NCBI GenBank assembly: GCA_017347465.1
Contig: AP021858.1
Span: forward strand, 1,256,472 to 1,320,471
Length of the DNA stretch: 64,000 nucleotides
Origin: Candidatus Nitrosymbiomonas proteolyticus
GTDB lineage: Bacteria > Armatimonadota > Fimbriimonadia > Fimbriimonadales > Fimbriimonadaceae
Direction: 5' to 3'
In this document: piece by piece, positions 1 through 64,000 of the stretch
How positions within the stretch are numbered: position 1 is the first letter of the stretch
Layout of the letters: each line of letters begins with the position of its first letter
Notes under the pieces: generated by a model
Databases searched by the model: none
What the model saw: the letters and a program-made list of their open reading frames with translations, nothing else
Told to the model about the DNA's origin: nothing
Program-made: the position numbers and the translations under genes

Positions 1-69
1 CTGTGAAATGCGCGAGGTTGCGCTACCTCCTCGCTGGAGCGATCTCGCCGTGATGCCGAAAATCCCAAT

Positions 70-1317
70 ATGCTCGCCCGCATAACGCGAACCTTCTTTT
101 CGCCCGTCTTTTGGGCCGCTGTGCTTTCCGCGCTGCTTACCCTCGCCGCATTCGGTTGCGGTGGGGGAGGGACCGTCACGTCGGGTGGCGGCGGCGGAGG
201 AGGAGGCGGTGGCGGCGGTGGCGGCGGTGGTGGCGGCGGCGGTGGTGGCGGTGGCGGCGGTGGCGGCGGAGGAACGCCCCCTTCGATCGTCGTGAGCGCC
301 GATCCAGGAGTCCTTTATGCCCACATGATTACCGGGATGGGCCGAGGGCCGGATTCGTGGATCGATATCGACTGGATTTCGGCGGGGGCGCAACAGAGCG
401 AGTTCGCAACGACTCGAATTCAACTCAACGGGTACACCTCGACCCCGCTCGACATCGTCGCTCTGGGGACTGGCACCCAGACCTTCAATTCGTTTAGTAT
501 CAATGTTCTGCAACTGATTCTGCCGGGCAATACGATCGTTCCCGGACCCCACACCAAGACTGTCCCGTCCAACTTCAAACTCATGGCCGGTCGAACGACC
601 GCGATTCAAACGTTCTTCGATGAGTCGATGGTGTTCGAAGACCAAGGCGCAATGATCTTCGACGACGTGGCGTTCGACTTCGTCAACGTCGATCTGTTCG
701 GGGGCTCGATTCCGGCGTTCTTCAGCGACTGCGTCCGAGTGGACATCGGCCAGCTTTCGTCTCGCCCAGGGCTGAATGCGGGGGGGCAGGCGCAATTTGT
801 GTATGTCTCGGGCGACGTGGTGGGGCTCAGCGGATCCACGTCTACGACGTTTGAGATTCACATGGACCGCGACCGCAATTTGGACTTCGTCCCAGTTCGG
901 GGTGGCACGTTCACCGGGACAGCTTCTGGAACCTACACGGTCGTTGAGCCCAATCCGCAAAACAGTTCCGTCGAGATTCCCAGATACACGGCTCCGTGGA
1001 CCGACATCGACAACGTGGTGCAGGACTTCACCGAGTTCGTGATGATCTCGTTCCCTTCGACGGATTCGACCAAGTCAGACCACCTCTTGATGCTCTCGCG
1101 TTCTTCGGGAGTGATCACCGCATGCTATTTTGGAACGCTCAATCGCAACACGGGCTCCTTCAGCGCCTATCCGATCGGGCAGTTCAAGCAGGGTTCTCCG
1201 ACGACAATTGGCGGTGTCGCCTCGATTGAAGCCACGGGTGGCAACTACAGCATCGAATCCGGAACCCCCCCGGCGAGCTTTCCGTTGACGGGGACATACC
1301 TTCGGTTCGTGCGGTAG
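70..1317 (+). CDS. secreted or lipoprotein-like hypothetical protein with a 30-residue poly-glycine linker
   Basis: 415-aa ORF. N-terminal hydrophobic signal ends ...LAAFGC. 30 consecutive Gly codons at 184-273. No family recognised for the C-terminal domain. Confidence 0.6.
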   Translation: MLARITRTFFSPVFWAAVLSALLTLAAFGCGGGGTVTSGGGGGGGGGGGGGGGGGGGGGGGGGGGGGGTPPSIVVSADPGVLYAHMITGMGRGPDSWIDIDWISAGAQQSEFATTRIQLNGYTSTPLDIVALGTGTQTFNSFSINVLQLILPGNTIVPGPHTKTVPSNFKLMAGRTTAIQTFFDESMVFEDQGAMIFDDVAFDFVNVDLFGGSIPAFFSDCVRVDIGQLSSRPGLNAGGQAQFVYVSGDVVGLSGSTSTTFEIHMDRDRNLDFVPVRGGTFTGTASGTYTVVEPNPQNSSVEIPRYTAPWTDIDNVVQDFTEFVMISFPSTDSTKSDHLLMLSRSSGVITACYFGTLNRNTGSFSAYPIGQFKQGSPTTIGGVASIEATGGNYSIESGTPPASFPLTGTYLRFVR

Positions 1318-1341
1318 AGTCTGCGGTTAGGCGGACAGCGA

Positions 1342-2280
1342 ATGAAGGCATTAGTCACCGGCGGCGCCGGGTTCATCGGGAGTCACGTGGCGCTGGGCGC
1401 CGCGGCGAAGGGTTGGCAGGTCGTCGTTTTGGACGATCTCTCTTCGGGCAGCCCGAGCAACCTCACCGGCGCGCCGTCCCATTTGGAGATGCGGGTGGGG
1501 TCGGTTTGCGATCCTGAAGCAGTCCGTTCGGCGGTGGAGGGGTGCGATGTGGTCTTCCACCTGGCCGCGATTGCGAGCGTGCAGCGGTCGGTCGAGGATC
1601 CCGTGGGCACGGGCCGCGTCAACGTCGAGGGAATGGTGAGGGTGCTCGAGGCGGCGACTCGTGCCGGGTCTCGCGTCGTCTTCAGCTCTTCCTCGGCCGT
1701 GTATGGAGACGCTGACGCGTTACCGGTCTCCGAATCCGCTCGGCCCCTGCCCTGCAGCCCATACGCGGTTCACAAGCTGTGCGGCGAGATGTACCTTCAA
1801 GCGTTCTGGTCGACGGGCGGCCTGATCTCGCGCTCGCTCCGTTACTTCAATGTGTATGGGCCAAGGCAGGACCCTCAGTCTGAGTACGCAGCCGTCATCC
1901 CCAAATTCGTCACACGGGCGATTCGCGGCGAGCCGCTCGTGATCTTTGGTGACGGTGGGCAGACGCGGGACTTCGTGTTCGTCGAGGACGTGGCGCGTGC
2001 GAACTTGCTGGCAGCGGAGCAGGGCAGCGGCGAGTCTTTCGTGCTCAATATCGGATCGGGCGTCAGCCTCTCGGTCCTGGATCTTGCGAAGAAGGTCATC
2101 GAGATTGCCGAGTCGAACTCGCAGATCGTTTTCGAACCTCCGCGCCCTGGAGAGGTGCGCGACAGCCGTGCCGACACCGCCCTGGCGCACGCGCAACTCG
2201 GGTTCGATGCCTCGACCCCGCTTGAAGAGGGGCTCAGGCGAACCCTGGAGTATTGGCGCGATCGGGAAAGTTGCCAATGA
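1342..2280 (+). CDS. NAD-dependent epimerase/dehydratase (UDP-glucose 4-epimerase-like SDR)
   Basis: N-terminal Rossmann motif VTGGAGFIGSH, catalytic YxxxK (YAVHKLCGE), length 312 aa. Confidence 0.85.
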   Translation: MKALVTGGAGFIGSHVALGAAAKGWQVVVLDDLSSGSPSNLTGAPSHLEMRVGSVCDPEAVRSAVEGCDVVFHLAAIASVQRSVEDPVGTGRVNVEGMVRVLEAATRAGSRVVFSSSSAVYGDADALPVSESARPLPCSPYAVHKLCGEMYLQAFWSTGGLISRSLRYFNVYGPRQDPQSEYAAVIPKFVTRAIRGEPLVIFGDGGQTRDFVFVEDVARANLLAAEQGSGESFVLNIGSGVSLSVLDLAKKVIEIAESNSQIVFEPPRPGEVRDSRADTALAHAQLGFDASTPLEEGLRRTLEYWRDRESCQ

Positions 2281-3167
2281 ATCGCATGGAGTTGGGAACC
2301 TCGGGCGGTGGAGGCGCAGTCCAATTCTCGATGGTACGCATCTCGTTGCTTGCGGTAGGTTTAGCGCTGGGGCTGACCTCCTTCGCTCAGGCACAGCTCA
2401 CGCCCGAAGCCGCGACGCAGAACGCCTTGGCGGGTCTGAGGATGCACCCTTCAGCGTGGCTGAGAATGGACGGCCAAGACACCGTCGGCAACGTGGCCAA
2501 TCGGTTCATTGGCGACCTCTACTGGTATTCCAGTTTTGATGCGCTGGGACTGCCTGTAGCCAAAGCCGAACTGCAAGAGTTCCTCAACGGCAACCTTCGA
2601 GTCCGAACCGTCGGCGACGGCGTTACGCTGTGGCACTACGATTTGGCTAGGTTCGCCTACAACGCGACGACCTACGGCGCCTTTTCCGGATCGCCCCCGC
2701 CCACGTACTTGACGAATTTGATCAAGGGCATTGGCACGCATGCCGAAGGGCAGACGACGCATTTGGTGCGTTTGATTCGGGAGACCTACGATGGCGGATT
2801 CGCCCAGTTCAAGCCGTGGATCGTGGGAGGAGCTTCCTCCTTGCTGACCGGCGGGCAGTCGATGGACGATCCCGTTCTCGGCAACCAGCGAACCTATGTG
2901 TCTTCGGCGGCCGTGGAATACGCGGTCTTCTGGACCGGCCAACCTGCGAACCGCTCGCTCGCCTTCGAAATCATCAGCGATCCGAAGTTTGGGGGCAAGA
3001 TCGTCAACGCCGTGTACTTTGCGAGCGTCAGCGCGGTCGGCAATCAGAGCCGGTTGGTTGAGTGGACGATGATGGTGCGCCCGGACGTGATCCCGGCGGC
3101 AAGCAACTTCGTGTTCGTGCCTCCTGCGGGCGCGAAGCCGATTCCCAAGACGGGCGGTTCGTACTGA
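2277..3167 (+). CDS. secreted hypothetical protein
   Basis: ATG at 2277 overlaps the epimerase stop (ATGA). Signal-like segment MVRISLLAVGLALGLTSFAQAQ gives an alternative start at 2331. No recognised domain. Confidence 0.5.
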   Translation: MNRMELGTSGGGGAVQFSMVRISLLAVGLALGLTSFAQAQLTPEAATQNALAGLRMHPSAWLRMDGQDTVGNVANRFIGDLYWYSSFDALGLPVAKAELQEFLNGNLRVRTVGDGVTLWHYDLARFAYNATTYGAFSGSPPPTYLTNLIKGIGTHAEGQTTHLVRLIRETYDGGFAQFKPWIVGGASSLLTGGQSMDDPVLGNQRTYVSSAAVEYAVFWTGQPANRSLAFEIISDPKFGGKIVNAVYFASVSAVGNQSRLVEWTMMVRPDVIPAASNFVFVPPAGAKPIPKTGGSY

Positions 3168-3171
3168 GATC

Positions 3172-3843
3172 CTAGCCCTTCGAAGGGATGAACTGGCTCA
3201 CCCACGGGCCGAAGCCCTGCGGCGACCGCGTCTGGATGTAGAGGATCCCCGGTCCGACGAACTCGGCAACGAAGCCTTCGCCCGAAGTGAAGCTGCCCAG
3301 CCAACTCTTGGCGGCTCTCCGGATGGTGAAGTTCATGCCATCGGAAAACGCGACGATGTGGCCGGTGTCGACAATGTACGGCTGGCCCTCCATTAGGCGC
3401 ACGGCATGTACCGCGCCAAAACTCGAAACGAGCAAGGTGCCGGTTCCAAAGACCCTCAATATGAACAATCCCTCCCCGGCGAAGAAGCTCCTTCCGCTCA
3501 GTTTGGTCTCCATCTCGAGCGAGGTATCTCCCGCGAGATAGCAGCCGCTCGTGACCATATAGCCTTGATGGGAGAGTTGCAGCGGGACGATATCCCCCAC
3601 CGCTGCGGGCGCCAAGAGCACCTCTCCCGCCCCGCGGTCCGCCGTGAAAGTCGACTGAAAAAGGCTCTCGCCCCCGAAGAGCCTTCCGATCGCCTTTCCG
3701 AGTCCGCCCGCCATTTTTGATTCGACGGTGATCGTCGGCGACATGCTGACCATCGCGCCGCTTTCGGCCCGGATGCTGTCTCCAGGTTCGAGCATCATTC
3801 GCGCCACGGCGAAGGAGGGTTGGTAAAGAATCTCGTAGTTCAT
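3172..3843 (-). CDS. AIM24/TIGR00266 (DUF124) family protein
   Basis: 223 aa. N-terminus MNYEILYQPSFAVARMMLEPGDSIRAESGAMVSM is typical of the family, as is the overall Gly-rich beta pattern. Confidence 0.75.
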   Translation of the reverse strand: MNYEILYQPSFAVARMMLEPGDSIRAESGAMVSMSPTITVESKMAGGLGKAIGRLFGGESLFQSTFTADRGAGEVLLAPAAVGDIVPLQLSHQGYMVTSGCYLAGDTSLEMETKLSGRSFFAGEGLFILRVFGTGTLLVSSFGAVHAVRLMEGQPYIVDTGHIVAFSDGMNFTIRRAAKSWLGSFTSGEGFVAEFVGPGILYIQTRSPQGFGPWVSQFIPSKG

Positions 3844-3929
3844 TCGGCAAATCTCTCACCTTCGATACGATTCGGGAAGCGGGTTCGGCGCGCCGAACGC
3901 CCCAGCGGCTCAGGGAGCCACGTGCCAAG

Positions 3930-5342
3930 ATGAAAGTTCGCATGTCGAGTCTGGAACTGTCCGCTGACACGAAAGGGGCGCCCCACGAAAACCCATCGAA
4001 GGTGGTTTGGGCGCTCGCTTGGCCTGCCGTCGTGCTCAACGGAATGCAGGTTCTCAACATGCTTCTCGATAGCGCGTTTATCGGCAGGTTGGAAAGCGCC
4101 GCGCTGCTTGCCTACGGCGCGCTCACCAACGTGCTGTTCCTCCTGTTTTCGCTTGCGATGGCCTTAGCGACGGCCGCCACAGCGCTGGTCAGCCGAGCCT
4201 ATGGCGCAGGGCAGGTCGAGGAGTTTCGCATGGCGTCTCGGCAAGCTCTGTCGGTAACGCTCGCCTGTGGGACGATTCTCGCGATTCTGGGCGCATCGCT
4301 CTCCCCGGCGGCCGCCCAAGCGTTTCTTCCGGCCGGTGAAACCCGGGCGGAGTCGCTGATGCTCTCCTACCTGGCGATTTACTCCTTTGGCTTGCCGGCG
4401 ATCTACTTGATCCAATCGCTCGCCGGAGCCATGCGCGGCGTTGGCGACACTCGCAGCCCGATGGTGATCTCGGGGATTCAGATACTGCTTCACATCGCGT
4501 TGAACCTGATCCTCATCTTCCCGCCTCGGGACTTGGGGGGCGGATTGATGCTTCCGGGATACGACATGGGCCTTGCGGGAGGCGCCCTCGCATTGACGAT
4601 CTCCGCGTGGATGGCGGCGGTCGGCTACCTGCTGTATGCGGGCAGGACGGCGCTGGGGAGCGTCTGGAGGTTGATCCTCCCTTCGTGGGCGTGGGTCGTT
4701 CGGATCTTTCGAATTGCGATACCCGCGGCGATCATGGCTCTCCTGCGGGTTTCGTCGTTGGCGGTGTTTACGATCGTGCTCAAATACGCCAAGGACGCCT
4801 CCGACGCCATCGCGGGCATGCGGCCTGGATTCGCCATCGAGTCGATGATGTTCATGCCGTCGTTTGGGCTCGCGATGGCGGCCGCAGCGCTCGTCGGGCA
4901 GAGCCTAGGGGCAAAGAACCCCGATCGCGCGGAGCGGCTCGCTTGGACGGCGGCCCATCATGCGGCGATCGTGACCGCGTTGCTGGCGCTTCCGATCTTC
5001 CTCGGCGCGGATGGCCTGGCGAACCTCTTGGTGCAGGGCAAGCCGAGCATCGCCGCAGAGACTGCGCTCCTCCTCCGCTACCTTTGCGTGACCGAGGTGG
5101 GGTTCGCCTACGCGATGGTGATGATGTTTGCGATGCAGGGCGCGGGCGACACCGTGCGGCCGATGTGGATTACCGTCATCACCCTCTGGGGCATGCGGGT
5201 TCCGCTGACATGGCTGCTCGCCCTTCCCCTGGGGCTCGGCTCGACGGGAGCATGGATCGCCATGAGCGTCACCCAACTGCTTCAGGGGTTGTTCGCGGTG
5301 CTCGCTTTTCGCCAAGGCAAATGGAAGCACAAAGAGGTGTAA
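3930..5342 (+). CDS. MATE family efflux transporter
   Basis: 470 aa with about 12 predicted TM helices. Has the MATE-like N-terminal pattern (WALAWPAVVLNGMQVLNMLLDSAFIGRL) and an internal duplication. Confidence 0.85.
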   Translation: MKVRMSSLELSADTKGAPHENPSKVVWALAWPAVVLNGMQVLNMLLDSAFIGRLESAALLAYGALTNVLFLLFSLAMALATAATALVSRAYGAGQVEEFRMASRQALSVTLACGTILAILGASLSPAAAQAFLPAGETRAESLMLSYLAIYSFGLPAIYLIQSLAGAMRGVGDTRSPMVISGIQILLHIALNLILIFPPRDLGGGLMLPGYDMGLAGGALALTISAWMAAVGYLLYAGRTALGSVWRLILPSWAWVVRIFRIAIPAAIMALLRVSSLAVFTIVLKYAKDASDAIAGMRPGFAIESMMFMPSFGLAMAAAALVGQSLGAKNPDRAERLAWTAAHHAAIVTALLALPIFLGADGLANLLVQGKPSIAAETALLLRYLCVTEVGFAYAMVMMFAMQGAGDTVRPMWITVITLWGMRVPLTWLLALPLGLGSTGAWIAMSVTQLLQGLFAVLAFRQGKWKHKEV

Positions 5343-5358
5343 GCGGCCTGAGGCGTCG

Positions 5359-6183
5359 TTAGGAAAGGAGTTGGAAGGCCGAAATGAGTCGCGCGACCCG
5401 AACGGCTTCGGTGATTTCGTGGGTTCGAATGACCTTAGCGCCCCCCAACTGCGCGAGCGCCTGAGCCGCCAACGTCACGCTCTCTCTCTCCCGAATCGGC
5501 ACGGGGACATCTCCGCCTGCGATTCGTCCGAGAAACGACTTTCGGCTCAAACCCACCAACACGGGATAGCCGAGTTCGCAAATCGCGGGCAGGCCCCGAA
5601 GCAGCGCAAGGTTGTGCTCGACGGTTTTGCCAAACCCGAAACCGGGGTCGATCCAGATATTCTCCTCCGCGATCCCCGCTCTTCGAGCACTCTCGACCCG
5701 CTCCCCCAAGAAGTCGCGCACCTCCCGCACGACGTCGCCGTACTTGGGCTCGACTTGCATCGTCGCAGGGTCGTTTTGCATGTGCATGAGGCAGACTCCG
5801 CACCCGAACTCCGCGCAAACCTCAGACATCGCCGGGTCGCTCAGCGCTCGAACGTCGTTGACGACCTTTGCGCCAGCTTCGAGGCAGGATTTCGCCACAA
5901 CGGACTTGGACGTATCGATGGAAACCGTCACCGATTGCCGGGCCAGCGCTTCCACGACCGGCAGCACGCGGCGCAACTCCTCTTCGAAGGGAACGGGTTC
6001 CGCGCCGGGACGTGTGGACTCACCCCCCACATCGATGAGGTCCGCTCCCTCAGCGATGAGCGCAAGCCCCCGCGCCGCCGCCGAAGGCGCATCGGCATAG
6101 CTCCCTCCGTCGCTGAAGCTGTCCGGAGTCACGTTAAGGATGCCCATGAGCAGCGGGCGATCGGGAGGAATCTGCAAGCTCAT
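5359..6183 (-). CDS. folP: dihydropteroate synthase
   Basis: Motifs GILNVTPDSFSDGG and DVGGESTRPG. 274 aa. Start overlaps the lysC stop by 4 nt. Confidence 0.9.
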   Translation of the reverse strand: MSLQIPPDRPLLMGILNVTPDSFSDGGSYADAPSAAARGLALIAEGADLIDVGGESTRPGAEPVPFEEELRRVLPVVEALARQSVTVSIDTSKSVVAKSCLEAGAKVVNDVRALSDPAMSEVCAEFGCGVCLMHMQNDPATMQVEPKYGDVVREVRDFLGERVESARRAGIAEENIWIDPGFGFGKTVEHNLALLRGLPAICELGYPVLVGLSRKSFLGRIAGGDVPVPIRERESVTLAAQALAQLGGAKVIRTHEITEAVRVARLISAFQLLS

Positions 6184-7529
6184 TGCGCCTTGCTCAGTTC
6201 AAACCTTTCGTGCAGCGCTCGGACGGCGCGCTCGACGTCGACGTAGGGGATGAGGCAGCTCAGCGAGCGCTCGGAGTCGCTGGTTTGAAGTACGGCAACC
6301 TGCTGCTCGTGGAGAGTCGTGAGAACCTCGTGATAGACGCCGGGTTGTTGGAGATAATCCTGCCCGATCACCGAGACCATCGTGCAGTTCTCCGTGAGGT
6401 CGATGGAGAGGGTGCGAACGCCTCCAAGGGGTCGCAGTAGGTCGGCTTGCGTTTCGACTTCGCGCGAGGGCTTTTCGCCGAGTTGGCAAAGGTAGACCGG
6501 TTCGCTGCCCTCAATTGGGAGAACCAAGCCGTCGATCAGGTCCTTGGCGGTCGAGAACTCTTCGCGAGGCATGGCAAAGCCAAAACCGTGTCTGCTGTGG
6601 TTCATCATGTACACGTTGAGGTCGTACCGCGCCATCGTCTCGTAGATTCTCGATTCGAGCGGAACACGATGGGTTTCTTCCGCCGATTCCAGGTTGAATT
6701 GCAGGTAGGCCAACCGCCCGGAGTGCGTGACCCCAGTGACCCTTCTGCCGGGGAAGCTCTTGCGGTCGACCACTTCAGTGCCCGGATCGTCGCTGAAAGT
6801 GTTCTTCACCCAGAGCGGAATCCCGAACTTCATCGCGATCTCCGCGGCTCGCGGGTGAAGGACCTTGGCGCCGAGGTGCGCGATCTCAGCTACCTCGTCG
6901 TAAGTGACCTTGCGAAGGGTCGGCGCGTTCGGGACGTGGTCCGGGTCTGCGGTCTTGACTCCGTCCACATCGGTGTAGACTTCGACGCGCTCCGCGCCCA
7001 AAGCAGCGCCGAGAACCGCAGCCGTCGTGTCCGAGCCGCCCCTTCCCAATGTGGTGAGCTCGCCCCCAGGGTCGCCCTTGCGCGGAACGAAGGTGCCCTG
7101 AAATCCGCACACCACCGGGACGTTGCCTTTCTCCAGACTCTCGGAAAGGAGTAAGGGGTTGATGCTGACGATCCTCGCGTTCCCAAAAACGCCGTCCGTC
7201 CGGATTCCGGCTTGTCCGCCCCGGAAGGCTTGGGAGGGTTGCCCCATCGTCTTCAGGGTATGCGCGAACAGGGTCGCGGAGAGAATCTCCCCGCACGCGA
7301 TCATCAGGTCCACCTCTCGAGGGTCGGGCGCAACCGTCGGATCAACTTCTTGGAGCAGCCTTAGTAGCGTGTCCGTAGAGTACGGGCTCTCCTCGCGGCC
7401 GATCGCGCTGACTACGACCACGGGCTTATACCCCTGCTCCTTCGCGGAGAGCACGTGAGCCGCGGCTTTACGCCGGTTCTCAGGCGTCGAGACGCTCGTC
7501 CCGCCGAACTTGAGCACGACGATGCTCAT
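6180..7529 (-). CDS. lysC: aspartate kinase
   Basis: N-terminus MSIVVLKFGGTSV, GRGGSDTTA motif, C-terminal ACT-like region. 449 aa. Confidence 0.9.
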   Translation of the reverse strand: MSIVVLKFGGTSVSTPENRRKAAAHVLSAKEQGYKPVVVVSAIGREESPYSTDTLLRLLQEVDPTVAPDPREVDLMIACGEILSATLFAHTLKTMGQPSQAFRGGQAGIRTDGVFGNARIVSINPLLLSESLEKGNVPVVCGFQGTFVPRKGDPGGELTTLGRGGSDTTAAVLGAALGAERVEVYTDVDGVKTADPDHVPNAPTLRKVTYDEVAEIAHLGAKVLHPRAAEIAMKFGIPLWVKNTFSDDPGTEVVDRKSFPGRRVTGVTHSGRLAYLQFNLESAEETHRVPLESRIYETMARYDLNVYMMNHSRHGFGFAMPREEFSTAKDLIDGLVLPIEGSEPVYLCQLGEKPSREVETQADLLRPLGGVRTLSIDLTENCTMVSVIGQDYLQQPGVYHEVLTTLHEQQVAVLQTSDSERSLSCLIPYVDVERAVRALHERFELSKAQ

Positions 7530-8035
7530 CCCTTCGCCTCCGAAAGGGTGGCCTGCAACGCTTCGGCGAGCCCAGAAGCGTGCTCTCTCGGCGTCACGAT
7601 CAGAACGCGGTCGTGCATATCGCTGAGGTGGTCGATCCGCGCCCCCGTTCCAATCGCAATCGAGACGATCTTGGCGATTCTCCCGTTTTCGTCCCTCATG
7701 TTCACCGAATGCACGATGAGAATGGCGTAGTCTTTGCCCGCCCGGAAGTTGAGGCCGAGCGCGGACAGGGCGTCTTGCGTCTTCTGAGCCTGTTCTTCGG
7801 CGACCAGAAACGCCATCCCGCTTTGGGTCAGCTTCAAGAAGTCGATGCTCACGCCTGCTCGGGCAACGCCTTCGAGCGCGCGAATTCGGGCCTCTTGCAG
7901 GGGCGCCTCCAGGCCGTGGATGTGAATGTGGGCGTACCCCGTGCGGATTTCGAACTCATAAACGTCTCGCGGGCGCTCGAACTCGACCTGGGGCGTCGGG
8001 TGTTGCTGGCTCACCTTCGGGTTCGTCCTCGGCAA
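7526..8035 (-). CDS. stand-alone ACT-domain protein (aspartokinase regulatory-subunit-like)
   Basis: 169 aa. Two beta-alpha-beta-beta-alpha-beta-like segments. Stop overlaps the lysC start (ATGA coupling). The assignment is by context and pattern only. Confidence 0.55.
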   Translation of the reverse strand: MPRTNPKVSQQHPTPQVEFERPRDVYEFEIRTGYAHIHIHGLEAPLQEARIRALEGVARAGVSIDFLKLTQSGMAFLVAEEQAQKTQDALSALGLNFRAGKDYAILIVHSVNMRDENGRIAKIVSIAIGTGARIDHLSDMHDRVLIVTPREHASGLAEALQATLSEAKG

Positions 8036-8083
8036 AGCGGATCAGCGTTCGGTCTCATCGGCTCGCTAGGTTACCTCTGCCTA

Positions 8084-10009
8084 CTAAGAAGATTGTTCCA
8101 ATAGGACTCCCGATGGGCCTGTCCAAACGGGACGCAGCGCTCCAGTCCGGACGGCATCCGCCAGCAGGGCCTTCCAGCGAAGTTCGAAGTTGTCGAGAAG
8201 GCCCTGAATCTCCTCGTCGGAATAACCTTGGGTTTCAGGTCCCGCCAGCCCGGCGGTCGCGAGCCATGCCTGAACGTCTGACTGAGGCTTCAACGCAAAG
8301 CTGTAGTAGGCGAAGCCCACTTTGTTTTCGCTCATCCATCGGGCCAGGTCCTGGCCGGAGCGCATCTCGTCGTAGGGGATCCACGTGCTATGCCCTGGAT
8401 TGGCCCAAAAATAGGGCACGTCGAGCAAGAACCCGAACACTTCGTCGTAAAGCGCGACCTTCGATTCTTGGGCAAGTTCGTTGATCTTCGGCGAGGCTGC
8501 CGCAAGCGCGACGGTCGACTTCCGGTAGTCCTCGGCCGAGTGCTTGCCCAAAACCACCGGCAGCTTCGGGTCAACCGTCACAGTCTTCATCAGCCACAGG
8601 GAATAGAGGGCCTGCAGAGAGATCGCTCCCGCCAGCAGCGGACCCGCTCTGAGCCTCACCACCCCACCGGCCGCGAGCAACGTCAGCGGCAGCCCCATAT
8701 TGAGCGCGTAGCGGCTCTGCTGGCTGAGGAAGAACCAGAAGAGGAAGCACACGAACACTGCCGCCAAAACGCCGCCCTCGAACGAGGAAGTTCGGCCCGA
8801 AAGCGGCCAGCCAAGCAGCGCAATGAGGGGCACAACACCGAGCGCGCCGAACGGGAAGCCCCCACCTTCGGTTTGAGCCGGATTGACGTAGCGCCCCGGC
8901 TGGTAGGCGAGGCCCAGAATGGCATGAGGAAGCTCGAGCGGCGACGCGCCCGTTTTTCCAAACGACTTTTGCTCGGCCTCATAGATAGCGGACCGCCTAC
9001 CGTCCCAGTTCTCGCCGCCAAAGACGGAGTAGAAGAACGGATACACGGGGTTGCCGGTCGTGGCCGCGTTGCGAATGAGCCAGGGGGAAGCGAGCGCAAG
9101 CGCGGCGAGAGGAAGCAGCGAGCCGGACGCAAACGCGCGCTTGGGTTCGCGTCGCGCGAGGCACCAGATCGCCAGCACGATCCCCACAGCCAGCGCGACC
9201 TGAAGGCCCGTGTACTTGCTCGAAGCCGCAAAACCAAGACAAAGCCCCGAAAGCCATAGCGCGTCCTTGTTCGCTTCCTCGGCGATCCATGCGGCCGCAA
9301 ACAGCACGCCGAGCGCCGACCACGTCCCGTGCGCCGCATCGATGTAAGCCGTGCCCGATTCCCACAAGACCGAAGGAATCGCCCAGAACGCGGCCAGGGC
9401 GATCCAACCCGCTGAAGGGCCGTACCTTCCCCGCGCGAAGCCGAACATCGCCAGTCCGCCCCAAAACGAATAGGCCCAGACGAAGGCCTTCGCCCCAGCC
9501 TCGCCGCCCCACTGGAGTCCCCACAGAAATAGGTTGTCGACGAGGAACGGAAAGTTGCTGTGGTGGATGGTTGGAACGAACTCGATTTGGCCGGCTTGAA
9601 TCCAGAGCTTGGGAACGGCGAGATGGTAGGCGAGTGAATCCCAGTCGAGCGTGTCGCTCGGCCCCAATACACCCACCAGCGAAAAGAGAAGCGCCAGAGC
9701 CGCAAGTCCGAGTGCGAGAAGGGGCCAACCCTTGGGCAGTTGAAGGGGGCTCGAAATCGTCTTTCTCGAAGCGAACAGCAGCGAATATCCCGAGATCGCG
9801 AGCGCCGCGACCACCCCCAGGCCCCAGCGCACCCCTCCGGGAGCAAGGCCGATCGGAAGCGAGATCCAACCCACAACGCCGAGACCGATCAGGCCCCGAA
9901 GACCCCACGCAAGGGCTGGGTCGAGGCTCGCCAACCGTCTTCCGGCCACGGCCTGCCCCCAACCGCAAACGCCCAAGCTGAACAGCGCGGTGATCAGGAA
10001 TCCCAGCAT
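8084..10009 (-). CDS. polytopic membrane protein, probable GT-C (ArnT/PMT-like) glycosyltransferase
   Basis: 641 aa. More than 12 hydrophobic helices followed by a soluble C-terminal domain. Family guess is from architecture only. Confidence 0.5.
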   Translation of the reverse strand: MLGFLITALFSLGVCGWGQAVAGRRLASLDPALAWGLRGLIGLGVVGWISLPIGLAPGGVRWGLGVVAALAISGYSLLFASRKTISSPLQLPKGWPLLALGLAALALLFSLVGVLGPSDTLDWDSLAYHLAVPKLWIQAGQIEFVPTIHHSNFPFLVDNLFLWGLQWGGEAGAKAFVWAYSFWGGLAMFGFARGRYGPSAGWIALAAFWAIPSVLWESGTAYIDAAHGTWSALGVLFAAAWIAEEANKDALWLSGLCLGFAASSKYTGLQVALAVGIVLAIWCLARREPKRAFASGSLLPLAALALASPWLIRNAATTGNPVYPFFYSVFGGENWDGRRSAIYEAEQKSFGKTGASPLELPHAILGLAYQPGRYVNPAQTEGGGFPFGALGVVPLIALLGWPLSGRTSSFEGGVLAAVFVCFLFWFFLSQQSRYALNMGLPLTLLAAGGVVRLRAGPLLAGAISLQALYSLWLMKTVTVDPKLPVVLGKHSAEDYRKSTVALAAASPKINELAQESKVALYDEVFGFLLDVPYFWANPGHSTWIPYDEMRSGQDLARWMSENKVGFAYYSFALKPQSDVQAWLATAGLAGPETQGYSDEEIQGLLDNFELRWKALLADAVRTGALRPVWTGPSGVLLEQSS

Positions 10010-10050
10010 TCGAGCCAGTATACGGCCCAGCCTACGGGTATCGTCTCGCC

Positions 10051-10857
10051 ATGCGCCGCTACCTGCGCGTGTACAAGACCTTCTTCGTCAGCTCGTTCGC
10101 CCGCGAACTCGAGTTCCGGTCGAACTTCTTCGCGAAGATCATCCAGAACACGCTTTGGGTGGCGTTTTTCGTTCTGATCTTGCTCGTCGTCTATTCGAAC
10201 ACCGACGATGTGGCAGGGTGGGGGCGAGGCGACGCGTTCGTTCTCGCGGCGACTTGCTTTCTCATGAACGCGGTGGTCTCAGGGCTCTTCATGTCGCTGA
10301 TGGAGATCCCAGAGGCCGTCCGCAAGGGAACGCTCGATTACGTCGTCGCCAAGCCGATCGACAGCCAGTTCTGGGTTTCGTTTCGCCGATTCAACTTCGA
10401 CCAGGTAGGGACTCTGCTCGCAGGTTTCGGCATGATCGTTCTTGGCGCGCTCCAATCCGGCGTCACGCCCACGGTCGGCCAGTGGTTCGCCTATGCGGTG
10501 CTGGTCGCCGCCTCCATCGCCATCTTCTACTCATTCAATCTGATGCTGATGACCTTGGCGATTTGGTTGGTGAGGGTCGATAACTTGTGGGTGCTCGGAG
10601 AGACCCTGATGTCGGTCGTCCGGTACCCCATGGACATTTACGGCACGGGGCTCCAGCGGGTCTTCACGTACTTCGTGCCGCTGGCGTTCTTGGCGACGGT
10701 CCCCAGCCGGCAACTGGTTCGGCCCGTTCTCGGCAGCTTCGGTGGCGCCGACTGGTTGATGGTGGGTTTGGGCATGTTGTGGGCGCTCGCATTCCTCTCG
10801 TCAAGCCGAGCCTTTTGGCGGTTCGCGATGACGCGATATACGAGCGCGAGCAGTTAG
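10051..10857 (+). CDS. ABC-2 family transporter permease (DUF990-like)
   Basis: 268 aa with 6 TM helices. N-terminus YLRVYKTFFVSSFARELEFRSNFF is typical of ABC-2 permeases. TATCGT hexamer lies 6 nt upstream of the ATG. Confidence 0.7.
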   Translation: MRRYLRVYKTFFVSSFARELEFRSNFFAKIIQNTLWVAFFVLILLVVYSNTDDVAGWGRGDAFVLAATCFLMNAVVSGLFMSLMEIPEAVRKGTLDYVVAKPIDSQFWVSFRRFNFDQVGTLLAGFGMIVLGALQSGVTPTVGQWFAYAVLVAASIAIFYSFNLMLMTLAIWLVRVDNLWVLGETLMSVVRYPMDIYGTGLQRVFTYFVPLAFLATVPSRQLVRPVLGSFGGADWLMVGLGMLWALAFLSSSRAFWRFAMTRYTSASS

Positions 10858-11253
10858 CTACTCTCTCGCGGCGAACCCACGGCAATCGCACGTACTCGCG
10901 TTTCCCAAGCAACGGGCCGGCGCATGGACGGATTTCGGATGGCCGCAGATGCAAACGGGGTCGACTGGCCGCCCTTCGCCCCGATGAGCCAGGTCTTCGG
11001 GAATCACCATGACCTTGAGCTTCTTTACCGGAACCTCCTCATGCTGTTCCTGCGAGACGGTTTCGAACACCCAGTCGAGTTCCTCGACAACCCACCGGCT
11101 AGCTTCACCACAATGTAGCTCGACGACGTCGCCTTCGCGTGGCAACGGTAAGTCCCAGTGCGTCTCGATCAGCACTCGGTCCATGTTTCGGCTATCGACG
11201 AATTCGACTTCCAAGCTGCACCTCCCCAAGCGTGTTGCGGCCATTGGCCTCAC
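10858..11253 (-). CDS. hypothetical protein with Cys/His-rich C-terminus
   Basis: 131-aa ORF. C-terminal CICGHPKSVH...C...CDC suggests a small zinc-binding motif. No family recognised and the start is uncertain. Confidence 0.35.
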   Translation of the reverse strand: MRPMAATRLGRCSLEVEFVDSRNMDRVLIETHWDLPLPREGDVVELHCGEASRWVVEELDWVFETVSQEQHEEVPVKKLKVMVIPEDLAHRGEGRPVDPVCICGHPKSVHAPARCLGNASTCDCRGFAARE

Positions 11254-11329
11254 AGCCAGTACGAATGGCAGGGGGCACTCGTTCCAGGTTTCTGCCGCAA
11301 CTTGCGACTTGGGGAGGCGCTGACAGTGC

Positions 11330-12322
11330 CTACGGGGACTTCTGAAACTCGACGATGCCTGAGGGTTTGGCGATGGCGAGCCGCTCCACGCCGCCGACGA
11401 AGCAAAGAGCGATGTCGTTCACCGATTGGCTGACCTTACCCCGCGCGAGCACGGCCGAAGTTCTAACGTTCCACTCAAAGACCTCGCCGCTATTGCCGCC
11501 GGTGAACAACCTTTCGGAGTCGCGGCTCCAGTCGATGCCTCGAATCGTGCCGGCATGGCCCTTTAGTTGACGAACGCTCCTTCCATTGACGGCGCTTCGG
11601 AGCACCAAAAGCTCGGCCTCGGCGAGCGCGATCCACTTCCCGTCGGGGCTGAACCGCATCGCTTTGGGCTCTTCGTAAATATCGGTGAGGGTCGCGATCT
11701 TTGCGCCCGTTTCGACGTGGCGCAGGTAGAGCTTGTTGCCTCGGCTCGCGAAGGCCACCACCGCGCCGTCCGGGCTCAAGGAGAGCGATGAAAGAACTTG
11801 GTCGCCAGGGTCACCCATCAACTCGCGGACCTTCGACCACGTCTCGGTGTTCCACACGATAACCTTTCCGTCGTCGTCGCAGGCGGCAAGCTTAGCCCCC
11901 TCTCCTGACCAATCGACGTCGGAAACTCGGCCCGTGAAGCCTTCGAGCGTCTTGAGACGAACTCCTGTGCGGGCGTCCCAAACGCTCACTTGGCCGTTGG
12001 ATCCGGCGACGGCGATTCTGCGGCCCGTAGGTTCGACGCGCACGCGGTTGACGATGAGCCGCGCGGCGGGTTCGTCGGCGATGTGTACCAGCTTATGGCG
12101 AACCTTCTTTCCTACGATGTCCCAGATGATCGCGCTCCCGTCTTGGCTTCCCGAAACGAGGAACGATGCGTCCCCGCGCAAAGGACGGTTGAAGTCCGAG
12201 CCGAAATCGACCGACGAGATCGACTTCGTATGGACCCGAGTCCAAGGTTCGAATTGCAGCGCATCTCCTTGGGGTGAAGCCGTGACAAGGGTCGAGCAAA
12301 CGATCAGAAAGGGAATAGTCAT
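11330..12322 (-). CDS. secreted WD40 (beta-propeller) repeat protein
   Basis: Start chosen at MTIPFLIVCSTLVTA (signal-like), with GGAGG 9 nt upstream. Repeated WD-like units (SGSQDGSAIIWD, AGSNGQVSVWD, CDDDGKVIVWN, GGNSGEVFEWN). The longer 514-aa ORF would overlap elbB. Confidence 0.75.
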   Translation of the reverse strand: MTIPFLIVCSTLVTASPQGDALQFEPWTRVHTKSISSVDFGSDFNRPLRGDASFLVSGSQDGSAIIWDIVGKKVRHKLVHIADEPAARLIVNRVRVEPTGRRIAVAGSNGQVSVWDARTGVRLKTLEGFTGRVSDVDWSGEGAKLAACDDDGKVIVWNTETWSKVRELMGDPGDQVLSSLSLSPDGAVVAFASRGNKLYLRHVETGAKIATLTDIYEEPKAMRFSPDGKWIALAEAELLVLRSAVNGRSVRQLKGHAGTIRGIDWSRDSERLFTGGNSGEVFEWNVRTSAVLARGKVSQSVNDIALCFVGGVERLAIAKPSGIVEFQKSP

Positions 12323-12382
12323 GGTAATTGCCTCCGGTGAACTATATCCGACAATTGGAAAGAGGGTTGGTAAAATCCTGCT

Positions 12383-13057
12383 ATGCCAAAGGTCGCCGTG
12401 GTTCTTTCGGGGTGCGGTTTCTTGGACGGCGCGGAAATCCAAGAGGCCGTCTTCACCTTGCTGTATCTCGACCGGGCTGGGGCCGAAGTTCAGTGTTTTG
12501 CCCCCGACAAGCCTCAAATGCATGTCGTAGACCATCGAGCAGGCCAGCCCACCGCCGAATCGAGGAACGTCTTGACCGAATCCGCGAGGATCGCGCGAGG
12601 GCAAATCGAGCCTCTCAGCAAGGCATCGATGTCCGGCTTCGATGCGCTCGCGATGCCAGGGGGTTACGGCGTCGCAAAGAACCTCTCGACGTTTGCGACG
12701 AAGGGCGCCGAAGGCGAAGTCGACCCCGACCTCGCTCGGCTGATCGGTGAGGCCTATCGCGCGCGGAAGCCGATCCTTGCGATCTGTATCAGCCCAGCGA
12801 TCCTCGCTTTGGCTCTGGCGAACGTTGGCGCAGGAGCGAATCTCACCATTGGCAGCGACGCGGGGACCGCTCAAGCCATCGAGTCGTTAGGCTGCACGCA
12901 CGAGGAGTGTGCCGTCGATTCGTTCGTCGCCGACGAGGATTCGCGCATCATCACCACGCCCGCCTACATGCTGGGACCGGGCCCAAAAGGGGTAGCCGCG
13001 GGGATTGAAAAGAGCGTCGAAACGCTAATGCGGTGGCTCCGCACGCCCGTAGCCTGA
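12383..13057 (+). CDS. elbB: isoprenoid biosynthesis glyoxalase ElbB (DJ-1/PfpI superfamily)
   Basis: Collinear with E. coli ElbB as I remember it: VAVVLSGCGFLDGAEIQEAV, CFAPDK, RNVLTESARIARG, PGGYGVAKNLS, TTPAYM. Confidence 0.8.
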   Translation: MPKVAVVLSGCGFLDGAEIQEAVFTLLYLDRAGAEVQCFAPDKPQMHVVDHRAGQPTAESRNVLTESARIARGQIEPLSKASMSGFDALAMPGGYGVAKNLSTFATKGAEGEVDPDLARLIGEAYRARKPILAICISPAILALALANVGAGANLTIGSDAGTAQAIESLGCTHEECAVDSFVADEDSRIITTPAYMLGPGPKGVAAGIEKSVETLMRWLRTPVA

Positions 13058-13094
13058 GACTGCGACGCGCGGCTCGCTGCGACGTATCGGTGGC

Positions 13095-13286
13095 ATGAGC
13101 GAATCGACCCACGCGCGGAAGCGGCGAAGCCCGGCTGGAGCGGGAATCTCGCTCTTTACGTCGATCGGCGTCTCCGTTGCCGTTCAGATTTCTTGGTCGA
13201 TCAACCAGTCGATCGGTTGGGCGATCTGGCACGGTTTCCTGAACTGGATTTGCGTGATCTACCGCTGGATTGTGGGCGTGAGCTGA
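13095..13286 (+). CDS. small putative membrane protein
   Basis: 63-aa ORF with two hydrophobic segments (ISLFTSIGVSVAVQISW and GWAIWHGFLNWICVIYRWIV). No other support. Confidence 0.3.
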   Translation: MSESTHARKRRSPAGAGISLFTSIGVSVAVQISWSINQSIGWAIWHGFLNWICVIYRWIVGVS

Positions 13287-13365
13287 GGGGGGATGGGGTA
13301 GGGTAGAGGACCCGGCCCTGGAAGTTCGGGTACCTTTCAGCAGGTTCTCCTTGAGAGATCGCCGC

Positions 13366-13441
13366 GGCCTCGTAGCTCAGTGGATAGAGCGCCTCCGTCC
13401 TAAGGAGGGCGTCGGGGGTTCGAGTCCCTCCGAGGCCGCCA
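13366..13441 (+). tRNA. tRNA-Arg(CCT)
   Basis: Hand-folded cloverleaf. Acceptor GGCCTCG/CGAGGCC, anticodon stem CCTCC/GGAGG with loop GTCCTAA, T-loop TTCGAGT, encoded CCA. Confidence 0.9.
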
Positions 13442-14166
13442 ATGCCCGAATTGTCCCTACCGGACACATGGATTTTCGTCGTCATTCGCAGGAAGTCGCG
13501 CAGTTGCTCGAAGAACTGTTCCTCGCTCTTCTGCGCCGTCACAGGCGTCCTACGGCGAGATGGCAAGAGTGGCACTGTGTCCGGCCGCCCCACCGTGAAG
13601 CCCACGGGTGGAACCGCCAATCGTCCCGTCTGGCGGTTCACGACCACATAGCGCATCACCTCCTTCGCGGAATCGCGCCAGTTCCGCAACGCCAGTTCCG
13701 CGAGCTCGGTGACGCTGTGGATCGTGTACTGGCGAAGGTCTACTCCGTGCCCTTGTCGGTATTCCGTATCGACGGCCAGCCCGAATAGCGTAATCGGAAC
13801 ACCGCTGAGTCTACGAGATCGAGCATCCACATCCCGTCGAGGAGAAGCTGTTGTACCATCTTGTGATCGCTTGGCGACAGGTCGCACTCCCGTACCCCTG
13901 GGAAGTAGTGGTCGAGAAACGCCTGCACTGATGTCGCGTTCGGGTAGTGGTTGGTACTCATCGTCCGGTGTAAGAACCTCCCTCCCGATCATCACGTCCG
14001 GGTGGTTGATGATCGACGACTGGGACGTGGCTCCGAGCAATTCCAGTTTACGCAACATGATGCCGAGAGCCCGCATCACGCCTGCTTCACTTCTGTTAAC
14101 GAAGACTGTGGCTTTGGGTTGCGATAAAGATCGTTCCGGAGACAGAGCTGTCCTTCGTTTTCCCAA
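13442..14166 (-). pseudogene. decayed gene remnant (unknown family) abutting the tRNA-Arg 3' end
   Basis: Protein-like translation switches frame twice. It runs frame A 14166 to about 13960, then the 73-aa ORF 13740-13961, then frame A again. There is no stop before the reading frame runs into the tRNA gene. Confidence 0.35.
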
Positions 14167-14288
14167 CCCTCCCTGAAAAACGGCACGACCTTTCGCCTGT
14201 CCGAGCCTCGCCGTCGAGCCACCCTGTCGCCGTCCGAGAGGGCCTGCTTTGAAGCAGCGCTCGCCCGGCTGTCCGAATCACCAATGCG

Positions 14289-15275
14289 CTAGCCGTCCAG
14301 CGGGCTTCGGACGTTCATACCCGGGCGGTTCATGACGTGGGTGTACACCATAGTCGTCCGCACGTCCTTGTGGCCCAGCAGTTCCTGAACGGTTCGGATG
14401 TCGTAGCCATGTTCCAGCAAGTGCGTCGCAAAGGAGTGTCGAAGGGTGTGACAACTGACTGGCTTGTCGATGGCAGCCGCATGTGCCGCCTTCTTGACCG
14501 CACGCTGAAGACGGTCTTCGTGAACGTGGTGGCGACGCACGGTTGAAGTACGGGGGTCGGTCGAAAGGGACTCGGCTGGGAACAACCAATGCCAGGGCCA
14601 CTCCTTCCCGGCGTTGGGGTACTTCCTTTCGAGCGCGCCCGGAAGGGCGACCCCGGGGCGATCGAGCTTACGGTCCAACTCGAACAGCAGCCTGCTTCGT
14701 CCGAGTTGAACCTTCAGGGCCGGGATGATCTTCACCGGGATCATCGTCGTCCGATCCTTCCCGCCCTTACCCTCGCGAACGCTGAGGGTTCGTTTCTCGA
14801 TCGCCAGGTCCTTGACGCGCAGGTCGAGGCACTCGGCGAGCCGCAAGCCCGCCCCGTAAAGCAACGAGGCCATGAGGTAGGTCTCGCCGGACATGTTTTC
14901 GAGGAGACGCTGCACCTCGTCTTGGGTGAGGACGCAGGGGATACGCTTGCATCGCTGAGCGCGCACGATTCCAGCAGCCTGGGGCATTGCGACGCCCAGC
15001 ACGTTGCGGTACATGTAGACGAGGGCGTTCAGGGCGACGTTTTGCGTGGAGGCGGCCACCGAGCGGTCCACCGCTAGGTGCGTGAGGTAGGCGCTGATGT
15101 CTTCGCCGGTCAAGTTTGAGGGGTGTTTGCGCCCATGAAACTCGATGAACTCCCGCATCCGGTGCAAGTACGCCCTCTCTGTCTTGAGGCTGAGGTGGCG
15201 CTTGCGCAAGTGGTCTCGCGCCGCGTTGAGGAACTCGGTGACGGTCCGCGGCTCGCCTGACGTCGAGTTTACCAT
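14289..15275 (-). CDS. intI: integron integrase IntI
   Basis: Carries the IntI-specific insertion ALERKYPNAGKEWPWHWLFPA. Also has KTERAYLHRMREFIEFHGRKHP, HTLRHSFATHLLEHGYDIRTVQELLGH, TTMVYTHV and C-terminal VRSPLDG. Start at MVNSTSGE, with CATAAT 6 nt upstream. Confidence 0.9.
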   Translation of the reverse strand: MVNSTSGEPRTVTEFLNAARDHLRKRHLSLKTERAYLHRMREFIEFHGRKHPSNLTGEDISAYLTHLAVDRSVAASTQNVALNALVYMYRNVLGVAMPQAAGIVRAQRCKRIPCVLTQDEVQRLLENMSGETYLMASLLYGAGLRLAECLDLRVKDLAIEKRTLSVREGKGGKDRTTMIPVKIIPALKVQLGRSRLLFELDRKLDRPGVALPGALERKYPNAGKEWPWHWLFPAESLSTDPRTSTVRRHHVHEDRLQRAVKKAAHAAAIDKPVSCHTLRHSFATHLLEHGYDIRTVQELLGHKDVRTTMVYTHVMNRPGMNVRSPLDG

Positions 15276-15393
15276 GAGCACATTATGCGCCGTTCTGCCG
15301 GATAACACAACGCTTTCGCGCACGTATCTTGCGCAAGTGCACTTTGATATCGGAAGGCCGCGCACATTTCAGTAATCTGCAGGAGAATCAGTA

Positions 15394-15400
15394 GTTAGAC
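15394..15400 (+). other. attI recombination core (GTTAGAC)
   Basis: Matches GTTRRRY between intI and the first cassette. It is the exact reverse complement of the R'' box (GTCTAAC) of the first attC, as expected for a cassette inserted at attI. Confidence 0.6.
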
Positions 15401-15402
15401 CG

Positions 15403-15816
15403 ATGGAAGGAACCCAATCGGAGAACAGGAAGATGCACTGGCTCGGGTGGATTGTTCTTGCTCTCGCTTTCATCGAGGGCGGATGGCTGGCCTTCGACGG
15501 GGGTCGCGCACTTGTCGTGGGCGACTACGTCACTCCAACGTCCGGCCAGTATGCCGGCCAACTTGGTCCGTGGGCGAAGGTCGTGTCGGCGGTCGGAATC
15601 GAACCACGGTCGACGCTGATGAAGTCGATTCACCTTGGCCTTGGGGTGGCTTGGCTCGTGGTCATGATCTGCTTCGCGCTACGTTTGCCGTGGGCTTGGG
15701 CGGGAATGGTGGCCTGTGCGGCGCTCGGTCTGTGGTACCTTCCGTTCGGCACGCTTCTGAGCATCGTCCAGGTTGTCCTGCTCCTCATGCCCGCGTTGCG
15801 TGGTTCGAGTAGTTGA
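15403..15816 (+). CDS. cassette 1: small integral membrane protein (4 TM), unknown function
   Basis: 137-aa ORF that fills the first cassette. Alternative start MHWLGW at 15433 with AGGAAG immediately upstream. Confidence 0.6.
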   Translation: MEGTQSENRKMHWLGWIVLALAFIEGGWLAFDGGRALVVGDYVTPTSGQYAGQLGPWAKVVSAVGIEPRSTLMKSIHLGLGVAWLVVMICFALRLPWAWAGMVACAALGLWYLPFGTLLSIVQVVLLLMPALRGSSS

Positions 15817-15839
15817 CGTGATGAGTTACCTCAACGACG

Positions 15840-15899
15840 GTCTAACAACAGCATGCAGCGGACGGCGCTGCGCGCCGCCGCTGATGCTGAGCGTTTGCC
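15840..15899 (+). other. attC site of cassette 1
   Basis: R'' is GTCTAAC. Arms are CAGCAT(G)CAGCGG(A)CGGCG and CGCCG CCGCTG ATGCTG, with two unpaired bases on one arm. R' is GTTTGCC. 60 bp, starting 23 nt after the ORF stop. Confidence 0.65.
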
Positions 15900-15905
15900 C
15901 AAGAT

Positions 15906-16481
15906 ATGAACATCACTTTGTCGCGACAGCAAGTTGAAGAAGCGCATCGGTTGGCATGCCAGTCTATCGCTCGGTGGGCAGACGTTCCAGGCCATTACAA
16001 CAATCGCCTTCGCTCACACCTGGTCGGAAGGATCGGAGAGATTGCCGCCGCTACTTGGTTGCAAGACGCAGAATTGAGGCTGACCCGTCACTACTTTGAT
16101 CCAAAAGCCGAACGACTGTGTGACATCAGCGTAAATCAAGCGGATGGCGGCGTAGTACGCATAGAGGTCAAGACCTGGACCGCCCAATACTGGCCAGACC
16201 TGGGGCGTTGTATAGCCATTGACCAATATAATGCGCTGTGCCAGAAGTGCGATCTCGTGGTTTGGTGTGTGCTCGCAAACCCAATTCCTGTTATTGAGGC
16301 GACAGAATACGATACATTCACAGTTGATACAGGACGATGGTCAACGCTTGAAGACATCAAGACTGCGCCTCAACGGTGGACCGGCAGAGGTTCGATGCGG
16401 AAGGTTCACAACTACCAGGTGGACGAAACGACACTTCGTGGGAGCGACAGCCTACTGACACTACTGAAAGGCCCAGGATGA
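15906..16481 (+). CDS. cassette 2 gene 1: PD-(D/E)XK nuclease-like protein
   Basis: 191 aa. VGRIGEIAAATWL helix followed by D...RIEVK, matching a D-x(n)-E-x-K arrangement. Paralogous pattern to the gene at 17359. Stop overlaps the methyltransferase start (ATGA). Confidence 0.55.
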   Translation: MNITLSRQQVEEAHRLACQSIARWADVPGHYNNRLRSHLVGRIGEIAAATWLQDAELRLTRHYFDPKAERLCDISVNQADGGVVRIEVKTWTAQYWPDLGRCIAIDQYNALCQKCDLVVWCVLANPIPVIEATEYDTFTVDTGRWSTLEDIKTAPQRWTGRGSMRKVHNYQVDETTLRGSDSLLTLLKGPG

Positions 16482-17362
16482 GCAATCTGCGCATATACTT
16501 CGGAGACAATCTATCGGTCCTGCAGTGTCTCCCTGCCGACTCGGTGGACTTGATCTACATTGATCCGCCCTTCAACACCGGCAAAGTGCAGAGCCGGACG
16601 CGCCTGTCCACCGTCCGAGACGAGAACGGCGACCGGACGGGATTTCAGGGCAAGCGTTATCGAACGATCAAACTGGCGACGAAAGAATACGAGGACATCT
16701 TTGACGACTACCTTGCCTTCCTGGATCCACGATTGGAGGAAGCGCGGCGAGTGTTGAAAGGCAACGGAAGCCTCTTCTTCCACATTGATTACCGGGAGGT
16801 CCACTATGCGAAAGTCCTACTGGATACGATTTTCGGACGGGACTCTTTCCTGAATGAGATTATTTGGGCCTACGATTACGGCGCGCGGTCGAAGACGAAA
16901 TGGCCTGCGAAGCACGACAACATCCTCTGGTATGCCAAGAACCCGGACGACTACCAGTTCCACCATGAGGAATGCGATCGCATCCCGTACATGGCACCCG
17001 GTCTGGTGGGAGCGGAGAAGGCCGCCATGGGAAAGACGCCAACGGACACCTGGTGGCATACGATTGTCAGTCCGAACGGACACGAGAAGACCGGCTATCC
17101 CACGCAGAAGCCGAGAGGCATCTTGGATCGGATTGTCAAGGTGCACTCCCGGTCCGGCGACCTGCTTCTGGACTTTTTTGCCGGAAGCGGCTCGTTCGGC
17201 GAGGCTGCGGTTGAGCTAGGCCGCCATTGCTTCCTCGTGGACAATAACCCGGAGGCGTTGCGCGTCATGGAGAAGCGTTTCGCAGAAATCAACGTGGAAT
17301 GGATAAATTGGACACCCGAGGCGCAGCACGACCAGCCCGTGCAAAGGAGACTGTTCGCATGA
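16478..17362 (+). CDS. cassette 2 gene 2: site-specific DNA methyltransferase (beta-class N4/N6, PF01555-like)
   Basis: Motif IV IDPPFNTG is N-terminal and motif I LLDFFAGSGSFGEAA is C-terminal (circular permutation beta). TGYPTQKP motif present. 294 aa. Confidence 0.9.
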   Translation: MSNLRIYFGDNLSVLQCLPADSVDLIYIDPPFNTGKVQSRTRLSTVRDENGDRTGFQGKRYRTIKLATKEYEDIFDDYLAFLDPRLEEARRVLKGNGSLFFHIDYREVHYAKVLLDTIFGRDSFLNEIIWAYDYGARSKTKWPAKHDNILWYAKNPDDYQFHHEECDRIPYMAPGLVGAEKAAMGKTPTDTWWHTIVSPNGHEKTGYPTQKPRGILDRIVKVHSRSGDLLLDFFAGSGSFGEAAVELGRHCFLVDNNPEALRVMEKRFAEINVEWINWTPEAQHDQPVQRRLFA

Positions 17363-18099
17363 CGATCAAAGACCCGGAAGTCAGGATTCTCGCTGGTATC
17401 AGCCAAGCATTGGAGGCGGAGTACCAGAGCGAGAATCGAGAGTGGGAGGGCAGCCCTTTTGCGTGGATCAAGACGAAGCCATCCCGCCAAGTCGGTGCCA
17501 TCGGCGAGAAACTTGTTGCTGGGTGGCTGGCGGCTCGCGGCTTCAACGTGGTTCGGGCTGGCGACTCCGACGCCGACCGGGTGGTCGAGAACAAGCGCGT
17601 CGAGATCAAGTTCAGCACTCTGTGGGCCAACGGTGGGTACAAGTTCCAACAACTCCGCGACCAGCGCTACGACCTTGCCATCTGTCTTGGCGTATCGCCC
17701 TTCGATTCCCACTGCTGGGTGATCCCGAAGGATGACGTGATTCGCCTCTGGCGGGTGGAGCATCGCATATCGAGTCAACATGGTGGGCAGGACGGCGCGG
17801 ATACCGCATGGATTGACGTTCGTGTTGATGATCCCCCGATTGGCTTAAACCGTATGGTGGGTCTTTGTCGGACGCGATCTTCGCGCTGTCCAAGATCACA
17901 GGTTTCGAGATCAAGAAAGTCCGGGAAGAACTCGAAGAATATGAGGCCTAACGACGGCGTGGAACACTACGCCGGTTCCGCCGCGCTCCTCCGGCGAGGT
18001 TCACGCCGGACGTTGCCCGTCCGCTGCCTTTTCGATCTCAGCAAAAGCGACATGTTCAGAGCGTCCGGCTTGTCCTTGCGCTGCCGGGCGGTATTGTGA
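17359..18099 (+). CDS. cassette 2 gene 3: PD-(D/E)XK restriction-endonuclease-like protein, C-terminus probably frameshifted
   Basis: VGAIGEKLVAGWL then DADRVVENKRVEIK. Start overlaps the methyltransferase stop. After the C5 run (17833-17837) the translation becomes Arg/Ser-rich junk. The other frame reads WLKPYGGSLSDAIFALSKITGFEIKKVREELEEYEA and stops at 17949-17951. Confidence 0.6.
   Translation: MTIKDPEVRILAGISQALEAEYQSENREWEGSPFAWIKTKPSRQVGAIGEKLVAGWLAARGFNVVRAGDSDADRVVENKRVEIKFSTLWANGGYKFQQLRDQRYDLAICLGVSPFDSHCWVIPKDDVIRLWRVEHRISSQHGGQDGADTAWIDVRVDDPPIGLNRMVGLCRTRSSRCPRSQVSRSRKSGKNSKNMRPNDGVEHYAGSAALLRRGSRRTLPVRCLFDLSKSDMFRASGLSLRCRAVL
17946..18018 (+). other. attC site of cassette 2
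   Basis: R'' is GCCTAAC. Arms are GACGGCGTGGAAC and GTTCACGCCGGAC, with bulges, plus an inner CGCCGG/CCGGCG stem. R' is GTTGCCC. 73 bp. Confidence 0.55.
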
Positions 18100-18297
18100 A
18101 GCCTTCCGGTGCTTCACCCTTGGGATATCTTCCACTCGATCAGGGCCAGGAGGAATCTGTTGTGGGTTTTGTCTCTAGACATGGCGCTCCTACGGGGCTA
18201 GAGAAACCGCGGCGAGGGCGCAGATTCCACTGACGGCTGACAAGGTCAGGAATGGCCGCGCGTTCTTGAATGCAGATGTGGCCTTCGAGTCGGAGGC

Positions 18298-18519
18298 GGG
18301 CACCCGGCACTCGGAAAGAATCCCTCACCCCCTGGCCCCCTCTCCCTCGGACGGGCGAGGGGGAGGTTCCTTCATTGTCCTGGTCGGCTCTGCGAGTCAG
18401 ACCGGGGCACCCGGCACCCGGAGTCCCTCACCCCCTGGCCCCCTCTCCCTCGGACGGGCGAGGGGGGATTTCCTTCATTGTCCCGGTCGGCTCTACGAGG
18501 CAGGCCGGGGCACCCGCGG
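18298..18519. repeat. tandem repeat, about 105-bp unit, 2.1 copies
   Basis: Units run 18298-18404, 18405-18507 and a partial third from 18508. Each contains the CCCTCG-GACGGG-CGAGGG hairpin and the GGGCACCCGGCAC motif. The overlapping ORFs look spurious. Confidence 0.8.
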
Positions 18520-18688
18520 TTCGTCTTCCCGGAGCGTTCGGTGCTCGATCGAAGCGAGATGCCTCGAGCGCGCTTCTTGGCGGAGACCCACACGCTCACT
18601 TCCGGTTTGATTCTGGGGACTCGGCAGTAATGCCTTATGGAGAACAACGTAGAGTTCGATGTGGCCAGCCCCCATTGTTGAAGACATC

Positions 18689-19519
18689 TTAAGAGTAGAC
18701 CTCCGCTGATGATATCCCAGCAGGGTTGGGGGGCAGGCAGGGCGTAGCCCGACTGAACTCCAGACTCTGCGCGGCCACCGCCGGGGGGCGATAGCCAAGC
18801 GACGAATGCGGCCGAACCTCGTTGTAGTAGCGACGGTAGATCGCCGTCTTCATCTGAGCGTCGGCCAGATTGACAAAGACCTCGACGTCGAGGTGATCCC
18901 GGCGCAGGGTCGAGTGGAACGACTCCACGAACCCGTTCTGCCAGGGTTTGCCCGGATCGATGAAGCGGCTGTTCGAACCGGATTCAGAGAGAAACACCGC
19001 GAGCAGCCGGGCAACGAACTCGCCGCCGTTGTCGCTCCGAACGAACCGGGGAGCCCCGCGATCGGCAAAGAGCGGAGCCAATACGTCGCGCACCTTGCGA
19101 GCATTGATCCGCGTCGCCACCTCCAGAGCCAGGCACTCCCGAGTGAACTCATCCTCCACCGAAAGCACCTTCAGCTTCGTTCCGCTCAGGCAGGAATCAT
19201 GGATAAAGTCCACCGTCCACACGTGGTTGGGATGCTCCGCCGACAGGGGAACCGGGTTCCCGGTCCGCTTCTTGCGATATCGCTTCTTGCGGCCGAGCCG
19301 CTCGTCCTTCCAGATTCGATGCACCCGCTTGAGGTTCAAGGGAGCGAACTCCTCCTTCACCAGGGCGTGCGCCATCCGGTAGCCCATGTTGGGCCGCCAG
19401 ACCCTCCTGAGTGCTTCCCTGAGCGCAGCGTCCCGGTCCGGCCCTGGCTCCTCATAAACAGCGCGAGTCGAGATCCCGGTCATCCAGCAAGCCCTGCGGA
19501 CCGTCATGTTCCGCTCCAT
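18689..19519 (-). CDS. IS3-family transposase OrfB (rve/DDE integrase core)
   Basis: HVWTVDFIHD, SDNGGEF and later conserved E and PHSSLGYRPP motifs. Expressed as an OrfAB fusion by -1 frameshift. Confidence 0.85.
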   Translation of the reverse strand: MERNMTVRRACWMTGISTRAVYEEPGPDRDAALREALRRVWRPNMGYRMAHALVKEEFAPLNLKRVHRIWKDERLGRKKRYRKKRTGNPVPLSAEHPNHVWTVDFIHDSCLSGTKLKVLSVEDEFTRECLALEVATRINARKVRDVLAPLFADRGAPRFVRSDNGGEFVARLLAVFLSESGSNSRFIDPGKPWQNGFVESFHSTLRRDHLDVEVFVNLADAQMKTAIYRRYYNEVRPHSSLGYRPPAVAAQSLEFSRATPCLPPNPAGISSAEVYS

Positions 19520-19824
19520 CAGGAATCGCGCCCCCGCGACGGGTTCGGGAGCGCGAGTCCGTTTTTTCGGAACAGCGCCCGTACCGCGTCGATCTCAAGG
19601 TCTCTTTCGGCAAGAAGACGCTTGAGCTGAGCGTTCTCCCGCTCGAGCTCGCGCAGATGCCGCACATCGTCTGTCTGCATCCCCGCGTACTTGCGCTTCC
19701 ACACGTAGAACGTGTTCGCGCTGACTCCGTGGTCGCGGCAAAGCTGGGCCTGCGTCTTCTGGCCCGATGCGGCCTCCTGCAGAATCCTCACGATCTGCTC
19801 CTCGGTGAACTTCGATCTCTTCAT
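19519..19824 (-). CDS. IS3-family transposase OrfA (HTH)
   Basis: MKRSKFTEEQIVRILQEA...TFYVWKRKY followed by a leucine-zipper-like ENAQLKRLLAE. Slippery AAAAAAC (plus-strand 19561-19567) near the 3' end. Confidence 0.85.
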   Translation of the reverse strand: MKRSKFTEEQIVRILQEAASGQKTQAQLCRDHGVSANTFYVWKRKYAGMQTDDVRHLRELERENAQLKRLLAERDLEIDAVRALFRKNGLALPNPSRGRDS

Positions 19825-19889
19825 GATTGCCTCCAGTTTGAACCAGAGGACTACTTTTTTGACGTCTTCAATTTTGGGGGGCAGACCAG

Positions 19890-20147
19890 ATGCACGTAAA
19901 GATCGAAGACTGGGAGAATGGTTGGTCCGGAATCAGCGTCGGTCTCGACCCCGACGAGATCGATCACTTCATCGAGCTTCTGAAAATGATCAAAGACGAC
20001 CCCGATCAACATTTCCATATCTGCAGCGACTACGAAGGAACCGGAGGCGTTGGAGATATCGAAATCTCAATTAGAAGCGAGAGCGAGGAACACAATATGG
20101 ATTTCTCGGGTCCCGCCTTGGCGCCTGGGGAAAGCATCGACATTTGA
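19890..20147 (+). CDS. small acidic hypothetical protein
   Basis: 85-aa ORF. Its ATG lies inside the right-hand copy of the IS target duplication. Highly acidic, no family recognised with confidence. Confidence 0.45.
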   Translation: MHVKIEDWENGWSGISVGLDPDEIDHFIELLKMIKDDPDQHFHICSDYEGTGGVGDIEISIRSESEEHNMDFSGPALAPGESIDI

Positions 20148-20286
20148 GGCATAACACGTCGCTCATGCTGGCGCCCGGGGCAGCGTTTCGAGGCATTGCG
20201 CGAAGGCATCTTTCATTCCTTGCGCCGAAGGACCCGGAACGCGCCCCTCGACCGCAAAACTCAGCCAACCCGACTATAATGCCTAC

Positions 20287-21372
20287 GTGCTGAGGACGAA
20301 AGTCGAAACCGACCCTCGATGGGCGGATCGAACCGAGCAGCCTTGGAAGGAGCTTCAATCGAAGGCCCTATCCGCCACGCCGTTCCAAACCTGGGAGTGG
20401 CAATCCACGTGGTTCCGTCACTTCCATGGAAGGCAGCACCCCCATGTTTGGACCGCTTACGAGGGCGACGACCTCGTGGCCCTGATGCCTTTCGTGCTTA
20501 CTCGCGCGCCTTGGCGAGTCCTCAAGCCGATGGGCGCCGGATGCTCCGACTATCTCGAACCGCTGGTCCGGCCCGGATATGAGAATCAGGCGAACCAGGC
20601 GCTCGTCGAGTACGTCAGCGACCCTGCCACCGCCGACCTGATCGACCTGCATCAACTGAGAGAGGGCTGTCCGTTGGTCTCCGACCTTCCGTCCGGCGGC
20701 GATCGCCCCAGCTTATTGGCCCCGCAGGCGACCTGCCTCAAACTCAATCTCCCTCCGACTTTCGAGGCGTACGCGCGCGGTCTGAGCAAGAGTCTGCGGT
20801 ATGACGTCAAGCGACTGGAGCGGATGGCCGAAGGGCGAGTCGAGGTCGTTTTGGCGGACCCACAGAGCGCGGAAGCGATGTTCCTTGAGTTCCTTTCGCA
20901 CCATCAGGCGAGATGGAAGCGGCGGGGACTTCCGGGCGCGTTCGTCGGCAAGCGCAGAAAGAGTTTTCATCGGGAATGGGTCGTCCGCGCGGCCGAGGCA
21001 GGGATGCTGCGGTTGGCGGGATTGCGGGTGGACGGAAACCCCGCGGGCGCTCTTTATGCGATGGTTTGGGGGAAATCCTGTTATTTTTACCAGTCCGGTT
21101 TCAGTCCTGAGTTCAAATCGCTGTCGCCTGGGACCCTACTCGTCGCGGACGCGATTCGGCGCTCGATCGACGAGGGGCTCGAGGCTTTCGACTTCTTGAG
21201 GGGTGACGAGCCCTATAAGAGAAGGTGGAAACCTCAGAACGTCGAAAAGAACTTGCGCTACCTTTCGGCAGCCCCGACCCTACCGGGCCGCCTGGCGCTT
21301 GCAGCGAGCGGGACCGGGTTCAAACTCGAAGGCCGACTTCGAGCGCGGTTCGAGGGTCGCGGGCTCGTCTGA
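20287..21372 (+). CDS. GNAT-type acetyltransferase (CelD/BcsL, FemAB-like)
   Basis: C-terminal YFYQSGF...SPGTLL...FDFLRGDEPYKRRW signature. GTG start with TATAAT 6 nt upstream. Confidence 0.7.
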   Translation: MLRTKVETDPRWADRTEQPWKELQSKALSATPFQTWEWQSTWFRHFHGRQHPHVWTAYEGDDLVALMPFVLTRAPWRVLKPMGAGCSDYLEPLVRPGYENQANQALVEYVSDPATADLIDLHQLREGCPLVSDLPSGGDRPSLLAPQATCLKLNLPPTFEAYARGLSKSLRYDVKRLERMAEGRVEVVLADPQSAEAMFLEFLSHHQARWKRRGLPGAFVGKRRKSFHREWVVRAAEAGMLRLAGLRVDGNPAGALYAMVWGKSCYFYQSGFSPEFKSLSPGTLLVADAIRRSIDEGLEAFDFLRGDEPYKRRWKPQNVEKNLRYLSAAPTLPGRLALAASGTGFKLEGRLRARFEGRGLV

Positions 21373-21431
21373 GTGGGTCTTTCGGGGCACTTGCGGCAAC
21401 GCGGTGCTGTCTTGTAAGGTTAGAACGTTCG

Positions 21432-22166
21432 ATGGTCGCAGTCATCATTCCGGCTTTCAATGAAGGGGCTCGCATTCGAGCCGTGTTGGAAGCCGTCCGC
21501 GGCTCGTCGCTTCCCGATGAGATTATCGTTGTGAACGACGCGAGCACGGACAACACGTCTGCGGTTGCGAAGTCGATCGAAGGGGTTCGAGTGATCGAAC
21601 TGCCCCGCAACGCGGGAAAGGGCGGGGCGATGGCGGCTGGCGTCGAGGCCACTCAGGCTGACGTGCTGCTGTTTATCGACGCCGATTTGCAGGGCGTCCG
21701 GCCGGAGCATATCGACGCGATTCTCAAACCCGTGCTCAACCGGCGTTGCGAAATGTGCATCGGCGTGTTTCGAGGAGGCAAGTTCTGGAGCACCAGCGCC
21801 CATCGCGTCGCGCCCTACATCAGCGGCCAGCGGGCGATGAGACGCTCGCTGTTTCTCTCGATTCCCCACATCGGCGAGCTTCGCATGGGGATCGAGGTCG
21901 CGCTCAACGCGGCCGCCAAACGCTCCAACTCCCGTGTGGCACGAGTTGTGCTAAGGGGAGTCAGTAACACGCACAAAGAGCGGAAGATGGGAATCGTGCG
22001 AGGCGCTGCCGCTAGGGCCAAGATGTGGGCTGAAATCGGCAGAGCCGTCGTGCGGGTCCGCCGAAAAAAAAAACGCGCGGTGGCGTCGGACGTAACATGC
22101 TCACAGCGATCTTGGTCGGTCTTTCGATCGGGTGCGCTTCGAACCCGAAGTCGCCCGCGGCGATAG
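21432..22166 (+). CDS. family 2 glycosyltransferase
   Basis: MVAVIIPAFNE, VVNDASTDNT and FIDADL (DxD) motifs. The 3' end crosses an A10 run and overlaps the next gene by 70 nt. Confidence 0.8.
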   Translation: MVAVIIPAFNEGARIRAVLEAVRGSSLPDEIIVVNDASTDNTSAVAKSIEGVRVIELPRNAGKGGAMAAGVEATQADVLLFIDADLQGVRPEHIDAILKPVLNRRCEMCIGVFRGGKFWSTSAHRVAPYISGQRAMRRSLFLSIPHIGELRMGIEVALNAAAKRSNSRVARVVLRGVSNTHKERKMGIVRGAAARAKMWAEIGRAVVRVRRKKKRAVASDVTCSQRSWSVFRSGALRTRSRPRR

Positions 22167-23260
22167 CGGAACTCGGCGTCAGCCTGCAAGAGGCACCTGC
22201 CGAGTCGAAGCGCGTCCTCGTCGTCATCAACAAGAAGAGCGACGAGAGCCGGCTCATCGGCGAGTACTACATTTACCGCCGCAAGATCCCCCAGAGCAAT
22301 GTCCTCCTTCTCGACCTGCCGGTTACCGACAACATCGAATGGAACCCGTACCTGGATCTCCTTGAATCAAGGGTGAAAAAGAAGATCGAGGGGCTCTCCC
22401 ACCGGATCGATTTCATCGTTCTGTGCAAGGGCGTGCCGATCCGCCTGAGGAGCGATGGGGGCTATTCGGTCGACGGCCACTTGGCTGCGATGAACCTTGC
22501 CTTTGAGCCGATCGCCAAGCCCGAACCCGAGCAGATCAAGCGGTGCCTCAACCCGTACTTCAACAAAGCGGAGCCGTTCTCCAGCGCAAAATACGGTTTC
22601 TATCTCGTCACGCGGCTCGACGGGTACACGGTCGATCACGTCAAGCGCCTCATCGATCAATCGGTCAACGGGCGCCCGAATCAGGGACCTTTCCTGCTCG
22701 ACCAAGACCCCACGAAGACCGAGGGCGGCTACAAAATGATGCACGACTCCCTCGTTCGGGCAGCGAAGGTCCTGCAGCAGAAGGGTTTTGAGGTCAATTC
22801 AGACGAGACCCCCGTGTTTGTGGGGAGTAGCTGGCCCGTTGCGGGCTATGCGAGTTGGGGGAGCAACGACAAGAAGTTCAACGCGGACGTCTATCGCGGC
22901 CTGAGGTTCTTGCCCGGAGCGATCGCCGAGACGTTCGTTTCGACCAGCGCCCGGACGTTTCAAGTCGTTTCGAGCGGCCAAAGCGTGATCTCGGACCTAG
23001 TCGCGGGCGGCGTGACGGGGGTCAAGGGGTACGTCAGCGAACCCTACACGTTCGCGCTGGCCTACCCGGACGTCCTCTTTGACCGCTACACGGGCGGGTT
23101 CAATCTTGCCGAGAGCTTTTACATGGCTTCGATGGTGCTGAAATGGAAAGACATCGTGGTCGGCGACCCGCTCTGCAGCCCGTATTCAAAGAAGTCCTCG
23201 GGCGCTAGCTCTCTCGGCGAAGGAGAACCAAAAGAAAGGGAGCCCCTAGGAGCGCGGTGA
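22097..23260 (+). CDS. conserved hypothetical lipoprotein (possibly TIGR03790 family)
   Basis: Lipobox-like LSIGCAS. 387 aa. The family guess is from memory of the pattern and is unverified. Confidence 0.55.
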   Translation: MLTAILVGLSIGCASNPKSPAAIAELGVSLQEAPAESKRVLVVINKKSDESRLIGEYYIYRRKIPQSNVLLLDLPVTDNIEWNPYLDLLESRVKKKIEGLSHRIDFIVLCKGVPIRLRSDGGYSVDGHLAAMNLAFEPIAKPEPEQIKRCLNPYFNKAEPFSSAKYGFYLVTRLDGYTVDHVKRLIDQSVNGRPNQGPFLLDQDPTKTEGGYKMMHDSLVRAAKVLQQKGFEVNSDETPVFVGSSWPVAGYASWGSNDKKFNADVYRGLRFLPGAIAETFVSTSARTFQVVSSGQSVISDLVAGGVTGVKGYVSEPYTFALAYPDVLFDRYTGGFNLAESFYMASMVLKWKDIVVGDPLCSPYSKKSSGASSLGEGEPKEREPLGAR

Positions 23261-24242
23261 CGACTCCGACCGGTACTTCGCCTCCCGGCAGGCCCCATTG
23301 AGCCACCACATCGGCGCAGAGTAATAGGGACATCCCGATCAGGGCCGATCCGGCTAGCGAGCGCCGCCAGTCCACGCCCACCACTCGACGGGCGATGTGG
23401 GGAGCGACGAGCCCCAAAAAACCGATGATCCCGACGGATCCCACGCAAACCGCCGTCATCGCCGTGCCCGTGACCAAGACGGTTGGCTTGAGCTTGCGAG
23501 TATCGACTCCGAGGCGCTGGGCCGTGTGTTCACCAAGAGAAAGCGCGTTCAGACTTTTCGATTGAAGGAGCAAGAGCGCGCCTCCAACCAGAAGCGCAAC
23601 GGCCATAGCGTAGATCTTCGGCCAGTACATCGGGGTCGCCGATCCGAGCAGCCACCGGAGCACCTGATTGGCGTCGAGCCCGCCCGCCATCAACAGCAGC
23701 GCGAGCACCGCCGATAGCATCGCGCCGACCACCACCCCTGAGAGGAGGAGCGTCTGTACGTCCACCGCTCCTTTGCTGGTCGCGAGGGAAAACACGAGAC
23801 CGAGCGAGAGCATCCCGCAGACGAAGGAGGCCGCCAACAGCCCCAAGCCCGCCGCCACGCCCGCAAAGCCCAAAAGGATCGCAAGCGCGCCGCCCACCGC
23901 CGACCCCGATGACACCCCCACGATGAACGGGTCAGCAAGAGGGTTGCGGAAGAGCGATTGAAACGCCGAGCCCACCACCCCCAACAAGCCTCCGGCCAAC
24001 AAACACCCGAGCGCGCGCGGCAGCCGGATGAGCCAGATGATGTCGTTGCCGGTCGTGGTGTCGGGCATCCGGCCCCGAAATAGCTCCGAAACCACCTCCC
24101 ACGGCGTCAGGCGAAGTCCGAGTCCTCCCGAGGAACTGCCGAGGCCCAGGTGCAATACGAAAGCGACACCTACGAGCGCGAGAAGCAACACGAGCGTGCC
24201 GAAAAGGCTGGGGGATCGGTCCGTAGCTCGAAGCGCCACCAC
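23205..24242 (-). CDS. FecCD-family iron/siderophore/cobalamin ABC transporter permease
   Basis: 345 aa, about 9-10 TM helices. Typical RLPRALGCLLAGGLLGVVGSAFQSLFRNPLADP motif. Confidence 0.85.
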   Translation of the reverse strand: MVALRATDRSPSLFGTLVLLLALVGVAFVLHLGLGSSSGGLGLRLTPWEVVSELFRGRMPDTTTGNDIIWLIRLPRALGCLLAGGLLGVVGSAFQSLFRNPLADPFIVGVSSGSAVGGALAILLGFAGVAAGLGLLAASFVCGMLSLGLVFSLATSKGAVDVQTLLLSGVVVGAMLSAVLALLLMAGGLDANQVLRWLLGSATPMYWPKIYAMAVALLVGGALLLLQSKSLNALSLGEHTAQRLGVDTRKLKPTVLVTGTAMTAVCVGSVGIIGFLGLVAPHIARRVVGVDWRRSLAGSALIGMSLLLCADVVAQWGLPGGEVPVGVVTALLGAPFLLVLLRRES

Positions 24243-24275
24243 AGGGGGGATTATAGCCCTCGGTATACTCAGCGG

Positions 24276-25469
24276 GTGAAGTCGGTGAACCTATCGAGCC
24301 GAGCTTCCCAGATTGCGCCTTCACCGACTCTGGCGGTGGCTGCGCGGGCCCGCGAACTCAAAGCCCAAGGGATCGACGTGATCAGTCTGGCCGCTGGGGA
24401 ACCGGATTTTGCCACGCCTGCCCCTGTCTGTGAGGCGGCGATCGCGGCGCTCAAGTCCGGGTACACGAAGTACACCCCAACCGCTGGCATCGGCGAACTC
24501 CGGGCGGCGATCGCGGAAAAGCTCCAACGCGACAACGGCGTGCCCTCTTCGCCGGGCCAAGTCGTGGTCTCGTGCGGGGCGAAACAAGCGGTCTTCGGCG
24601 CCCTGTTCTCGCTCCTCGACCCCGGGGACGAGGTGATCCTCTTTGCTCCCTACTGGCCGACGTACACCGAGCAGATTCGGCTTGCGGGCGGGATTCCGAG
24701 GGTAGTTCGGTGCTCCAGCGAAGCGGGGTTTCTGCCCGACTTCGAAGCGGTATCCGAAGCGGTCAATGCCCGAACGAAAGCAATCCTGCTCAATTCGCCC
24801 TGCAACCCGACCGGCGCCGTCTTTCCTCGGCAGACCCTCGAACGAATCGCGCTCCTTTCAGAGCAGCACGGCCTTTGGATCATCTCGGACGAGATCTATG
24901 AGAAGCTCTACTTCGGCGAGCGGCCGCTAAGCCCGGCGTCGTTGGGTGAGCAGGTCGCTGGGCGGACCGTCACCATCGGCGGGTGCAGCAAGTCGTATTC
25001 GATGACGGGATGGAGGATCGGATACTCTTCGAGCCCGCCCGCGGTCGCCCAAGCGATATGCGCTTTGCAGGATCAGGTGAACGGCAACGCGACGAGCTTC
25101 GCGCAGTACGGCGCGTTGGCGGCCCTGAGCCTCCCCGAGAACGAAGTCGCCCGAATGCGCGAGGAGTTCCGCGTGAGGAGAGATCTCGCCCTCCTCGAAG
25201 TAGCCTCGATCGACGGGATGTCGTGTCATCCTCCGAGCGGGGCTTTCTACCTCTTGATCGATGTGCGGAGCCTTCTCACGCCTCGATTCGATTCTGACGT
25301 AGCGTTCTGCGAGTGGTTGATCGAGGAGGCTCGGGTGGCCACCGTACCGGGCTCGGCCTTCGACGCCCCCGGGTTCTTGCGACTGAGCTTCGCCACGAGC
25401 CGCGAAGAACTCACTGAGGCCTTCGCCAGAATCCGCGACGCCGTAGAATCGCTCAAGGTCCCTCAATGA
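24276..25469 (+). CDS. pyridoxal-phosphate-dependent aminotransferase (aspartate aminotransferase class I)
   Basis: GEPDF, NSPCNPTG, and SKSYSMTGWRIGY containing the PLP lysine. GTG start chosen because TATACT lies 6 nt upstream. The longer ORF overlaps the permease gene. Confidence 0.85.
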   Translation: MKSVNLSSRASQIAPSPTLAVAARARELKAQGIDVISLAAGEPDFATPAPVCEAAIAALKSGYTKYTPTAGIGELRAAIAEKLQRDNGVPSSPGQVVVSCGAKQAVFGALFSLLDPGDEVILFAPYWPTYTEQIRLAGGIPRVVRCSSEAGFLPDFEAVSEAVNARTKAILLNSPCNPTGAVFPRQTLERIALLSEQHGLWIISDEIYEKLYFGERPLSPASLGEQVAGRTVTIGGCSKSYSMTGWRIGYSSSPPAVAQAICALQDQVNGNATSFAQYGALAALSLPENEVARMREEFRVRRDLALLEVASIDGMSCHPPSGAFYLLIDVRSLLTPRFDSDVAFCEWLIEEARVATVPGSAFDAPGFLRLSFATSREELTEAFARIRDAVESLKVPQ

Positions 25470-26170
25470 TTCCTAGGTCGATTCCCCTGAAGGACCCCGA
25501 ACTCTTCCGCCTTGCGATGAGGCACCGTTCCGCAGCGCAAAACACCGTCGCTGAGAGTTACGAGCGCTTGGAGTTCTTTGGCGACTCGGTGCTGGGCCTG
25601 GTCATCGCCGAGTACCTCTACGAAAACCATCCCGCCTGGGATCAGGGGATGCTGAGCAAGGCGAAGTCGAGCGTGGTCCAAGAAGGTCCGCTTGCAGAAA
25701 CCGCGCTCCGGCTCGGCCTCGGCCAGTTCATCGAACTCAGCGCCAGCGAGGACTCCCCCGACGGGCGGCAGCGCCCTTCGATCCTCTCCGACGTGTTTGA
25801 GGCGCTGATCGGAGCCATTTACTTGGAGTCCGGCCTTCAGGTGGCGCGATGGTTCATTCTCGAGCAGCTTCACGACCACCTGATGCAAGTCCGCACAGGG
25901 GACGTGAGCCCTCACGATTACAAGTCCAAGCTCCAAGAGGCCGCCCAAGCGATTTGGCACAAGACCCCGACGTATCGGGTCGTGCAAGAGTACGGCGCGT
26001 CGCACGAGCGGAAGTTCCGAGTTCAAGTTCTGTTCGATTCGGAGATCATGGGCGAGGGCGTGGGACGCTCGAAGAAGGAAGGTGAGCAGGCCGCGGCTCA
26101 AGACGCGCTCAACCTGATTCTGCGCGCACAGCAAGCCCGGCAGATCGCTCTCGAAGATCGGGGGCTGTAG
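25466..26170 (+). CDS. rnc: ribonuclease III
   Basis: ERLEFFGDSVLGLVIAEYLY signature plus a C-terminal dsRBD (GEGVGRSKKEGEQAAAQ). ATGA overlap with the upstream stop. Confidence 0.9.
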   Translation: MIPRSIPLKDPELFRLAMRHRSAAQNTVAESYERLEFFGDSVLGLVIAEYLYENHPAWDQGMLSKAKSSVVQEGPLAETALRLGLGQFIELSASEDSPDGRQRPSILSDVFEALIGAIYLESGLQVARWFILEQLHDHLMQVRTGDVSPHDYKSKLQEAAQAIWHKTPTYRVVQEYGASHERKFRVQVLFDSEIMGEGVGRSKKEGEQAAAQDALNLILRAQQARQIALEDRGL

Positions 26171-26321
26171 GTCGCAGGTGTTCTTGTTAGGATTCCACTT
26201 TGGTTCCGGCCTTGGCATTGGAACTGCTTTGATTGAATTGAAGTCTGAATACTTGATTGAAACGTAAATCGTGCGCGTTTCACTAGTGGTGTTCAGAAGG
26301 AGCAAGGATTTGCTGGTTCGC

Positions 26322-27089
26322 ATGAGTAGGTTATTTGTTTGGGTTGGCCTCCTGGGGGCGGTGGCTATTGCGACCGCTCAAGTGCCGCCGAATGCGTTTC
26401 TCAACAAGCCCGTAAAGACGCATCGCTCGCTTATGAATCAAGTGAGGTCGGATGCGGCCGTGCTAGATCGCTACGTGCGCCACTTCGCAATGACGCCGGC
26501 GGAGCTGTTTGCCTACTTTGAGGAACTCAAGATCACCCAGCTTAAAGAGACCGGGACGTACGACGTGTATGCGGTCCCCAGCTCGGGCGTCATCCGGGCG
26601 AAGAAGCGAGTTCTCAAGCGCGGAGAGTGGGTCGTGTCCGATCCCTCGGGGCAACCCGTTTTGCTGCTCGAATGCGGCAATCCACTGACTCGCGGGCCCA
26701 AAGAGCCGTTCGTCATGACCAACGTGTCCGACATGCTGGTGGCTGCCAGGCCGGACCTCTTGCCTTTGGCTGTGGTGCCGAAGACCGAGACGGAGACGAC
26801 GCTTCTGACGACGATGGTCATGCCTGACCTCTCTCCGATCCCGGTCGCGCCGGCTCCGCTCGAACCCACGCCGATGCCGCGCGAAGTCGCGACGCCTTCT
26901 TCTGAGGCCGAGGGCCAGTTCGGGCCGGTGAACGGGTTGGTCTCTCTCTTGCCGGCGGTCTACGTGATCGGCGCGGTCAACTTTGGCGACGGCGGGCAGC
27001 CGATCCCTGAGCCCGCCTCCTTGCTCGCGCTGGGATTGGGCTTCGGGACCTTGCTCAAATTGCAGCGAAGGCGCTCGACGAAGAGTTAG
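26322..27089 (+). CDS. PEP-CTERM sorting-domain protein
   Basis: Signal peptide MSRLFVWVGLLGAVAIATAQ. C-terminal PEPASLLALGLGFGTLLKLQRRR (PEP motif, TM helix and basic tail). Confidence 0.75.
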   Translation: MSRLFVWVGLLGAVAIATAQVPPNAFLNKPVKTHRSLMNQVRSDAAVLDRYVRHFAMTPAELFAYFEELKITQLKETGTYDVYAVPSSGVIRAKKRVLKRGEWVVSDPSGQPVLLLECGNPLTRGPKEPFVMTNVSDMLVAARPDLLPLAVVPKTETETTLLTTMVMPDLSPIPVAPAPLEPTPMPREVATPSSEAEGQFGPVNGLVSLLPAVYVIGAVNFGDGGQPIPEPASLLALGLGFGTLLKLQRRRSTKS

Positions 27090-28189
27090 GGGCCGGTTTC
27101 GAGAATCGTGGGCGCAGGCTCCTCATTGAGGCTCCTGTGCCCTTCTTGGGTTACGGTGACGATGTTTTCGATCCTGACGCCGAACCTTCCCGGCAGGTAG
27201 ATGCCCGGCTCGACGCTAAAACAGTTGCCCACCTCCAACGGCCGATCGTTGCCTTCGACGATATTGGGTTCTTCGTGGACCCGCAGCCCGATCCCGTGCC
27301 CTGTTCGGTGGGTGAAATACGATCCGTACCCCGCCTCTTCGATCACCGCTCGGGCGGCCCGATCTACGTCCTGTGCCGGGACTCCGGCCCGAATCGCCTC
27401 CCGCGCCTTAGCTTGAGAGCGGTACACGGTCTCGTACACCTCTCGGACCTCGTCGCCCGCGCTTCCGCAGCAGACCGTCCTCGTGATGTCGCTTTGGTAC
27501 CCACCGACTTCGCAGCCGAAGTCCATCACCACGACGTCTCCCGAAGCAATGATCGTGTCGTCGCTCAAGTGGTGCGGTTCGGCTGCGTTGGCCCCTGCGG
27601 CGACGATACAGAACGTCGGGTTGCCTCCGAGGTTCGCCATCGCCTCCGCAAGCGCCCGCGCGACCTCCCGTTCGGAGGCTCCAGGCCGAACCGCCCCGAT
27701 TCCAGCCTGAATTGCGCTGTCGGCGATTTGCGCCGCGCGGGTCATGGATTCGAGTTCACCCTCGTCCTTGCACCTCGTCAACTCCGCGAGGGCGAAGCTT
27801 CCCGCTTTGAAGAGAGCGGCAGGCAACACGGATTGCATTTGGAGGAGCATCCTCGAAGGCATGTCGTCGTCGACGGCAAACACCGCAGAGCGAAGGCCCC
27901 AATTCGCAGACAGCCTACGGAATAGCTCCAGCGCGTCCTCGCCGTCCCCCCACGAGTCGATCTCCGCGATCCCCGCTCGCCTTGCTTGGCTGACCGACAG
28001 GCGCGGACAGATGAGCCGCGATTCGCCGGTAGAACGGACCGCCAGCGTCATGAATCGCTCACCCGCGCCCTCGAAGAATCCGCTGAGATAGCCCAAGGTT
28101 GGAGGGGCCCAGCCCAAGAACACGTCGAACCCTTCCTCACGCAGAACTTCTGCGAGCCTTTCCGAACGCGTAGTTGCCGTGGTCGCCAT
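27086..28189 (-). CDS. M24 family Xaa-Pro aminopeptidase/dipeptidase
   Basis: Pita-bread fold motifs DFGCEVGGYQSDITRT, HRTGHGIG and EPGIY. 367 aa. Confidence 0.85.
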   Translation of the reverse strand: MATTATTRSERLAEVLREEGFDVFLGWAPPTLGYLSGFFEGAGERFMTLAVRSTGESRLICPRLSVSQARRAGIAEIDSWGDGEDALELFRRLSANWGLRSAVFAVDDDMPSRMLLQMQSVLPAALFKAGSFALAELTRCKDEGELESMTRAAQIADSAIQAGIGAVRPGASEREVARALAEAMANLGGNPTFCIVAAGANAAEPHHLSDDTIIASGDVVVMDFGCEVGGYQSDITRTVCCGSAGDEVREVYETVYRSQAKAREAIRAGVPAQDVDRAARAVIEEAGYGSYFTHRTGHGIGLRVHEEPNIVEGNDRPLEVGNCFSVEPGIYLPGRFGVRIENIVTVTQEGHRSLNEEPAPTILETGP

Positions 28190-28252
28190 GGGTCGATTAT
28201 GCCCAACCCTCGATTGGGGCGAGTTCGTCGAAGGGTAAAATCAGACCTTCGT

Positions 28253-28326
28253 TGGCGGATCGTCTAATGGCAGGACAGCGGTTTTTGGTGCCGTCAGTCT
28301 AGGTTCGAATCCTAGTCCGCCAGCCA
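28253..28326 (+). tRNA. tRNA-Gln(TTG)
   Basis: Acceptor TGGCGGA/TCCGCCA, anticodon loop TTTTGGT, T-loop TTCGAAT, encoded CCA. Confidence 0.85.
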
Positions 28327-28344
28327 CATCTCACTAGAAGAAAA

Positions 28345-28421
28345 TGGTCGGGATGGGGAGATTTGAACTCCCGACCTCTGCGTCCCGAACGCAGCGCTCT
28401 ACCAAGCTGAGCCACATCCCG
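28345..28421 (-). tRNA. tRNA-Pro(CGG)
   Basis: Reverse complement CGGGATGTGGCTCAGCTTGGTAGAGCGCTGCGTTCGGGACGCAGAGGTCGGGAGTTCAAATCTCCCCATCCCGACCA. Anticodon loop TTCGGGA. Confidence 0.9.
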
Positions 28422-28462
28422 ACCCGAGAGCGCATTTTACCCGTTGCAGCAAGCGGCCGAGA

Positions 28463-29359
28463 TCAGACCTTATGCAGCAGGTAGACCCGCAACGCGGCGT
28501 TCTCGGGAGGAGGGTTCAAGAGGAGGCCTTGCTGCCGCCGGGTTTCGGCGATTCGCTCGCGAACGTATTTCACCTCTGGAGCATCTTCGAGGTATCGCTC
28601 CAGAAGCTTGCGCTCCTCCTTCAATAGCTCATAGAGTCCGTCGCGGAAGGGGCGCTCGATCCGATCTCGCCGCTCGCCCGGAGGTCCGGTCCACCGCTCG
28701 GTCACGGAGGATGTCCCCGCCTTCAGGACCTTGGCGAGCGTCGCTTCGAGCGCGGATTCGGGCAGCGCGAGCAACACCCCTTCTCTGCCGGGAATCTCAC
28801 CGACGGGCGCCTCACTGAAGGCCATCGCCTTGCCTTGGGAGTCCTGGGCTAGCTTCAGGAACTGGGATTTCACGGCTTCGAGTTCGGTCTGGGGGACAAA
28901 CACGACCGCTTCGATCAGTTGGCACTTGACGCTGTTTTCGATGCCCTCACCGGGCCCGATGACGATTGGGTTCACTGGCCCAACGGGAAGGGTTCCGCCG
29001 ATCTGCGAGGTCGGGCCCGTGGTGCCAGGGGTCGGTTCGGCGTTCGATGGCAAAGGTTGCTCCACGGGCGCCTCGTTGGGGGTTGTCGGCTCTCCCGAAG
29101 TGGGGCTGAGGGTTTCCGATGCAGGGCCCTCGTTCGCGTCCGGCGCTCCCGCCGGCGAAACCGCTTCTTGCTTGAGAGGCGGCGGCGAGTCTTGAGTGGG
29201 GGCGTTGAAGGGATACACCCCCGTGAGCCGGAGGATTCCGAAGGTGAGAACGATCCCTCCGATCACGCCCACGATTCCCCAGGCCATAGGGTGAATCCGC
29301 TCGGAAGTTGGGGCGGGGGGCTCGGCTGGGCTGATCTTTTCTGGATGTTGATCGGTCAC
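28463..29359 (-). CDS. membrane-anchored Pro-rich hypothetical protein
   Basis: 298 aa. N-terminal TM helix (AWGIVGVIGGIVLTFGILRL), a Pro/Thr/Glu-rich linker, and a C-terminal globular region. No family recognised. Confidence 0.5.
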   Translation of the reverse strand: MTDQHPEKISPAEPPAPTSERIHPMAWGIVGVIGGIVLTFGILRLTGVYPFNAPTQDSPPPLKQEAVSPAGAPDANEGPASETLSPTSGEPTTPNEAPVEQPLPSNAEPTPGTTGPTSQIGGTLPVGPVNPIVIGPGEGIENSVKCQLIEAVVFVPQTELEAVKSQFLKLAQDSQGKAMAFSEAPVGEIPGREGVLLALPESALEATLAKVLKAGTSSVTERWTGPPGERRDRIERPFRDGLYELLKEERKLLERYLEDAPEVKYVRERIAETRRQQGLLLNPPPENAALRVYLLHKV

Positions 29360-29386
29360 GGTTTTGCTCGGATCGATTCGCTAACC

Positions 29387-29461
29387 TGGAGCCTTCGACG
29401 AGATTCGAACTCGTGACCTTCCCCTTACCAAGGGGATGCTCTACCCCTGAGCTACGAAGGC
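29387..29461 (-). tRNA. tRNA-Thr(GGT)
   Basis: Reverse complement GCCTTCGTAGCTCAGGGGTAGAGCATCCCCTTGGTAAGGGGAAGGTCACGAGTTCGAATCTCGTCGAAGGCTCCA. Confidence 0.9.
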
Positions 29462-29468
29462 TTGATCC

Positions 29469-29554
29469 TGGTGGCGGGTGTAGGATTCGAACCTACGAAG
29501 GCATTCGCCGGCAGATTTACAGTCTGCTCCCATTGGCCACTCGGGCAACCCGCC
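29469..29554 (-). tRNA. tRNA-Tyr(GTA)
   Basis: Reverse complement GGCGGGTTGCCCGAGTGG...GCAGACTGTAAATCTGC, a long variable arm, ...GTAGGTTCGAATCCTACACCCGCCACCA. Confidence 0.9.
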
Positions 29555-29594
29555 AGTGAAGGGAAGTTGTACCTCAAATCGGGGCAGATTCGGC

Positions 29595-29628
29595 AAAAAA
29601 CGGGGCCCTCCGCGCACGAAGAGCCCCG
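29595..29628 (-). terminator. rho-independent terminator
   Basis: On the minus strand, a CGGGGC...GCCCCG stem with an inner CTC/GAG extension is followed by TTTTTT. It lies 24 nt after the stop of the CpxP-like gene. Confidence 0.65.
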
Positions 29629-29651
29629 CTGTGTCCTTGGAGGTAACCAAC

Positions 29652-30362
29652 CTAACGAGGAGGATCGAACTTGAACGCCTTGCCGAGAAGCGCGTTCCAC
29701 TTGGCCTTCTGGCCATCGTTGAGGAGAGCGAGGACCTGCTTGTCGATGCTGTCGCGCACCTTTCGCATGTTCTCTTGCATCGCGGTTCGGTCACCGCCCG
29801 CACCGCCTCCGCCTTGGAATTGGCCGCGGATCTTCTCCATTTCGGCTCGCTGGATGTCGCGAATCTTGGTCTGCTGATCGGGGGTGATGCCGACCTGCTT
29901 GCCAACGTCCTCACGGGAAAGCGCCGAAGGTCCCGTCCACTGAAGCTCGAGCTCGGTGTAGCGCTTATATTGCGTGTCGTTGAGGACCGACTTGATGGCG
30001 TCGTTCATCTGCTGAGCCATTTGGCCCGCGCCTTGGCCGCCGCCCTGGCCACGACCTCCGCCCGCTCCAGCGCCGCCACCTGCGCCACCGCCGCCGCCTC
30101 TAGCGCCGCCGGCCATTGCGCCCATCTTCTCTCGAAGCGCGGTCTTCTGCTGGTCGGTGAGCTTCAGTTCGGTTTGAACATCCGCCCGCATGAGGAGCGC
30201 CGCGCCGCCACCCCGCATTCCAATTCGGCCGCCGCCGAAACCGGCGCCTTGGCGGCCCTGACCTTGCGCGCCCTGTCCGCCTTGGCGAACGCCCGCGCCT
30301 TGGGCAACAACCATCGGGGCCACCAGGACCGCGACGGCAATGATCATAGCGAATCGTTTCAT
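29652..30362 (-). CDS. periplasmic Spy/CpxP-like (LTxxQ repeat) protein with Gly-rich low-complexity segments
   Basis: Start at MKRFAMIIAVAVLVAPMVVAQ (signal peptide). Repeated LTDQQK, ITPDQQTKI and LNDGQKAKW motifs. The longer ORF has no support. Confidence 0.55.
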   Translation of the reverse strand: MKRFAMIIAVAVLVAPMVVAQGAGVRQGGQGAQGQGRQGAGFGGGRIGMRGGGAALLMRADVQTELKLTDQQKTALREKMGAMAGGARGGGGGAGGGAGAGGGRGQGGGQGAGQMAQQMNDAIKSVLNDTQYKRYTELELQWTGPSALSREDVGKQVGITPDQQTKIRDIQRAEMEKIRGQFQGGGGAGGDRTAMQENMRKVRDSIDKQVLALLNDGQKAKWNALLGKAFKFDPPR

Positions 30363-30561
30363 GTTTTTCCTCTCTAAGTGGAATCCTGCTGATGGGATTA
30401 CGTAGGGCAAAAACGCGTCTGTTCCCGAAATGTTCACCAGGTCCCACAACGAGCCTAAGAGCGAGCAACCCACAGGGCTCGGCCAGGGAAAAGCAAAGCG
30501 CCCTCGCGCCCCGAGTCGAGTTGGCGCAAGGGCGCGTTGCCTGAGGTCTCCCCGTTGGCGA

Positions 30562-31101
30562 TTAGCTCTTGGCGTTCTTGGACATCATCGCAAGGAGCGG
30601 GTCCGAGCCGCCAAAGCCCACGAGTTGATCTACCACATCGCCCTTAGCATCCAGAACTCGGATGTCGGGAATCCCTTCGATCTTGTATCGACTCGCGACC
30701 TCGGGCTGGTTATCCACGTTGATCATCACGAGGATATAGTCCTCGGCCGCCTTCTTGAACTCAGCGGTGGGAAACACATCGCTCTTATACTGCTTGCAGG
30801 GGCCGCACCAATCGGCGTAAAAGTCGACGAGCATCGGCTTGCCGTCGCGCTTGGCGGCGATCATGCCTTGTTCCAGCGAGGTGAGCCACTTGGATTCGCC
30901 ACCCGCCGCGCTCGTCCCGCCTGAATCGCCCGACGCTGAATCATCGATGATGACGGGCTTGTCGAGGGATGCGTTCGAGGCACCCTCACCCTTCGTGGCC
31001 CCTACCGGGGCGGAATCCGCCTTTGCCGTGGGCTCCGAGGCGCATCCCAAAAGGAGCAGCGCGAGGCCGGCGAGGGATAAGACGATCGTCGTTGTCTTCA
31101 T
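30562..31101 (-). CDS. thioredoxin-family thiol:disulfide oxidoreductase lipoprotein
   Basis: Lipobox LLLGCAS. Active site WCGPCK. 179 aa. Confidence 0.8.
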   Translation of the reverse strand: MKTTTIVLSLAGLALLLLGCASEPTAKADSAPVGATKGEGASNASLDKPVIIDDSASGDSGGTSAAGGESKWLTSLEQGMIAAKRDGKPMLVDFYADWCGPCKQYKSDVFPTAEFKKAAEDYILVMINVDNQPEVASRYKIEGIPDIRVLDAKGDVVDQLVGFGGSDPLLAMMSKNAKS

Positions 31102-31152
31102 TGGTTTTCTCCGTGGTACTCGTGTCTCGAATTCGAATCTTCCTGTTCGTAG

Positions 31153-32331
31153 TTACGCTGCATCTTGCAGGTGCGTCGGCAACATTTTCGGCAAGAACTC
31201 GCGGGCGTCGCGCGGCGAGAGCACGACCCCACGTTCGATGACGTTCTCCAATTCTCGGACGTTTCCGGGCCAGTGATACGCCTGGAGCAACCGCTTCACC
31301 TCCGGCGTCAGTTCCATGAGGTCGCGTTCGTTTTCCGTGCAATACCGTTGCAGGAACAGTTTCGCGAGTGGCTCGATGTCGGCCTTGCGCTCCCGAAGAG
31401 GGGGGATTCGCAACTCGACGACTTGGAGCCGATAAAGCAGATCGAGGCGAAACTCTCCTTCCTGGACGGCTTCATTGAGGTCGCGGTTGGTCGCGGCAAG
31501 GAGCCGAACGTCCACTCGGGTCGGCTTCGAACTGCCGAGCCTCTCGAACTCGCGCTCTTGAAGCACCCGCAGGAGTTTGACTTGGATCGCGGGCGGAACG
31601 TCGCCGATCTCGTCGAGGAACAGCGTGCCTTTGTCGGCAAGCTCGAATCGACCTTGCTTGGAGTCTTGCGCGCCGGTAAACGCGCCCTTCTCGTAGCCGA
31701 ACAGCTCGCTTTCGAGAAGCGTTTCAGGGAGGGCGGCGCAGCTTACGGCGACGAACGGCTGGTCGCGGCGCGTCGAGAGCCGGTGAATCGTCTTGGCGAC
31801 GACCTCTTTTCCGGTGCCGCTCTCGCCCGTAATGAGGACCGTGGCCTTTGAATCCGCGGCGAGCTTCATCGTTTCCAGTAGCTCCTTCATCTCAGGAGAT
31901 TCGGCGATGAATTCGACCTCGGGGCGGGACCCCTTTTTCGATCGCCTCTTTTTGGGCGCAGCCTCGTCCGTCATGGCGTTGCGAAGAATGCGCTTGAGGG
32001 CGTCGAGGTCGAACGGCTTGGTCACGTATTCAAACGCGCCTTCCCGAATGGCCTGCACAGCCGAGGGAATCGCCCCATACGCTGTCATCAGCACGACCGG
32101 GAGCTCCGGGCGGAGGGAGAGCGCGCTCCGAAGGAGTTCGTGGCCGTTCATTCCCGGCATGGTGATGTCGGAGAGCATACACTCGAACGGGGCCTCCTTC
32201 AGAAGCACCAAGGCATCCTCGCCGCATTCCGCAAGGCTCACGCTGTAGCCGTCCTTTTCGAAAGCGGCCTGGAGGACCCTTCGGATGTGGGGTTCGTCGT
32301 CGACGATCAAGAGTCGCTTGTTTTCTGGCAT
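31153..32331 (-). CDS. sigma-54-dependent response regulator (receiver plus AAA+), apparently lacking a C-terminal HTH
   Basis: [14 protein letters not shown] receiver, Walker [15 protein letters not shown] loop (EKGAFTGAQ), R-finger region. The protein ends about 10 aa after the AAA+ module (392 aa). Confidence 0.85.
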
Positions 32332-32332
32332 G

Positions 32333-33919
32333 TCAGTCCTTCTTCAACCTCACCCGAAACTTGCTTCCCTTGCCTAGTTCGGACTCGACTTCGACCGTCC
32401 CGCCGTGAGCGTCGACGATCTTGCGCACGTTGCTCAGCCCCAACCCCGTTCCCTTTGCCTTGGTCGTGAAGAACGGCATGAAGAGCTTGCCGACGGTCTC
32501 TGGGCTCATCCCCGCGCCGGTGTCTCTCACTTCGAAGCCCCACTCGGCCAACTCCACTTCGACGCTGTCTCCGGGCCGGCAGGCGTCGATCGCGTTCAGG
32601 ACGAGGTTGCGTAGAACCTGCTCGACGCGCAAGGGGTCCGCGAGAATCTTGGGGGACCTTGCTTCTGAAATCAGCGCCAGCTTCACCCCCGCCTCGACCG
32701 AACGGGGAAGCTCGGACTGGATCACCTGATGAGCGAGCTTCAAGAGATCGACGCGAGAGACTTCGAGGCGAAGCGACTTGGAGAACTCGAGAAAGTCGCC
32801 GCACAGCCGATCGAGCTTCCGAACTTCGGTTTCGATGACAGAAGCGAACTCGGCTGAGGCTTCTGAGACGTCGCGAATGACCTGCGCCGATGCGAGAATG
32901 CTCGTCAGGGGGTTTCGAATCTCGTGCGCGATCGCCGCCGCCATTTGGCCGATCTCGGCCATGCGCTTTGTGCGCTCGGAATCTTGGCGCTCGAGTTCGA
33001 TTTCGGTCGTGTCGTGGACGACGATCACCGCTCCCCGGTTGGGCACTGCCGAGGCGGTTAGCGACCAATACCGCGACTCTTGCCCGTCGTGGACGGTGGT
33101 GCGAGCCGAGGTGCCTTGGAGCGCGGCCCGCCGAGCCAAGGTAAGCGCGTGCTTCCAGTAGTGAGGGAGCTTTCGCAAGAGCCCGCGCCAGGTCGCGGGG
33201 GCTGGTCCCGTCCAACGAAGCATCGAAAGCACTGCGGGGTTCAACTCCACCTTCTCCGTTCCTTCGATGGCGATCAGCCCAGCCTCAAGGCTTTCGAAAA
33301 GGATGTCTCGCGAGGCCCGAAGCGACTCGGCGTCGGCAAGGGCCGAGGAGATCCGGTCGACGAGCGCGGCGTTGTTGACCGCAAGCGCCAAGTGCTGGGC
33401 GACGGCCCGAGCCTTTCTCAGTGCGTTTCGGTCGAAACTGGGTTTTTGAGGGGCACGGGCGATATTCAGGACGCCGATGCAGACTCCACTCAGGAGCAGG
33501 GGAACGACCATCGAACTCCCGACGTTGCCCCGCCCTTTGGCTCGACGCGTGGAAAGGGTTGGATGCAGCTCCGGATCGTCGACGATCATCGGCTCGCCCT
33601 CTTCGGCGGCCGCTCCAGCGATGCCCTCGCCCAGGTCGAAGGACGCTTGCGCGGGGACGACGGCTTGAGGCCCCTGAACCGCAGCCAGTTCAAAGTGGCT
33701 CGAATTGGGCTCGCGAATGAATACGGTCGCATGATGGGCTTCGAATAGATCGACGACCCCGCGTAAGGCGTTCGCCAAGTAACCCCCCAGGCCGTCAGGA
33801 CTCGGAGAGAGTTCGAGGATGTCTGCAAGCGGGTCGCGCGCGTTCGTCCTTCGCGGGACCGTCATCTCAGTTGAAGTGCATTCGTACATCGCCAGCCAGA
33901 GGGGTGCTTTCGCCGCCAA
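32333..33919 (-). CDS. sensor histidine kinase with GAF and PAS-like input domains
   Basis: H-box AHEIRNPLTSI, N-box LRNLVLNAIDA, G-boxes VRDTGAGM and GTGLGLS. Lies 1 nt upstream of the response regulator. Start uncertain (33919 or 33865). Confidence 0.8.
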   Translation of the reverse strand: MAAKAPLWLAMYECTSTEMTVPRRTNARDPLADILELSPSPDGLGGYLANALRGVVDLFEAHHATVFIREPNSSHFELAAVQGPQAVVPAQASFDLGEGIAGAAAEEGEPMIVDDPELHPTLSTRRAKGRGNVGSSMVVPLLLSGVCIGVLNIARAPQKPSFDRNALRKARAVAQHLALAVNNAALVDRISSALADAESLRASRDILFESLEAGLIAIEGTEKVELNPAVLSMLRWTGPAPATWRGLLRKLPHYWKHALTLARRAALQGTSARTTVHDGQESRYWSLTASAVPNRGAVIVVHDTTEIELERQDSERTKRMAEIGQMAAAIAHEIRNPLTSILASAQVIRDVSEASAEFASVIETEVRKLDRLCGDFLEFSKSLRLEVSRVDLLKLAHQVIQSELPRSVEAGVKLALISEARSPKILADPLRVEQVLRNLVLNAIDACRPGDSVEVELAEWGFEVRDTGAGMSPETVGKLFMPFFTTKAKGTGLGLSNVRKIVDAHGGTVEVESELGKGSKFRVRLKKD

Positions 33920-34030
33920 TCCCTATGGAGATCATCGGCTACGGACACTTCCCGCCTTAGCCGCGCGTCCCGAAAGGCTTCAGGCCGCTTGGAGTTAACG
34001 TCTTCGCTCCGATGGGGCGAGCGGACAAAG

Positions 34031-34987
34031 TTATCCGTTTTCGACTGCGCCCCGGTGAATGGTCTCGATCCTTCGGATCGTGCCGTTGGAAGACTCCATT
34101 ACGATCGACTGCGTGATGATGTCGTCGCGCCGGAACCGGACGCCGCGCATGAAGTCGCCGGTGGTGATTCCGGTTGCGACGAACGTCACATTCCCTCGTG
34201 CGAGTTCGTCGGGCATGAACACACGATCCAAATCGCCGCCGACCATCCTTTCGGCCCTTTCCCGCTGGCCGTCTTTGGGGAAGTGCAGTTTGGCTTGCAT
34301 GTCGCCGCCCCAACAACGCACTGCCGCCGCGGTGATCACGCCCTCCGGCGCGCCTCCGATTCCCATCAAGCCATCGAGCCCGGATTCGGGGTCGAGCGCC
34401 GCGAGCGCGATCGTGATGTCGCCGTCGGATACGAGGTGTACCCTGCACCCCACGTCGCGGAGTTCGGCGATGAGGGGTTCGTGCCGGGGCCGATCCAGCA
34501 CCCCGATGATCATCTCATCCACTTCCTTCCCGAGAGCCTTGGCCATTTGCCGAACGTTGATCCGAGGGGGGACGGTGATGTCGATAATGCCCTTGCACTC
34601 CTTGCCGACTACGATCTTGTCCATATAGCAGTCGGGCGCGTGCATGAGAAACCCCTCGCCCTCGACGCAGGCAGCGAGGACCGCGATCGCGTTGGGGAGT
34701 CCGTTGGCGCAGAGGTTCGTGCCTTCGAGCGGATCGACGGCGATTTGGACGGAAGGCCCCGTTCCTTCGCCGACCTCTTCGCCGATGTAGAGCATGGGCG
34801 CCTCATCTCGCTCGCCCTCTCCGATGACGATCATTCCCTTCATCGGAATTTCGTTCATCGTCGATCTCATCCCTTCGCAGGCGGCTTGATCGGCGCAGTT
34901 CCGGTCGCCTCTTCCCACCCATTTGGAAGCTGCGATCGCCGCCGCTTCGGTCACGCGCAGGAAGTCGATGTGCTGTCGGCTGTTCAT
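34031..34987 (-). CDS. glpX: class II fructose-1,6-bisphosphatase
   Basis: VTEAAAIAASKWVGRGD, VIGEGERDEAPML and VDPLEGT motifs. 318 aa. GGGAGG SD upstream. Confidence 0.9.
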   Translation of the reverse strand: MNSRQHIDFLRVTEAAAIAASKWVGRGDRNCADQAACEGMRSTMNEIPMKGMIVIGEGERDEAPMLYIGEEVGEGTGPSVQIAVDPLEGTNLCANGLPNAIAVLAACVEGEGFLMHAPDCYMDKIVVGKECKGIIDITVPPRINVRQMAKALGKEVDEMIIGVLDRPRHEPLIAELRDVGCRVHLVSDGDITIALAALDPESGLDGLMGIGGAPEGVITAAAVRCWGGDMQAKLHFPKDGQRERAERMVGGDLDRVFMPDELARGNVTFVATGITTGDFMRGVRFRRDDIITQSIVMESSNGTIRRIETIHRGAVENG

Positions 34988-35048
34988 GAGAGGTCCCCTT
35001 CCTCCCTATTATGGGTCCCCCACGGAAGGACGCGCAGGTGGCGCAGGC

Positions 35049-36104
35049 TTAGGATTTGTTGCGGATGACGAGCAGTTCGCCGTCTTGGACGACGTATTCC
35101 TTGCCTTCGAGGCGCATTCTGCCCGCCTTGTGCGCCGCCGAAAGCGAGCCGTGCTCGGCCCAATCCTCATAAGAAACGACTTCGGCGCGAATGAACCCCT
35201 TGGCGATTTCGTTGTGGATCGTGGCGGCTGCCTTAAGGGCGTTCGATCCGCGCCGGAGGGGCCAAGCTTTCGTCTCGTTCTCGCCCGCGGTGTAAAAGGT
35301 GATCAACCCCATCGCGTCGTAGGCCGCGCGAATGACCTTAGAACTCGCTGGCTCTTGGAGTCCGAGCGACTCAAGGAATTCGGATTGGTCGGACTCCTCA
35401 AGCTCGGCGATCTCCTGTTCGAGCGTCGCGCAAACCGCAAACGCGGGAACTCCCGACTCGCGGAGTCGCCCCATCTGCTCTTGCAGGGATCCATCGACAG
35501 ACGCTGCATCGGCCTCGTCCACGTTGTAGGCCACGATCAGCGGCTTCTGGCTGAGGAACTGGAAGTTTCGCAGGATCGCTTCTTCCTCTTCGCTCAGTTG
35601 GAGCAACCGCAGGGGCGTGCCCTCGCCCAAGGGCCCCACGATTCGCCGCAGGACCTCGCGCTCGGTGTATTCGGCCGAACCTGGGCTCTGGGCTTGGACG
35701 GACTTGGTGAGCCTCTCGATCCTCGACTCTACGATCTGGAGGTCCGTGAGAACGAGCTCATCCTCGATGGCGGCCTGATCCCGCATGGGGTTGACTTCGC
35801 GGGCGAACGGCGCCATCGGCGAATCGAAGGAGCGAACGACGTGCAAGAGCAGGTCCATGCGCCGAGCCGCATCGAGGAACCGCTGGGAGAACGCCTTCTT
35901 CTCCGTACCGATATCGTCGAGGTCGTCGTGGAGCAGGACCGTGGCCGGGCTCGCTTTCTTGGGCTTTACGGCTTCAACGATCCTCTCGAAACGTTCGTCG
36001 GGCACAGGCACAGCGGTGATGTCGCCCTTGGCCTGACCTCGGGCCGCTGCGTGGTACAGCGTGGTCTTGCCGACGCCCGCATGGCCGATCAAGCCGACCT
36101 TCAT
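35049..36104 (-). CDS. ychF: redox-regulated ribosome-binding ATPase YchF (Obg-like)
   Basis: Start at MKVGLIGHAGVGKTT (P-loop). C-terminal TGS/YchF motif FIRAEVVSYEDW. The upstream extension of the ORF is Arg-rich with no support. Confidence 0.85.
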   Translation of the reverse strand: MKVGLIGHAGVGKTTLYHAAARGQAKGDITAVPVPDERFERIVEAVKPKKASPATVLLHDDLDDIGTEKKAFSQRFLDAARRMDLLLHVVRSFDSPMAPFAREVNPMRDQAAIEDELVLTDLQIVESRIERLTKSVQAQSPGSAEYTEREVLRRIVGPLGEGTPLRLLQLSEEEEAILRNFQFLSQKPLIVAYNVDEADAASVDGSLQEQMGRLRESGVPAFAVCATLEQEIAELEESDQSEFLESLGLQEPASSKVIRAAYDAMGLITFYTAGENETKAWPLRRGSNALKAAATIHNEIAKGFIRAEVVSYEDWAEHGSLSAAHKAGRMRLEGKEYVVQDGELLVIRNKS

Positions 36105-36301
36105 CGAGCCTCGTTTGCCCCCTGCGGCCGGGATTCCTCCGAGCGGTCGAACGTGACGGAGACGTCGCTCGGCGGGCTTTGCTGAGGCAGAATCCAGAAC
36201 ACATACACGCTCGCAAGCAAGAGAGCCAGCCCCAGCCACGGGAACGCAACGCGAGGTGGGGAGCTCTTCTTCGGGGGTTCTGGGGACGCCATCGCCTGCG
36301 A

Positions 36302-37774
36302 TTATACGCGGTCAGGCGAGCCCGCCTTTGTGCGGGGAAGCGGCATGGTCGCCGCGCCGAGCAAGAAGATCGCGAGCGCGATTGGAACGACTTCGATTCC
36401 AGGGAACCTCTCCGCTTGCTTTGGTAGGATAAGGTTGGCCCTCAAAGGATAGGTGACTCCGAACGGCGCCCGCGCGACGATGTTTCCGCGAGCATCGACG
36501 GCGATCGAGTGGCCGAGCGAGGCCGATCTTGCTACGGGCAAGCCGGTTTCCACTGCCCGCCACACCGAAGCGCTCATGAGTTGCTCGGGCGCGCCGGTTC
36601 CCACATACCAATCGTCGATCGACATCACAGCCAGGAGTTGAGCCCCGTTTTTCGCTTGGTCGGCCGCCACGTCATAGAACAGTCCCTCAAAGCACAGCAT
36701 GGGGCCGACGGTCATCCCTGCGACCTGGATCGCGCTCGTTCGCTTAGAGGGGCGAAGGTCGCCCGTGGGGAGCTCGAACGCGTCCAAGAATGGGAGAGTC
36801 CCTCGGAGCGGAACGTACTCGCCGAACACGACGAGACGCCTCTTGTCAGCGTACTTCCATTCCCCATCGAACGCGAAGGCGGATTGGTAGCTCGGTTGGG
36901 GGCCGCGCGAGCCTCCGAAAAGGACCGGCAACCCAGGGGTGAGTTCGAACGGTACATCAGGCGGAACCTCGGTGCCTCCCATCGCCATGCCTTCGGGCAG
37001 GATCAAGAGTCGGGCCCTTTGGGCAAGGGCGGATTCGGAGAGTTCGGCCACCGCGACGCCCACCTTGCGGGCCTCTTCTTCGGGGTCGCTGAACGCCGCA
37101 TCGACCCCTGGCTGGCCGATGGTCACCGTTACGGGCTCGCCCACCTCGGGGGCGGTGTAGCGGGCGATCGAGAGCCCAAGCAGCCCCAAAAAGACCAACG
37201 CATGGTAGCGCAGTTGGTTCCAGCCGGTGCCGGAAAACAGCAGCACGACCCCGACGCTCGCCGCGACCACCCAGGCGGAAACAAGGTATTGCGTTCCGTA
37301 GTTGGCGAGTTGTATGAGGGGCGGATAGCGGTAAAGCGGGGTCGAAATCAGTCCCCAAGGGAAGGCGAGGATCGGCACGAAGGAACGAACGACCTCGAGG
37401 CCCGACCAAGCGACGGGGATCAGCCACTCCCGCTTCGACTTCAAGCACCGGCGCAGCACGAATCCGAGAAACGCGAAGTACGTTGCCCCCAGCAAGCACG
37501 CGCTGAACCAGGGAATCAGGCTGAGGAGGACGTTGCCCGTCCACTTGGCAACGAGCGGCTGGACGAATTGCATCTGGTGCAGCCAGAACAGAAGCCCAAA
37601 CAGATAGCCGGACTTGATGGCTTGCTTGGAGTCAAGTTCGCGGAGACTCAGAAGCCAAGGTACGAGCGCGACGAACACGAGCAGCCCCAGGTTCAAGGGC
37701 GGAAACGCGAGCGCGATGAGAACGACGCTCGCGGTTGCCGGACCATACGGGCGCAGCCTATCGCGCAGCGCCAT
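36302..37774 (-). CDS. lnt: apolipoprotein N-acyltransferase
   Basis: Multi-TM N-terminal half plus a C-terminal CN-hydrolase domain (LLILPE, MLCFE catalytic Cys). 490 aa. Confidence 0.85.
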   Translation of the reverse strand: MALRDRLRPYGPATASVVLIALAFPPLNLGLLVFVALVPWLLSLRELDSKQAIKSGYLFGLLFWLHQMQFVQPLVAKWTGNVLLSLIPWFSACLLGATYFAFLGFVLRRCLKSKREWLIPVAWSGLEVVRSFVPILAFPWGLISTPLYRYPPLIQLANYGTQYLVSAWVVAASVGVVLLFSGTGWNQLRYHALVFLGLLGLSIARYTAPEVGEPVTVTIGQPGVDAAFSDPEEEARKVGVAVAELSESALAQRARLLILPEGMAMGGTEVPPDVPFELTPGLPVLFGGSRGPQPSYQSAFAFDGEWKYADKRRLVVFGEYVPLRGTLPFLDAFELPTGDLRPSKRTSAIQVAGMTVGPMLCFEGLFYDVAADQAKNGAQLLAVMSIDDWYVGTGAPEQLMSASVWRAVETGLPVARSASLGHSIAVDARGNIVARAPFGVTYPLRANLILPKQAERFPGIEVVPIALAIFLLGAATMPLPRTKAGSPDRV

Positions 37775-38399
37775 CGAGCCCTCCCGCCTTGACCTGAAGC
37801 CCGTTCAAGTGCTCGATGCAGGCATACCGAACGAGGGTCCAGAGGCCATCGGGCCTGCGTTCCAGTTCGGAAACGCTTGCGTTCGGAAACCGAAAGCTCC
37901 TCGCCGACTCGATGTTTCCTCGGAGCAACCGCGCGAGGATCATCCCCCCTGCGCCGCCGTGGGTGACGACGGCAGTAGGCTCGTTCCAGTCGGAGGCCTC
38001 TTTTTCGATCCATTCGAGACGGTTCCAAAGGTCGCGAGGCGACTCGCCCTGCGGCGGGCGGATGTCCAGGTAAAACGGGTCGTCTGGGTCTGCCCGGAGC
38101 CGCCGAAGCCGCTGGATCTCCTCGAAGGGAAAGCCCTCCCACTCTCCCAGGTGGGTCTCGCGCAGCAAGGGATCGACGCAAACCCTCGCGCCGCATACGA
38201 CCGCGATGGGCTCGGCGGTCGAGCGGCTGCGAGTGAGGTCGGACGTGTGTACCGTAGCGAGCGCGACTCCCCGGAACCTCTCCGCGAGCCGTTCGGCTTG
38301 GAGCCGCCCCACTTCGTCGAGCGGAATGTCGGTGTGCCCTTGGGCCCTTTCGCTCAAGTTCCAAGCCGTTTGAGCGTGCCGGACCAAATACAGGCGCAT
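37758..38399 (-). CDS. histidine phosphatase family protein (PGM/CobC-like)
   Basis: MRLYLVRHAQTAWN (RHG motif variant) and VVTHGG. The 557-aa ORF in the track is an artefactual extension. Confidence 0.8.
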   Translation of the reverse strand: MRLYLVRHAQTAWNLSERAQGHTDIPLDEVGRLQAERLAERFRGVALATVHTSDLTRSRSTAEPIAVVCGARVCVDPLLRETHLGEWEGFPFEEIQRLRRLRADPDDPFYLDIRPPQGESPRDLWNRLEWIEKEASDWNEPTAVVTHGGAGGMILARLLRGNIESARSFRFPNASVSELERRPDGLWTLVRYACIEHLNGLQVKAGGLDGAAR

Positions 38400-38422
38400 T
38401 CTGCGTTTATACCCATCCACCC

Positions 38423-39340
38423 CTACAGCGACCAACTGGGGGCTTCCCCAAGTTCCTGAGCCTCGACGCCGATGCGTAAGCCGCCGATGCGCAGGAGGTC
38501 GACAACCGCCGGAGAGACCGCAGGGCTCAGAATCCGAAAAGCGCCGGTGTGGAAGTTCGCTTCGCGGATGACCCCTAACGCAAAGTCCTCGCCGTCGGAC
38601 CTGGCGAACGAGCAGACGACATCGTGATAGGCCGAAGGCGAGACCGACTGCGCACGGTCGCAGCCGGAATAATCGAGCGCCCGGGCGATGGTCTCCGCGT
38701 CGAAGGTTTCGTCCCCTACGATCCAGAGCTTGCCCCCTTGAATCTCGGCGCGCAACGCGCGGGAGAGTCCGGCCTGTTCGAGTTCGACCGCATTGAGCGC
38801 GCGCCCCGAACCCAGCCGAACCCCTTCCAAGGTCACCTGAAACATCGAAATCGAATGAACTTCGCACTCTGAGAACCACTGCCGCCACCGAGCCCGCCGC
38901 TTGGACGCCGCCACTGCTCCGGGGAGCGCAGGCTCGCATTCGACTTCTTCGACAGGAGCGGGCCAAGGGCTGAGCGGAAGCGGAGTTCCTGAGGCCATCA
39001 GGATTTGCGTGGGGCGCGCCAGCTCGATGATACAACGAGCCAACTGTTGAATCAGCGGCGAGGCGGTTACGGGAAACAACTGCACGACGCCCTCCTCTCG
39101 GATTTCCGGCAGGAGCGTTGCGGCTGCCCGAACGAGGATGTGAGGGGACCGGCGGGGCGACAATCCGCCATAGAACCGCCAAGCGACGACGGTCTCCCCG
39201 CGAATGAGGGCCAGCCTGCCGGGCGGTCCGTGCGAACTGTCTGCGGGGTCGAGGCACAGCCGATCTCGGCCGTCCAGCTCCTCCTGCAGCCAGGGGTTCC
39301 AGTTGGAGTTTGTGCCGCCGACGAGCAGCGTCAGTCCCAT
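38423..39340 (-). CDS. hypothetical protein
   Basis: 305-aa ORF with protein-like composition in the same operon orientation. The N-terminal LLVGGTNSNW resembles a degenerate P-loop. No confident family. Confidence 0.45.
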   Translation of the reverse strand: MGLTLLVGGTNSNWNPWLQEELDGRDRLCLDPADSSHGPPGRLALIRGETVVAWRFYGGLSPRRSPHILVRAAATLLPEIREEGVVQLFPVTASPLIQQLARCIIELARPTQILMASGTPLPLSPWPAPVEEVECEPALPGAVAASKRRARWRQWFSECEVHSISMFQVTLEGVRLGSGRALNAVELEQAGLSRALRAEIQGGKLWIVGDETFDAETIARALDYSGCDRAQSVSPSAYHDVVCSFARSDGEDFALGVIREANFHTGAFRILSPAVSPAVVDLLRIGGLRIGVEAQELGEAPSWSL

Positions 39341-39502
39341 GATGCGAGTATGTACCGGCAGGGACCTTGAAAAAAGCGAGGGGGGAGAAAGTAAGGGAGG
39401 GAGCTTCCGTGCTCCAGACCTCCGTTTCCACCTAGTCCGTGGTGTCTCCGCGGGTAATGATACCTCTCTGACGCGCCACGGTCAACCCGGTATCGGCCGG
39501 TC

Positions 39503-40351
39503 CTAGGGGAATCGCTCCTCGATCCTGGCGTTCTTGCGGAGTTCGTCGAGAGTTTGGGTCCGCGCCGTTTGCATGTACTGGTTGCGGAGGTCTTCGAGCA
39601 CCTGACCCTCTGCGGAATCCCCCCTACGGTCGAGCCGGAAGATCTGAAAGCCGTTGGACGTTCGGGCGGGGCGAGTGATTCCTCCAGGCGCGATCTTGGC
39701 GAGTTCTGCGGCGGCGGATGCGGGAAAAGCGGAGACCTGCCGCCAACCGATGTGCCCGTGCGACTGCAAAATGCGCTCGTCGGACTGAAATCGCTTGAGC
39801 ACAAGGTCCCACGAGTTGCCGGCTACGAGGTCCTGATAGGCCCCTTCAGCGAGCTTCCGAGCCTCCTCCACGTCCTCCGGCCGCGAGCCAGCTAGGGGAA
39901 CGATGATCGACGAAACGTCAACGAAGGCCTTTCGGTCGAATTTGGAGAGCGCGATCTGGTCGAGCAAGAGCTGACTCTTGATTCTCAAGTAGAGCCTTGA
40001 CTTGGGGAAACCTTGCTCCAGCAAGGCTCGATCGGTCGAGGTCGCTTGAGGGTTCTGCGCCTTCATTCGTGCGATCTGCGCTTCGATCTCTTGCTCGACC
40101 TGCTCTTCGGAGACGCTCATACCCATCGACTTCGCCCGTTGCGTGACGAGCCGAAAGGTAATCAGGTCTTGCAGGGCCTCGAACGCCCTCCAGTCCCACG
40201 TCAAAGACTCGACGTCCGCCGCCCGGATCGGAACGCCGTCGATCAAGGCAAGGATCTCCGACGATCCGGGCCTCTTGGCGAGGTATCGGGCTGGGACGTC
40301 ACCGGCAGTCTGCGGGATTGCCGCCGCCATCAGAAGGATCGCCAGGAGCAT
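39503..40351 (-). CDS. parvulin-type peptidyl-prolyl isomerase (SurA/PrsA-like), secreted
   Basis: Start at MLLAILLMAAAIPQTAG (signal peptide), 5 nt after the upstream stop. The PPIC rotamase region ends GFQIFRL. Confidence 0.75.
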   Translation of the reverse strand: MLLAILLMAAAIPQTAGDVPARYLAKRPGSSEILALIDGVPIRAADVESLTWDWRAFEALQDLITFRLVTQRAKSMGMSVSEEQVEQEIEAQIARMKAQNPQATSTDRALLEQGFPKSRLYLRIKSQLLLDQIALSKFDRKAFVDVSSIIVPLAGSRPEDVEEARKLAEGAYQDLVAGNSWDLVLKRFQSDERILQSHGHIGWRQVSAFPASAAAELAKIAPGGITRPARTSNGFQIFRLDRRGDSAEGQVLEDLRNQYMQTARTQTLDELRKNARIEERFP

Positions 40352-40356
40352 CGCTT

Positions 40357-41370
40357 TCAATCTTCCAGTACGCTTCGGTAAGTGTCCACGATCCGGTCCG
40401 CGCATTGGTCGATGTGGTAGCGATCGAGGACTCGGATGCGTGCCGCCGACCCCACCGTTTCCAGGGTGATCGGCAAGCCTAGGAGTTCGACGATTCGGGA
40501 GCCCAGGAGTTCGTCAGAGGCAAACAAGAAACCCGAAATCTCGGGATCGACCATTTCAGGGAGGCCCCCGCCGTGCCGAAGCAGAACGGCCCGTGAGAGC
40601 GCCATGGCCTCGCACGCGACCCTGCTGAAGCCGGACCGGGACTCGGGAACGATGACGAGGTCGGAGGCCGAAAGCAGCGTCAGGGGGTCGGCGACGCAGC
40701 CGAGGATTCGAACGCGCTCGCTATCGACGGACCTAGCCCTCGACGCGAGTTCGTCGGCCATCGGCCCTTCACCGGCGATCGCGAGGAGCACGTCGGGGTG
40801 TTCGGCCGCAACCTGAGGAAGGGCGTCGATCAGCGCGGATAGCCCGCTTTCTGAGACCCAGCGGCTCATCCCCACAAGGAGCTTGGCGCCTTCGGGAAGG
40901 TCGAACTGGGCGCGGGCTTCGGCCTTCGTCGGGGGAGGCGAGGGAGGATCAGGGACCCCCGGCGGGATCATCACGAGATCGAGCGCCATCGCTTCGTCGA
41001 GTACCTTGCGCACGGCGTACGAACTGCAGATTCCGAATTGGGCGCAGTTGAGCTTGTCGATCAATAGGCGGTGCGTCGTCTTCGGCATGTCGATGGCCGA
41101 ATACACCCATGCCTCTCCGTACCCGATCGCTACGCCGCAAGCCCACGCGCAACGGTAGCCGAAGGCATGAACCAAGTCGTAAGGCTCGCACAGCTTCTTG
41201 AGCCTTTCTGATACTGCCTTGTCGGTCTTCCGGCCAGTGGGCAGCGGCATCCATTCGGTGGCGTCCACGATGTCGGCGTCGTACCCGCGTTGCTTTAGTG
41301 CCCCTTTGAGGTCGCGAACATGCGCGGCGATCGCTCCGAACGACTGTCGATGCAGCAGGAGGACCTTCAT
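40357..41370 (-). CDS. family 4 (GT-B) glycosyltransferase
   Basis: 337 aa. The C-terminal half has an E-x7-E-like motif region (PESRSGFSRVACEAMALSRAVLL). Start overlaps the MoxR stop by 4 nt. Confidence 0.75.
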   Translation of the reverse strand: MKVLLLHRQSFGAIAAHVRDLKGALKQRGYDADIVDATEWMPLPTGRKTDKAVSERLKKLCEPYDLVHAFGYRCAWACGVAIGYGEAWVYSAIDMPKTTHRLLIDKLNCAQFGICSSYAVRKVLDEAMALDLVMIPPGVPDPPSPPPTKAEARAQFDLPEGAKLLVGMSRWVSESGLSALIDALPQVAAEHPDVLLAIAGEGPMADELASRARSVDSERVRILGCVADPLTLLSASDLVIVPESRSGFSRVACEAMALSRAVLLRHGGGLPEMVDPEISGFLFASDELLGSRIVELLGLPITLETVGSAARIRVLDRYHIDQCADRIVDTYRSVLED

Positions 41371-42314
41371 CTCGGAACGACTTGAGCTTCGATCAGGCTT
41401 TGGAGGACCCGGTTGGCGGTCAGCCCTTCGACTTCAGCTTCCGGCCGCAGGATCACCCTATGCCGCAAAATGGGCAGCGCGACGTCCTTGATGTCGTCAG
41501 GGATCACGAATTCGCGCCCCCGAATGGCCGCAAGAGCCTTGCCGCAATTGAGCATCGCGATCCCCGCGCGAGGAGAGGCGCCCACGAGGATGTCCGTGGC
41601 CCTTCGAGTCGAAGCCACAGTCTGCTGAATGTAATCCAGAATCTTTTCTTCGACGCCGATCTCGCGGACCCGCGATTGCATGGCGAGGAGTTCCTCTCGC
41701 GCGACGACTCGCTGCAGGTTGGCCGAGTCGAGGTTTTCGGGTCGGAAACCCGAGTGGTGTCGCCGCAAGATGTCGACTTCGACTTCGTTCGGCGGGTACT
41801 CGATGACCACCTTGAGCAGGAAGCGGTCGAGTTGGGCTTCGGGCAGAGGGTAGGTTCCCTCGAACTCGATGGGGTTTTGGGTGGCGAAAACGATGAACGG
41901 GGGCCCCAGGGTGTGGCGCTCGCCGTCGATCGTGACCCCTCTCTCTTCCATGGCCTCCAAGAGAGCGGCTTGGGTTTTGGGCGGAGTACGGTTGATCTCA
42001 TCGGCCAGCAGAACTTGGGTGAACACCGGGCCGAACCGGAGCTTGAAGTCCCCGGACTTTGCGTCGAAAATGTTGGTGCCGAGCACGTCGCTAGGCATGA
42101 GATCGGGAGTGAACTGAATGCGGCCGTATTCCAGCCCCAACGTTCGGGCGATCGCGCGGACGAGCAGAGATTTGCCGATCCCCGGAACGCCCTCGAGGAG
42201 CACGTGCCCGTTGGCGAGCAGGGCGACGATGCAGTGCTCGACCGCGGCCTCTTGCCCCACGATCGCCTTACCGATCTCCTTCTTGAGTTCGACTACGACA
42301 GATTCGACGTTCAT
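41367..42314 (-). CDS. MoxR-family AAA+ ATPase
   Basis: GHVLLEGVPGIGKS Walker A, LLADEINR Walker B, FIVFATQNP sensor. 315 aa. Confidence 0.9.
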   Translation of the reverse strand: MNVESVVVELKKEIGKAIVGQEAAVEHCIVALLANGHVLLEGVPGIGKSLLVRAIARTLGLEYGRIQFTPDLMPSDVLGTNIFDAKSGDFKLRFGPVFTQVLLADEINRTPPKTQAALLEAMEERGVTIDGERHTLGPPFIVFATQNPIEFEGTYPLPEAQLDRFLLKVVIEYPPNEVEVDILRRHHSGFRPENLDSANLQRVVAREELLAMQSRVREIGVEEKILDYIQQTVASTRRATDILVGASPRAGIAMLNCGKALAAIRGREFVIPDDIKDVALPILRHRVILRPEAEVEGLTANRVLQSLIEAQVVPR

Positions 42315-42362
42315 TGCGGTCTCCGAATGCGCGGGAGCTTGGATCGTACCCCGCTCGTTCGT

Positions 42363-44159
42363 TTATCCATACAAGGGTCCGAAGTGGGCGCAGGCGCGGA
42401 AGTCCGCGCCGCAAGGGTCGAGAGTCGCGCCCAACCGCGACCAGACCGCAGGCTGAAACACACGGCATAGGGGAACGTTGTGCATATCGACGGGAATGCG
42501 GAGCATCGATGCCAGCGTGAGGAGGTCTCCGCCCACGTGTCCGACGCAGATCGCTCCGTGATTCGCGCCCCAGTGGTTCATCACGTTGTAGGGATCATCG
42601 AACGGGTAGCTCCCGGTCAGGTTGGGCACGAACCAAGTGGTCGGCCAAGTGGGGTTCGTTCGCCGATCGAGCGCGTCGTGAACGAGCGGGGGCAATTCGA
42701 CCGTCCAGCCTTCCGCGATTTGGAGGACCGGCCCCAAGCCTCCGACGAGGTTGATTCGGCACATCGTACAGGGAATATCGCCGCGAGTCGTGAAGTCCGT
42801 CGACCACCCGCCGCCGGGGAAGTAGCCGGTGTCGCTGGCCCTCCAGAGGGTCGCCCCCAAGTACTTGGCGACGTCGCCTTCAGCCACGTTCCACCACGGC
42901 AGGATCGTGTGGCTTCCGTTCTCGGCCGATTCGCCCGTCCAATCGAGTGCCGAAGGGCCTGAGTTGATCAGGTGCAAGATTCCGAGTTCCGCGCGCCCCT
43001 GCAACTTATGGTTCGCGACGCGCTGAACCGCCTCCGGACTCCAGAACGTACGGACGTCGGAAAAAAGCTGGGCGGTTCCGGTCAAGAGGTGTCCCAGCAG
43101 CATCGAGGCGGCGTTTAGGGCGTCGTTCTCGGTGGCGAAGACATAAGGTTGACGGACGCCGTTCCAATCGAAACTCGAGCACAGGATTGCTTCCATGAAG
43201 TCGCCGTTGGGGAAGTGGTCGGTCCATTGCCTTTGGCCCTGAAACCCTCCGGCTAGTGCGTTGTGTCCGCGTGATTCTTCGACGAATCCCATTTCGGCGA
43301 GCTTGGGGCTGCCGCACATGACGTCGCGAGCGATGAGAGTCATCTTGACGCTGGTGTCCCAATCCGAGTCTTTCTGCGCGCGAGTGCGCCGCTTGTGAGG
43401 CGGGTTGGGGTCGTCGCCCTCGAAGCAGTTCGAGGCGGTCCAAGCCCTTGCGGCCGCGTACTCTTCAGGATCGAAAATGCCTCGTTCCATCCGCCGGACG
43501 AACTCGGTCATATCGACGGATTCGACCCTCATGCCGAGATAGCGCTCGAAAAACGAAGGTTCGACGATCGAGCCGCCGATTCCCATCGATACTCCTCCAA
43601 GAGCGAGGTATGAGGAGCCTCGCATCGTCGCGACCGCGAGCCCCGCCCTCACGAAGGCGAGGATTTTGTCTTCGACGTCTTCGGGGATCGCGGTGTCGCC
43701 CAGGTCTTGAACCTGGCGTCCGTAGATTCCAAACGCTGGCAGGCCCTTCTGGGCGTGAGAAGCGAGGGTCGCCGCGAGGTAAACCGCCCCGGGCCGCTCC
43801 GTTCCATTGAACCCCCAAATCGCCTTCGGGCGGAGCGGGTCCATGTCCATCGTTTCGGAGCCGTAACACCAGCAAGGGGTGACGGTGAGCGAAGCCCCGA
43901 CCCCTTCGCGCTCGAACTTCGCCGCGCACTGAGCCGCTTCTGCCACGCCGCCGATGCAGGAGTCCGCGATTACGACTTCAATCGGTAGGCCGTTGGCATG
44001 ACGGAGCCTAGAGGTCACGAGGTCGGCCACGGCTCTTGCCATGGCGAGGGTCGGACCTTCGAGCGACTCGCGCACTCCGCCATATCGGCCATCGATCGTG
44101 GGGCGGATGCCGAGTTTCGGAGGAGGAGCGGCGAGTCGATTGAGCGCTTTGGGGTGCAT
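42363..44159 (-). CDS. fucI: L-fucose isomerase family protein
   Basis: Collinear with E. coli FucI from residue 1 as I remember it: [21 protein letters not shown] and [17 protein letters not shown]. 598 aa. The upstream 144 codons of the ORF are Arg/Pro-rich with no support. Confidence 0.85.
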
Positions 44160-44194
44160 GGTTGTTTCCTTCGACGGGAAGATGGGGATTGCCT

Positions 44195-44737
44195 TCAGGA
44201 TTCGAGCAGTAGGGCCAGGACCTCGCGCGGGCCGTGGACGCCGTGGATGAGGATGCCCTCGATATCGGCTGTCCGGCTTGGACCGGAAATCAGGACGGAA
44301 GTGCGTCCCCGCGATCTCTCGAGGGCCTCCGCGAGGCTCCCGCAGAGCGCGAGAGGAGGAATCAACGCAAGGTGCGAATTCGGGGTTAGAGAGGCGAGGC
44401 GCCTGCGGCCGGGTCCGGCCCTGAGCAAAAGGCTCCCCGTCGTGGCCACCGCCGCGTCGCAGAGAGTCACCCCTAGTTTCGCCTGCCAGGGGTCGTCCGT
44501 TCGGTGCGGCAACACTCCCGCAGGGAGCAACGGTAGAACGTCGCCGTCGAAGAGGACCGGTCCCTCCACCCAGTCGGCGAGGTCCTCCCAATTCACCACC
44601 CTACCACCAAGCTCCTCGAATCTCGCCCGAAACTCCGCCCACGAGGCGGGCGATTGGGGAAGCCGCTCCCCATTCCTGCCAGCAGGTCGGGGCCTTACGC
44701 CGGGAAGTGCCCCAAGGATGCGGTCACGAGCGCTCAT
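44195..44737 (-). CDS. lutC: lactate utilization protein C (LUD domain)
   Basis: Start at [19 protein letters not shown] motif. Follows lutB with a 14-nt overlap. Confidence 0.75.
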
Positions 44738-46082
44738 TCCACCACCTTCTGAACTCCCGTCCTTCGGCTTCGGGCGCGCGGTGGGATTTCGTCCAGCCGG
44801 AACGCCCTGAGGCGAGTCCAGGCGCCCATCGCAGCAATGCGAGCGCCGATTTCCATATCCACAGGCGCGTGCAGGCAACGACGAAGGGCCTCCAATCCAG
44901 ACTCTTCGTCAGCTTCCGATCGGTACCCTGCCTTCGGAGTTCGAGCAGCATCGAGGGAATGGGAATGGCAACGGGGCAAACCGACTCGCATCTGCCGCAA
45001 AGGGTCGAAGCCCTCGCGAGTTGGCCGTAGGTCTCGACTCCCCCAAGCATCGGGGCCATGATTGCGCCCAAGGGACCGCTGTAAACGTGCCCGTACGCGT
45101 GTCCCGATCCCTCCCGGTAGACGGGGCAGGCGTTGAGGCAGGCTCCGCACCGGATGCAGCGCAGAATCGACCTCAGGGGGGAGTTCAAGGTGGCAGTGCG
45201 ACCGTTATCGAGCAATACGACGTGGACTTCTTGCGGGCCGTCGGTCTCGTCGTTCCGTCTAGGGCCCTGAATGAAGTGAACATAAGTTGTGAGAGTTTGG
45301 CCGACTCCCGACCCCGCGAGGAGGTGAAGAAACTCCGGCAGCGACTCTTCGTCGGGAAGCAGCTTCTCGATCCCCATCAGGGCGATATGAACGTCGGGCG
45401 CGGTCGTCGAAAGTCGGTTGTTGCCCTCGTTCTCGACGATCACGAGCCGCCCCGTGTCGGCGATCGCAAAGTTCACCCCGCTGATTCCGACCTTCGCCGA
45501 ACGGAACTTCTCCCGTAAGTGATTTCGCGCTTGGAGGGTCAATTCTTCGGGGGATTCGGTGTAGTTCCCCAAGCCCTCGCGTTCAAACGCGGCCGCCACC
45601 TCAAAGCGGGTCTTGTGAATGATCGGAGTCACGATATGGCTGGGAGTGTCGTCGGTGATTTGCACGACGAACTCGCCCAAGTCGGTCTCGACGACCTGAT
45701 AGCCAAGGCCCGCAAGGTGTTCGTTGAGGCCGATTTCTTCGGTCGCCATCGACTTGCCCTTGACGATCACGTCCCCGAAGCCGCAACGCCGGGCGACGAT
45801 TTCCGAGACGATCTGCCTCGCCTCCGCCGCGTCGAATGCCCAATGAACCCTCGTCCCAGAGGCTTCGCAGGCGCCCTCGAACCGCAAGAGCAACGTCTTC
45901 AGGTTCGCAAGAACGTCCTCCTTGAGCGAGGCAGCCGCTTGGCGCGTTTCTTCAAGGCGATCACCGAACACCTCGCCCAGCGCCCTCGCCCGGCCTTGGG
46001 TGCGGAGGATCGACGCCAGGCGTACCGAGTCCTTGGTCGCCTGTGGAAGTCGCTCGACGAACCTGTCGAAGTCCCTCCTCAC
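44724..46082 (-). CDS. lutB: lactate utilization iron-sulfur protein LutB
   Basis: Two 4Fe-4S motifs (CIRCGACLNACPVY and CGRCESVCPV) plus a DUF162/LUD region. 452 aa. Confidence 0.85.
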   Translation of the reverse strand: MRRDFDRFVERLPQATKDSVRLASILRTQGRARALGEVFGDRLEETRQAAASLKEDVLANLKTLLLRFEGACEASGTRVHWAFDAAEARQIVSEIVARRCGFGDVIVKGKSMATEEIGLNEHLAGLGYQVVETDLGEFVVQITDDTPSHIVTPIIHKTRFEVAAAFEREGLGNYTESPEELTLQARNHLREKFRSAKVGISGVNFAIADTGRLVIVENEGNNRLSTTAPDVHIALMGIEKLLPDEESLPEFLHLLAGSGVGQTLTTYVHFIQGPRRNDETDGPQEVHVVLLDNGRTATLNSPLRSILRCIRCGACLNACPVYREGSGHAYGHVYSGPLGAIMAPMLGGVETYGQLARASTLCGRCESVCPVAIPIPSMLLELRRQGTDRKLTKSLDWRPFVVACTRLWIWKSALALLRWAPGLASGRSGWTKSHRAPEAEGREFRRWWNERS

Positions 46083-46786
46083 CGGTCGATCACCTCGGCA
46101 AGGAGCTGCGCATAGTGCAGGAACCGCAACGAGGGACCGTCTTGCGCTTGAAGGGTCATTAGGTGGAGGGCGCAGCCCATGTCGGTGGTGACGACGAGGT
46201 CGGGCTTTGCGGCATTCAGCGACTCCAGCTTATGGAGTCCCATGCCTCGGGACGTGGCGGGATGTTCTGCGGAGAAGACGCCCCCGAACCCGCAGCAGGT
46301 TTCCGATTCCGAAAACTGCGCCCACTCGACGCCGGGGATCATGCTGACAAGGCGTTGGGGTCCGTCGCCGAGCCCCAACTCGCGGCCGTGGCAGGCGACG
46401 TGAAACGCAACTCGTCGCCTCGGGGCCACCCGCGAGCCTTCTTGCGGCCAGCGCTTCACGCCGAGGTGGTGCAGCAGGTATTCGGACAACTCCAAACAGC
46501 GGGGGGCGTCGACCCCGAGCGCTGCCCACCCCTTTCGCACCATCGCCGCGCAGGAGGCGCTCGGAGTCACGACCGGCAGGTCGGGCCGGAAGACCTGGGC
46601 CGCCCGCCGAGCGACTTCTTTCGCAGCATCCCAGTCGCCCGAATTATAAGGGGGCTGTCCGCAACACGTCTGACCCTCAGGAAACACTACCCGGCAACCG
46701 GCGTGTTCGAGGACCTTCACCGTGGCGATCCCGACCTCTCCGAAGAAAGCGTCGCATAGGCACGTGAGCATCAGTTGCGCTTGCAT
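46079..46786 (-). CDS. lutA: (Fe-S)-binding CCG-domain oxidoreductase LutA
   Basis: LTCLCDAFF and CCGQP, repeated as CCGFGG (CCG domains). 235 aa. 4-nt overlap with lutB. Confidence 0.85.
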   Translation of the reverse strand: MQAQLMLTCLCDAFFGEVGIATVKVLEHAGCRVVFPEGQTCCGQPPYNSGDWDAAKEVARRAAQVFRPDLPVVTPSASCAAMVRKGWAALGVDAPRCLELSEYLLHHLGVKRWPQEGSRVAPRRRVAFHVACHGRELGLGDGPQRLVSMIPGVEWAQFSESETCCGFGGVFSAEHPATSRGMGLHKLESLNAAKPDLVVTTDMGCALHLMTLQAQDGPSLRFLHYAQLLAEVIDR

Positions 46787-46790
46787 GACC

Positions 46791-48158
46791 TCACGAAGGA
46801 CGGAACGTCTTGAACGGGATGCTCCGGTCGAGGAGCCTGGCGAGTTCTGCGAAGTCGGCGACGTGCCCTTGAGCGAGGAACTGAACGCCGAGGTTCCCCA
46901 GAACGGTCGCTTCCTGGGGGCCTGCGATCACGGGCCTTCGAGTCGCGTCCGCAAGGGCTTGGCACAATTGCGTACTGGCCGATCCACCTCCGGCGATCCG
47001 GACCTCATCGATCTCCCGTCCAGTCACCGACGTCAGCTTGTCCAAATGACCGGCGAGCGTACGGACGAGGCTATGAAGCGCGAGACTCGCCCACTCCTCC
47101 GAGTTCGCCATCTGGAAGCCCTGCATCCGCGCGGCTTCGATCATGGATTGCGGGCTGAAAAGCGTGGGGTCGAAGAGGTCGAGCGACTCCCCTGAGTCGG
47201 GCGCCGCAGTCGCGAGCCAAGACGGGACGTCCTCGCGAATTCCGAGTTCTTGGTGCAGCCGGTTGATCACGTAGAAACCGGGGATGTTGGCGAGAAACCG
47301 AACTCGGCCATCGGCCGCCCGTTCGTTGGTGAAGTTCGCGTCTTCTGACTTCGTGTCGGCCAGCGGAGCGTCGAGCAGGAGTCCCAGAATCGACCACGTG
47401 CCGACGTTGAGAAACGCTTGGCGCTGCCCCAACGACCCCAATCCCATCACCGCTGAAGCCGTATCGTGGCCCGCGACGCGAACGATCTCCGTGCCACGTG
47501 CGGACTTCCCGACGACGTTTCCGGGGGGTTGAGGCCCGCTCGCGGGAGGCTCGGCGTCGATCCATCGAAAGCAGTCGGCGCACCAACTTCCGTCCAAGCC
47601 GAGGAGTTGGGTCGTGGACGCCTGGGTCAGTTCGTGCCCTGCCGGGGCGCCCAAGAGGTGCGCCATCAGCTCGGGGAGGATCAGCCACCGGACGGAAGGG
47701 CTGTTCAACTCGGGCTGTTCGGAGTATCGGGCCGCCAACTGGTAAACCGTGTTGAACGGCTGATGCTGGATGCCCGTTCGGAGGTACATCTCGTGCCTCA
47801 GGTGGGCCAGCCGATCAAACGCTTCAACGTGCGATGGGTCGCGGTAGCAAACGGGCGGTTGGAGAAGGTCGCCTCCCGGGCCCACGAACCCGTGATCGAC
47901 TCCCCAAGCGTCGATTCCAAGCGTCGCGCCCTTCGCAATCGCAAGCTCTTCGGCCCTTCGGCAAGCCCCAAGGAGCGCGTCGACGTTCCAAACGGTGTGG
48001 GAGCCTTGCTGCAGAGGCTCGTGAGGAGTCTGCTCGACGATTTCAAAGCGAATCGAATCGCCCACAAGCTCTCCGAGGGCGAACCGCACCGAGGTCGCCC
48101 CCATGTCGATCGCGATGGCGCAGGGATTATCGGAGGAACCCCTCACGCACGCCTCCAT
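46791..48158 (-). CDS. rhaB: rhamnulokinase (FGGY family)
   Basis: Matches remembered E. coli RhaB blocks: IDMGATSVR, GIDAWGVD, CYRD, GIQHQPFNTVYQL, GHDTASAV, VGTWSI and FTNERAADGRVRFLANIPG. Confidence 0.8.
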   Translation of the reverse strand: MEACVRGSSDNPCAIAIDMGATSVRFALGELVGDSIRFEIVEQTPHEPLQQGSHTVWNVDALLGACRRAEELAIAKGATLGIDAWGVDHGFVGPGGDLLQPPVCYRDPSHVEAFDRLAHLRHEMYLRTGIQHQPFNTVYQLAARYSEQPELNSPSVRWLILPELMAHLLGAPAGHELTQASTTQLLGLDGSWCADCFRWIDAEPPASGPQPPGNVVGKSARGTEIVRVAGHDTASAVMGLGSLGQRQAFLNVGTWSILGLLLDAPLADTKSEDANFTNERAADGRVRFLANIPGFYVINRLHQELGIREDVPSWLATAAPDSGESLDLFDPTLFSPQSMIEAARMQGFQMANSEEWASLALHSLVRTLAGHLDKLTSVTGREIDEVRIAGGGSASTQLCQALADATRRPVIAGPQEATVLGNLGVQFLAQGHVADFAELARLLDRSIPFKTFRPS

Positions 48159-50214
48159 CCACCGGGATCACACAGCCCGTCGTCTTGCCGCTCCGCCTCT
48201 CGCTCGCCAGCCAGGCGATGGCTTCGGCAACGTCGCGAGTGCTGACTTCGACGCCCAGCATCGAGCGCTTTCGATAGTATTCGGGCAACTCGCTTGGGTC
48301 AATGTTGAGCAGCTTCGCGGTTTCTTCGCGCCAACGGTCGTTCCAGATCGAGGAGCCTTGAAGCACCGCGTCCGGGTTGACGGCATTGCACCGAATCCCG
48401 TACTTGGCGAGATCGGCCGCCGCGCTCCGCATGAGGTGAAGTTCGAAGGACTTGGCCGCAGAATAAATCGCCGCGTTCGAACCGACCGCCACTCCGTTTT
48501 TCGATCCCACCGTGACCATCCACCCGCCCAAGCCCTGCCGAATGAGTAGGCGGGCGGCTTCCCGGGTCGCCAGGAAGTAGCCCTTCATAAGCAGGTCGCT
48601 CAGGAACTGAAAGTCGGCGTCGGAGGTCTCGGCAACTGAGCCTCGGCGGGCGTTGCCTGCGGAGATCACCACCCCATCGATCCCACCAAACTTGAGAACG
48701 ACCTCTTCAAACCCGCGCTGTACGGAAGCTGGGTCCGTTACATCGCAGCGCACGGCGAGCGTCGAACCTGGGGACGCCGAAGTAGACTCCACGAGCGTCT
48801 GCGCCCGTTCCAGCGCCGACTCGTCGATGTCGAACAGCGCGACAGAAGCGCCGGCGCTTGCGAGCAGTTCGGCTGTGGCGAGTCCGATTCCGTTCGCGCC
48901 TCCTGTGATCACGGCGACCTGCCCGGCAAACTCTTTCGGGGGAGGCATTCGGCGCAGTTTGGCCTCCTCGAGCTGCCAATACTCGATGTCGAAGGCCTCC
49001 TGTTCGGGCAGAGCCGCGTACTCGCTGACGGCCTCCGCGCCCTTCATGACCTCGATCGCGTTGCGGTAGAAGCTGGCCGTGATTCGAGCCTCCGAGGGCG
49101 ATTTTGCCCAGGCGATCATCCCCAGGCCGCGAACCAGCATCACGCTCGGATTGGGGTTTCGCATCGGGGGCGAGTCGCTCCGCTTGCACCGCTCGTAATA
49201 GGCTGCGTACTCCTCGCGGAACCCTGAAAGCGCTTTGTCGAGCCAGTCGCCGACCTCGGCCGTGGGCGGCGCATCGAGCACGAGCGGGCGGATCTTCGTT
49301 CGGAGAAAATGGTCCGGGCAACTCGTTCCCAACTTTGCGAGCCGTTCGAACTTCTCAGAGCCGAGGAACTCCTGAACTTCCGGCCCCGCGTCCACATGGG
49401 CGACCCAGCGCTGGCCCACATGCGCGACCTTGCCTCTGATTTCGGGGAGCACGCGAAGGGCTGCGCCTCGGACGGCTTCCTCGGTTGGGGGGGCGGATAG
49501 CATGGCTCCGAAGGGCTGACCGTGGCCCCCTGCAAGAAACGCTTCGGCCTCGCGAATCAATTCAAGAGAAAGGTCGTAGCACTCGTGCCAATCGCCCGCC
49601 CAACAGATATAGCCGTGCGAACCCATCAACGCGCCTCGCAGGCCGGGGTTGGCGCGAATCAAATCCCTCAACATCAACCCCAACTCGAATCCGGGACGCT
49701 TCCAAGGCAAGAAGCCGAGTTTGCCCCCCCAAACCTCGTGAGTGAGTCTTTCGGCGTCTCTGCTGGCCGCGATCGCGATCACAGCGTCGGCGTGGAGGTG
49801 CGAAACGCAGGGGTCCGGCACAAACGCATGAAGCGGGGTGTCGATGCTGCAAGGGGTGGGATTGAGGTTGAACGTGCAATGGGAATACAAAGGTACGAGA
49901 TCGTCCTCGGGGGTTCCCGATGCAAACTTCTGCTCGAGCGCGAGTACCTTGTTCAAGTAAAGAGATGCGAAGTTTGAGGCCTTGGCCGAACCCAAGTCCC
50001 CTCCGGAGCCTTTGACCCACAGCACATCGACCTCTTCTCCCGTCAGGGGGTCGATCTCCGTTCGCTTCAGGCTGGTGTTCCCCCCTCCAAAGTTGGTGAC
50101 TCGAAGGTCGGAACCCAGCAAATTGGAGGCATAAACGAGCTGGTCGAAACTGTCACTTGGTGCGCGCTTGGGGTCCCATAGGTTTGGCACGCTTGGCTCG
50201 CGAAGGGTCGCCAT
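48127..50214 (-). CDS. bifunctional class II aldolase / short-chain dehydrogenase (RhaEW-like)
   Basis: 695 aa. N-terminal aldolase/adducin-type domain (NFGGGNTS) is fused to a C-terminal SDR (VAVITGGANGIGLAT and YSAAK). Confidence 0.85.
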   Translation of the reverse strand: MATLREPSVPNLWDPKRAPSDSFDQLVYASNLLGSDLRVTNFGGGNTSLKRTEIDPLTGEEVDVLWVKGSGGDLGSAKASNFASLYLNKVLALEQKFASGTPEDDLVPLYSHCTFNLNPTPCSIDTPLHAFVPDPCVSHLHADAVIAIAASRDAERLTHEVWGGKLGFLPWKRPGFELGLMLRDLIRANPGLRGALMGSHGYICWAGDWHECYDLSLELIREAEAFLAGGHGQPFGAMLSAPPTEEAVRGAALRVLPEIRGKVAHVGQRWVAHVDAGPEVQEFLGSEKFERLAKLGTSCPDHFLRTKIRPLVLDAPPTAEVGDWLDKALSGFREEYAAYYERCKRSDSPPMRNPNPSVMLVRGLGMIAWAKSPSEARITASFYRNAIEVMKGAEAVSEYAALPEQEAFDIEYWQLEEAKLRRMPPPKEFAGQVAVITGGANGIGLATAELLASAGASVALFDIDESALERAQTLVESTSASPGSTLAVRCDVTDPASVQRGFEEVVLKFGGIDGVVISAGNARRGSVAETSDADFQFLSDLLMKGYFLATREAARLLIRQGLGGWMVTVGSKNGVAVGSNAAIYSAAKSFELHLMRSAAADLAKYGIRCNAVNPDAVLQGSSIWNDRWREETAKLLNIDPSELPEYYRKRSMLGVEVSTRDVAEAIAWLASERRSGKTTGCVIPVDGGVREGFLR

Positions 50215-50274
50215 GCTTCGAGTATGAAGTCAAAGGGCCTGCCCGCGCGAGGCTTTGTGCGCGATACTCGAAGG

Positions 50275-50610
50275 ATGACGCAGATCGAATGGGCGGACTT
50301 CGAAAGGGTAGAGCTTCGCGTCGGCACGGTCGTATCCGCCGAGTCCTTGGAAGGCGCGCGGAAGCCCGCTTATCGGCTCAAAGTGGACTTCGGGGAGCTT
50401 GGGGTGAAGTCGTCGAGCGCGCAAATCACCGCGCATTACCGTGCTGAGCAACTCGTGGGCAGGCAAGTAGTGGCCGTCCTGAACTTCCCTCCCAAGAGGA
50501 TCGCGGGGTTTCTGTCGGAAGTGCTCGTTACGGGGTTCGCCGACGAGAACGGAGAGGTCGTACTGGCCGTGCCCGAAAGAAAGGTTCCCAACGGCTCCAA
50601 GCTATTCTGA
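50275..50610 (+). CDS. csaA: tRNA-binding (EMAP/CsaA-type) chaperone protein
   Basis: FERVELRVGTVVSAE...KPAYRLKVDFGELG...SSAQIT motif set. 111 aa from MTQIEW. Confidence 0.8.
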   Translation: MTQIEWADFERVELRVGTVVSAESLEGARKPAYRLKVDFGELGVKSSSAQITAHYRAEQLVGRQVVAVLNFPPKRIAGFLSEVLVTGFADENGEVVLAVPERKVPNGSKLF

Positions 50611-50961
50611 GAGGGGTTGCTTGAGCGAGAAACTGGTCCCGCAACCGCAACTTCGTTCGGCGTTGGGGTTGTCGAAGACGAAGCCGTTGCCGATCAGGTT
50701 GCCGGAGAACCGCAGAACCGAACCTTGAAGCACCTTGGCAGAGCGGGGATCGCAGACGATCTCGAGGTCGCCCTCCTTCTGCACGAGGTCGTCGGCCCGG
50801 CGTCGGTCGTCGGGAAAAATCACGTATTCGAGGCCCGAGCAGCCTCCGCCCTTGACGCCGACCCGCAAGAACGCGTCAGGGTTTCCCGCTCGTGCCAACA
50901 AGCGATGCGCTTGCGCGATCGCTTCGGGGGTCAGCGTTACGGGAAACCCTACTTCGTTCAT
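50602..50961 (-). CDS. HesB/IscA-family iron-sulfur cluster insertion protein
   Basis: GGGCSGLEY and C-terminal CGCGTSF motifs. 119 aa. Confidence 0.85.
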   Translation of the reverse strand: MNEVGFPVTLTPEAIAQAHRLLARAGNPDAFLRVGVKGGGCSGLEYVIFPDDRRRADDLVQKEGDLEIVCDPRSAKVLQGSVLRFSGNLIGNGFVFDNPNAERSCGCGTSFSLKQPLSE

Positions 50962-51446
50962 GTTCCGGCCATGCGTTTCTGAAACTTCTCCATCCGCTGA
51001 ACGCGCTCCACCATCTTGAGCTTCGATCGGTTACTGACGTCGAGCACGTCTGCGAGGGTCCTATTCTGTAATACGCGATCGACGGCTTCTTGGACTTCAG
51101 CGAACACGAATTGAACGGCGCAATCGCCTTCGTGGATGCACCTATGAGACAGCCCGCTGTGGCGAGCGCAGAAGTTGGGCTCGATGAGCCTGCCGCCCAA
51201 AGCCTCAAAGACGTCTCCCAGAATGATGGCCTTCGGCTCCATGGCGAGATAGTAGCCCCCGGCATGGCCTCGAACGCTCTTGATGAACCCAGACTTCCTG
51301 AGCAGCATCAGCAACTTCGCCACATGGGGATGGCTCAACTGTTCTTCTTTGGCAATCTGAGGGATGGTCTTGCTTTGTCCGGGCTCGCATTGGGCGATGG
51401 ACAAGAGACACCGCAGACCGTATTCTTCCTGTGTGCTGAACTTCAT
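50958..51446 (-). CDS. Rrf2-family transcriptional regulator (IscR/SufR-like)
   Basis: MKFSTQEEYGLRCLLSIAQ N-terminal wHTH. Three Cys (CARHSGLSHRCIHEGDC) in the cluster-ligand position. Confidence 0.8.
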   Translation of the reverse strand: MKFSTQEEYGLRCLLSIAQCEPGQSKTIPQIAKEEQLSHPHVAKLLMLLRKSGFIKSVRGHAGGYYLAMEPKAIILGDVFEALGGRLIEPNFCARHSGLSHRCIHEGDCAVQFVFAEVQEAVDRVLQNRTLADVLDVSNRSKLKMVERVQRMEKFQKRMAGT

Positions 51447-51541
51447 TTTCGAGAGGTCTCCTAGTTCGGCGACCGAACTTTTAGTCAAAGAATACGCACG
51501 CAGTCAGATTGACTCTATGACGGCGGTCAGGTTTGCGAAAA

Positions 51542-51919
51542 TTACAGCAAACCCAGCAGGAGCTTGACCTCGTCGGACATTCGATCGATGGAGAACGGTG
51601 GGTCCCAGGTGAGCTCGACTGTAACGTTCTTGAGTGAGGGGATCAACCTCACCTTTTCTTCGACCTCCAGCGGCAACTCTTCTGCGACCGGGCACATGGG
51701 CGAGGTCAGCGTCATGACGATGCGCGCGTCGGCGCTTTCATCGACGGCCACCTCGTAAATGAGGCCAAGGTCGTAGATGTTGACGGGAATCTCGGGGTCG
51801 TAGATGCACCGGAGAACGTCAACGACCTCGCCTTCGAGGACGGTGCGTTCGATGGAGTTGAGCCCCGATCTTCGAACGGGCTCTACGTCGGTCTCTTGCT
51901 TGCGAATCGGTTCGGGCAT
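51542..51919 (-). CDS. sufT: DUF59/MIP18-family Fe-S assembly protein (SufT-like)
   Basis: VLRCIYDPEIPVNIYDLGLIY...TLTSPMCP motif. 125 aa. Located in the suf operon. Confidence 0.8.
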   Translation of the reverse strand: MPEPIRKQETDVEPVRRSGLNSIERTVLEGEVVDVLRCIYDPEIPVNIYDLGLIYEVAVDESADARIVMTLTSPMCPVAEELPLEVEEKVRLIPSLKNVTVELTWDPPFSIDRMSDEVKLLLGLL

Positions 51920-51923
51920 GGAC

Positions 51924-52373
51924 CTATTCCGTCGTGGCGACTTCCTCTCCCTCGAGCGCCGCGATGACCGTGTGCCAAGGGAGCGTCGCGCATTTGACCC
52001 TTGCTGGGTAGTCCTTCACGCCTTCGAGGGCTTGGATTTCTGGGTAGATCTCGGCCACTTCGTTTAGGCTACCGTCTGCGGAGAGCGCGGCGTGGACTTT
52101 CTCGAACAAAGCCCGTACGTCGGCCAGTGACTTTCCCCGGATGCACTCGGTCATCATGCTGGCGGAAGCGGTCGAAATGGCGCACCCGATCCCATCGAAC
52201 CGGACGTCGGACACCACGCCGTCCGAGATCGTCAGGTCAAGGCTGATCTGATCCCCGCAGAGCGGGTTGTGCCCTTCGGCGTGGCTCGAAGGCGCGTCGA
52301 TTCGCCCCCGGTTTCGGGGCCTGCGGTTGTGGTCGAGGATCACCTCTTGATACAGGTCGCTGACTTCAGACAT
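51924..52373 (-). CDS. sufU: SUF sulfur-transfer scaffold SufU
   Basis: LYQEVILDHNRRPRN, NPLCGD, GCAIS and DYPARVKCATL motifs. Start at MSEVSDLY overlaps the sufS stop. Confidence 0.85.
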   Translation of the reverse strand: MSEVSDLYQEVILDHNRRPRNRGRIDAPSSHAEGHNPLCGDQISLDLTISDGVVSDVRFDGIGCAISTASASMMTECIRGKSLADVRALFEKVHAALSADGSLNEVAEIYPEIQALEGVKDYPARVKCATLPWHTVIAALEGEEVATTE

Positions 52374-53658
52374 GCGCGCCTCCACGAAAGAGCCTCTGGG
52401 CGAGTTCGAGAGCCCTGCAAAGCCGCTCAATCTCGCTGGCAGTATTGTAGAAAGCGAACGACGCTCTCACGGTCGCAGGAACCTGAAGGCGCTGCATCAA
52501 GGGCATGGCGCAGTGGTGGCCCGCGCGCACCGCAACCCCCTCTGAATCGAGCAACGTTCCGACGTCATGGGGGTGGATTCCCTCGACGACGAAAGAGAGC
52601 GGCCCGCAGGATGGGCTCGTCGGACACAGCACCCGGATCCCTTCGAGTTGGTTCAGCGCCTTGGCCGCTTCCTGCGCGAGCGCAACTTCGTACGCCTCGA
52701 TTCGTTCCAACGCGGTTTCGAGGTCGCCGTCCCCGAGGCTCTTCAAGTAGTCGAGAGTCGCCGCCCAACCCACCGTGCCCGCGATGTTGGGAGTCCCGGC
52801 TTCGAACTTAGCAGGTGGAGGAGCGTAGGTCGATCCGGATTCGGTGACCTTGAGGATCATGTCTCCCCCGCCTTGGTAGGGCTCCATCTCATCGAGGAGG
52901 GCCCTGCGCCCGTAAAGCGCGCCGATTCCGGTGGGGCCGTAAGCCTTGTGCGCGGAAATCGCATAGAAGTCGACGCCTAAGCGTTGTACGTCGATCGACC
53001 TGTGGGGCGCGGCCTGCGCGCCGTCAACGACTACGAACGCCCCGGCTTCGTGCGCGGTCTGCGCCATCCGCTCCACAGGGTTGGCGATTCCCAAAACGTT
53101 GCTCGCGTGAGTGAAGGCGCAAAGGAACGGCTTTTCCTCCAACGCGCGTTCGAAGGCAACGAGGTCGAGTTCGCCCGAATCGAGGACAGGAACGAACCGG
53201 ATCGTTGCGCCCGTCTGCTTCGCCACCAACTGCCAAGGAACGATGTTGGAGTGGTGTTCGAGTTGGGTGAGAACGATGAGATCGCCGGGGCGAAGTCTCG
53301 GCCGAGCGAAGGACTGGGCCACCAAGTTGAGGGACTCGGTGCAGCCCCTCGTGAACACGATCTCGCTCGCATCCTCGGCGCGGACGAGTTCCCGGACGGC
53401 CTCGCGGGCGCTTTCGTAGAGTTCGGTCGCCCGAACGCTGAGCGAGTGAACCCCGCGGTGGACGTTCGCGTTCGATTCCTCGTAGTACGACCGGACCGCT
53501 TCGATCATGGCCCGCGGCTTTTGGGTGGTCGCGGCGTTGTCCAGGTAAGTCAAGGGCTTGCCGTTGACCGTCGTTTGCAGGATCGGGAAGTCCGCCCGAA
53601 TTGCCTCGACGTCCCATCGCGTCGAGTTGGGTTCGAATCGGGGCTGCGGCGCGGACAT
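52366..53658 (-). CDS. sufS: cysteine desulfurase SufS
   Basis: YLDNAATTQKP, SAHKAYGPTGIG (PLP Lys) and RAGHHCA (catalytic Cys loop). 430 aa. Confidence 0.9.
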   Translation of the reverse strand: MSAPQPRFEPNSTRWDVEAIRADFPILQTTVNGKPLTYLDNAATTQKPRAMIEAVRSYYEESNANVHRGVHSLSVRATELYESAREAVRELVRAEDASEIVFTRGCTESLNLVAQSFARPRLRPGDLIVLTQLEHHSNIVPWQLVAKQTGATIRFVPVLDSGELDLVAFERALEEKPFLCAFTHASNVLGIANPVERMAQTAHEAGAFVVVDGAQAAPHRSIDVQRLGVDFYAISAHKAYGPTGIGALYGRRALLDEMEPYQGGGDMILKVTESGSTYAPPPAKFEAGTPNIAGTVGWAATLDYLKSLGDGDLETALERIEAYEVALAQEAAKALNQLEGIRVLCPTSPSCGPLSFVVEGIHPHDVGTLLDSEGVAVRAGHHCAMPLMQRLQVPATVRASFAFYNTASEIERLCRALELAQRLFRGGAHV

Positions 53659-53777
53659 GTTGCTTATCTCCCCTCCTTGCCCTGAACTTGGGCGGCCGCA
53701 CCGACTCTGCCAGGCTCCCGGGGCACTTGGGGGAGGTGGAGCGTCGAGTGGGCGAGAGTGGGCTTCATTGGGAACCC

Positions 53778-55112
53778 TCAGTGGCCGGACTCGGCGAGCT
53801 TTTGGTACAGCCTTGCCTCCAGCGCTTCTCGGGTCGCCTGATCCTCAATCCGCTCGAGCACTTCCGCTGCGAACGCATAAATCAGCAGGTTGCGAGCCTC
53901 GACGAAGGGGATTCCCCGCGAGCGAAGGTAGAACATCGCGTCGGCGGGAAGCTGGCCGACCGTGGCCCCATGCGTACACTTGACGTCGTCGGCGAAAATC
54001 TCGAGTTGAGGCTTTGTGTTGATCGTGGCCGTGGGCGAGAGCAATAGCGCCTGGTTGGTCTGCTTGGCGTCCGTCTTCTGCGCGTCCTCATAGACGAAAA
54101 TCTTCCCGTTGAAGACCCCCGTCGCAGACCCGTCGAGAATCCCCTTGTACGCCTCGAACGAGTGGCAATGCGGCTCGGCGTGGTCGATTCGAGTGTGATG
54201 GGCCAGGTGCTGGCGCTCAACGCCTACATACACCCCGTCGAGACGGGTTTCCGTGAGCGATCCCGCAAGCCAGACGTTGACGTCGAGTCGCGAGATTTGG
54301 CAGCCGAACGTGGCCGCGATCGAGGTGAAGTTCGACTCTGCTTCCTGGCGCGCAAAAACGGACGAAACGTTTCGCGAGGTAAGAGACTCGTCTTGAAATC
54401 GAACGTGGGTGAATTCGGCCCTTTGCGCCAGTTCGACCTCGGCCACTCCCAGCGCCAGCGAGTTCTCCGCGTCACCGACGTGCGCCTCGATCAGGGTGCC
54501 TTTCGAGTCTTCCTCAGCGAGAACCAATACCCTCGGGAAAGAAACCGTCGGGGCCGCGCCGGAGGTAACGAACACCACGCTCAGCGGGGCGTCGAGTCGG
54601 ACACCTCGCGAAAGGCGAACTAGGGCTCCATCTGCCAGGTTGGCCGAGTTGTACTTGACGACTCGCTCATCGTTCGTCGATCCCAACTTCCCCGAGAACG
54701 TGGCGTGGCGCCCCAGCGCCGAGAGGTCCTCGGAAGAACATTCTGAAAACGGGCTCACGATGACGCCTGCCGGCAACTCAGAAAGGCGGGAAAGGGCCGG
54801 TGAGAAGACGCCGTTGACGAACACAAGAGACGGGCCGCTCCCGCTCAAGGCAGGCCAGCGGTCCAGCGATACCGCCTCCGGGCGCCCGTCTCGAACGGGT
54901 ACGAACTCAATGTCCCGGAGCGACTGGAGCGAAGTGTATTTCCACTCTTCATGTTTGTCTGAAGACGGGGCGGGCTCAGCCTCGATCGATCGGGCCGCTG
55001 CCACGCGAATCGAGTCCCAATGCGCTCCGGCCGAAAACTTCGGTTCGAGCCCGAAGTTGCGCCACCACAAAGGACCTCGCGCGGTCTGCGAGATCGTGGA
55101 AGAACCGGCCAT
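53778..55112 (-). CDS. sufD: Fe-S cluster assembly protein SufD
   Basis: C-terminal LEIFADDVKCTHGATVGQL...FYLRSRGI. HGAT rather than the HEAT of SufB indicates SufD. Start at MAGSSTI, 2 nt after the sufC stop. Confidence 0.85.
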   Translation of the reverse strand: MAGSSTISQTARGPLWWRNFGLEPKFSAGAHWDSIRVAAARSIEAEPAPSSDKHEEWKYTSLQSLRDIEFVPVRDGRPEAVSLDRWPALSGSGPSLVFVNGVFSPALSRLSELPAGVIVSPFSECSSEDLSALGRHATFSGKLGSTNDERVVKYNSANLADGALVRLSRGVRLDAPLSVVFVTSGAAPTVSFPRVLVLAEEDSKGTLIEAHVGDAENSLALGVAEVELAQRAEFTHVRFQDESLTSRNVSSVFARQEAESNFTSIAATFGCQISRLDVNVWLAGSLTETRLDGVYVGVERQHLAHHTRIDHAEPHCHSFEAYKGILDGSATGVFNGKIFVYEDAQKTDAKQTNQALLLSPTATINTKPQLEIFADDVKCTHGATVGQLPADAMFYLRSRGIPFVEARNLLIYAFAAEVLERIEDQATREALEARLYQKLAESGH

Positions 55113-55114
55113 CG

Positions 55115-55873
55115 TCAGTTGGCCCCTGCCGTTGCGCCTGTAAGCGAAGCGTAACCGTGCTCTTCGAGTTCGAGGGCGAGTTCCCGTCCCCCCGATCGCG
55201 CGATTTTGCCATCGACCAAGACATGAACGAAGTCGGGCACGATGTAGTTCAAGAGACGCTGGTAGTGGGTGATGACCAGGAAAGCGCGTTCGGGCCCGCG
55301 GAGACGATTGACGCCGTCGGCGACGACCTTCAAAGCGTCGATGTCGAGGCCGGAGTCGGTTTCGTCCAAGACGCAAAGCTTTGGCTCTAGCATCGCCATT
55401 TGAAAGATCTCGTTGCGTTTCTTCTCGCCGCCCGAGAACCCGTCGTTCACCGACCGGTTCAGCATCGAAGAGTCCAGGCCAAGCTGCTCCGCCTTCTCGC
55501 GGAGGGTCTTGAGGAAGGTCATGGCGTCGATTTCGGGCTTGCCGTTGGCCTTGCGAACCGCGTTCGCCGCCGCCCGAAGGAAATAAGCGTTGCTGACGCC
55601 GGGGATTTCGACCGGATATTGGAAGGCGAGGAACAGGCCCTTCGCGGCTCGCTCTTCTGGAGCCAATTCGAGGATATCCTCGCCGTCGAAGAGAATCTGC
55701 CCCTGAGTAACCTCATAGGCGTCCCGACCCGCGATCACGTTCGCGAGCGTGCTCTTTCCGGAACCGTTCGGGCCCATCACGGCGTGAACTTCGCCGGCTT
55801 TAATCGAAAGACTCAGGCCCTTGAGGATCGCTCTCTCTTCTACGGTCGCGTGGAGATTGGTGATGTGAAGCAT
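55115..55873 (-). CDS. sufC: Fe-S cluster assembly ATPase SufC
   Basis: GPNGSGKST Walker [12 protein letters not shown] signature, [12 protein letters not shown] Walker B. 252 aa. Confidence 0.9.
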
Positions 55874-55957
55874 AGTCGCAATGTCCTGATTCTAGCCGTT
55901 TTGCGGCTTCTCATGGGCGGCGAGCCAGCCCCTCAAGGCCGACTGTCCCGTGTCTTT

Positions 55958-56437
55958 CTACGCGGCTTCGCGCTTAGAGTTGACAGCCGGGTCCAGATTG
56001 CTTACTTCGAGGCGCGAGCGGGAGCGGTGAATCAGGAATGCGGGAAGGAGCGCGGCGCACCACAGGACCGGCAGGGCCAGGACGCTGGCGACGATGGCAT
56101 CGGTGCCTGAGAAGCCGCTATGGGACTCCTCATGAATCGTGGCGCTGATGTCCTTGAGCTCGCGGTCTGCGGCCTCGCGCTCTGCGGGCGTAGCGGCGGG
56201 GTTCTTGAAGGTCGCCTCCAGCTTCTCGGCAGCCTCATGGAACCTGTGGTCCAGGGCCACCTGCTTGGCCTTGTATTGCGCTCCGACCTCTGCGGTCCAA
56301 AACGAGGTCCCGACGAGGTACAGAGCGGTTCCGAGCAGGGCCCACTTGACGAACCGAATCCCAAACCGGTTTCCTGACTGCGTGCGAGGTGCCATCGTGC
56401 TTGATTCTCGGTCGAAGGCGATGGATTCGATAGACAT
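55958..56437 (-). CDS. hypothetical membrane protein
   Basis: Start taken at MSIESIAF. Two TM segments flank a helical region. The longer ORF would overlap tRNA-Asn. Confidence 0.4.
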   Translation of the reverse strand: MSIESIAFDRESSTMAPRTQSGNRFGIRFVKWALLGTALYLVGTSFWTAEVGAQYKAKQVALDHRFHEAAEKLEATFKNPAATPAEREAADRELKDISATIHEESHSGFSGTDAIVASVLALPVLWCAALLPAFLIHRSRSRLEVSNLDPAVNSKREAA

Positions 56438-56573
56438 GGGGGAGCCGCGCGGGACGTTGGGGTGGGTCTTCCTCGGCTCGCGGATGAGCGCTCGGCTTGG
56501 CGGGACTTGAGACCCCGGCCCTATTCTCCAGGCCGGTCCCAGCCGATTACGTAGGGTAGAATCGGGTTCGCGT

Positions 56574-56649
56574 TGCCGCATAGCTCAGTCGGTAGAGCAG
56601 CTGACTGTTAATCAGCGGGTCGTAGGTTCGAGTCCTACTGCGGCAGCCA
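56574..56649 (+). tRNA. tRNA-Asn(GTT)
   Basis: Acceptor TGCCGCA/TGCGGCA, D-arm TAGCTCAGTCGGTAGAGCA, anticodon loop CTGTTAA, T-loop TTCGAGT, encoded CCA. Confidence 0.9.
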
Positions 56650-56811
56650 CTCACTCCTTTGTCCCTACCGGTCAATCAACTCAGCATCGCCCAAGTTGGG
56701 CTGGCTGCACTTGCCGATGACGTGCCAGAACGCGCTCGCGAGTTGCCGGTAATCCGTTTTCACTGGGCGCGGGAGAAACCAACCCTCAGGTACAACCTTT
56801 CTGTTGTGCTG

Positions 56812-57519
56812 ATGCCTCTGCTCCTATGCCTAGCCCTTCAGGGCGAGATTGCGACGGCTGGGTCGCTCCGGGAGACCATGCGAGAAGGGAAGGTCGAAGT
56901 TCGCTTGGCGCTCGCTCCTTTGAACTCCCAACCCCACCTTTACGCGCTCGGTCCAGTAACCGGCTTGCGAGGCGAGATTACGGTCGTCGACGGGGTCATT
57001 CACGTGGGGACTGTGGTTGGCGGCCGGCCGTTGGCCAAGGTGGAACGCGAGGCGCAGGCCGTGTTTCTGGCTTACACCTATGTCGCGTCGTGGTCGGAGG
57101 TGGCGTCAGGCGATGCCGGGGGGCTTGCCGAGATCGCCTCGGCCCTCTCCCGGACGAAGCGGGAGCGGACTCCCTTTCTTGTGACCGGCCGGGTGAAGCG
57201 GGCCGACTACCATATCATGGATTATAGGCCCGACGGGGGCCCATGGTCGATGGACAAGCACGACCAGGCAAAGGCTAAGTTCGCGCTCCAGGAGCAAGAC
57301 GTCACATTGTTTGGGTTCTACACCGAGCGGGATGAGGATGCGGGGCTGTTCGTTCATCACGGCGAGCGTATTCACGCCCACGTGGTCGCTCAAGGCGCGA
57401 CCGGCCACCTCGACGCGATCACCCTCGAGCCCGGGTGGAAGTTGCTCCTTCCCTCAGGCACGGCCAGTCCGAGGGAGGGGCTGGCGACGCGCACCCCCAT
57501 TTCGGTCTTGTCGCTGTAA
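56812..57519 (+). CDS. alpha-acetolactate decarboxylase-like protein
   Basis: LYALGPVTGLRGEITVVDG and ...LFGFYT...GLFVHHGERIHAHVV resemble the AlsD pattern GxGTF..LDGE....DG ... GxHxHF. Both start and C-terminus are uncertain. Confidence 0.5.
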   Translation: MPLLLCLALQGEIATAGSLRETMREGKVEVRLALAPLNSQPHLYALGPVTGLRGEITVVDGVIHVGTVVGGRPLAKVEREAQAVFLAYTYVASWSEVASGDAGGLAEIASALSRTKRERTPFLVTGRVKRADYHIMDYRPDGGPWSMDKHDQAKAKFALQEQDVTLFGFYTERDEDAGLFVHHGERIHAHVVAQGATGHLDAITLEPGWKLLLPSGTASPREGLATRTPISVLSL

Positions 57520-57562
57520 CCCTCGACCAACTCGAGGACCGTGATGTTCTTGAGGTCGATGT

Positions 57563-57907
57563 TCATGGGAATCTTCCTAGGACGCTTTCAGCCTCTGCCA
57601 GCAATTCGGGAAGAGAGGAGGTCGCGATATCGTAGACGCGGCGATGGTCGAGCGCGAAGTAGCCGTGGGCCAGCACGTTTCGGAATCCGACGATCTCACG
57701 AACCTCAGGCAGGTCCTGAGCAACTTCGGGAAAGTGGCTGCGTAGCTGCGACATCGCCTCACCGACGACGAACAGCTTACGTTCGACCATCGCTCTCAGG
57801 CCCTTGTCGTTCAGGTAATCCTCTTCGGACTTACCTTCCAGTTACTCGAGGGCGTCCTTTCCCTCGGTCAGGATGTCTTCGAGCCATTTTCCCGCGTCAC
57901 GCCGCAT
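57563..57907 (-). pseudogene. hepT: HepT (DUF86/HEPN) toxin gene interrupted by an in-frame TAA
   Basis: MRRDAGKWLEDILTEGKDALE-stop-LEGKSEEDYLNDKGLRAMVERKL...FRNVLAHGY (the RxxxxHxY HEPN motif). The stop is at plus-strand 57842-57844. The start overlaps the MNT stop. Confidence 0.7.
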
Positions 57908-58208
57908 ACAACGTCACCGCCCCCGCTCGCGCGTTTCGAAGGAGCCGCGAATTCTCGATGGCGGGTTCTTCCAGCAGGTCTATCGGCCTCTGAAAAAACT
58001 CCTGCAACCCCTCCAGAAGCCCAAAGAACTGCTCGCCGAGTCTCATGCCGGGCGGCGGCTCGTCGAACTCGACGAGGAAGTCGAGATCGCTTCGCACAGG
58101 ATCAAAACCCTCGCCCACCGCGGACCCGAACAGCTTCAAGCGCCGCACCGCATATTTGCGGCACAACTCGGCCAGCGTATCCGACGTTGCTCGATCGAGA
58201 GAGATCAT
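57897..58208 (-). CDS. mntA: MNT-type nucleotidyltransferase antitoxin
   Basis: LKLFGSAVGEGFDPVRSDLDFLVEF (GSx10-11 SDxDxxV motif). Start at MISLDRATSD. 103 aa. Confidence 0.75.
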   Translation of the reverse strand: MISLDRATSDTLAELCRKYAVRRLKLFGSAVGEGFDPVRSDLDFLVEFDEPPPGMRLGEQFFGLLEGLQEFFQRPIDLLEEPAIENSRLLRNARAGAVTLYAA

Positions 58209-58222
58209 GGCCTTATTTTGAC

Positions 58223-58861
58223 TCACGTGCGCCTTGGCTGGGCGGGGCGGATGCCCCGTCTGCCCCATAGTCGCGCACAACCTTCGTGCCCGTACAAGTG
58301 CACCTCGACCAGCTCGCGGACGGTGATGTTCTTGAGGTCGATCCTCATTGGCAGAGAGGTCTTACCCCGAAGCCTTGCTTCGACGTCGCGAATCTTCTCC
58401 CAAGGTTCTGAGTTTCTTGACTCAATGTCGTCGATTATCCGCTCCTTCTCGTCGATCCACCCCTGAACCTGATCTGCGAAGTCGTCTGACGTTGCGTCGG
58501 TTTTCAGATCTTCGCAGTGATCGATCTGGCCCTTGAGCCTCTCAATCATGTCCTCACCCTTGTCAATCTGGGCGTGCCACCTATCCAGGTGTTCGCGGTT
58601 GCGCTCGACCCATTCCTCATGCTTCTGTTCTTGCATCTCGCGGACCCACTCGCAGACGCGCTGGAAGTCTTCCCAAAGCTCTTCCCGGTCGGATCGCCGC
58701 ATTGGCTTCGTCTCCCGAAACGTCTCGCTGACCTCCTTCGCGTCGGCCCAGAACTCCTTTAGGTCTGCACCCCTAAGGAAGTTTCCGACGTAGTCGAGAT
58801 CGTGGGCGTGCTTCAGATGATTCACTGCGTTCCACACTCGATCTCGATTCTCGTTTAGCAA
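58223..58861 (-). CDS. acidic helical hypothetical protein
   Basis: 212-aa ORF rich in E/D/K/R/W, probably all-helical. The last 40 codons run through direct-repeat copy B, so the native C-terminus is unclear. Confidence 0.5.
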   Translation of the reverse strand: MLNENRDRVWNAVNHLKHAHDLDYVGNFLRGADLKEFWADAKEVSETFRETKPMRRSDREELWEDFQRVCEWVREMQEQKHEEWVERNREHLDRWHAQIDKGEDMIERLKGQIDHCEDLKTDATSDDFADQVQGWIDEKERIIDDIESRNSEPWEKIRDVEARLRGKTSLPMRIDLKNITVRELVEVHLYGHEGCARLWGRRGIRPAQPRRT

Positions 58862-58998
58862 TTGCTCTCTGCGTTCGCGCTGGCTGTGCTGCCGCTCCTT
58901 GACGGAAGCCCTTCCAGGGCTGGCGACGGGGTGGCGAGGGTGAGCGCCCTGGCGCTACGCCCTTGGGATACCTTGGATCCGACCTCCTCCAAGCACCC

Positions 58999-59190
58999 TT
59001 GACACGCGAGACGCGTGCGCTCCTATGGGACGCTTCCACGCGAAGGAAATTGACACGCGAGACGCGTGCGCTCCCAGTGGGACGCTTCCACGCGGAGGGA
59101 CTTGACACGCGAGACGCGTGCGCTCCCAGGGGACGCTTCCACCCGAAGGGTCTTGACACGCGAGACGCGTGCGCTCCCGGGGGCGCTCCC
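58999..59190. repeat. four-copy tandem repeat (51-52 bp period), each unit containing TTGACA plus a perfect 15-bp palindrome
   Basis: TTGACACGCGAGACGCGTGCGCTCC occurs at 58999, 59050, 59102 and 59153. The palindrome is CACGCG-AGA-CGCGTG. The interval sequence GGGACGCTTCCACGCGAAGG is also conserved. Confidence 0.9.
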
Positions 59191-59214
59191 GGGGGCAGAG
59201 AGTATCCTCGCATT

Positions 59215-59667
59215 GTGATCGAGGATCGTCGTTGGCAAGCAGTGTTGGGCAGGATCGCGGGGTTGACCGAGCGGGGGTTCGAGCTGCGCGCGCGGACGAT
59301 GGCCGAACTCGCCCAGATCGAGGGATACGATTGGTGCGGGGTGTATCGGCTCGAAGGGAAGGATTTGGCTCTCGATGCCTTCGTGGGCGAACCTACCGAG
59401 CACACTCGGATTCCGGTCGGCGTCGGGGTGTGCGGGACTGCCGTGGCGAAGGACTCGAACCAGGTGGTGCGGGACGTTCGCGAACTTGAAAACTACCTTT
59501 CATGCTCGGTTCAGACGCGCTCGGAGATCGTGGTGTTGATCAAGGACTCCGAAGGGCGAACGCTGGGGCAGATCGACATCGACGGGCATCGCGTCGGCTC
59601 GTTCGATTCTAGTGACGAGGCCTTTCTGGCTGAACTGGGACGACTGCTCGCCGAACGGTGGGAGTGA
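59215..59667 (+). CDS. GAF-domain protein (free methionine-R-sulfoxide reductase-like)
   Basis: WCGVYRLEG..LALDAFVG....RIPVGVGVCGTAV....VVRDV.......SCSVQTRSEIVVLI is collinear with E. coli YebR/MsrC as remembered. GTG start with TATCCT 6 nt upstream. Confidence 0.8.
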   Translation: MIEDRRWQAVLGRIAGLTERGFELRARTMAELAQIEGYDWCGVYRLEGKDLALDAFVGEPTEHTRIPVGVGVCGTAVAKDSNQVVRDVRELENYLSCSVQTRSEIVVLIKDSEGRTLGQIDIDGHRVGSFDSSDEAFLAELGRLLAERWE

Positions 59668-59695
59668 GTTCGCGCCCTTCGCCCTTGAGAAGCTC

Positions 59696-61429
59696 TTAAG
59701 GCGTTGGCTCGTTCGGAGGCGCAGAATCCGCGACAATCTCGAACACGGCTCCTTCCGAGAGCATTCGGGCCCGAACGACGGCAGCTTCGATGTCGGGTTG
59801 GACGTTCTCTTCGCCGATCAGACTCGCGAAGGCGAACCGCTTGATCAGGTTGGCCGGTTGGCCCCTGAGCCCGCACAGAATCAGGATTCGGCCCGTCGAT
59901 CTCAGGTGCTCGTACAAACTCTCCATAGCATGAAGCCCGGTCGAATCCAGCGCGGTCATGTTTCTGAGCCGCAAGATCACGATTCGAGGCAACGTCGGCA
60001 GTTCTTCTTCGACGATCTCCAGCTTATCGGTCGAGCCAAAGAGAAACGGCCCGTGGATTCGGTAGATGGCGACATCGTCGGGCAGTCCGGTGAGCTGCAA
60101 GCTGTGTCGGAGCCCGTCTTGAATGTACTCAGGGGTCACCCGCGCAACGGTCGTGGTCGTCGTCACTCGTCGAATGTAGAGCAGCGCGGCAAGCACCATG
60201 CCGGCCTCGACCGCGACCGTCAGATCGGCGAACACGGTGAGCACGAAGGTGATCGCCCACACTGCGGCGTCCGCCTTAGTTTGTCGCAAGATGTCGGGGA
60301 TTTCCGACCATTCGCCCATGTTGTAGGCGACCACCAAGAGGATCGCTGCGAGCACGGCGAGCGGGATGCGCTCGGCGAGGCTGGTCCCGATCGCGAGGAT
60401 TCCCAGCAACGTAAGCGCGTGGATCATGCCCGCCAAGGGCGACTTTGCGCCTGATCGGATGTTCGTGGCGGTCCGGGCGATCGCGCCGGTCGCGGGAAGC
60501 CCTCCGAACAGCGGCGAGGTGAGGTTGGCTACCCCTTGGGCGACCAACTCGACGTTGGGGTTGTGCTTGTCCTTCGACATCCGGTCGGCGACGACGGCGG
60601 AAAGCAGCGACTCGATCGCGCCGAGCATTGCGACGGTCATCGCCGGAGAGAGCAAGGGCAGGAGCAACGCGACCCTAAACGTCGGGATTTCCAGCTTCGG
60701 CAATCCGGACGGGATCTCTCCGAACCGGCTTGCAATGGTATCGGTCGGAATCGCGAACGCGGCGACGGCCGCTGTTCCCAACACCATCACGAGGATCGGG
60801 CCAGGGACCTTTTTGAGCCACTTAGCGGCCACGAGCAGAATCACCAGAGAACCGACGGCGACGGAGGTCGTGGCTGCGTCCAGGGTGTGCCAATGGGTCG
60901 CGACGGCCCACATCCTATCCGCAAACTCTCCCGGAACGCGCTCGATGTCGAGGCCGAAGAAGTCCTTGATCTGCGTGCTGGCGATCAGAACGGCGATGCC
61001 GTTGGTAAAGCCGATGACGACGGGTCGTGGAAAGTACTTGACCGCGGTGCCCAGTCCCGTCGCGCCCAGCAGCACGAGTATCACGCCCGCCATCAAGGTA
61101 CACATGAAGAGACCGTCCATGCCGTGCTTTTGGACGATCCCCGACACGACGACCACGAACGCGCCGGTGGGGCCTCCGATCTGAGTGGTGGACCCTCCGA
61201 GGGCCGAGATCAGGAACCCCGCGACCACCGCGCAGTAGATTCCTGATTGGGGAGTGACGCCCGACGCGATCCCAAAAGCCATTGCCAGAGGCAGCGCGAC
61301 CAAGCCCACGGTTACGCCCGCTAAGAGGTCCGAAACGAACTTGCTCCAACTGTAGTCGCGAAGGGCCGTGACGGACTTCGGCAGCCGACTCGTGAGCGCT
61401 TCGGTTAGGTCCAACGAAGGTTTGCTCAA
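59696..61429 (-). CDS. SulP-family anion transporter with C-terminal STAS domain
   Basis: 577 aa, about 11-12 TM helices. Motifs VALPLAMAFGIASGV and PTGAIARTATN, with a C-terminal STAS region (VILRLRNMTALDSTGL). Confidence 0.9.
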   Translation of the reverse strand: MSKPSLDLTEALTSRLPKSVTALRDYSWSKFVSDLLAGVTVGLVALPLAMAFGIASGVTPQSGIYCAVVAGFLISALGGSTTQIGGPTGAFVVVVSGIVQKHGMDGLFMCTLMAGVILVLLGATGLGTAVKYFPRPVVIGFTNGIAVLIASTQIKDFFGLDIERVPGEFADRMWAVATHWHTLDAATTSVAVGSLVILLVAAKWLKKVPGPILVMVLGTAAVAAFAIPTDTIASRFGEIPSGLPKLEIPTFRVALLLPLLSPAMTVAMLGAIESLLSAVVADRMSKDKHNPNVELVAQGVANLTSPLFGGLPATGAIARTATNIRSGAKSPLAGMIHALTLLGILAIGTSLAERIPLAVLAAILLVVAYNMGEWSEIPDILRQTKADAAVWAITFVLTVFADLTVAVEAGMVLAALLYIRRVTTTTTVARVTPEYIQDGLRHSLQLTGLPDDVAIYRIHGPFLFGSTDKLEIVEEELPTLPRIVILRLRNMTALDSTGLHAMESLYEHLRSTGRILILCGLRGQPANLIKRFAFASLIGEENVQPDIEAAVVRARMLSEGAVFEIVADSAPPNEPTP

Positions 61430-61797
61430 CCCAGGGATTCCTCACGATCCGCTTCGCTTTGGAGCAGGGTGAGCGCGCCCTGTACATGCGTGGCGAAGTA
61501 CTTCCGCATCGAGTCGAGGACTTCGCCCAGCGCAGGATCGCTTAGCTGGTACAGGGATTGGCCCCCTTCGCGCCTGCTTTGCACGAGCCCCCTAGCCCGG
61601 AGAAGGCTCAGGTGTTGCGAGAGGTTGGCTGGGCCAACGCCGGTTTGGCTGATAAGCGAGCTGACCGGTTGCTCGCCAACTCGAAGTTGCTCGAGGATAT
61701 GGATTCTCGTAGGGTGCGCGAGGAGCTTGAAAATCTCTGCCTTGAACGCGCGCAGTTGCTCCGCGGGCGAAGGCTCAGAACCCTGGGGAGAGGTCAT
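61426..61797 (-). CDS. ArsR/SmtB-family metalloregulator
   Basis: FKLLAHPTRIHILEQL wHTH. Start at MTSPQG chosen because a TATAAT and an operator palindrome lie immediately upstream. 4-nt overlap with the SulP start. Confidence 0.8.
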   Translation of the reverse strand: MTSPQGSEPSPAEQLRAFKAEIFKLLAHPTRIHILEQLRVGEQPVSSLISQTGVGPANLSQHLSLLRARGLVQSRREGGQSLYQLSDPALGEVLDSMRKYFATHVQGALTLLQSEADREESLG

Positions 61798-61803
61798 CAA
61801 CTT

Positions 61804-61831
61804 ATTATATTCGCAATTGCGTAATTTCGAA
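61804..61831 (-). promoter_or_regulatory. putative leaderless promoter with embedded operator for the arsR-sulP operon
   Basis: On the minus strand: TTCGAA, 16 nt, TATAAT, 6 nt, ATG. The spacer contains the perfect 10-bp palindrome CGCAATTGCG (61812-61821). Confidence 0.5.
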
Positions 61832-61895
61832 AATACTTCAGCCATCGACCTAGGACGTGAGGTCGGCGAAGGGCGGTTGACCGGAGAACAAGGGG

Positions 61896-63866
61896 ATGGC
61901 GTCGGTACAATGCGGCCTCGTGACGCAGTTCGATGTGGTTGTGGTTGGCGCGGGCCATGCGGGAATCGAAGCGGCCTCGGCCGCAGCCCGCATGGGGCTT
62001 CGCGTCGCCTGCGTGACGTTGCGCCTCGACCGGATCGGACACCTTCCCTGTAACTGCTCGGTCGGGGGACCGGCCAAGGGCCACATCGCGCGGGAGGTCG
62101 ATGCTCTCGATGGGTGGATGGGCGTTGCGACCGACCACACTCTCACCCACATTCGAAAGGTCGGGACTCGAAAGGGACCTGCTGTGCAGACGCTCCGAGC
62201 CCACGTATGCAAGGCGGGGTATCCCAAGTGGATGCGGCGGGCGCTCGAATCCCAGCCGAGCCTAACCCTGATCGAGGGGCAGGTTGAGACGGTGCTCCAT
62301 TTGAGGGGCAGCGTCACCGGCGTCCGAGTCTTGAGGGAAAGCACGCCAGTCGAAGACCTGCCGTGTCGGGCGGTGGTGCTGACCACAGGGACGTTCCTCA
62401 ACGGGCTGTGCCATGAGGGTTCGAACAAGACGATCGCGGCCCGGCACGGCGACCCCGCAGTCGAGGGGCTGTCCCGCTTCCTTGTCGAAATCGGCGTCCG
62501 GCTTAGAAGGTTCAAGACGGGTACGACACCGAGGGTGAAACTGAGTTCGTTGCGTCTCGACGGGCTGGAGGTCTTGCCGTCGGAACCGGAAGCGGGCGCG
62601 CTCAGCTTCTTGCACGAGGTTCCGCTGGCCCAACGGCCCCTTTACCCCTGCTGGCAGACCCGAACGAGCGCAGCGACTCACGACCTGTTGCGCGAGAGTC
62701 TGCACGAGAGCGCCCTGTTCTCGGGGCAGATCGAGGGGATCGGCCCGAGGTACTGCCCCAGCATCGAAGACAAGATCGTTCGCTTTGGGGAGAAGGAATC
62801 GCACCCGATTTTCTTGGAGATTGAGGAGTGGGACGGCGAATCGGTGTACGTTCAGGGCTTCAGCACTTCGCTGCCCTCGGAAACTCAAACGCGGGCCCTA
62901 AGGACGATTCCAGGGCTCGAGGCGGCAGAGGTTCTCCGACCTGGATACGCCGTGGAATACGACATGGCGGACCCCTTGCAGCTTCGGCCGAGTTTGATGT
63001 CGAAGCAACTCGACGGGCTGTTCTTGGCGGGGCAACTCAACGGAACGAGCGGGTACGAGGAGGCGGCGGGCCAAGGTATTGTCGCGGGGATCAATGCGGG
63101 GCTTTACGTTCGGGGTGAAGAGGAGCGTCTCTTCACTCGTGATTCGAGCTTTCTCGGCGTAATGATCGACGACCTCGTCACCAAGGGGGTCGAGGATCCG
63201 TACCGGATGCTCACCGCCCGCGCGGAGCACCGGCTGCTGCTTCGGCACGATAACGCCGACCTCCGTTTGACGCCGATCGCGAGGGAACTCGGTGTGTGCG
63301 GGGACGCCCGTTGGGAACGGCTCGAGCGAAAGCGCGACGCGATCGACCGTGGAATCTCGGCGCTTCGGGGCGCCCAATTCGGCTCGCGTCATAACGACTT
63401 GTTGCTCGCCGAAGGACTTCCCGCCTGCGATCAAGCGGTGTCGGCGTTCGAGATGATTCGCAGGCCGGAAGCGTCGCTGTCCAAGGTGCTCGACCTTTGC
63501 GGGCGAGCGGGCTTCGAGGTTCCTCTCAACCCCCCTTCGGGACCGCGCTCGCTCGAAAATGAGGTCTTCGAGGGGATCGAACTGACGGCGAAGTACGATG
63601 GGTATTTGCGCCAGCAGGCGAGGGTGGCCGAGCGGATGAAGCAGCTCGAAGAGATGAGGATTCCCCGCGATCTCGATTTCGCCGGCATGAAAGGACTGAG
63701 CTACGAGACGGTAGAGAAGTTGAGCCGGGTGCGGCCGGCGACTGTGGGGCAGGCCTCGCGCGTGCCCGGTGTGCGTCCGGCCGACATCGCTCTACTGATC
63801 GGCAATTTGCGCGCGGGAAAGGTCCCTCTTCGGGACTCAAGTGCGTCAGGCGTCTCCGGCGATTGA
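61896..63866 (+). CDS. mnmG: tRNA uridine-5-carboxymethylaminomethyl(34) synthesis enzyme MnmG
   Basis: FDVVVVGAGHAGIEAA FAD motif, PRYCPSIEDK, GQLNGTSGYEEAA. 656 aa. Confidence 0.9.
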   Translation: MASVQCGLVTQFDVVVVGAGHAGIEAASAAARMGLRVACVTLRLDRIGHLPCNCSVGGPAKGHIAREVDALDGWMGVATDHTLTHIRKVGTRKGPAVQTLRAHVCKAGYPKWMRRALESQPSLTLIEGQVETVLHLRGSVTGVRVLRESTPVEDLPCRAVVLTTGTFLNGLCHEGSNKTIAARHGDPAVEGLSRFLVEIGVRLRRFKTGTTPRVKLSSLRLDGLEVLPSEPEAGALSFLHEVPLAQRPLYPCWQTRTSAATHDLLRESLHESALFSGQIEGIGPRYCPSIEDKIVRFGEKESHPIFLEIEEWDGESVYVQGFSTSLPSETQTRALRTIPGLEAAEVLRPGYAVEYDMADPLQLRPSLMSKQLDGLFLAGQLNGTSGYEEAAGQGIVAGINAGLYVRGEEERLFTRDSSFLGVMIDDLVTKGVEDPYRMLTARAEHRLLLRHDNADLRLTPIARELGVCGDARWERLERKRDAIDRGISALRGAQFGSRHNDLLLAEGLPACDQAVSAFEMIRRPEASLSKVLDLCGRAGFEVPLNPPSGPRSLENEVFEGIELTAKYDGYLRQQARVAERMKQLEEMRIPRDLDFAGMKGLSYETVEKLSRVRPATVGQASRVPGVRPADIALLIGNLRAGKVPLRDSSASGVSGD

Positions 63867-64000
63867 TTCCAGGCTGTCCACGCGGACAACGAGGGCCGTC
63901 GCGTTGTCGCTGCCTCCACCGGCGAGAGCCTGCTGGATGAGGCTTGCGCACGCATCGGAAACGCCCTCCAACCCGAGCCTTTCGGCGATCACGTTCTCGG
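63846..64000 (-). CDS. PP2C-family Ser/Thr phosphatase, C-terminal fragment (gene continues beyond the window)
   Basis: The minus-strand translation reads ...ENVIAERLGLEGVSDACASLIQQALAGGGSDNATALVVRVDSLESIAGDA-stop. GGSDN(I/A)T is the conserved PP2C C-terminal motif. Confidence 0.6.
   Translation of the reverse strand, partial: ENVIAERLGLEGVSDACASLIQQALAGGGSDNATALVVRVDSLESIAGDA

Follow-up and report, generated by a model that had tools for sequence, protein, structure and literature searches.

A small sedentary chromosomal integron, very probably complete, beside tRNA-Arg in Candidatus Nitrosymbiomonas proteolyticus

Overview

The locus next to tRNA-Arg(CCT) in Candidatus Nitrosymbiomonas proteolyticus is very probably a complete, small, sedentary chromosomal integron of this lineage (Armatimonadota, Fimbriimonadaceae). 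All three defining parts are present in the window (the whole stretch of 64,000 nucleotides that was analysed), namely an IntI-type integrase, an attI crossover site and attC-bounded cassettes that point away from intI. Both parts of the IntegronFinder definition of a complete integron (intI and at least one attC) are found, and the complete chromosomal integron proposed in the original prediction is borne out by the integrase, by the attC sites and by comparison with related loci. The analysis establishes the family membership of the integrase, the structure, strand and positions of the attC sites, the exact cassette boundaries, and the replacement of cassettes at attI among relatives. The integron is a textbook example of a well-known kind and contains nothing new in type. 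Its features are as follows.

13366..13441, plus strand: tRNA-Arg(CCT), found with ARAGORN (Rfam tRNA, 60.8 bits)
14289..15275, minus strand: intI, the integron integrase, 328 aa (330 aa from a GTG two codons upstream, as in BBO23553.1)
15330..15400, plus strand: attI region, with the core GTTAGAC at 15394-15400 and crossover between G15394 and T15395
15395..15893, plus strand: cassette 1, 499 bp, one ORF for a small membrane protein
15840..15899, plus strand: attC1, 60 nt, R'' GTCTAAC and R' GTTTGCC, crossover after G15893
15894..18012, plus strand: cassette 2, 2119 bp, a predicted three-gene type II restriction-modification module
15906-16481, plus strand: cassette 2, gene 1, a 191-aa PD-(D/E)XK-like protein
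16478-17362, plus strand: cassette 2, gene 2, an N4/N6 DNA methyltransferase (Pfam N6_N4_Mtase, E = 3e-42; PADLOC MTase_II, E = 1e-139)
17359-17951, plus strand: cassette 2, gene 3, a restriction endonuclease with a frameshift in the C5 run 17833-17837
17946..18018, plus strand: attC2, 73 nt, R'' GCCTAAC and R' GTTGCCC, crossover after G18012

Following the established integron mechanism, from which these steps are derived, the tyrosine recombinase IntI, encoded on the minus strand, would join the folded bottom strand of an attC hairpin to the double-stranded attI. Incoming circular cassettes would be inserted just after attI, in the orientation that leads away from intI, while resident cassettes could be excised by exchange between two attC sites or between attI and attC. 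Transcription of the cassettes would start from a promoter in the intI-attI region. A scan of 14900-16000 with the sigma-70 consensus, which may not be the consensus of Armatimonadota, found no promoter between intI and cassette 1.

The integrase

IntI scores 436.2 bits against the integron integrase model of NCBIfam (TIGR02249, cut-off 265), whereas the XerC and XerD models give 144-147 bits, far under their cut-offs. The score against the class 1 (IntI1-type) equivalog NF011946 is 360 bits, which is under the cut-off of 435. The protein aligns without gaps and from end to end with VchIntIA of Vibrio (PDB 2A3V; E = 3e-90), including the IntI-specific insertion. Residues R145, K170, H276, R279, H302 and Y311 align with R135, K160, H267, R270, H293 and Y302 of 2A3V, which we take to be the catalytic residues of the VchIntIA structure, such that all six catalytic positions are conserved. 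XerC and XerD, the chromosome-dimer resolvases, have the tyrosine recombinase fold, the N-terminal SAM-like domain and the catalytic residues in common with IntI, but lack an insertion of ~50 residues, located at residues ~192-246 of the window IntI. Indeed, Xer structures align to the window IntI only as two separate stretches that flank this insertion, through which IntI reads the extrahelical bases of attC. Residues 214-234 read ALERKYPNAGKEWPWHWLFPA, and the C-terminus is VRSPLDG. A 328-aa recombinase that carries an IntI-specific patch and ends in VRSPLDG had been predicted, and the ORF, this patch and the 2A3V alignment agree with it; the comparison with XerC/D, which had been suggested as a check, likewise places the protein with the integron integrases. 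Its cluster mates (at least 90% identity) carry the NCBI name "integron integrase."

The attI site and the conserved platform

The attI core is on the other strand from intI and precedes the ATG of that gene by 118 nt. The original prediction was right about the motif, its strand and a distance of about 120 bp, but the core is positioned at 15394-15400, not at 15395-15401. In 11 related loci the homology to the window extends from the left flank through intI and ends at 15396-15401. All 11 read GGAGAAT(C/T)AGTAG/TT (the slash before TT marks the crossover), followed by RRRY-like bases and then by unrelated cassette sequence, with at least six different first cassettes after AGTAG/TT. An attI site with cassette exchange at G/TT is therefore found next to intI, and the relatives display the behaviour predicted for an integron, with a platform that is conserved up to the G/TT of attI and differing cassettes beyond it.

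The DJ-1/tRNA-Arg/intI locus is common to all relatives, with 88-95% nucleotide identity, and the flank holding tRNA-Arg is 94-95% identical in relatives that have intI at the same place. The predicted adjacency to tRNA-Arg is confirmed, with 847 nt between tRNA-Arg(CCT) and the intI stop codon. The tRNA gene is the conserved left-hand neighbour of the integron locus and lies outside its machinery; a repeat of its 3' end was sought downstream and none was found, nor any sign of a tRNA-targeting island.

The attC sites

Sites of the attC type are imperfect hairpins of 57-141 nt with R'' (RYYYAAC) and R' (GTT...) boxes and two to three extrahelical bases on one arm (PMC11641012). Both sites in the window have this anatomy, with lengths of 60 and 73 nt, bulges on one arm and R'' boxes (GTCTAAC and GCCTAAC) that fit RYYYAAC; the R' boxes GTTTGCC and GTTGCCC deviate from GTTRRRY and agree with it only in GTT. 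In attC1 two bases, G16 and A23, are left unpaired; both belong to the top-strand 5' arm, so that bulges occur on the R'' arm only, and the R'' of this site matches the attI core GTTAGAC exactly in reverse complement. In attC2 single-base bulges are located at positions 17, 21 and 24, also on the R'' arm only, resembling the three-bulge sites of locus L008, and its R'' contains the TAA stop of the frame-repaired endonuclease gene. These observations confirm the 60-bp palindrome with two unpaired bases on one arm, its complementarity to attI and the second structure of 73 bp as they had been read from the DNA.

The folding of the bottom strands, proposed as a further check, yields -24.7 kcal/mol for attC1 (z = -4.9) and -23.8 kcal/mol for attC2 (z = -2.9), relative to dinucleotide-preserving shuffles. 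Among 2404 candidates bounded by AAC...GTT on both strands of the window, attC1 ranks first and attC2 second by energy per nucleotide, when overlapping and opposite-strand variants of one site are counted once. As a proxy attC covariance model, R1 was trained on 18 attC-like sites that neighbour IntI homologues at seven unrelated loci, with the window excluded. With filters off, on both strands of the 64 kb, both sites score, as anticipated: attC1 is matched over its full length on the plus strand with 38.7 bits (E = 3.3e-7), and attC2 at 17946-18017 on the cassette strand with 36.9 bits (E = 9e-7). These are the only two matches in the window, the next best reaching 11.8 bits, and nothing else falls below E = 1. 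In each site, R1 flags two of the R-box pairs as non-standard. The model is specific: over 860 kb of IntI loci it gives 49 matches, of which 48 fall on the opposite strand to intI and 31 did not belong to the training set. In the alignment of the matches, paired cells make up 82%, versus 61% for shuffled sequences and 30-39% after sliding of the partner, and compensatory changes occur at 19 of the 22 pairs.

The bulge geometry of the window sites is common to sites from Burkholderiales, Chloroflexota and Tepidisphaeraceae MAGs. On the bottom strand the outer bulged base is C, the commonest state among the environmental sites collected, while aadA-type sites presumably have G at this position. 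Sites of the attC1 type (90-93% identical) close other cassettes in the related loci L091, L092, L094 and L096, and attC2 travels with its restriction-modification cassette. The difference between the two attC sites had been read as a sign of independent acquisitions; the sites do differ, but this does not exclude a lineage-typical site, since the attC1 type recurs in relatives.

The cassettes

The ORF of cassette 1 spans 15433-15816 (127 aa) from a Met with an upstream GGAG, or 15403-15816 (137 aa), and the attC1 palindrome begins 23 nt after its end, as had been noted. Its protein has no match in Pfam, NCBIfam or PADLOC. The cassette begins with TTAGACCG, and its own attC carries CGGTCTAAC in the R'' region, so that the circularised form would have a perfectly paired 9-bp R box. 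The boundaries of cassette 1 look intact.

Cassette 2 encodes what its sequence identifies as a type II restriction-modification system with a separate methyltransferase and endonuclease. It corresponds to the "next gene block" of the original prediction, which is indeed closed by attC2 but is one three-gene cassette. The frame-repaired endonuclease matches PADLOC REase_II (E = 1e-54), and the 191-aa PD-(D/E)XK-like protein has only seven homologues among 5.8 billion proteins. In the assembly, a one-base frameshift lets the last gene run on through attC2. At the C5 run of the window, locus L079 has C6 and an intact endonuclease of 197 aa, and the gene is also intact in L071 and L072. The frameshift, a single C in a homopolymer, is absent from an otherwise identical metagenome contig and thus may reflect strain variation or a mistake in the assembly.

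The three genes occur together in L070, L071, L072 and L079. Two further integrons, L070 and L071, carry the module as a cassette, which makes three different arrays with that of the window, while in L072 the module is located outside integrons. In L071 it is the first cassette, beside a 53%-identical IntI. In L070 it follows a different attC (41 bits), and homology with the window sets in at 15897, within the R' box of attC1. There the cassette start TTAGGC is retained, which is the exact complement of the window attC2 R'' GCCTAAC, whereas cassette 2 of the window has lost one base (TTAGGCCC to TTTGCCC). This base loss may lower recombination at attC1. Judged from this comparison, the 5' boundary of cassette 2 appears slightly eroded, and the nuclease gene is frameshifted in the window assembly.

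Relatives, loss and surroundings

The arrays of the relatives hold one to four attC sites, with cassettes that include PemK and a methyltransferase with an S subunit; the first cassette of L095 is of the SMR family. In two conspecific assemblies the integron is lost. In the integron-free alleles L073 and L081 the homology to the window resumes exactly at G18012, and they keep the intI-downstream sequence of the L085 type, so that they represent deletions, not empty target sites. The more distant L001 has an 83.5%-identical IntI at a different locus, with a YchF of only 58.7% identity; there, GCTAGCA stands at the attI core, and the first attC has an R'' with ATC instead of AAC.

Downstream of the integron, at a distance of 640 nt, lies an IS3-family element, a strain-specific insertion that has a 4-bp duplication of its own and that none of the examined relatives carries. 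A 103-nt palindromic repeat family is also located just downstream. The genome is GC-rich, and the window holds other strong hairpins, e.g., at 50866-50962.

Alternative explanations

The locus could be an integron by descent that is a fossil in the present strain, with a frozen array, a silent or inactive IntI and decaying boundaries. This is consistent with the degenerate R' of attC1, the base missing from the 5' end of cassette 2, the frameshifted endonuclease gene and the lack of a promoter-like site in the scan, with the decay seen in L001, and with conspecific strains that have deleted the whole element. However, intI has an uninterrupted ORF that keeps every catalytic position, the perfect 9-bp R box of cassette 1 is expected of a well-preserved or recently inserted cassette, and the frameshift may reflect strain variation or misassembly. 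The six first cassettes among close relatives (IntI at least 90% identical) indicate that the system of the lineage was recently active. A fossil is rather unlikely. A mobile integron, carried by a genomic island or transposon that inserted at tRNA-Arg, is a still weaker candidate and seems highly improbable. It would account for the adjacent tRNA gene, the small array of two cassettes as in mobile integrons, the nearby IS3-family element, the variable presence among conspecific assemblies and the related IntI of L001 at another locus. Yet no directly repeated tRNA 3' end was found, the IS3 element is a separate, strain-specific insertion, and no transposase, tni or Tn7-type genes form part of the unit. 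The same locus is occupied in every relative, the integron-free alleles are deletions, and the IntI stays below the class 1 equivalog cut-off.

That there is no integron at all, and an XerC/D-like recombinase merely stands beside ordinary terminator or REP-type palindromes, has next to no probability. The GC-rich genome with its other strong hairpins and the downstream repeat family could be cited for it. However, the attC model does not pick up these other hairpins, the profile scores separate IntI from XerC/XerD, and the bulge positions, the strand and the R-box triplets agree with attC sites. The cassette boundaries moreover coincide with G/TT when compared with at least six other loci; this reading is rejected, as the comparative data on related loci refute it. 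A resident integron of the lineage is the preferred interpretation.

Comparison with known integrons

Like the sedentary chromosomal integrons of Vibrio cholerae (VchIntIA) and Xanthomonas, the window integron occupies a lineage-conserved chromosomal locus, with intI divergent from a co-oriented array; cassette content varies among close relatives, a lineage-typical attC type recurs, and toxin-antitoxin and defence-type cassettes are found in relatives. By contrast, its array is tiny, with two attC sites (one to four in relatives), and some conspecific strains are without the whole element. Large sedentary integrons have more than 10 attC sites (formerly 19) that are highly similar (PMC9024848). 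The window integron shares the chromosomal, lineage-conserved location of such "superintegrons," but not the size, with two attC sites in the whole window (filters off). Armatimonadota are not listed among the integron-bearing phyla in the integron surveys consulted (including PMC9024848), and a literature search found no paper joining this phylum with integrons.

Class 1 mobile integrons resemble the window integron in the small array, the integrase architecture and the GTTRRRY-type attI core. In addition, attC1 (60 nt, bulges at 16 and 23) has the layout of the aadA1 attC, as folded from what we take to be its sequence, although the outer bulged base of the window is the complement of that of aadA1. 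The window is without a Tn402 tni module, a 3' conserved segment, a plasmid or a resistance cassette. With an IntI below the cut-off of the IntI1-type equivalog NF011946 and no transposition module, the locus falls outside the mobile integron classes 1-5. As among the defence cassettes described in integrons (10.1101/2024.07.02.601686; 10.1101/2024.07.02.601719), a compact type II restriction-modification system forms a single attC-bounded cassette, but here the module has three genes, including the extra 191-aa protein, and also occurs outside integrons.

We infer that IntI is active in the present-day strain. The integron is small and sedentary, and, as far as the sequences of the related loci indicate, cassette turnover appears to be active within the lineage.

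Integrase and attachment site

The 328-residue tyrosine recombinase encoded near tRNA-Arg is an integron integrase, as the original prediction had proposed from its IntI-type insertion. It scores 436 bits against the NCBIfam model for integron integrases (TIGR02249, cut-off 265), while the XerC and XerD models give only 144–147 bits against cut-offs of about 330; the score with the IntI1-type equivalog, 360 bits, lies below that model's cut-off of 435. The top match among solved structures is VchIntIA (2A3V, E = 3e-90), which aligns in one gap-free stretch over residues 14–326 and thus includes the insertion, whereas XerA, XerC and XerD align in two separate pieces that skip residues ~192–246, the IntI-specific insertion. 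R145, K170, H276, R279, H302 and Y311 align with the catalytic positions of 2A3V. The 328-residue product corresponds to BBO23553.1 when the latter is begun two codons further in, and proteins that cluster with it at ≥90% identity, from Fimbriimonadaceae and Armatimonadota MAGs, carry the NCBI name "integron integrase."

Features of the locus (window coordinates; strand where assigned)
13366–13441: tRNA-Arg(CCT)
14289–15275, minus: intI, 328 aa, with ALERKYPNAGKEWPWHWLFPA at residues 214–234 and the C-terminus VRSPLDG
15394–15400, strand opposite intI: attI core GTTAGAC, 118 nt from the intI ATG
15395–15893: cassette 1, encoding a small hydrophobic protein without a family match
15840–15899, plus: attC1, 60 nt, from GTCTAAC to GTTTGCC (the first plus-strand ORF ends at 15816)
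15894–18012: cassette 2, three overlapping genes
17946–18018, plus: attC2, 73 nt, from GCCTAAC to GTTGCCC
14232–18012: window equivalent of the deletion junction at 8490–8575 of L073 and 11850–11935 of L081 (conspecific integron-free contigs)
18662–19888: IS3-family element with TGG...CCA ends; orfA 19519–19824 and orfB 18689–19519, minus strand

The coordinates and motifs first read from the sequence were all correct except for the attI core, which had been placed one base off. A scan of 14900–16000 for promoters and terminators found none, the promoter model being the sigma-70 consensus, which may not be that of the host. The search for a repeat of the tRNA-Arg 3′-end, or for any flanking repeat marking an island, returned only chance-level matches of at most 13 nt. 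Between the tRNA-Arg and the flank downstream of intI lies a 650-bp stretch (13475–14124) that contains a 73-aa ORF on the minus strand (13740–13961); it is present in the window and in the related loci L091–L096, and absent from the related loci L085–L090.

The attC sites

Rfam holds no attC family, and an E-value search of 13000–26000 returned the tRNA alone, so the two palindromes were tested in three other ways, by folding, by a window-wide scan and by geometry. The bottom strands of 15840–15899 and 17946–18018 fold with −24.7 and −23.8 kcal/mol, respectively (z = −4.9 and −2.9 against shuffles). When all AAC...GTT-bounded stretches of 50–150 nt on both strands of the window were scanned (2404 candidates, with overlapping and opposite-strand variants of a site counted as one in the ranking), attC1 and attC2 took ranks 1 and 2 by energy per nucleotide among distinct sites. 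Single-base bulges occur on the R″ arm only, at positions 16 and 23 of attC1 and 17, 21 and 24 of attC2, counted from the first base of R″. Attc-like sites next to IntI homologues from MAGs of Burkholderiales, Chloroflexota and Tepidisphaeraceae have bulges at the same positions, as has the aadA1 attC. In the published description of attC (PMC11641012), the terminal loop is variable, the R box is cut at AAC and two or three bases of one arm are extrahelical.

The energy-only scan works well in the window and misses degenerate or AT-rich sites elsewhere, such as both sites of L001 (a contig of a Fimbriimonadaceae MAG with an integron), so that a covariance model was adopted. Its structure was written by hand; the bulges are offset by one base from site to site, and RNAalifold on a MAFFT alignment for this reason recovered just 13 pairs. 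The model was trained on 18 attC-like sites from seven other loci, leaving out the window, its closest relative L001 and one foreign attC1-like site. With filters off, the window has two matches with E < 1 and no others, both full length and on the plus strand: attC1 at 15840–15899 (38.7 bits, E = 3e-7) and attC2 at 17946–18017 (36.9 bits, E = 9e-7); the third-best score is 11.8 bits. On 860 kb of IntI-homologue loci the model returned 49 matches, 48 of them on the strand opposite to intI and 31 from outside the training set. In an alignment of 54 model matches, which is fitted to the model and therefore biased towards the structure in its pairing and compensatory counts, 82% of cells are paired, compared with 61% in shuffles and 30–39% when the partner is slid, and 19 of 22 pairs show compensatory changes. 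The AAC/GTT triplet is almost invariant in the same alignment. On these tests the two palindromes are attC sites.

A 97-nt hairpin at 50866–50962, with a 12-bp outer stem of the GGGTTTCCCG type and −28.7 kcal/mol, ranks directly after the attC sites by energy and has no score in the attC model. In several runs, short-read metagenome contigs (ends of L067, L068 and L079) break in the hairpin loop of attC1, at window 15865–15873. Logan contigs with an identical IntI that end inside attC1 were considered as a sign of cassette variability; this was rejected, since L079, the adjoining contig from the same sample, starts 3 nt earlier and carries the same array, which makes the break an assembler effect of the palindrome.

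Cassette content

Cassette 1 opens with TTAGACCG, which is exactly complementary to CGGTCTAA, the R″ region of the attC that closes this cassette, so that a circular cassette 1 would have a perfect 9-bp R box. Its excision would join attI (...AGTAG) to TTTGCCCAAG, and the junction of the circular cassette would read ...GCTGAGCG joined to TTAGACCG.

Cassette 2 encodes a 191-aa protein with a D...E-x-K motif, an intact N4/N6 methyltransferase (PADLOC MTase_II, 1e-139) and a type II restriction endonuclease (PADLOC REase_II, 1e-54). The 191-aa protein has seven homologues only in a collection of 5.8 billion proteins, and in each of the four contigs inspected a homologue precedes this same methyltransferase. 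In L070, a contig with the same module, a different attC (41 bits) precedes it, and homology to the window begins at 15897, within R′ of attC1. The cassette start of L070, TTAGGC, is the exact complement of R″ of the window's attC2 (GCCTAAC), indicating that TTTGCC in the window is an eroded form of that boundary. L071 carries the module as its first cassette, next to a 53%-identical IntI with the IntI patch; the module's attC is cut short there after the loop. The three genes also occur in L072, in AT-rich surroundings that are not those of an integron.

In the assembled sequence a frameshift carries the endonuclease ORF through attC2 as far as 18099. One additional C in the C5 run at 17833–17837 yields a 197-aa endonuclease that matches the intact proteins of L071 and L072 over the full length and ends at a TAA within R″ of attC2. 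L079 has C6 at this run and is otherwise identical across 2.4 kb, so that C5 is due either to an error in assembling the homopolymer or to a strain variant with a dead nuclease. A protein search of a plasmid collection with the endonuclease gave no match. Type II restriction systems in cassettes have already been called common (preprint 10.1101/2024.07.02.601686).

Cassette turnover among relatives

The YchF and GNAT proteins of the window are identical to BBO23575.1 and BBO23561.1 of Candidatus Nitrosymbiomonas proteolyticus. Contigs with an IntI of at least 90% identity share a left flank consisting of a DJ-1/PfpI gene, tRNA-Arg and intI, and nucleotide homology of the relatives (88–95%) spans intI and ends at 15396–15401, that is, at the attI core. 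Following the conserved ...GGAGAAT(C/T)AGTAG, the sequences continue with TTAGAC, TTAGGC (two cassettes), TTATGC, TTGGGC or TTAGAT (two cassettes) and are then unrelated. Besides that of the window, the relatives have at least six different first cassettes after attI; the gene order is thus not conserved core genome, which the original prediction had named as a refuting outcome. All covariance-model matches in the related loci lie on the cassette strand and between called genes, and attC1-like sites of 90–93% identity close different cassettes in L091, L092, L094 and L096. A conserved platform with changing first cassettes is the behavior that defines integrons.

The related arrays (L085 5328–9849, L090 1838–2836, L091 292–4243 and L095 43–375) contain a 614-aa N6 methyltransferase that shares one cassette with a specificity subunit, as well as DUF1801, DUF488 pairs, a Kelch-repeat protein and an SMR-family transporter; a PemK toxin and its partner lie beyond the last attC detected by the model.

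Integron-free strains and the downstream region

Two conspecific integron-free assemblies, L073 and L081/L075, match both flanks with 98–100% identity and lack 14258–18011. The crossover base of attC2, G18012, is the exact point at which homology restarts, and the right flank at 18012–18280 is just ~75–82% identical between alleles, compared with 98–100% for the outer flanks. At the junction, sequence of the type found downstream of intI in L085 is followed by 15 nt (GGTATGTCTCTAGCT) and then by the G of a terminal attC GTTGCCC. The restart at G18012, together with the GWT core of attG sites, prompted the idea that the whole integron was inserted at a genomic GTT site by attC x attG recombination. 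This was rejected because all relatives of 88–95% identity have the integron at the same locus, and because the integron-free alleles retain L085-type sequence from just downstream of intI. Moreover, the 15-nt filler, which ends ...CTAGCT before GTTGCCC, is most simply the 3′ end of another terminal attC, from which it was probably derived; a Smith-Waterman comparison of the filler region with the window gave no significant match. The evidence thus favors a plain deletion over an empty target.

L073 and L081/L075 also lack the IS3-family element, which occurs in none of the related contigs examined; its insertion point is the start codon of an 85-aa ORF (19890–20147), and it has a 4-bp duplication, GATG. 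Just downstream of the array, a tandem repeat of ~103 nt with the internal palindrome CCCTCTCCCTCGGACGGGCGAGGGGG is present in two copies (18283–18516) and has no Rfam match; the conspecific L073 has at least five copies (8880–9470).

Possible movement of the platform

L001 encodes an IntI that is 83.5% identical to that of the window and lies at another locus, where ychF and an alcohol-dehydrogenase-like gene are the neighbours of the integron; the YchF of this host shares just 58.7% identity with that of the window. The 3.6-kb integron is flanked by 255-nt direct repeats of the target region that are 94% identical (L001 7152–7406 and 11010–11264), and similarity to the window is limited by the attI crossover on one side and by the intI stop codon on the other. 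It is conceivable, though in our estimate improbable, that the intI-attI platform moves as a compact unit between distant Fimbriimonadaceae lineages without a transposon; if so, this would be a hitherto undescribed mode of whole-integron relocation, for example by Campbell-type insertion of a circular intermediate. Alternatively, the arrangement may be a low-coverage assembly artefact, the sole L001 contig having 4x coverage.

The attI core of L001 is GCTAGCA instead of GTTAGAC, and R″ of its first attC has ATC instead of AAC (9870–9885 and 8415–8428), so that the most conserved triplet is altered on either side of the exchange, suggesting a fixed first cassette. This cassette holds two genes, the first of which appears TIR-like by eye, and the following one holds a single gene that looks GIY-YIG nuclease-like, both judged from sequence only.

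Relation to known integrons

The element is a member of the integron family and shows every defining feature that could be tested here. It shares with sedentary integrons its place on the chromosome and its conservation within the lineage, but with two attC sites it is far under the size threshold of large sedentary integrons (PMC9024848), and it belongs to none of the mobile classes. No paper linking integrons to Armatimonadota or Nitrosymbiomonas was found, and the phylum did not appear in the integron surveys and papers searched; a literature search by assembly accessions gave nothing relevant. What is new is a well-documented member in an under-studied phylum, its integrase having already been named in public annotation.

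The known integron mechanism is unchanged by this element, which adds a well-delimited integron from the Armatimonadota and lends support to the emerging idea that defence genes are frequent in cassettes. Within one species group it provides a natural experiment, in which the same attI is followed by at least six first cassettes, whole-element deletion strains exist, and the restriction-modification cassette is shared with two other integrons. It thus lends itself well to studies of how cassettes turn over in small environmental integrons, for example those of anammox-reactor communities.

Follow-up and report, generated by a model that had tools for sequence, protein, structure and literature searches.

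A nuclease-like gene as a probable optional companion of a Type II restriction-modification pair in an integron cassette

Type II restriction-modification systems are, as a rule, two-gene units, sometimes accompanied by a controller gene or a Vsr gene. In orthodox (IIP-like) pairs, the modification (M) and restriction (R) genes are separate, adjacent and translationally coupled; the methylase carries DPPF and FxGxG motifs in the beta order, and the endonuclease is a small protein of the PD-(D/E)XK type. Another arrangement is represented by the Type IIT enzymes BbvCI and Bpu10I and by the alpha2beta2 enzyme BslI, for which two related, similar-sized genes of the PD-(D/E)XK type adjoin a modification gene (PMC4081073). 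Compact Type II systems have also been described as single cassettes of sedentary chromosomal integrons (bioRxiv 10.1101/2024.07.02.601686).

The locus described here resembles each of these systems in part. It lies in a 64,000-nt stretch of the Candidatus Nitrosymbiomonas proteolyticus genome (hereafter the window), in which positions 15894-18018 form a single integron gene cassette of 2.1 kb with three genes on the forward strand, termed ORF1, M (a methyltransferase gene) and ORF3 (Table 1). As in orthodox pairs, the separate, adjacent and translationally coupled M and ORF3 genes match the PADLOC Type II models MTase_II and REase_II. The cassette departs from this design in that its operon adds a nuclease-like gene of another family, and in that ORF3 resembles no solved restriction enzyme in sequence. 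We assign a probability of roughly 55% to the reading that the cassette encodes a self-sufficient Type II restriction-modification pair together with an optional, autonomous accessory nuclease, ORF1, which would not be an obligatory subunit of the ORF3 enzyme.

Table 1. Features of the integron and of the three-gene cassette, in window coordinates
Feature	Position	Strand	Evidence
Integron integrase gene (intI), 358 aa	14289..15365	-	NCBIfam TIGR02249; Pfam Phage_integrase and Phage_int_SAM_4
Cassette 1 ORF, 137 aa, hydrophobic protein	15403..15816	+	ORF list
attC of cassette 1, 5' border of the three-gene cassette	15840..15899	+	R'' GTCTAAC ... R' GTTTGCC
ORF1, 191 aa, PD-(D/E)XK-type nuclease-like protein	15906..16481	+	motif layout, AF2 model, conservation
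M, beta-class DNA amino-methyltransferase, 294 aa	16478..17362	+	PF01555 3e-42; PADLOC MTase_II PDLC03300 1e-139
ORF3 5' part, codons 1-159, catalytic core of a predicted Type II restriction endonuclease	17359..17837	+	PADLOC REase_II PDLC03515 1.6e-48
C5 homopolymer, site of a 1-nt deletion in ORF3	17833..17837	+	comparison with six relatives and L154
ORF3 3' part, -1 frame, DWLKPYGGSLSDAIFALSKITGFEIKKVREELEEYEA*	17838..17951	+	three-frame translation
attC of the three-gene cassette	17947..18018	+	R'' GCCTAAC ... R' GTTGCCC

An earlier note on this DNA had proposed one large integron cassette, which is borne out by two attC sites and by the integron integrase gene that adjoins the array and scores 435.8 bits against TIGR02249 (cut-off 265). 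Both borders carry R'' and R' boxes, and the bottom strand of each site folds into an imperfect, bulged hairpin with extrahelical bases. The predicted stability is -24.7 kcal/mol for the attC of cassette 1 (z -4.8, equalled by none of 200 shuffles), in which the crossover falls after the G of GTT at 15893/15894, and -23.7 kcal/mol (z -2.5) for the attC of the three-gene cassette, whose pattern match has a chance expectation of 0.07. The R' boxes of the window depart from the GTTRRRY consensus, and relatives carry GTTAGGC. A homologous attC lies 3' of the endonuclease gene in two related loci (L012 and L001). A further attC-like match on the minus strand (12817-12890) lies inside a coding ORF of the DJ-1/PfpI family and is probably due to chance.

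The window integron is small, consisting of the integrase gene and two cassettes with an IS element behind them, and it is not from Vibrio; in these respects, and in having both two-gene and three-gene versions of its cassette, it differs from the sedentary chromosomal integrons described previously (bioRxiv 10.1101/2024.07.02.601686). The ORF of cassette 1 has no match in Pfam or NCBIfam, and no similarity was found between its membrane protein and the small membrane protein encoded beside stand-alone ORF1 genes. Other integrons also carry the three-gene unit as a cassette. In two loci (L001 and L093) it occupies the first cassette position after intI, in Meiothermus it stands behind a degraded intI, and in another locus (L092) an R' box lies directly 5' of ORF1.

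The three genes had been described as coupled by ATGA stop/start overlaps at 16478-16481 and 17359-17362, and both overlaps were found exactly there. The 4-nt overlaps are kept in four related loci (L001, L003, L004 and L154). The assignment of the middle gene to the beta-class DNA methyltransferases was likewise confirmed, with a PF01555 score of 145.4 bits (cut-off 26.7), a motif order in which motif IV (DPPF, residues 29-32) precedes motif I (FAGSG, near residue 232), as is characteristic of the beta class, and M.RsrI as the nearest solved structure (1e-24). The modified base formed by M would probably be N6-methyladenine. Palindrome avoidance was scanned in 80 genome loci and 10 close loci as well as in the window itself. 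Within the window, sites with an AGCT core (AGCT, CAGCTG, AAGCTT) are scarce, a weak signal with z about -3 to -4 uncorrected for multiplicity and inconsistent across these sets.

The 5' part of ORF3 covers positions 7-160 of the 186 in the REase_II profile, and more than 1133 homologues were found. Positions G46, G49, E50, D73 and E82-x-K84 are invariant in the family (alignment A2). The AF2 model of a relative that is 89% identical (P0008) matches NhoI, I-Ssp6803I, Hjc, NaeI and EcoRV in fold, and these matches to solved enzymes are at the fold level, with TM scores of 0.33-0.49. Searches of PDB chains with the ORF3 sequence and the family profile gave nothing significant, and P0008 had no match in the plasmid collection searched with it, which therefore supplied no annotated name. 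ORF3 belongs to a very common and widespread family of predicted Type II restriction endonucleases.

The window copy of ORF3 carries a frameshift. Beyond codon 159, the conserved sequence is read in the -1 frame as far as a TAA at 17949-17951, and this continuation holds the conserved residues W162, G167, G168 and T181. As written, ORF3 reads through the attC site to 18099 (246 aa), and 38 conserved C-terminal residues are lost. The C-run at the end of the 5' part is one base longer in all six aligned relatives, and a public contig (L154) is 100% identical to the window over 2382 nt save for one extra C (C6), its ORF3 being intact with 197 aa. When repaired, the window ORF3 also has 197 aa and aligns with 197-aa homologues at 100% coverage and 85-89% identity.

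The missing base is either an error in sequencing the homopolymer or a true mutation that inactivates ORF3. A programmed frameshift or phase variation at this site is unlikely. The run comprises just five or six C residues, four of the six aligned relatives (L012, L014, L004 and L001) have no uninterrupted run, and the otherwise identical L154 sequence exists with C6. In the window copy as sequenced, the intact genes are ORF1 and M only, and the intact endonuclease frame of a Type II system is missing. The view of this cassette as three coupled genes therefore stands for the layout and the overlaps, but not for the integrity of ORF3, whose frameshift had been missed. The same note had also held that its proposal would fail if the methyltransferase were an orphan with inactive partners. 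This is partly the case, since one nuclease gene, ORF3, is disrupted in the window copy.

A PD-(D/E)XK arrangement had been suggested for both proteins that flank the methyltransferase, and the conservation of their catalytic residues upholds it. In the ORF1 family, the invariant positions are G41, G44, E45, D73 and E87-x-K89. The AF2 model of ORF1 (pLDDT 91) places E45 on a helix (34-54), D73 just before a strand (74-77) and E87-x-K89 on the next strand (83-92), an arrangement that marks the PD-(D/E)XK core, with E ... D ... (D/E)xK spread over a helix and two successive strands. Among 64 diverse members, E45, D73, E/D87 and K89 show no variation in any of the three gene contexts, and the same holds for about 16-20 other residues. 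Proteins of this family are about 190 aa long and number about 300 representatives (clusters at 50% identity). Longer members have extra parts without any Pfam domain, and fusions of ORF1 with ORF3 were not found.

Comparison with described families was less informative. ORF1 matches no Pfam family, and a scan of 50 family members yielded just four weak NERD matches; in PADLOC there were no matches, and NCBIfam gave only sub-threshold matches to YraN. An assignment to YraN/UPF0102 was rejected (16.2 bits against a cut-off of 171). Neither the ORF1 sequence nor the family profile matched any PDB chain significantly. A Foldseek search of PDB with the ORF1 model had a best E-value of 0.17, with weak PD-(D/E)XK look-alikes (Cas4/ACE1, EcoRV and PA-N), and because these are weak, no specific function can be transferred from them to ORF1.

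Phage proteins gave a clearer result. The ORF1 model matches 34 phage proteins in BFVD at E<1e-3, and the clear fold matches among viral models include a protein named 'restriction endonuclease', a VRR-NUC protein and a NO VEIN C-terminal domain protein. ORF1 also matches phrog_16175 at 2e-9, and it superposes on Cronobacter phage GAP32 protein K4FB91 (TM 0.79) and on A0A6J5T487 (TM 0.81). Unlike ORF1, these proteins are phage-encoded and are not found beside a methyltransferase; they are uncharacterised and 25-31% identical to ORF1. Overall, ORF1 is best read as a nuclease. Since it has no significant solved structural neighbour, this label is based on the layout of its motifs, its fold class and its conservation.

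The suggestion that ORF1 and ORF3 are diverged paralogues holds to the extent that the two are remote homologues beyond chance, but their kinship is ancient rather than recent. Alignment of the two family profiles with hhalign gave a probability of 86.6% (E 4.5e-6, 89 columns), the ORF3 profile matches 13 of 148 ORF1-family representatives, which serve as bridging sequences, and the cores are about 25% identical. The motifs that had been picked out by eye are present at invariant positions, but the pairing of the strands DLVVWCVL and YDLAICLGV was not reproduced. Instead, hhalign pairs DLGRCIAI of ORF1 with DLAICLGV of ORF3.

The relationship between ORF1 and the other two genes was also assessed from genomic context. 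In a survey of M-ORF3 across 80 GTDB species loci, M lies directly upstream of ORF3 in 79, and the pair occurs without ORF1 in 76 species and with it in four. Seen from the side of ORF1, the pair is nearby in four of 22 loci and absent from 18, the loci counted being those flanked by 1.5 kb or more on each side. Two of the relatives, L012 and L038, are two-gene cassettes in which an R' box (GTTAGGC) directly precedes M and the same attC follows ORF3. The window is 84-89.5% identical in nucleotides to the two-gene cassettes and 85% identical to the nearest triad of ORF1, M and ORF3 (L092). It is farther from the triads L004, L001 and L003 (71-78%) than from the two-gene cassettes.

Triads occur in at least six deep ORF1 lineages of a crude neighbour-joining tree with a midpoint root, and they show four gene orders, in which ORF1 stands first, between M and the endonuclease gene, last after M and the endonuclease gene, or convergent with the pair in the order R-M. 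Pairwise identities of ORF1 are correlated with those of its partners (r 0.90 for M, r 0.89 for ORF3), although both values are inflated by clade structure. Most ORF1 relatives lie elsewhere, either alone in chromosomes, as with one copy in an ordinary chromosomal context on a 1.24-Mb Chloroflexi contig, or in a phage clade in which the gene directly follows that for the large terminase subunit. No methyltransferase motifs were found near the stand-alone ORF1 copies, and the methyltransferases seen beside ORF1 were all of the M family. By these comparisons, ORF1 appears to be a long-standing associate of the M-ORF3 pair that diverges along with it and yet is optional.

Under our preferred reading, of a self-sufficient pair with an optional accessory nuclease, the integrase would capture and move the cassette, the integron promoter would drive its transcription, and the ATGA overlaps would couple translation from ORF1 to M to ORF3. 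M would methylate host sites, probably yielding N6-methyladenine, and the ORF3 enzyme, probably a homodimer, would cut unmethylated incoming DNA. ORF1 would then be a second nuclease, acting autonomously to strengthen this defence.

Two forms of such a role seem about equally plausible. ORF1 may be a helper that works independently of the methylase and is specific for a DNA structure or for DNA ends, which would fit the many stand-alone relatives with identical conserved residues. Or it may itself be a restriction enzyme, a second nuclease against which the same methylase protects, which would fit its persistent linkage and its coupling to M. Stand-alone ORF1 genes speak against methylase dependence, and the specific, persistent linkage to one restriction-modification family speaks against a purely generic helper. 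Neither form accounts for everything.

A tentative alternative goes further and regards the ORF1 family as a new and unnamed group of nucleases accessory to restriction that has become a functionally integrated third component, so that the cassette would encode a two-nuclease, one-methylase system. In that case, ORF1 could be protected by the same methylation or could be a facultative partner of ORF3 in a hetero-oligomer, a candidate arrangement because the two proteins share an ancestral fold. The stand-alone and phage-encoded relatives, which are the majority, would in that case be exapted descendants.

It is also conceivable, though unlikely, that ORF1 takes no part in restriction and is a selfish or hitch-hiking gene, for instance one for a free-standing endonuclease of the homing type or for a nuclease of phage origin that inserts beside conserved genes, so that its place in the cassette would be incidental. 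Its patchy distribution (4/80), its variable position relative to M and ORF3, and the relatives found in jumbo phages or immediately behind phage terminase genes would all be expected of such an element, and one fold match of the related ORF3, I-Ssp6803I, is itself a homing endonuclease of the PD-(D/E)XK type. However, ORF1 divergence follows that of M and ORF3 across lineages (r about 0.9), and the ATGA coupling of ORF1 to M is kept at 68-86% protein identity, which argues for long co-inheritance and not for repeated invasion. The lack of any other methyltransferase family beside ORF1 further indicates that its linkage is specific to one restriction-modification family.

The earlier note had raised the possibility of a heterodimeric or nicking restriction enzyme, with ORF1 and ORF3 as unlike subunits of one Type IIT-like or BslI-like enzyme served by a single methyltransferase. 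The shared PD-(D/E)XK core, the translational coupling within one operon and the co-divergence of the two proteins in triads lend this idea some appeal, and BslI is a precedent for a heteromeric enzyme that acts on a palindrome (PMC4081073). Nevertheless, we consider it quite improbable. The genes for the two subunits of a heteromeric enzyme would be expected always to be co-encoded, whereas those for ORF1 and ORF3 are usually apart, and Type IIT systems generally have two methyltransferases, or a fused pair, for their asymmetric site, whereas the cassette has one (PMC4081073). Furthermore, ORF3 and M occur without ORF1 even in near-identical cassettes. The ORF3 proteins of triads are 85-89% identical to those of two-gene units, and they are therefore not specialised for a partner. 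Because ORF1 accompanies so few of the surveyed pairs and most of its relatives lie elsewhere, an obligate heterodimer or nicking enzyme is unlikely.

It is very improbable that ORF1 is a non-catalytic regulator with a nuclease fold, acting like a controller (C) protein to delay restriction until methylation is set, for although ORF1 stands first in the operon in the window clade, a frequent place of C genes, it is a 191-aa protein without the helix-turn-helix of these small DNA-binding proteins or any other Pfam domain, its catalytic E, D, E/D and K are invariant in 64 diverse members, it lies downstream of M or convergent in other lineages, and its stand-alone copies have no operon to control.

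If ORF1 were a hitch-hiker, the window would hold an ordinary restriction cassette with its restriction gene broken. If, as we prefer, ORF1 works with the restriction-modification pair, it would count as a new accessory component, perhaps a backup nuclease or an enzyme that degrades DNA after the first cut, and a function would be gained for 'hypothetical proteins' of phages and Chloroflexi. In either case, an uncharacterised family of putative nucleases has stayed with one restriction-modification family, and diverged along with it, through several gene rearrangements. One defence cassette circulates in integrons as M-ORF3, as ORF1-M-ORF3 and, in a locus where the usual endonuclease is absent (L002), as ORF1-M only. 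The closest relatives of the window cassette are found in Meiothermus and in uncultured bacteria.

Two of the three genes in the integron cassette at 15894-18018, M and ORF3, form an ordinary and very common Type II pair that constitutes a self-sufficient unit. The functions of all three products are inferred from homology, fold and gene context. The M protein matches PF01555 (145 bits) and the PADLOC Type II methylase model (1e-139), and its DPPF motif precedes FAGSG, which bears out the earlier note's identification of the middle gene as a beta-class methyltransferase. Because the closest solved structures are the N6-adenine enzymes M.RsrI, CcrM and the Mod subunit of EcoP15I, with N4-cytosine enzymes scoring far lower, N6-methyladenine seems the more likely product.

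The ORF3 protein matches the PADLOC model REase_II PDLC03515 (1.6e-48) and belongs to a family of more than 1133 members in a word-indexed search, with E50, D73, E82-x-K84 and an FQQxRDQ motif conserved. The AlphaFold model (pLDDT 85) of P0008, a homologue 89% identical to ORF3, resembles NhoI, the N-terminal domain of Eco15I, I-Ssp6803I, Hjc, NaeI and EcoRV, all of which are PD-(D/E)XK enzymes. In 79 of 80 loci, each from a different species, M directly precedes the ORF3 homologue, and the exception is a contig end. The M-ORF3 family is already modelled in PADLOC, and Type II restriction systems are already known as integron cassettes (bioRxiv 10.1101/2024.07.02.601686). What is new is a recurrent, co-diverging third gene, ORF1, from an unnamed nuclease-like family, and the occurrence of one cassette in both a two-gene and a three-gene form.

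Features of the integron and its surroundings (window coordinates)
Feature	Position	Strand	Remarks
tRNA-Arg(CCT)	13366-13441	+	about 850 nt beyond the 3' end of intI
attC-like pattern match	12817-12890	-	far side of intI; inside a 224-aa DJ-1/PfpI-family ORF (12383-13057)
intI, integron integrase	14289-15365		divergent from the cassette; TIGR02249, 436 bits against a cut-off of 265
Cassette 1 ORF	15403-15816	+	137 aa, hydrophobic
attC, 5' boundary of three-gene cassette	15840-15899		GTCTAAC ... GTTTGCC
ORF1	15906-16481	+	191 aa
M	16478-17362	+	294 aa
ORF3	from 17359	+	as sequenced runs through attC to 18099, 246 aa
attC, 3' boundary of three-gene cassette	17947-18018		GCCTAAC ... GTTGCCC
IS element transposase	18689-19667	-	rve and rve_3 integrase core domains, HTH_21; directly downstream of the two-cassette array

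The proposal that a single large cassette carries three coupled genes is confirmed by two attC sites, a TIGR02249 integrase and ATGA stop/start overlaps at both gene junctions, exactly where they had been placed. On its bottom strand, each attC site forms a bulged hairpin, with a folding energy of -24.7 kcal/mol (z -4.8) for the upstream site and -23.7 kcal/mol (z -2.5) for the downstream one. The integron is small, comprising the integrase, an orphan cassette and the three-gene cassette, followed by two copies of a repeat of about 100 nt and then the IS element.

ORF1 represents an uncharacterised nuclease-like family that is separate from that of ORF3 and yet remotely homologous to it. The two proteins match in BLASTP with an E-value of 0.002, and comparing the two family alignments with hhalign yields a probability of 86.6% (E 4.5e-6) across 89 columns, from the GxIGE helix through the Asp and the ExK strand to the strand that follows. 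The ORF3 profile also matches 13 of 148 ORF1-family representatives. The paralogy of the flanking proteins proposed from motifs thus survives as remote homology.

No Pfam family was matched by ORF1 or 50 of its relatives, PADLOC gave no match to ORF1, and NCBIfam returned only YraN, below threshold; ORF1 does match phrog_16175, a phage family annotated without a function. An exhaustive profile search of 1.84 billion cluster representatives recovered about 300 family representatives at E<=1e-3. In the confident AlphaFold model (pLDDT 91), E45 sits on a long helix, D73 just before the next strand and E87-x-K89 on the strand after, a placement that conforms to the canonical PD-(D/E)XK arrangement. 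The PD-(D/E)XK layout proposed for both flanking proteins is supported, with conserved catalytic residues in each. Solved structures gave no significant match to the model (best E 0.17); 34 predicted phage proteins matched at E<1e-3, with TM up to 0.81. Three longer family members (P0372, P0374 and P0388; 281-342 aa) carry a Cys-rich C-terminal extension with CxxC and C-x-R-C-F-P that has no match in Pfam and looks like a zinc-binding module.

Many ORF1 relatives stand alone. M or ORF3 accompanies ORF1 at 9 of 62 metagenomic loci, and at only 4 of the 22 whose flanks extend 1.5 kb or more on each side. No other DNA methyltransferase motifs were found near the unlinked copies. These copies form two clades. 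Chromosomal members adjoin genes for a small membrane protein or an ABC transporter, and one occupies an ordinary neighbourhood on a 1.24-Mb Chloroflexi contig. Phage members directly follow the large terminase subunit gene. E45, D73, E/D87 and K89 show no variation across triad-linked, chromosomal and phage contexts, nor do about 16 other positions. On the phage-like contigs L139-L151 (e.g., L150 2388-4507), the relatives have about 30% identity and follow a terminase gene of phrog_2, with small-terminase-like and double ParB-like ORFs upstream. Farther relatives occur in jumbo phages of about 350 kb that infect enterobacteria, Erwinia, Xanthomonas and Vibrio.

Among the 80 species sampled, only 4 carry an ORF1 relative near M-ORF3. 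In the two-gene cassettes L012 and L038, the R' box GTTAGGC directly precedes the methylase start, and the attC of the three-gene cassette follows ORF3. ORF1 has been lost or gained recently within the window's cassette lineage, because these two-gene cassettes (84-89.5% nucleotide identity to the window) are as similar to it as the nearest triad (L092, 85%) and more similar than the other triads (71-78%). Another locus, L002 (1560-2910), keeps ORF1 and the methyltransferase at 86% nucleotide identity, with unrelated sequence in place of ORF3 and a divergent C-terminus of the methyltransferase.

Optional as it is, ORF1 is not a random neighbour of M-ORF3. Other integrons carry triads as cassettes (L001/L093, L092 and Meiothermus L004-L006 and L015), and triads also lie outside integrons (L009, L157). 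Four gene orders are represented: O1-M-R, M-O1-R, M-R-O1, and R-M with O1 convergent to it. In the ORF1 tree the linked relatives make up several deep-branching lineages, pairwise identities of ORF1 correlate with those of M (r 0.90) and ORF3 (r 0.89), and the 4-nt overlaps are kept among triad relatives at 68-86% protein identity. The Meiothermus loci and L001 share a chromosomal neighbourhood of acyl-CoA dehydrogenases, an APH kinase and arginase, followed by an integrase gene and the triad; the integrase gene is degraded to fragments of 109-147 aa in Meiothermus and intact (348 aa) in L001.

The evidence best supports ORF1 as an accessory nuclease, optional and autonomous, that has long been inherited together with the M-ORF3 R-M family. 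It might be a methylase-independent nuclease, specific for DNA structures or ends, that helps to destroy restricted DNA; in favour of this are the many copies that stand alone and yet keep the same conserved residues. Alternatively, it might be a second restriction nuclease protected by the methylation of M; in favour of this are the specificity of the linkage, the coupling with M and the remnant locus that retains ORF1 and M. It is also possible that ORF1 is a hitch-hiking or selfish gene, or that it joins ORF3 in a facultative hetero-oligomer. The heterodimeric or nicking enzyme first suggested is unlikely as an obligate assembly because M and ORF3 suffice by themselves, and the cassette departs from Type IIT systems, which have two distinct catalytic subunits and generally two methyltransferases for an asymmetric site (PMC4081073).

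The earlier note overlooked that ORF3 in the window is frameshifted. The match to the PADLOC restriction-enzyme profile is confined to residues 1-159 (profile positions 7-160 of 186), and the conserved C-terminus (DWLKPYGGSLSDAI...EEYEA*) is read in the -1 frame, beginning at 17838 and ending with the TAA at 17949-17951. With one more C in the run of five at 17833-17837, the gene would encode a 197-aa protein that aligns over its full length with many homologues of 197 aa, at 85-89% identity, and all six aligned relatives have one base more in this column. L154, a short contig from public data (Logan assembly of run DRR075734), matches window positions 15865-18245 over 2382 nt with one extra C as the sole difference, and encodes an intact ORF3 protein. 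The frameshift should inactivate the enzyme, because the lost segment holds the invariant W162, G167, G168 and T181 of the family alignment and is confidently structured in the AlphaFold model of P0008. The missing C reflects either a sequencing error in the homopolymer or a genuine mutation; as sequenced, this copy would express ORF1 and M, with ORF3 only in truncated, frame-shifted form. ORF3 homologues in two other genomes, L012 (760-1851) and L075 (3935-4561), are also split into two reading frames, which suggests recurrent inactivation of the restriction gene or recurrent assembly errors.

Elsewhere in the integron, the cassette 1 protein has no match in Pfam or NCBIfam and is unrelated to the small membrane protein adjoining stand-alone ORF1 genes. 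The attC-like match beyond intI is probably due to chance (0.07 expected), since it lies inside a coding ORF. Immediately after the last attC, and before the IS element, which may have truncated the cassette array, a GC-rich element occurs twice in tandem (18283-18516; spacing about 103-107 nt, 92% identity over 96 nt); it may be MITE-like or a small repeat.
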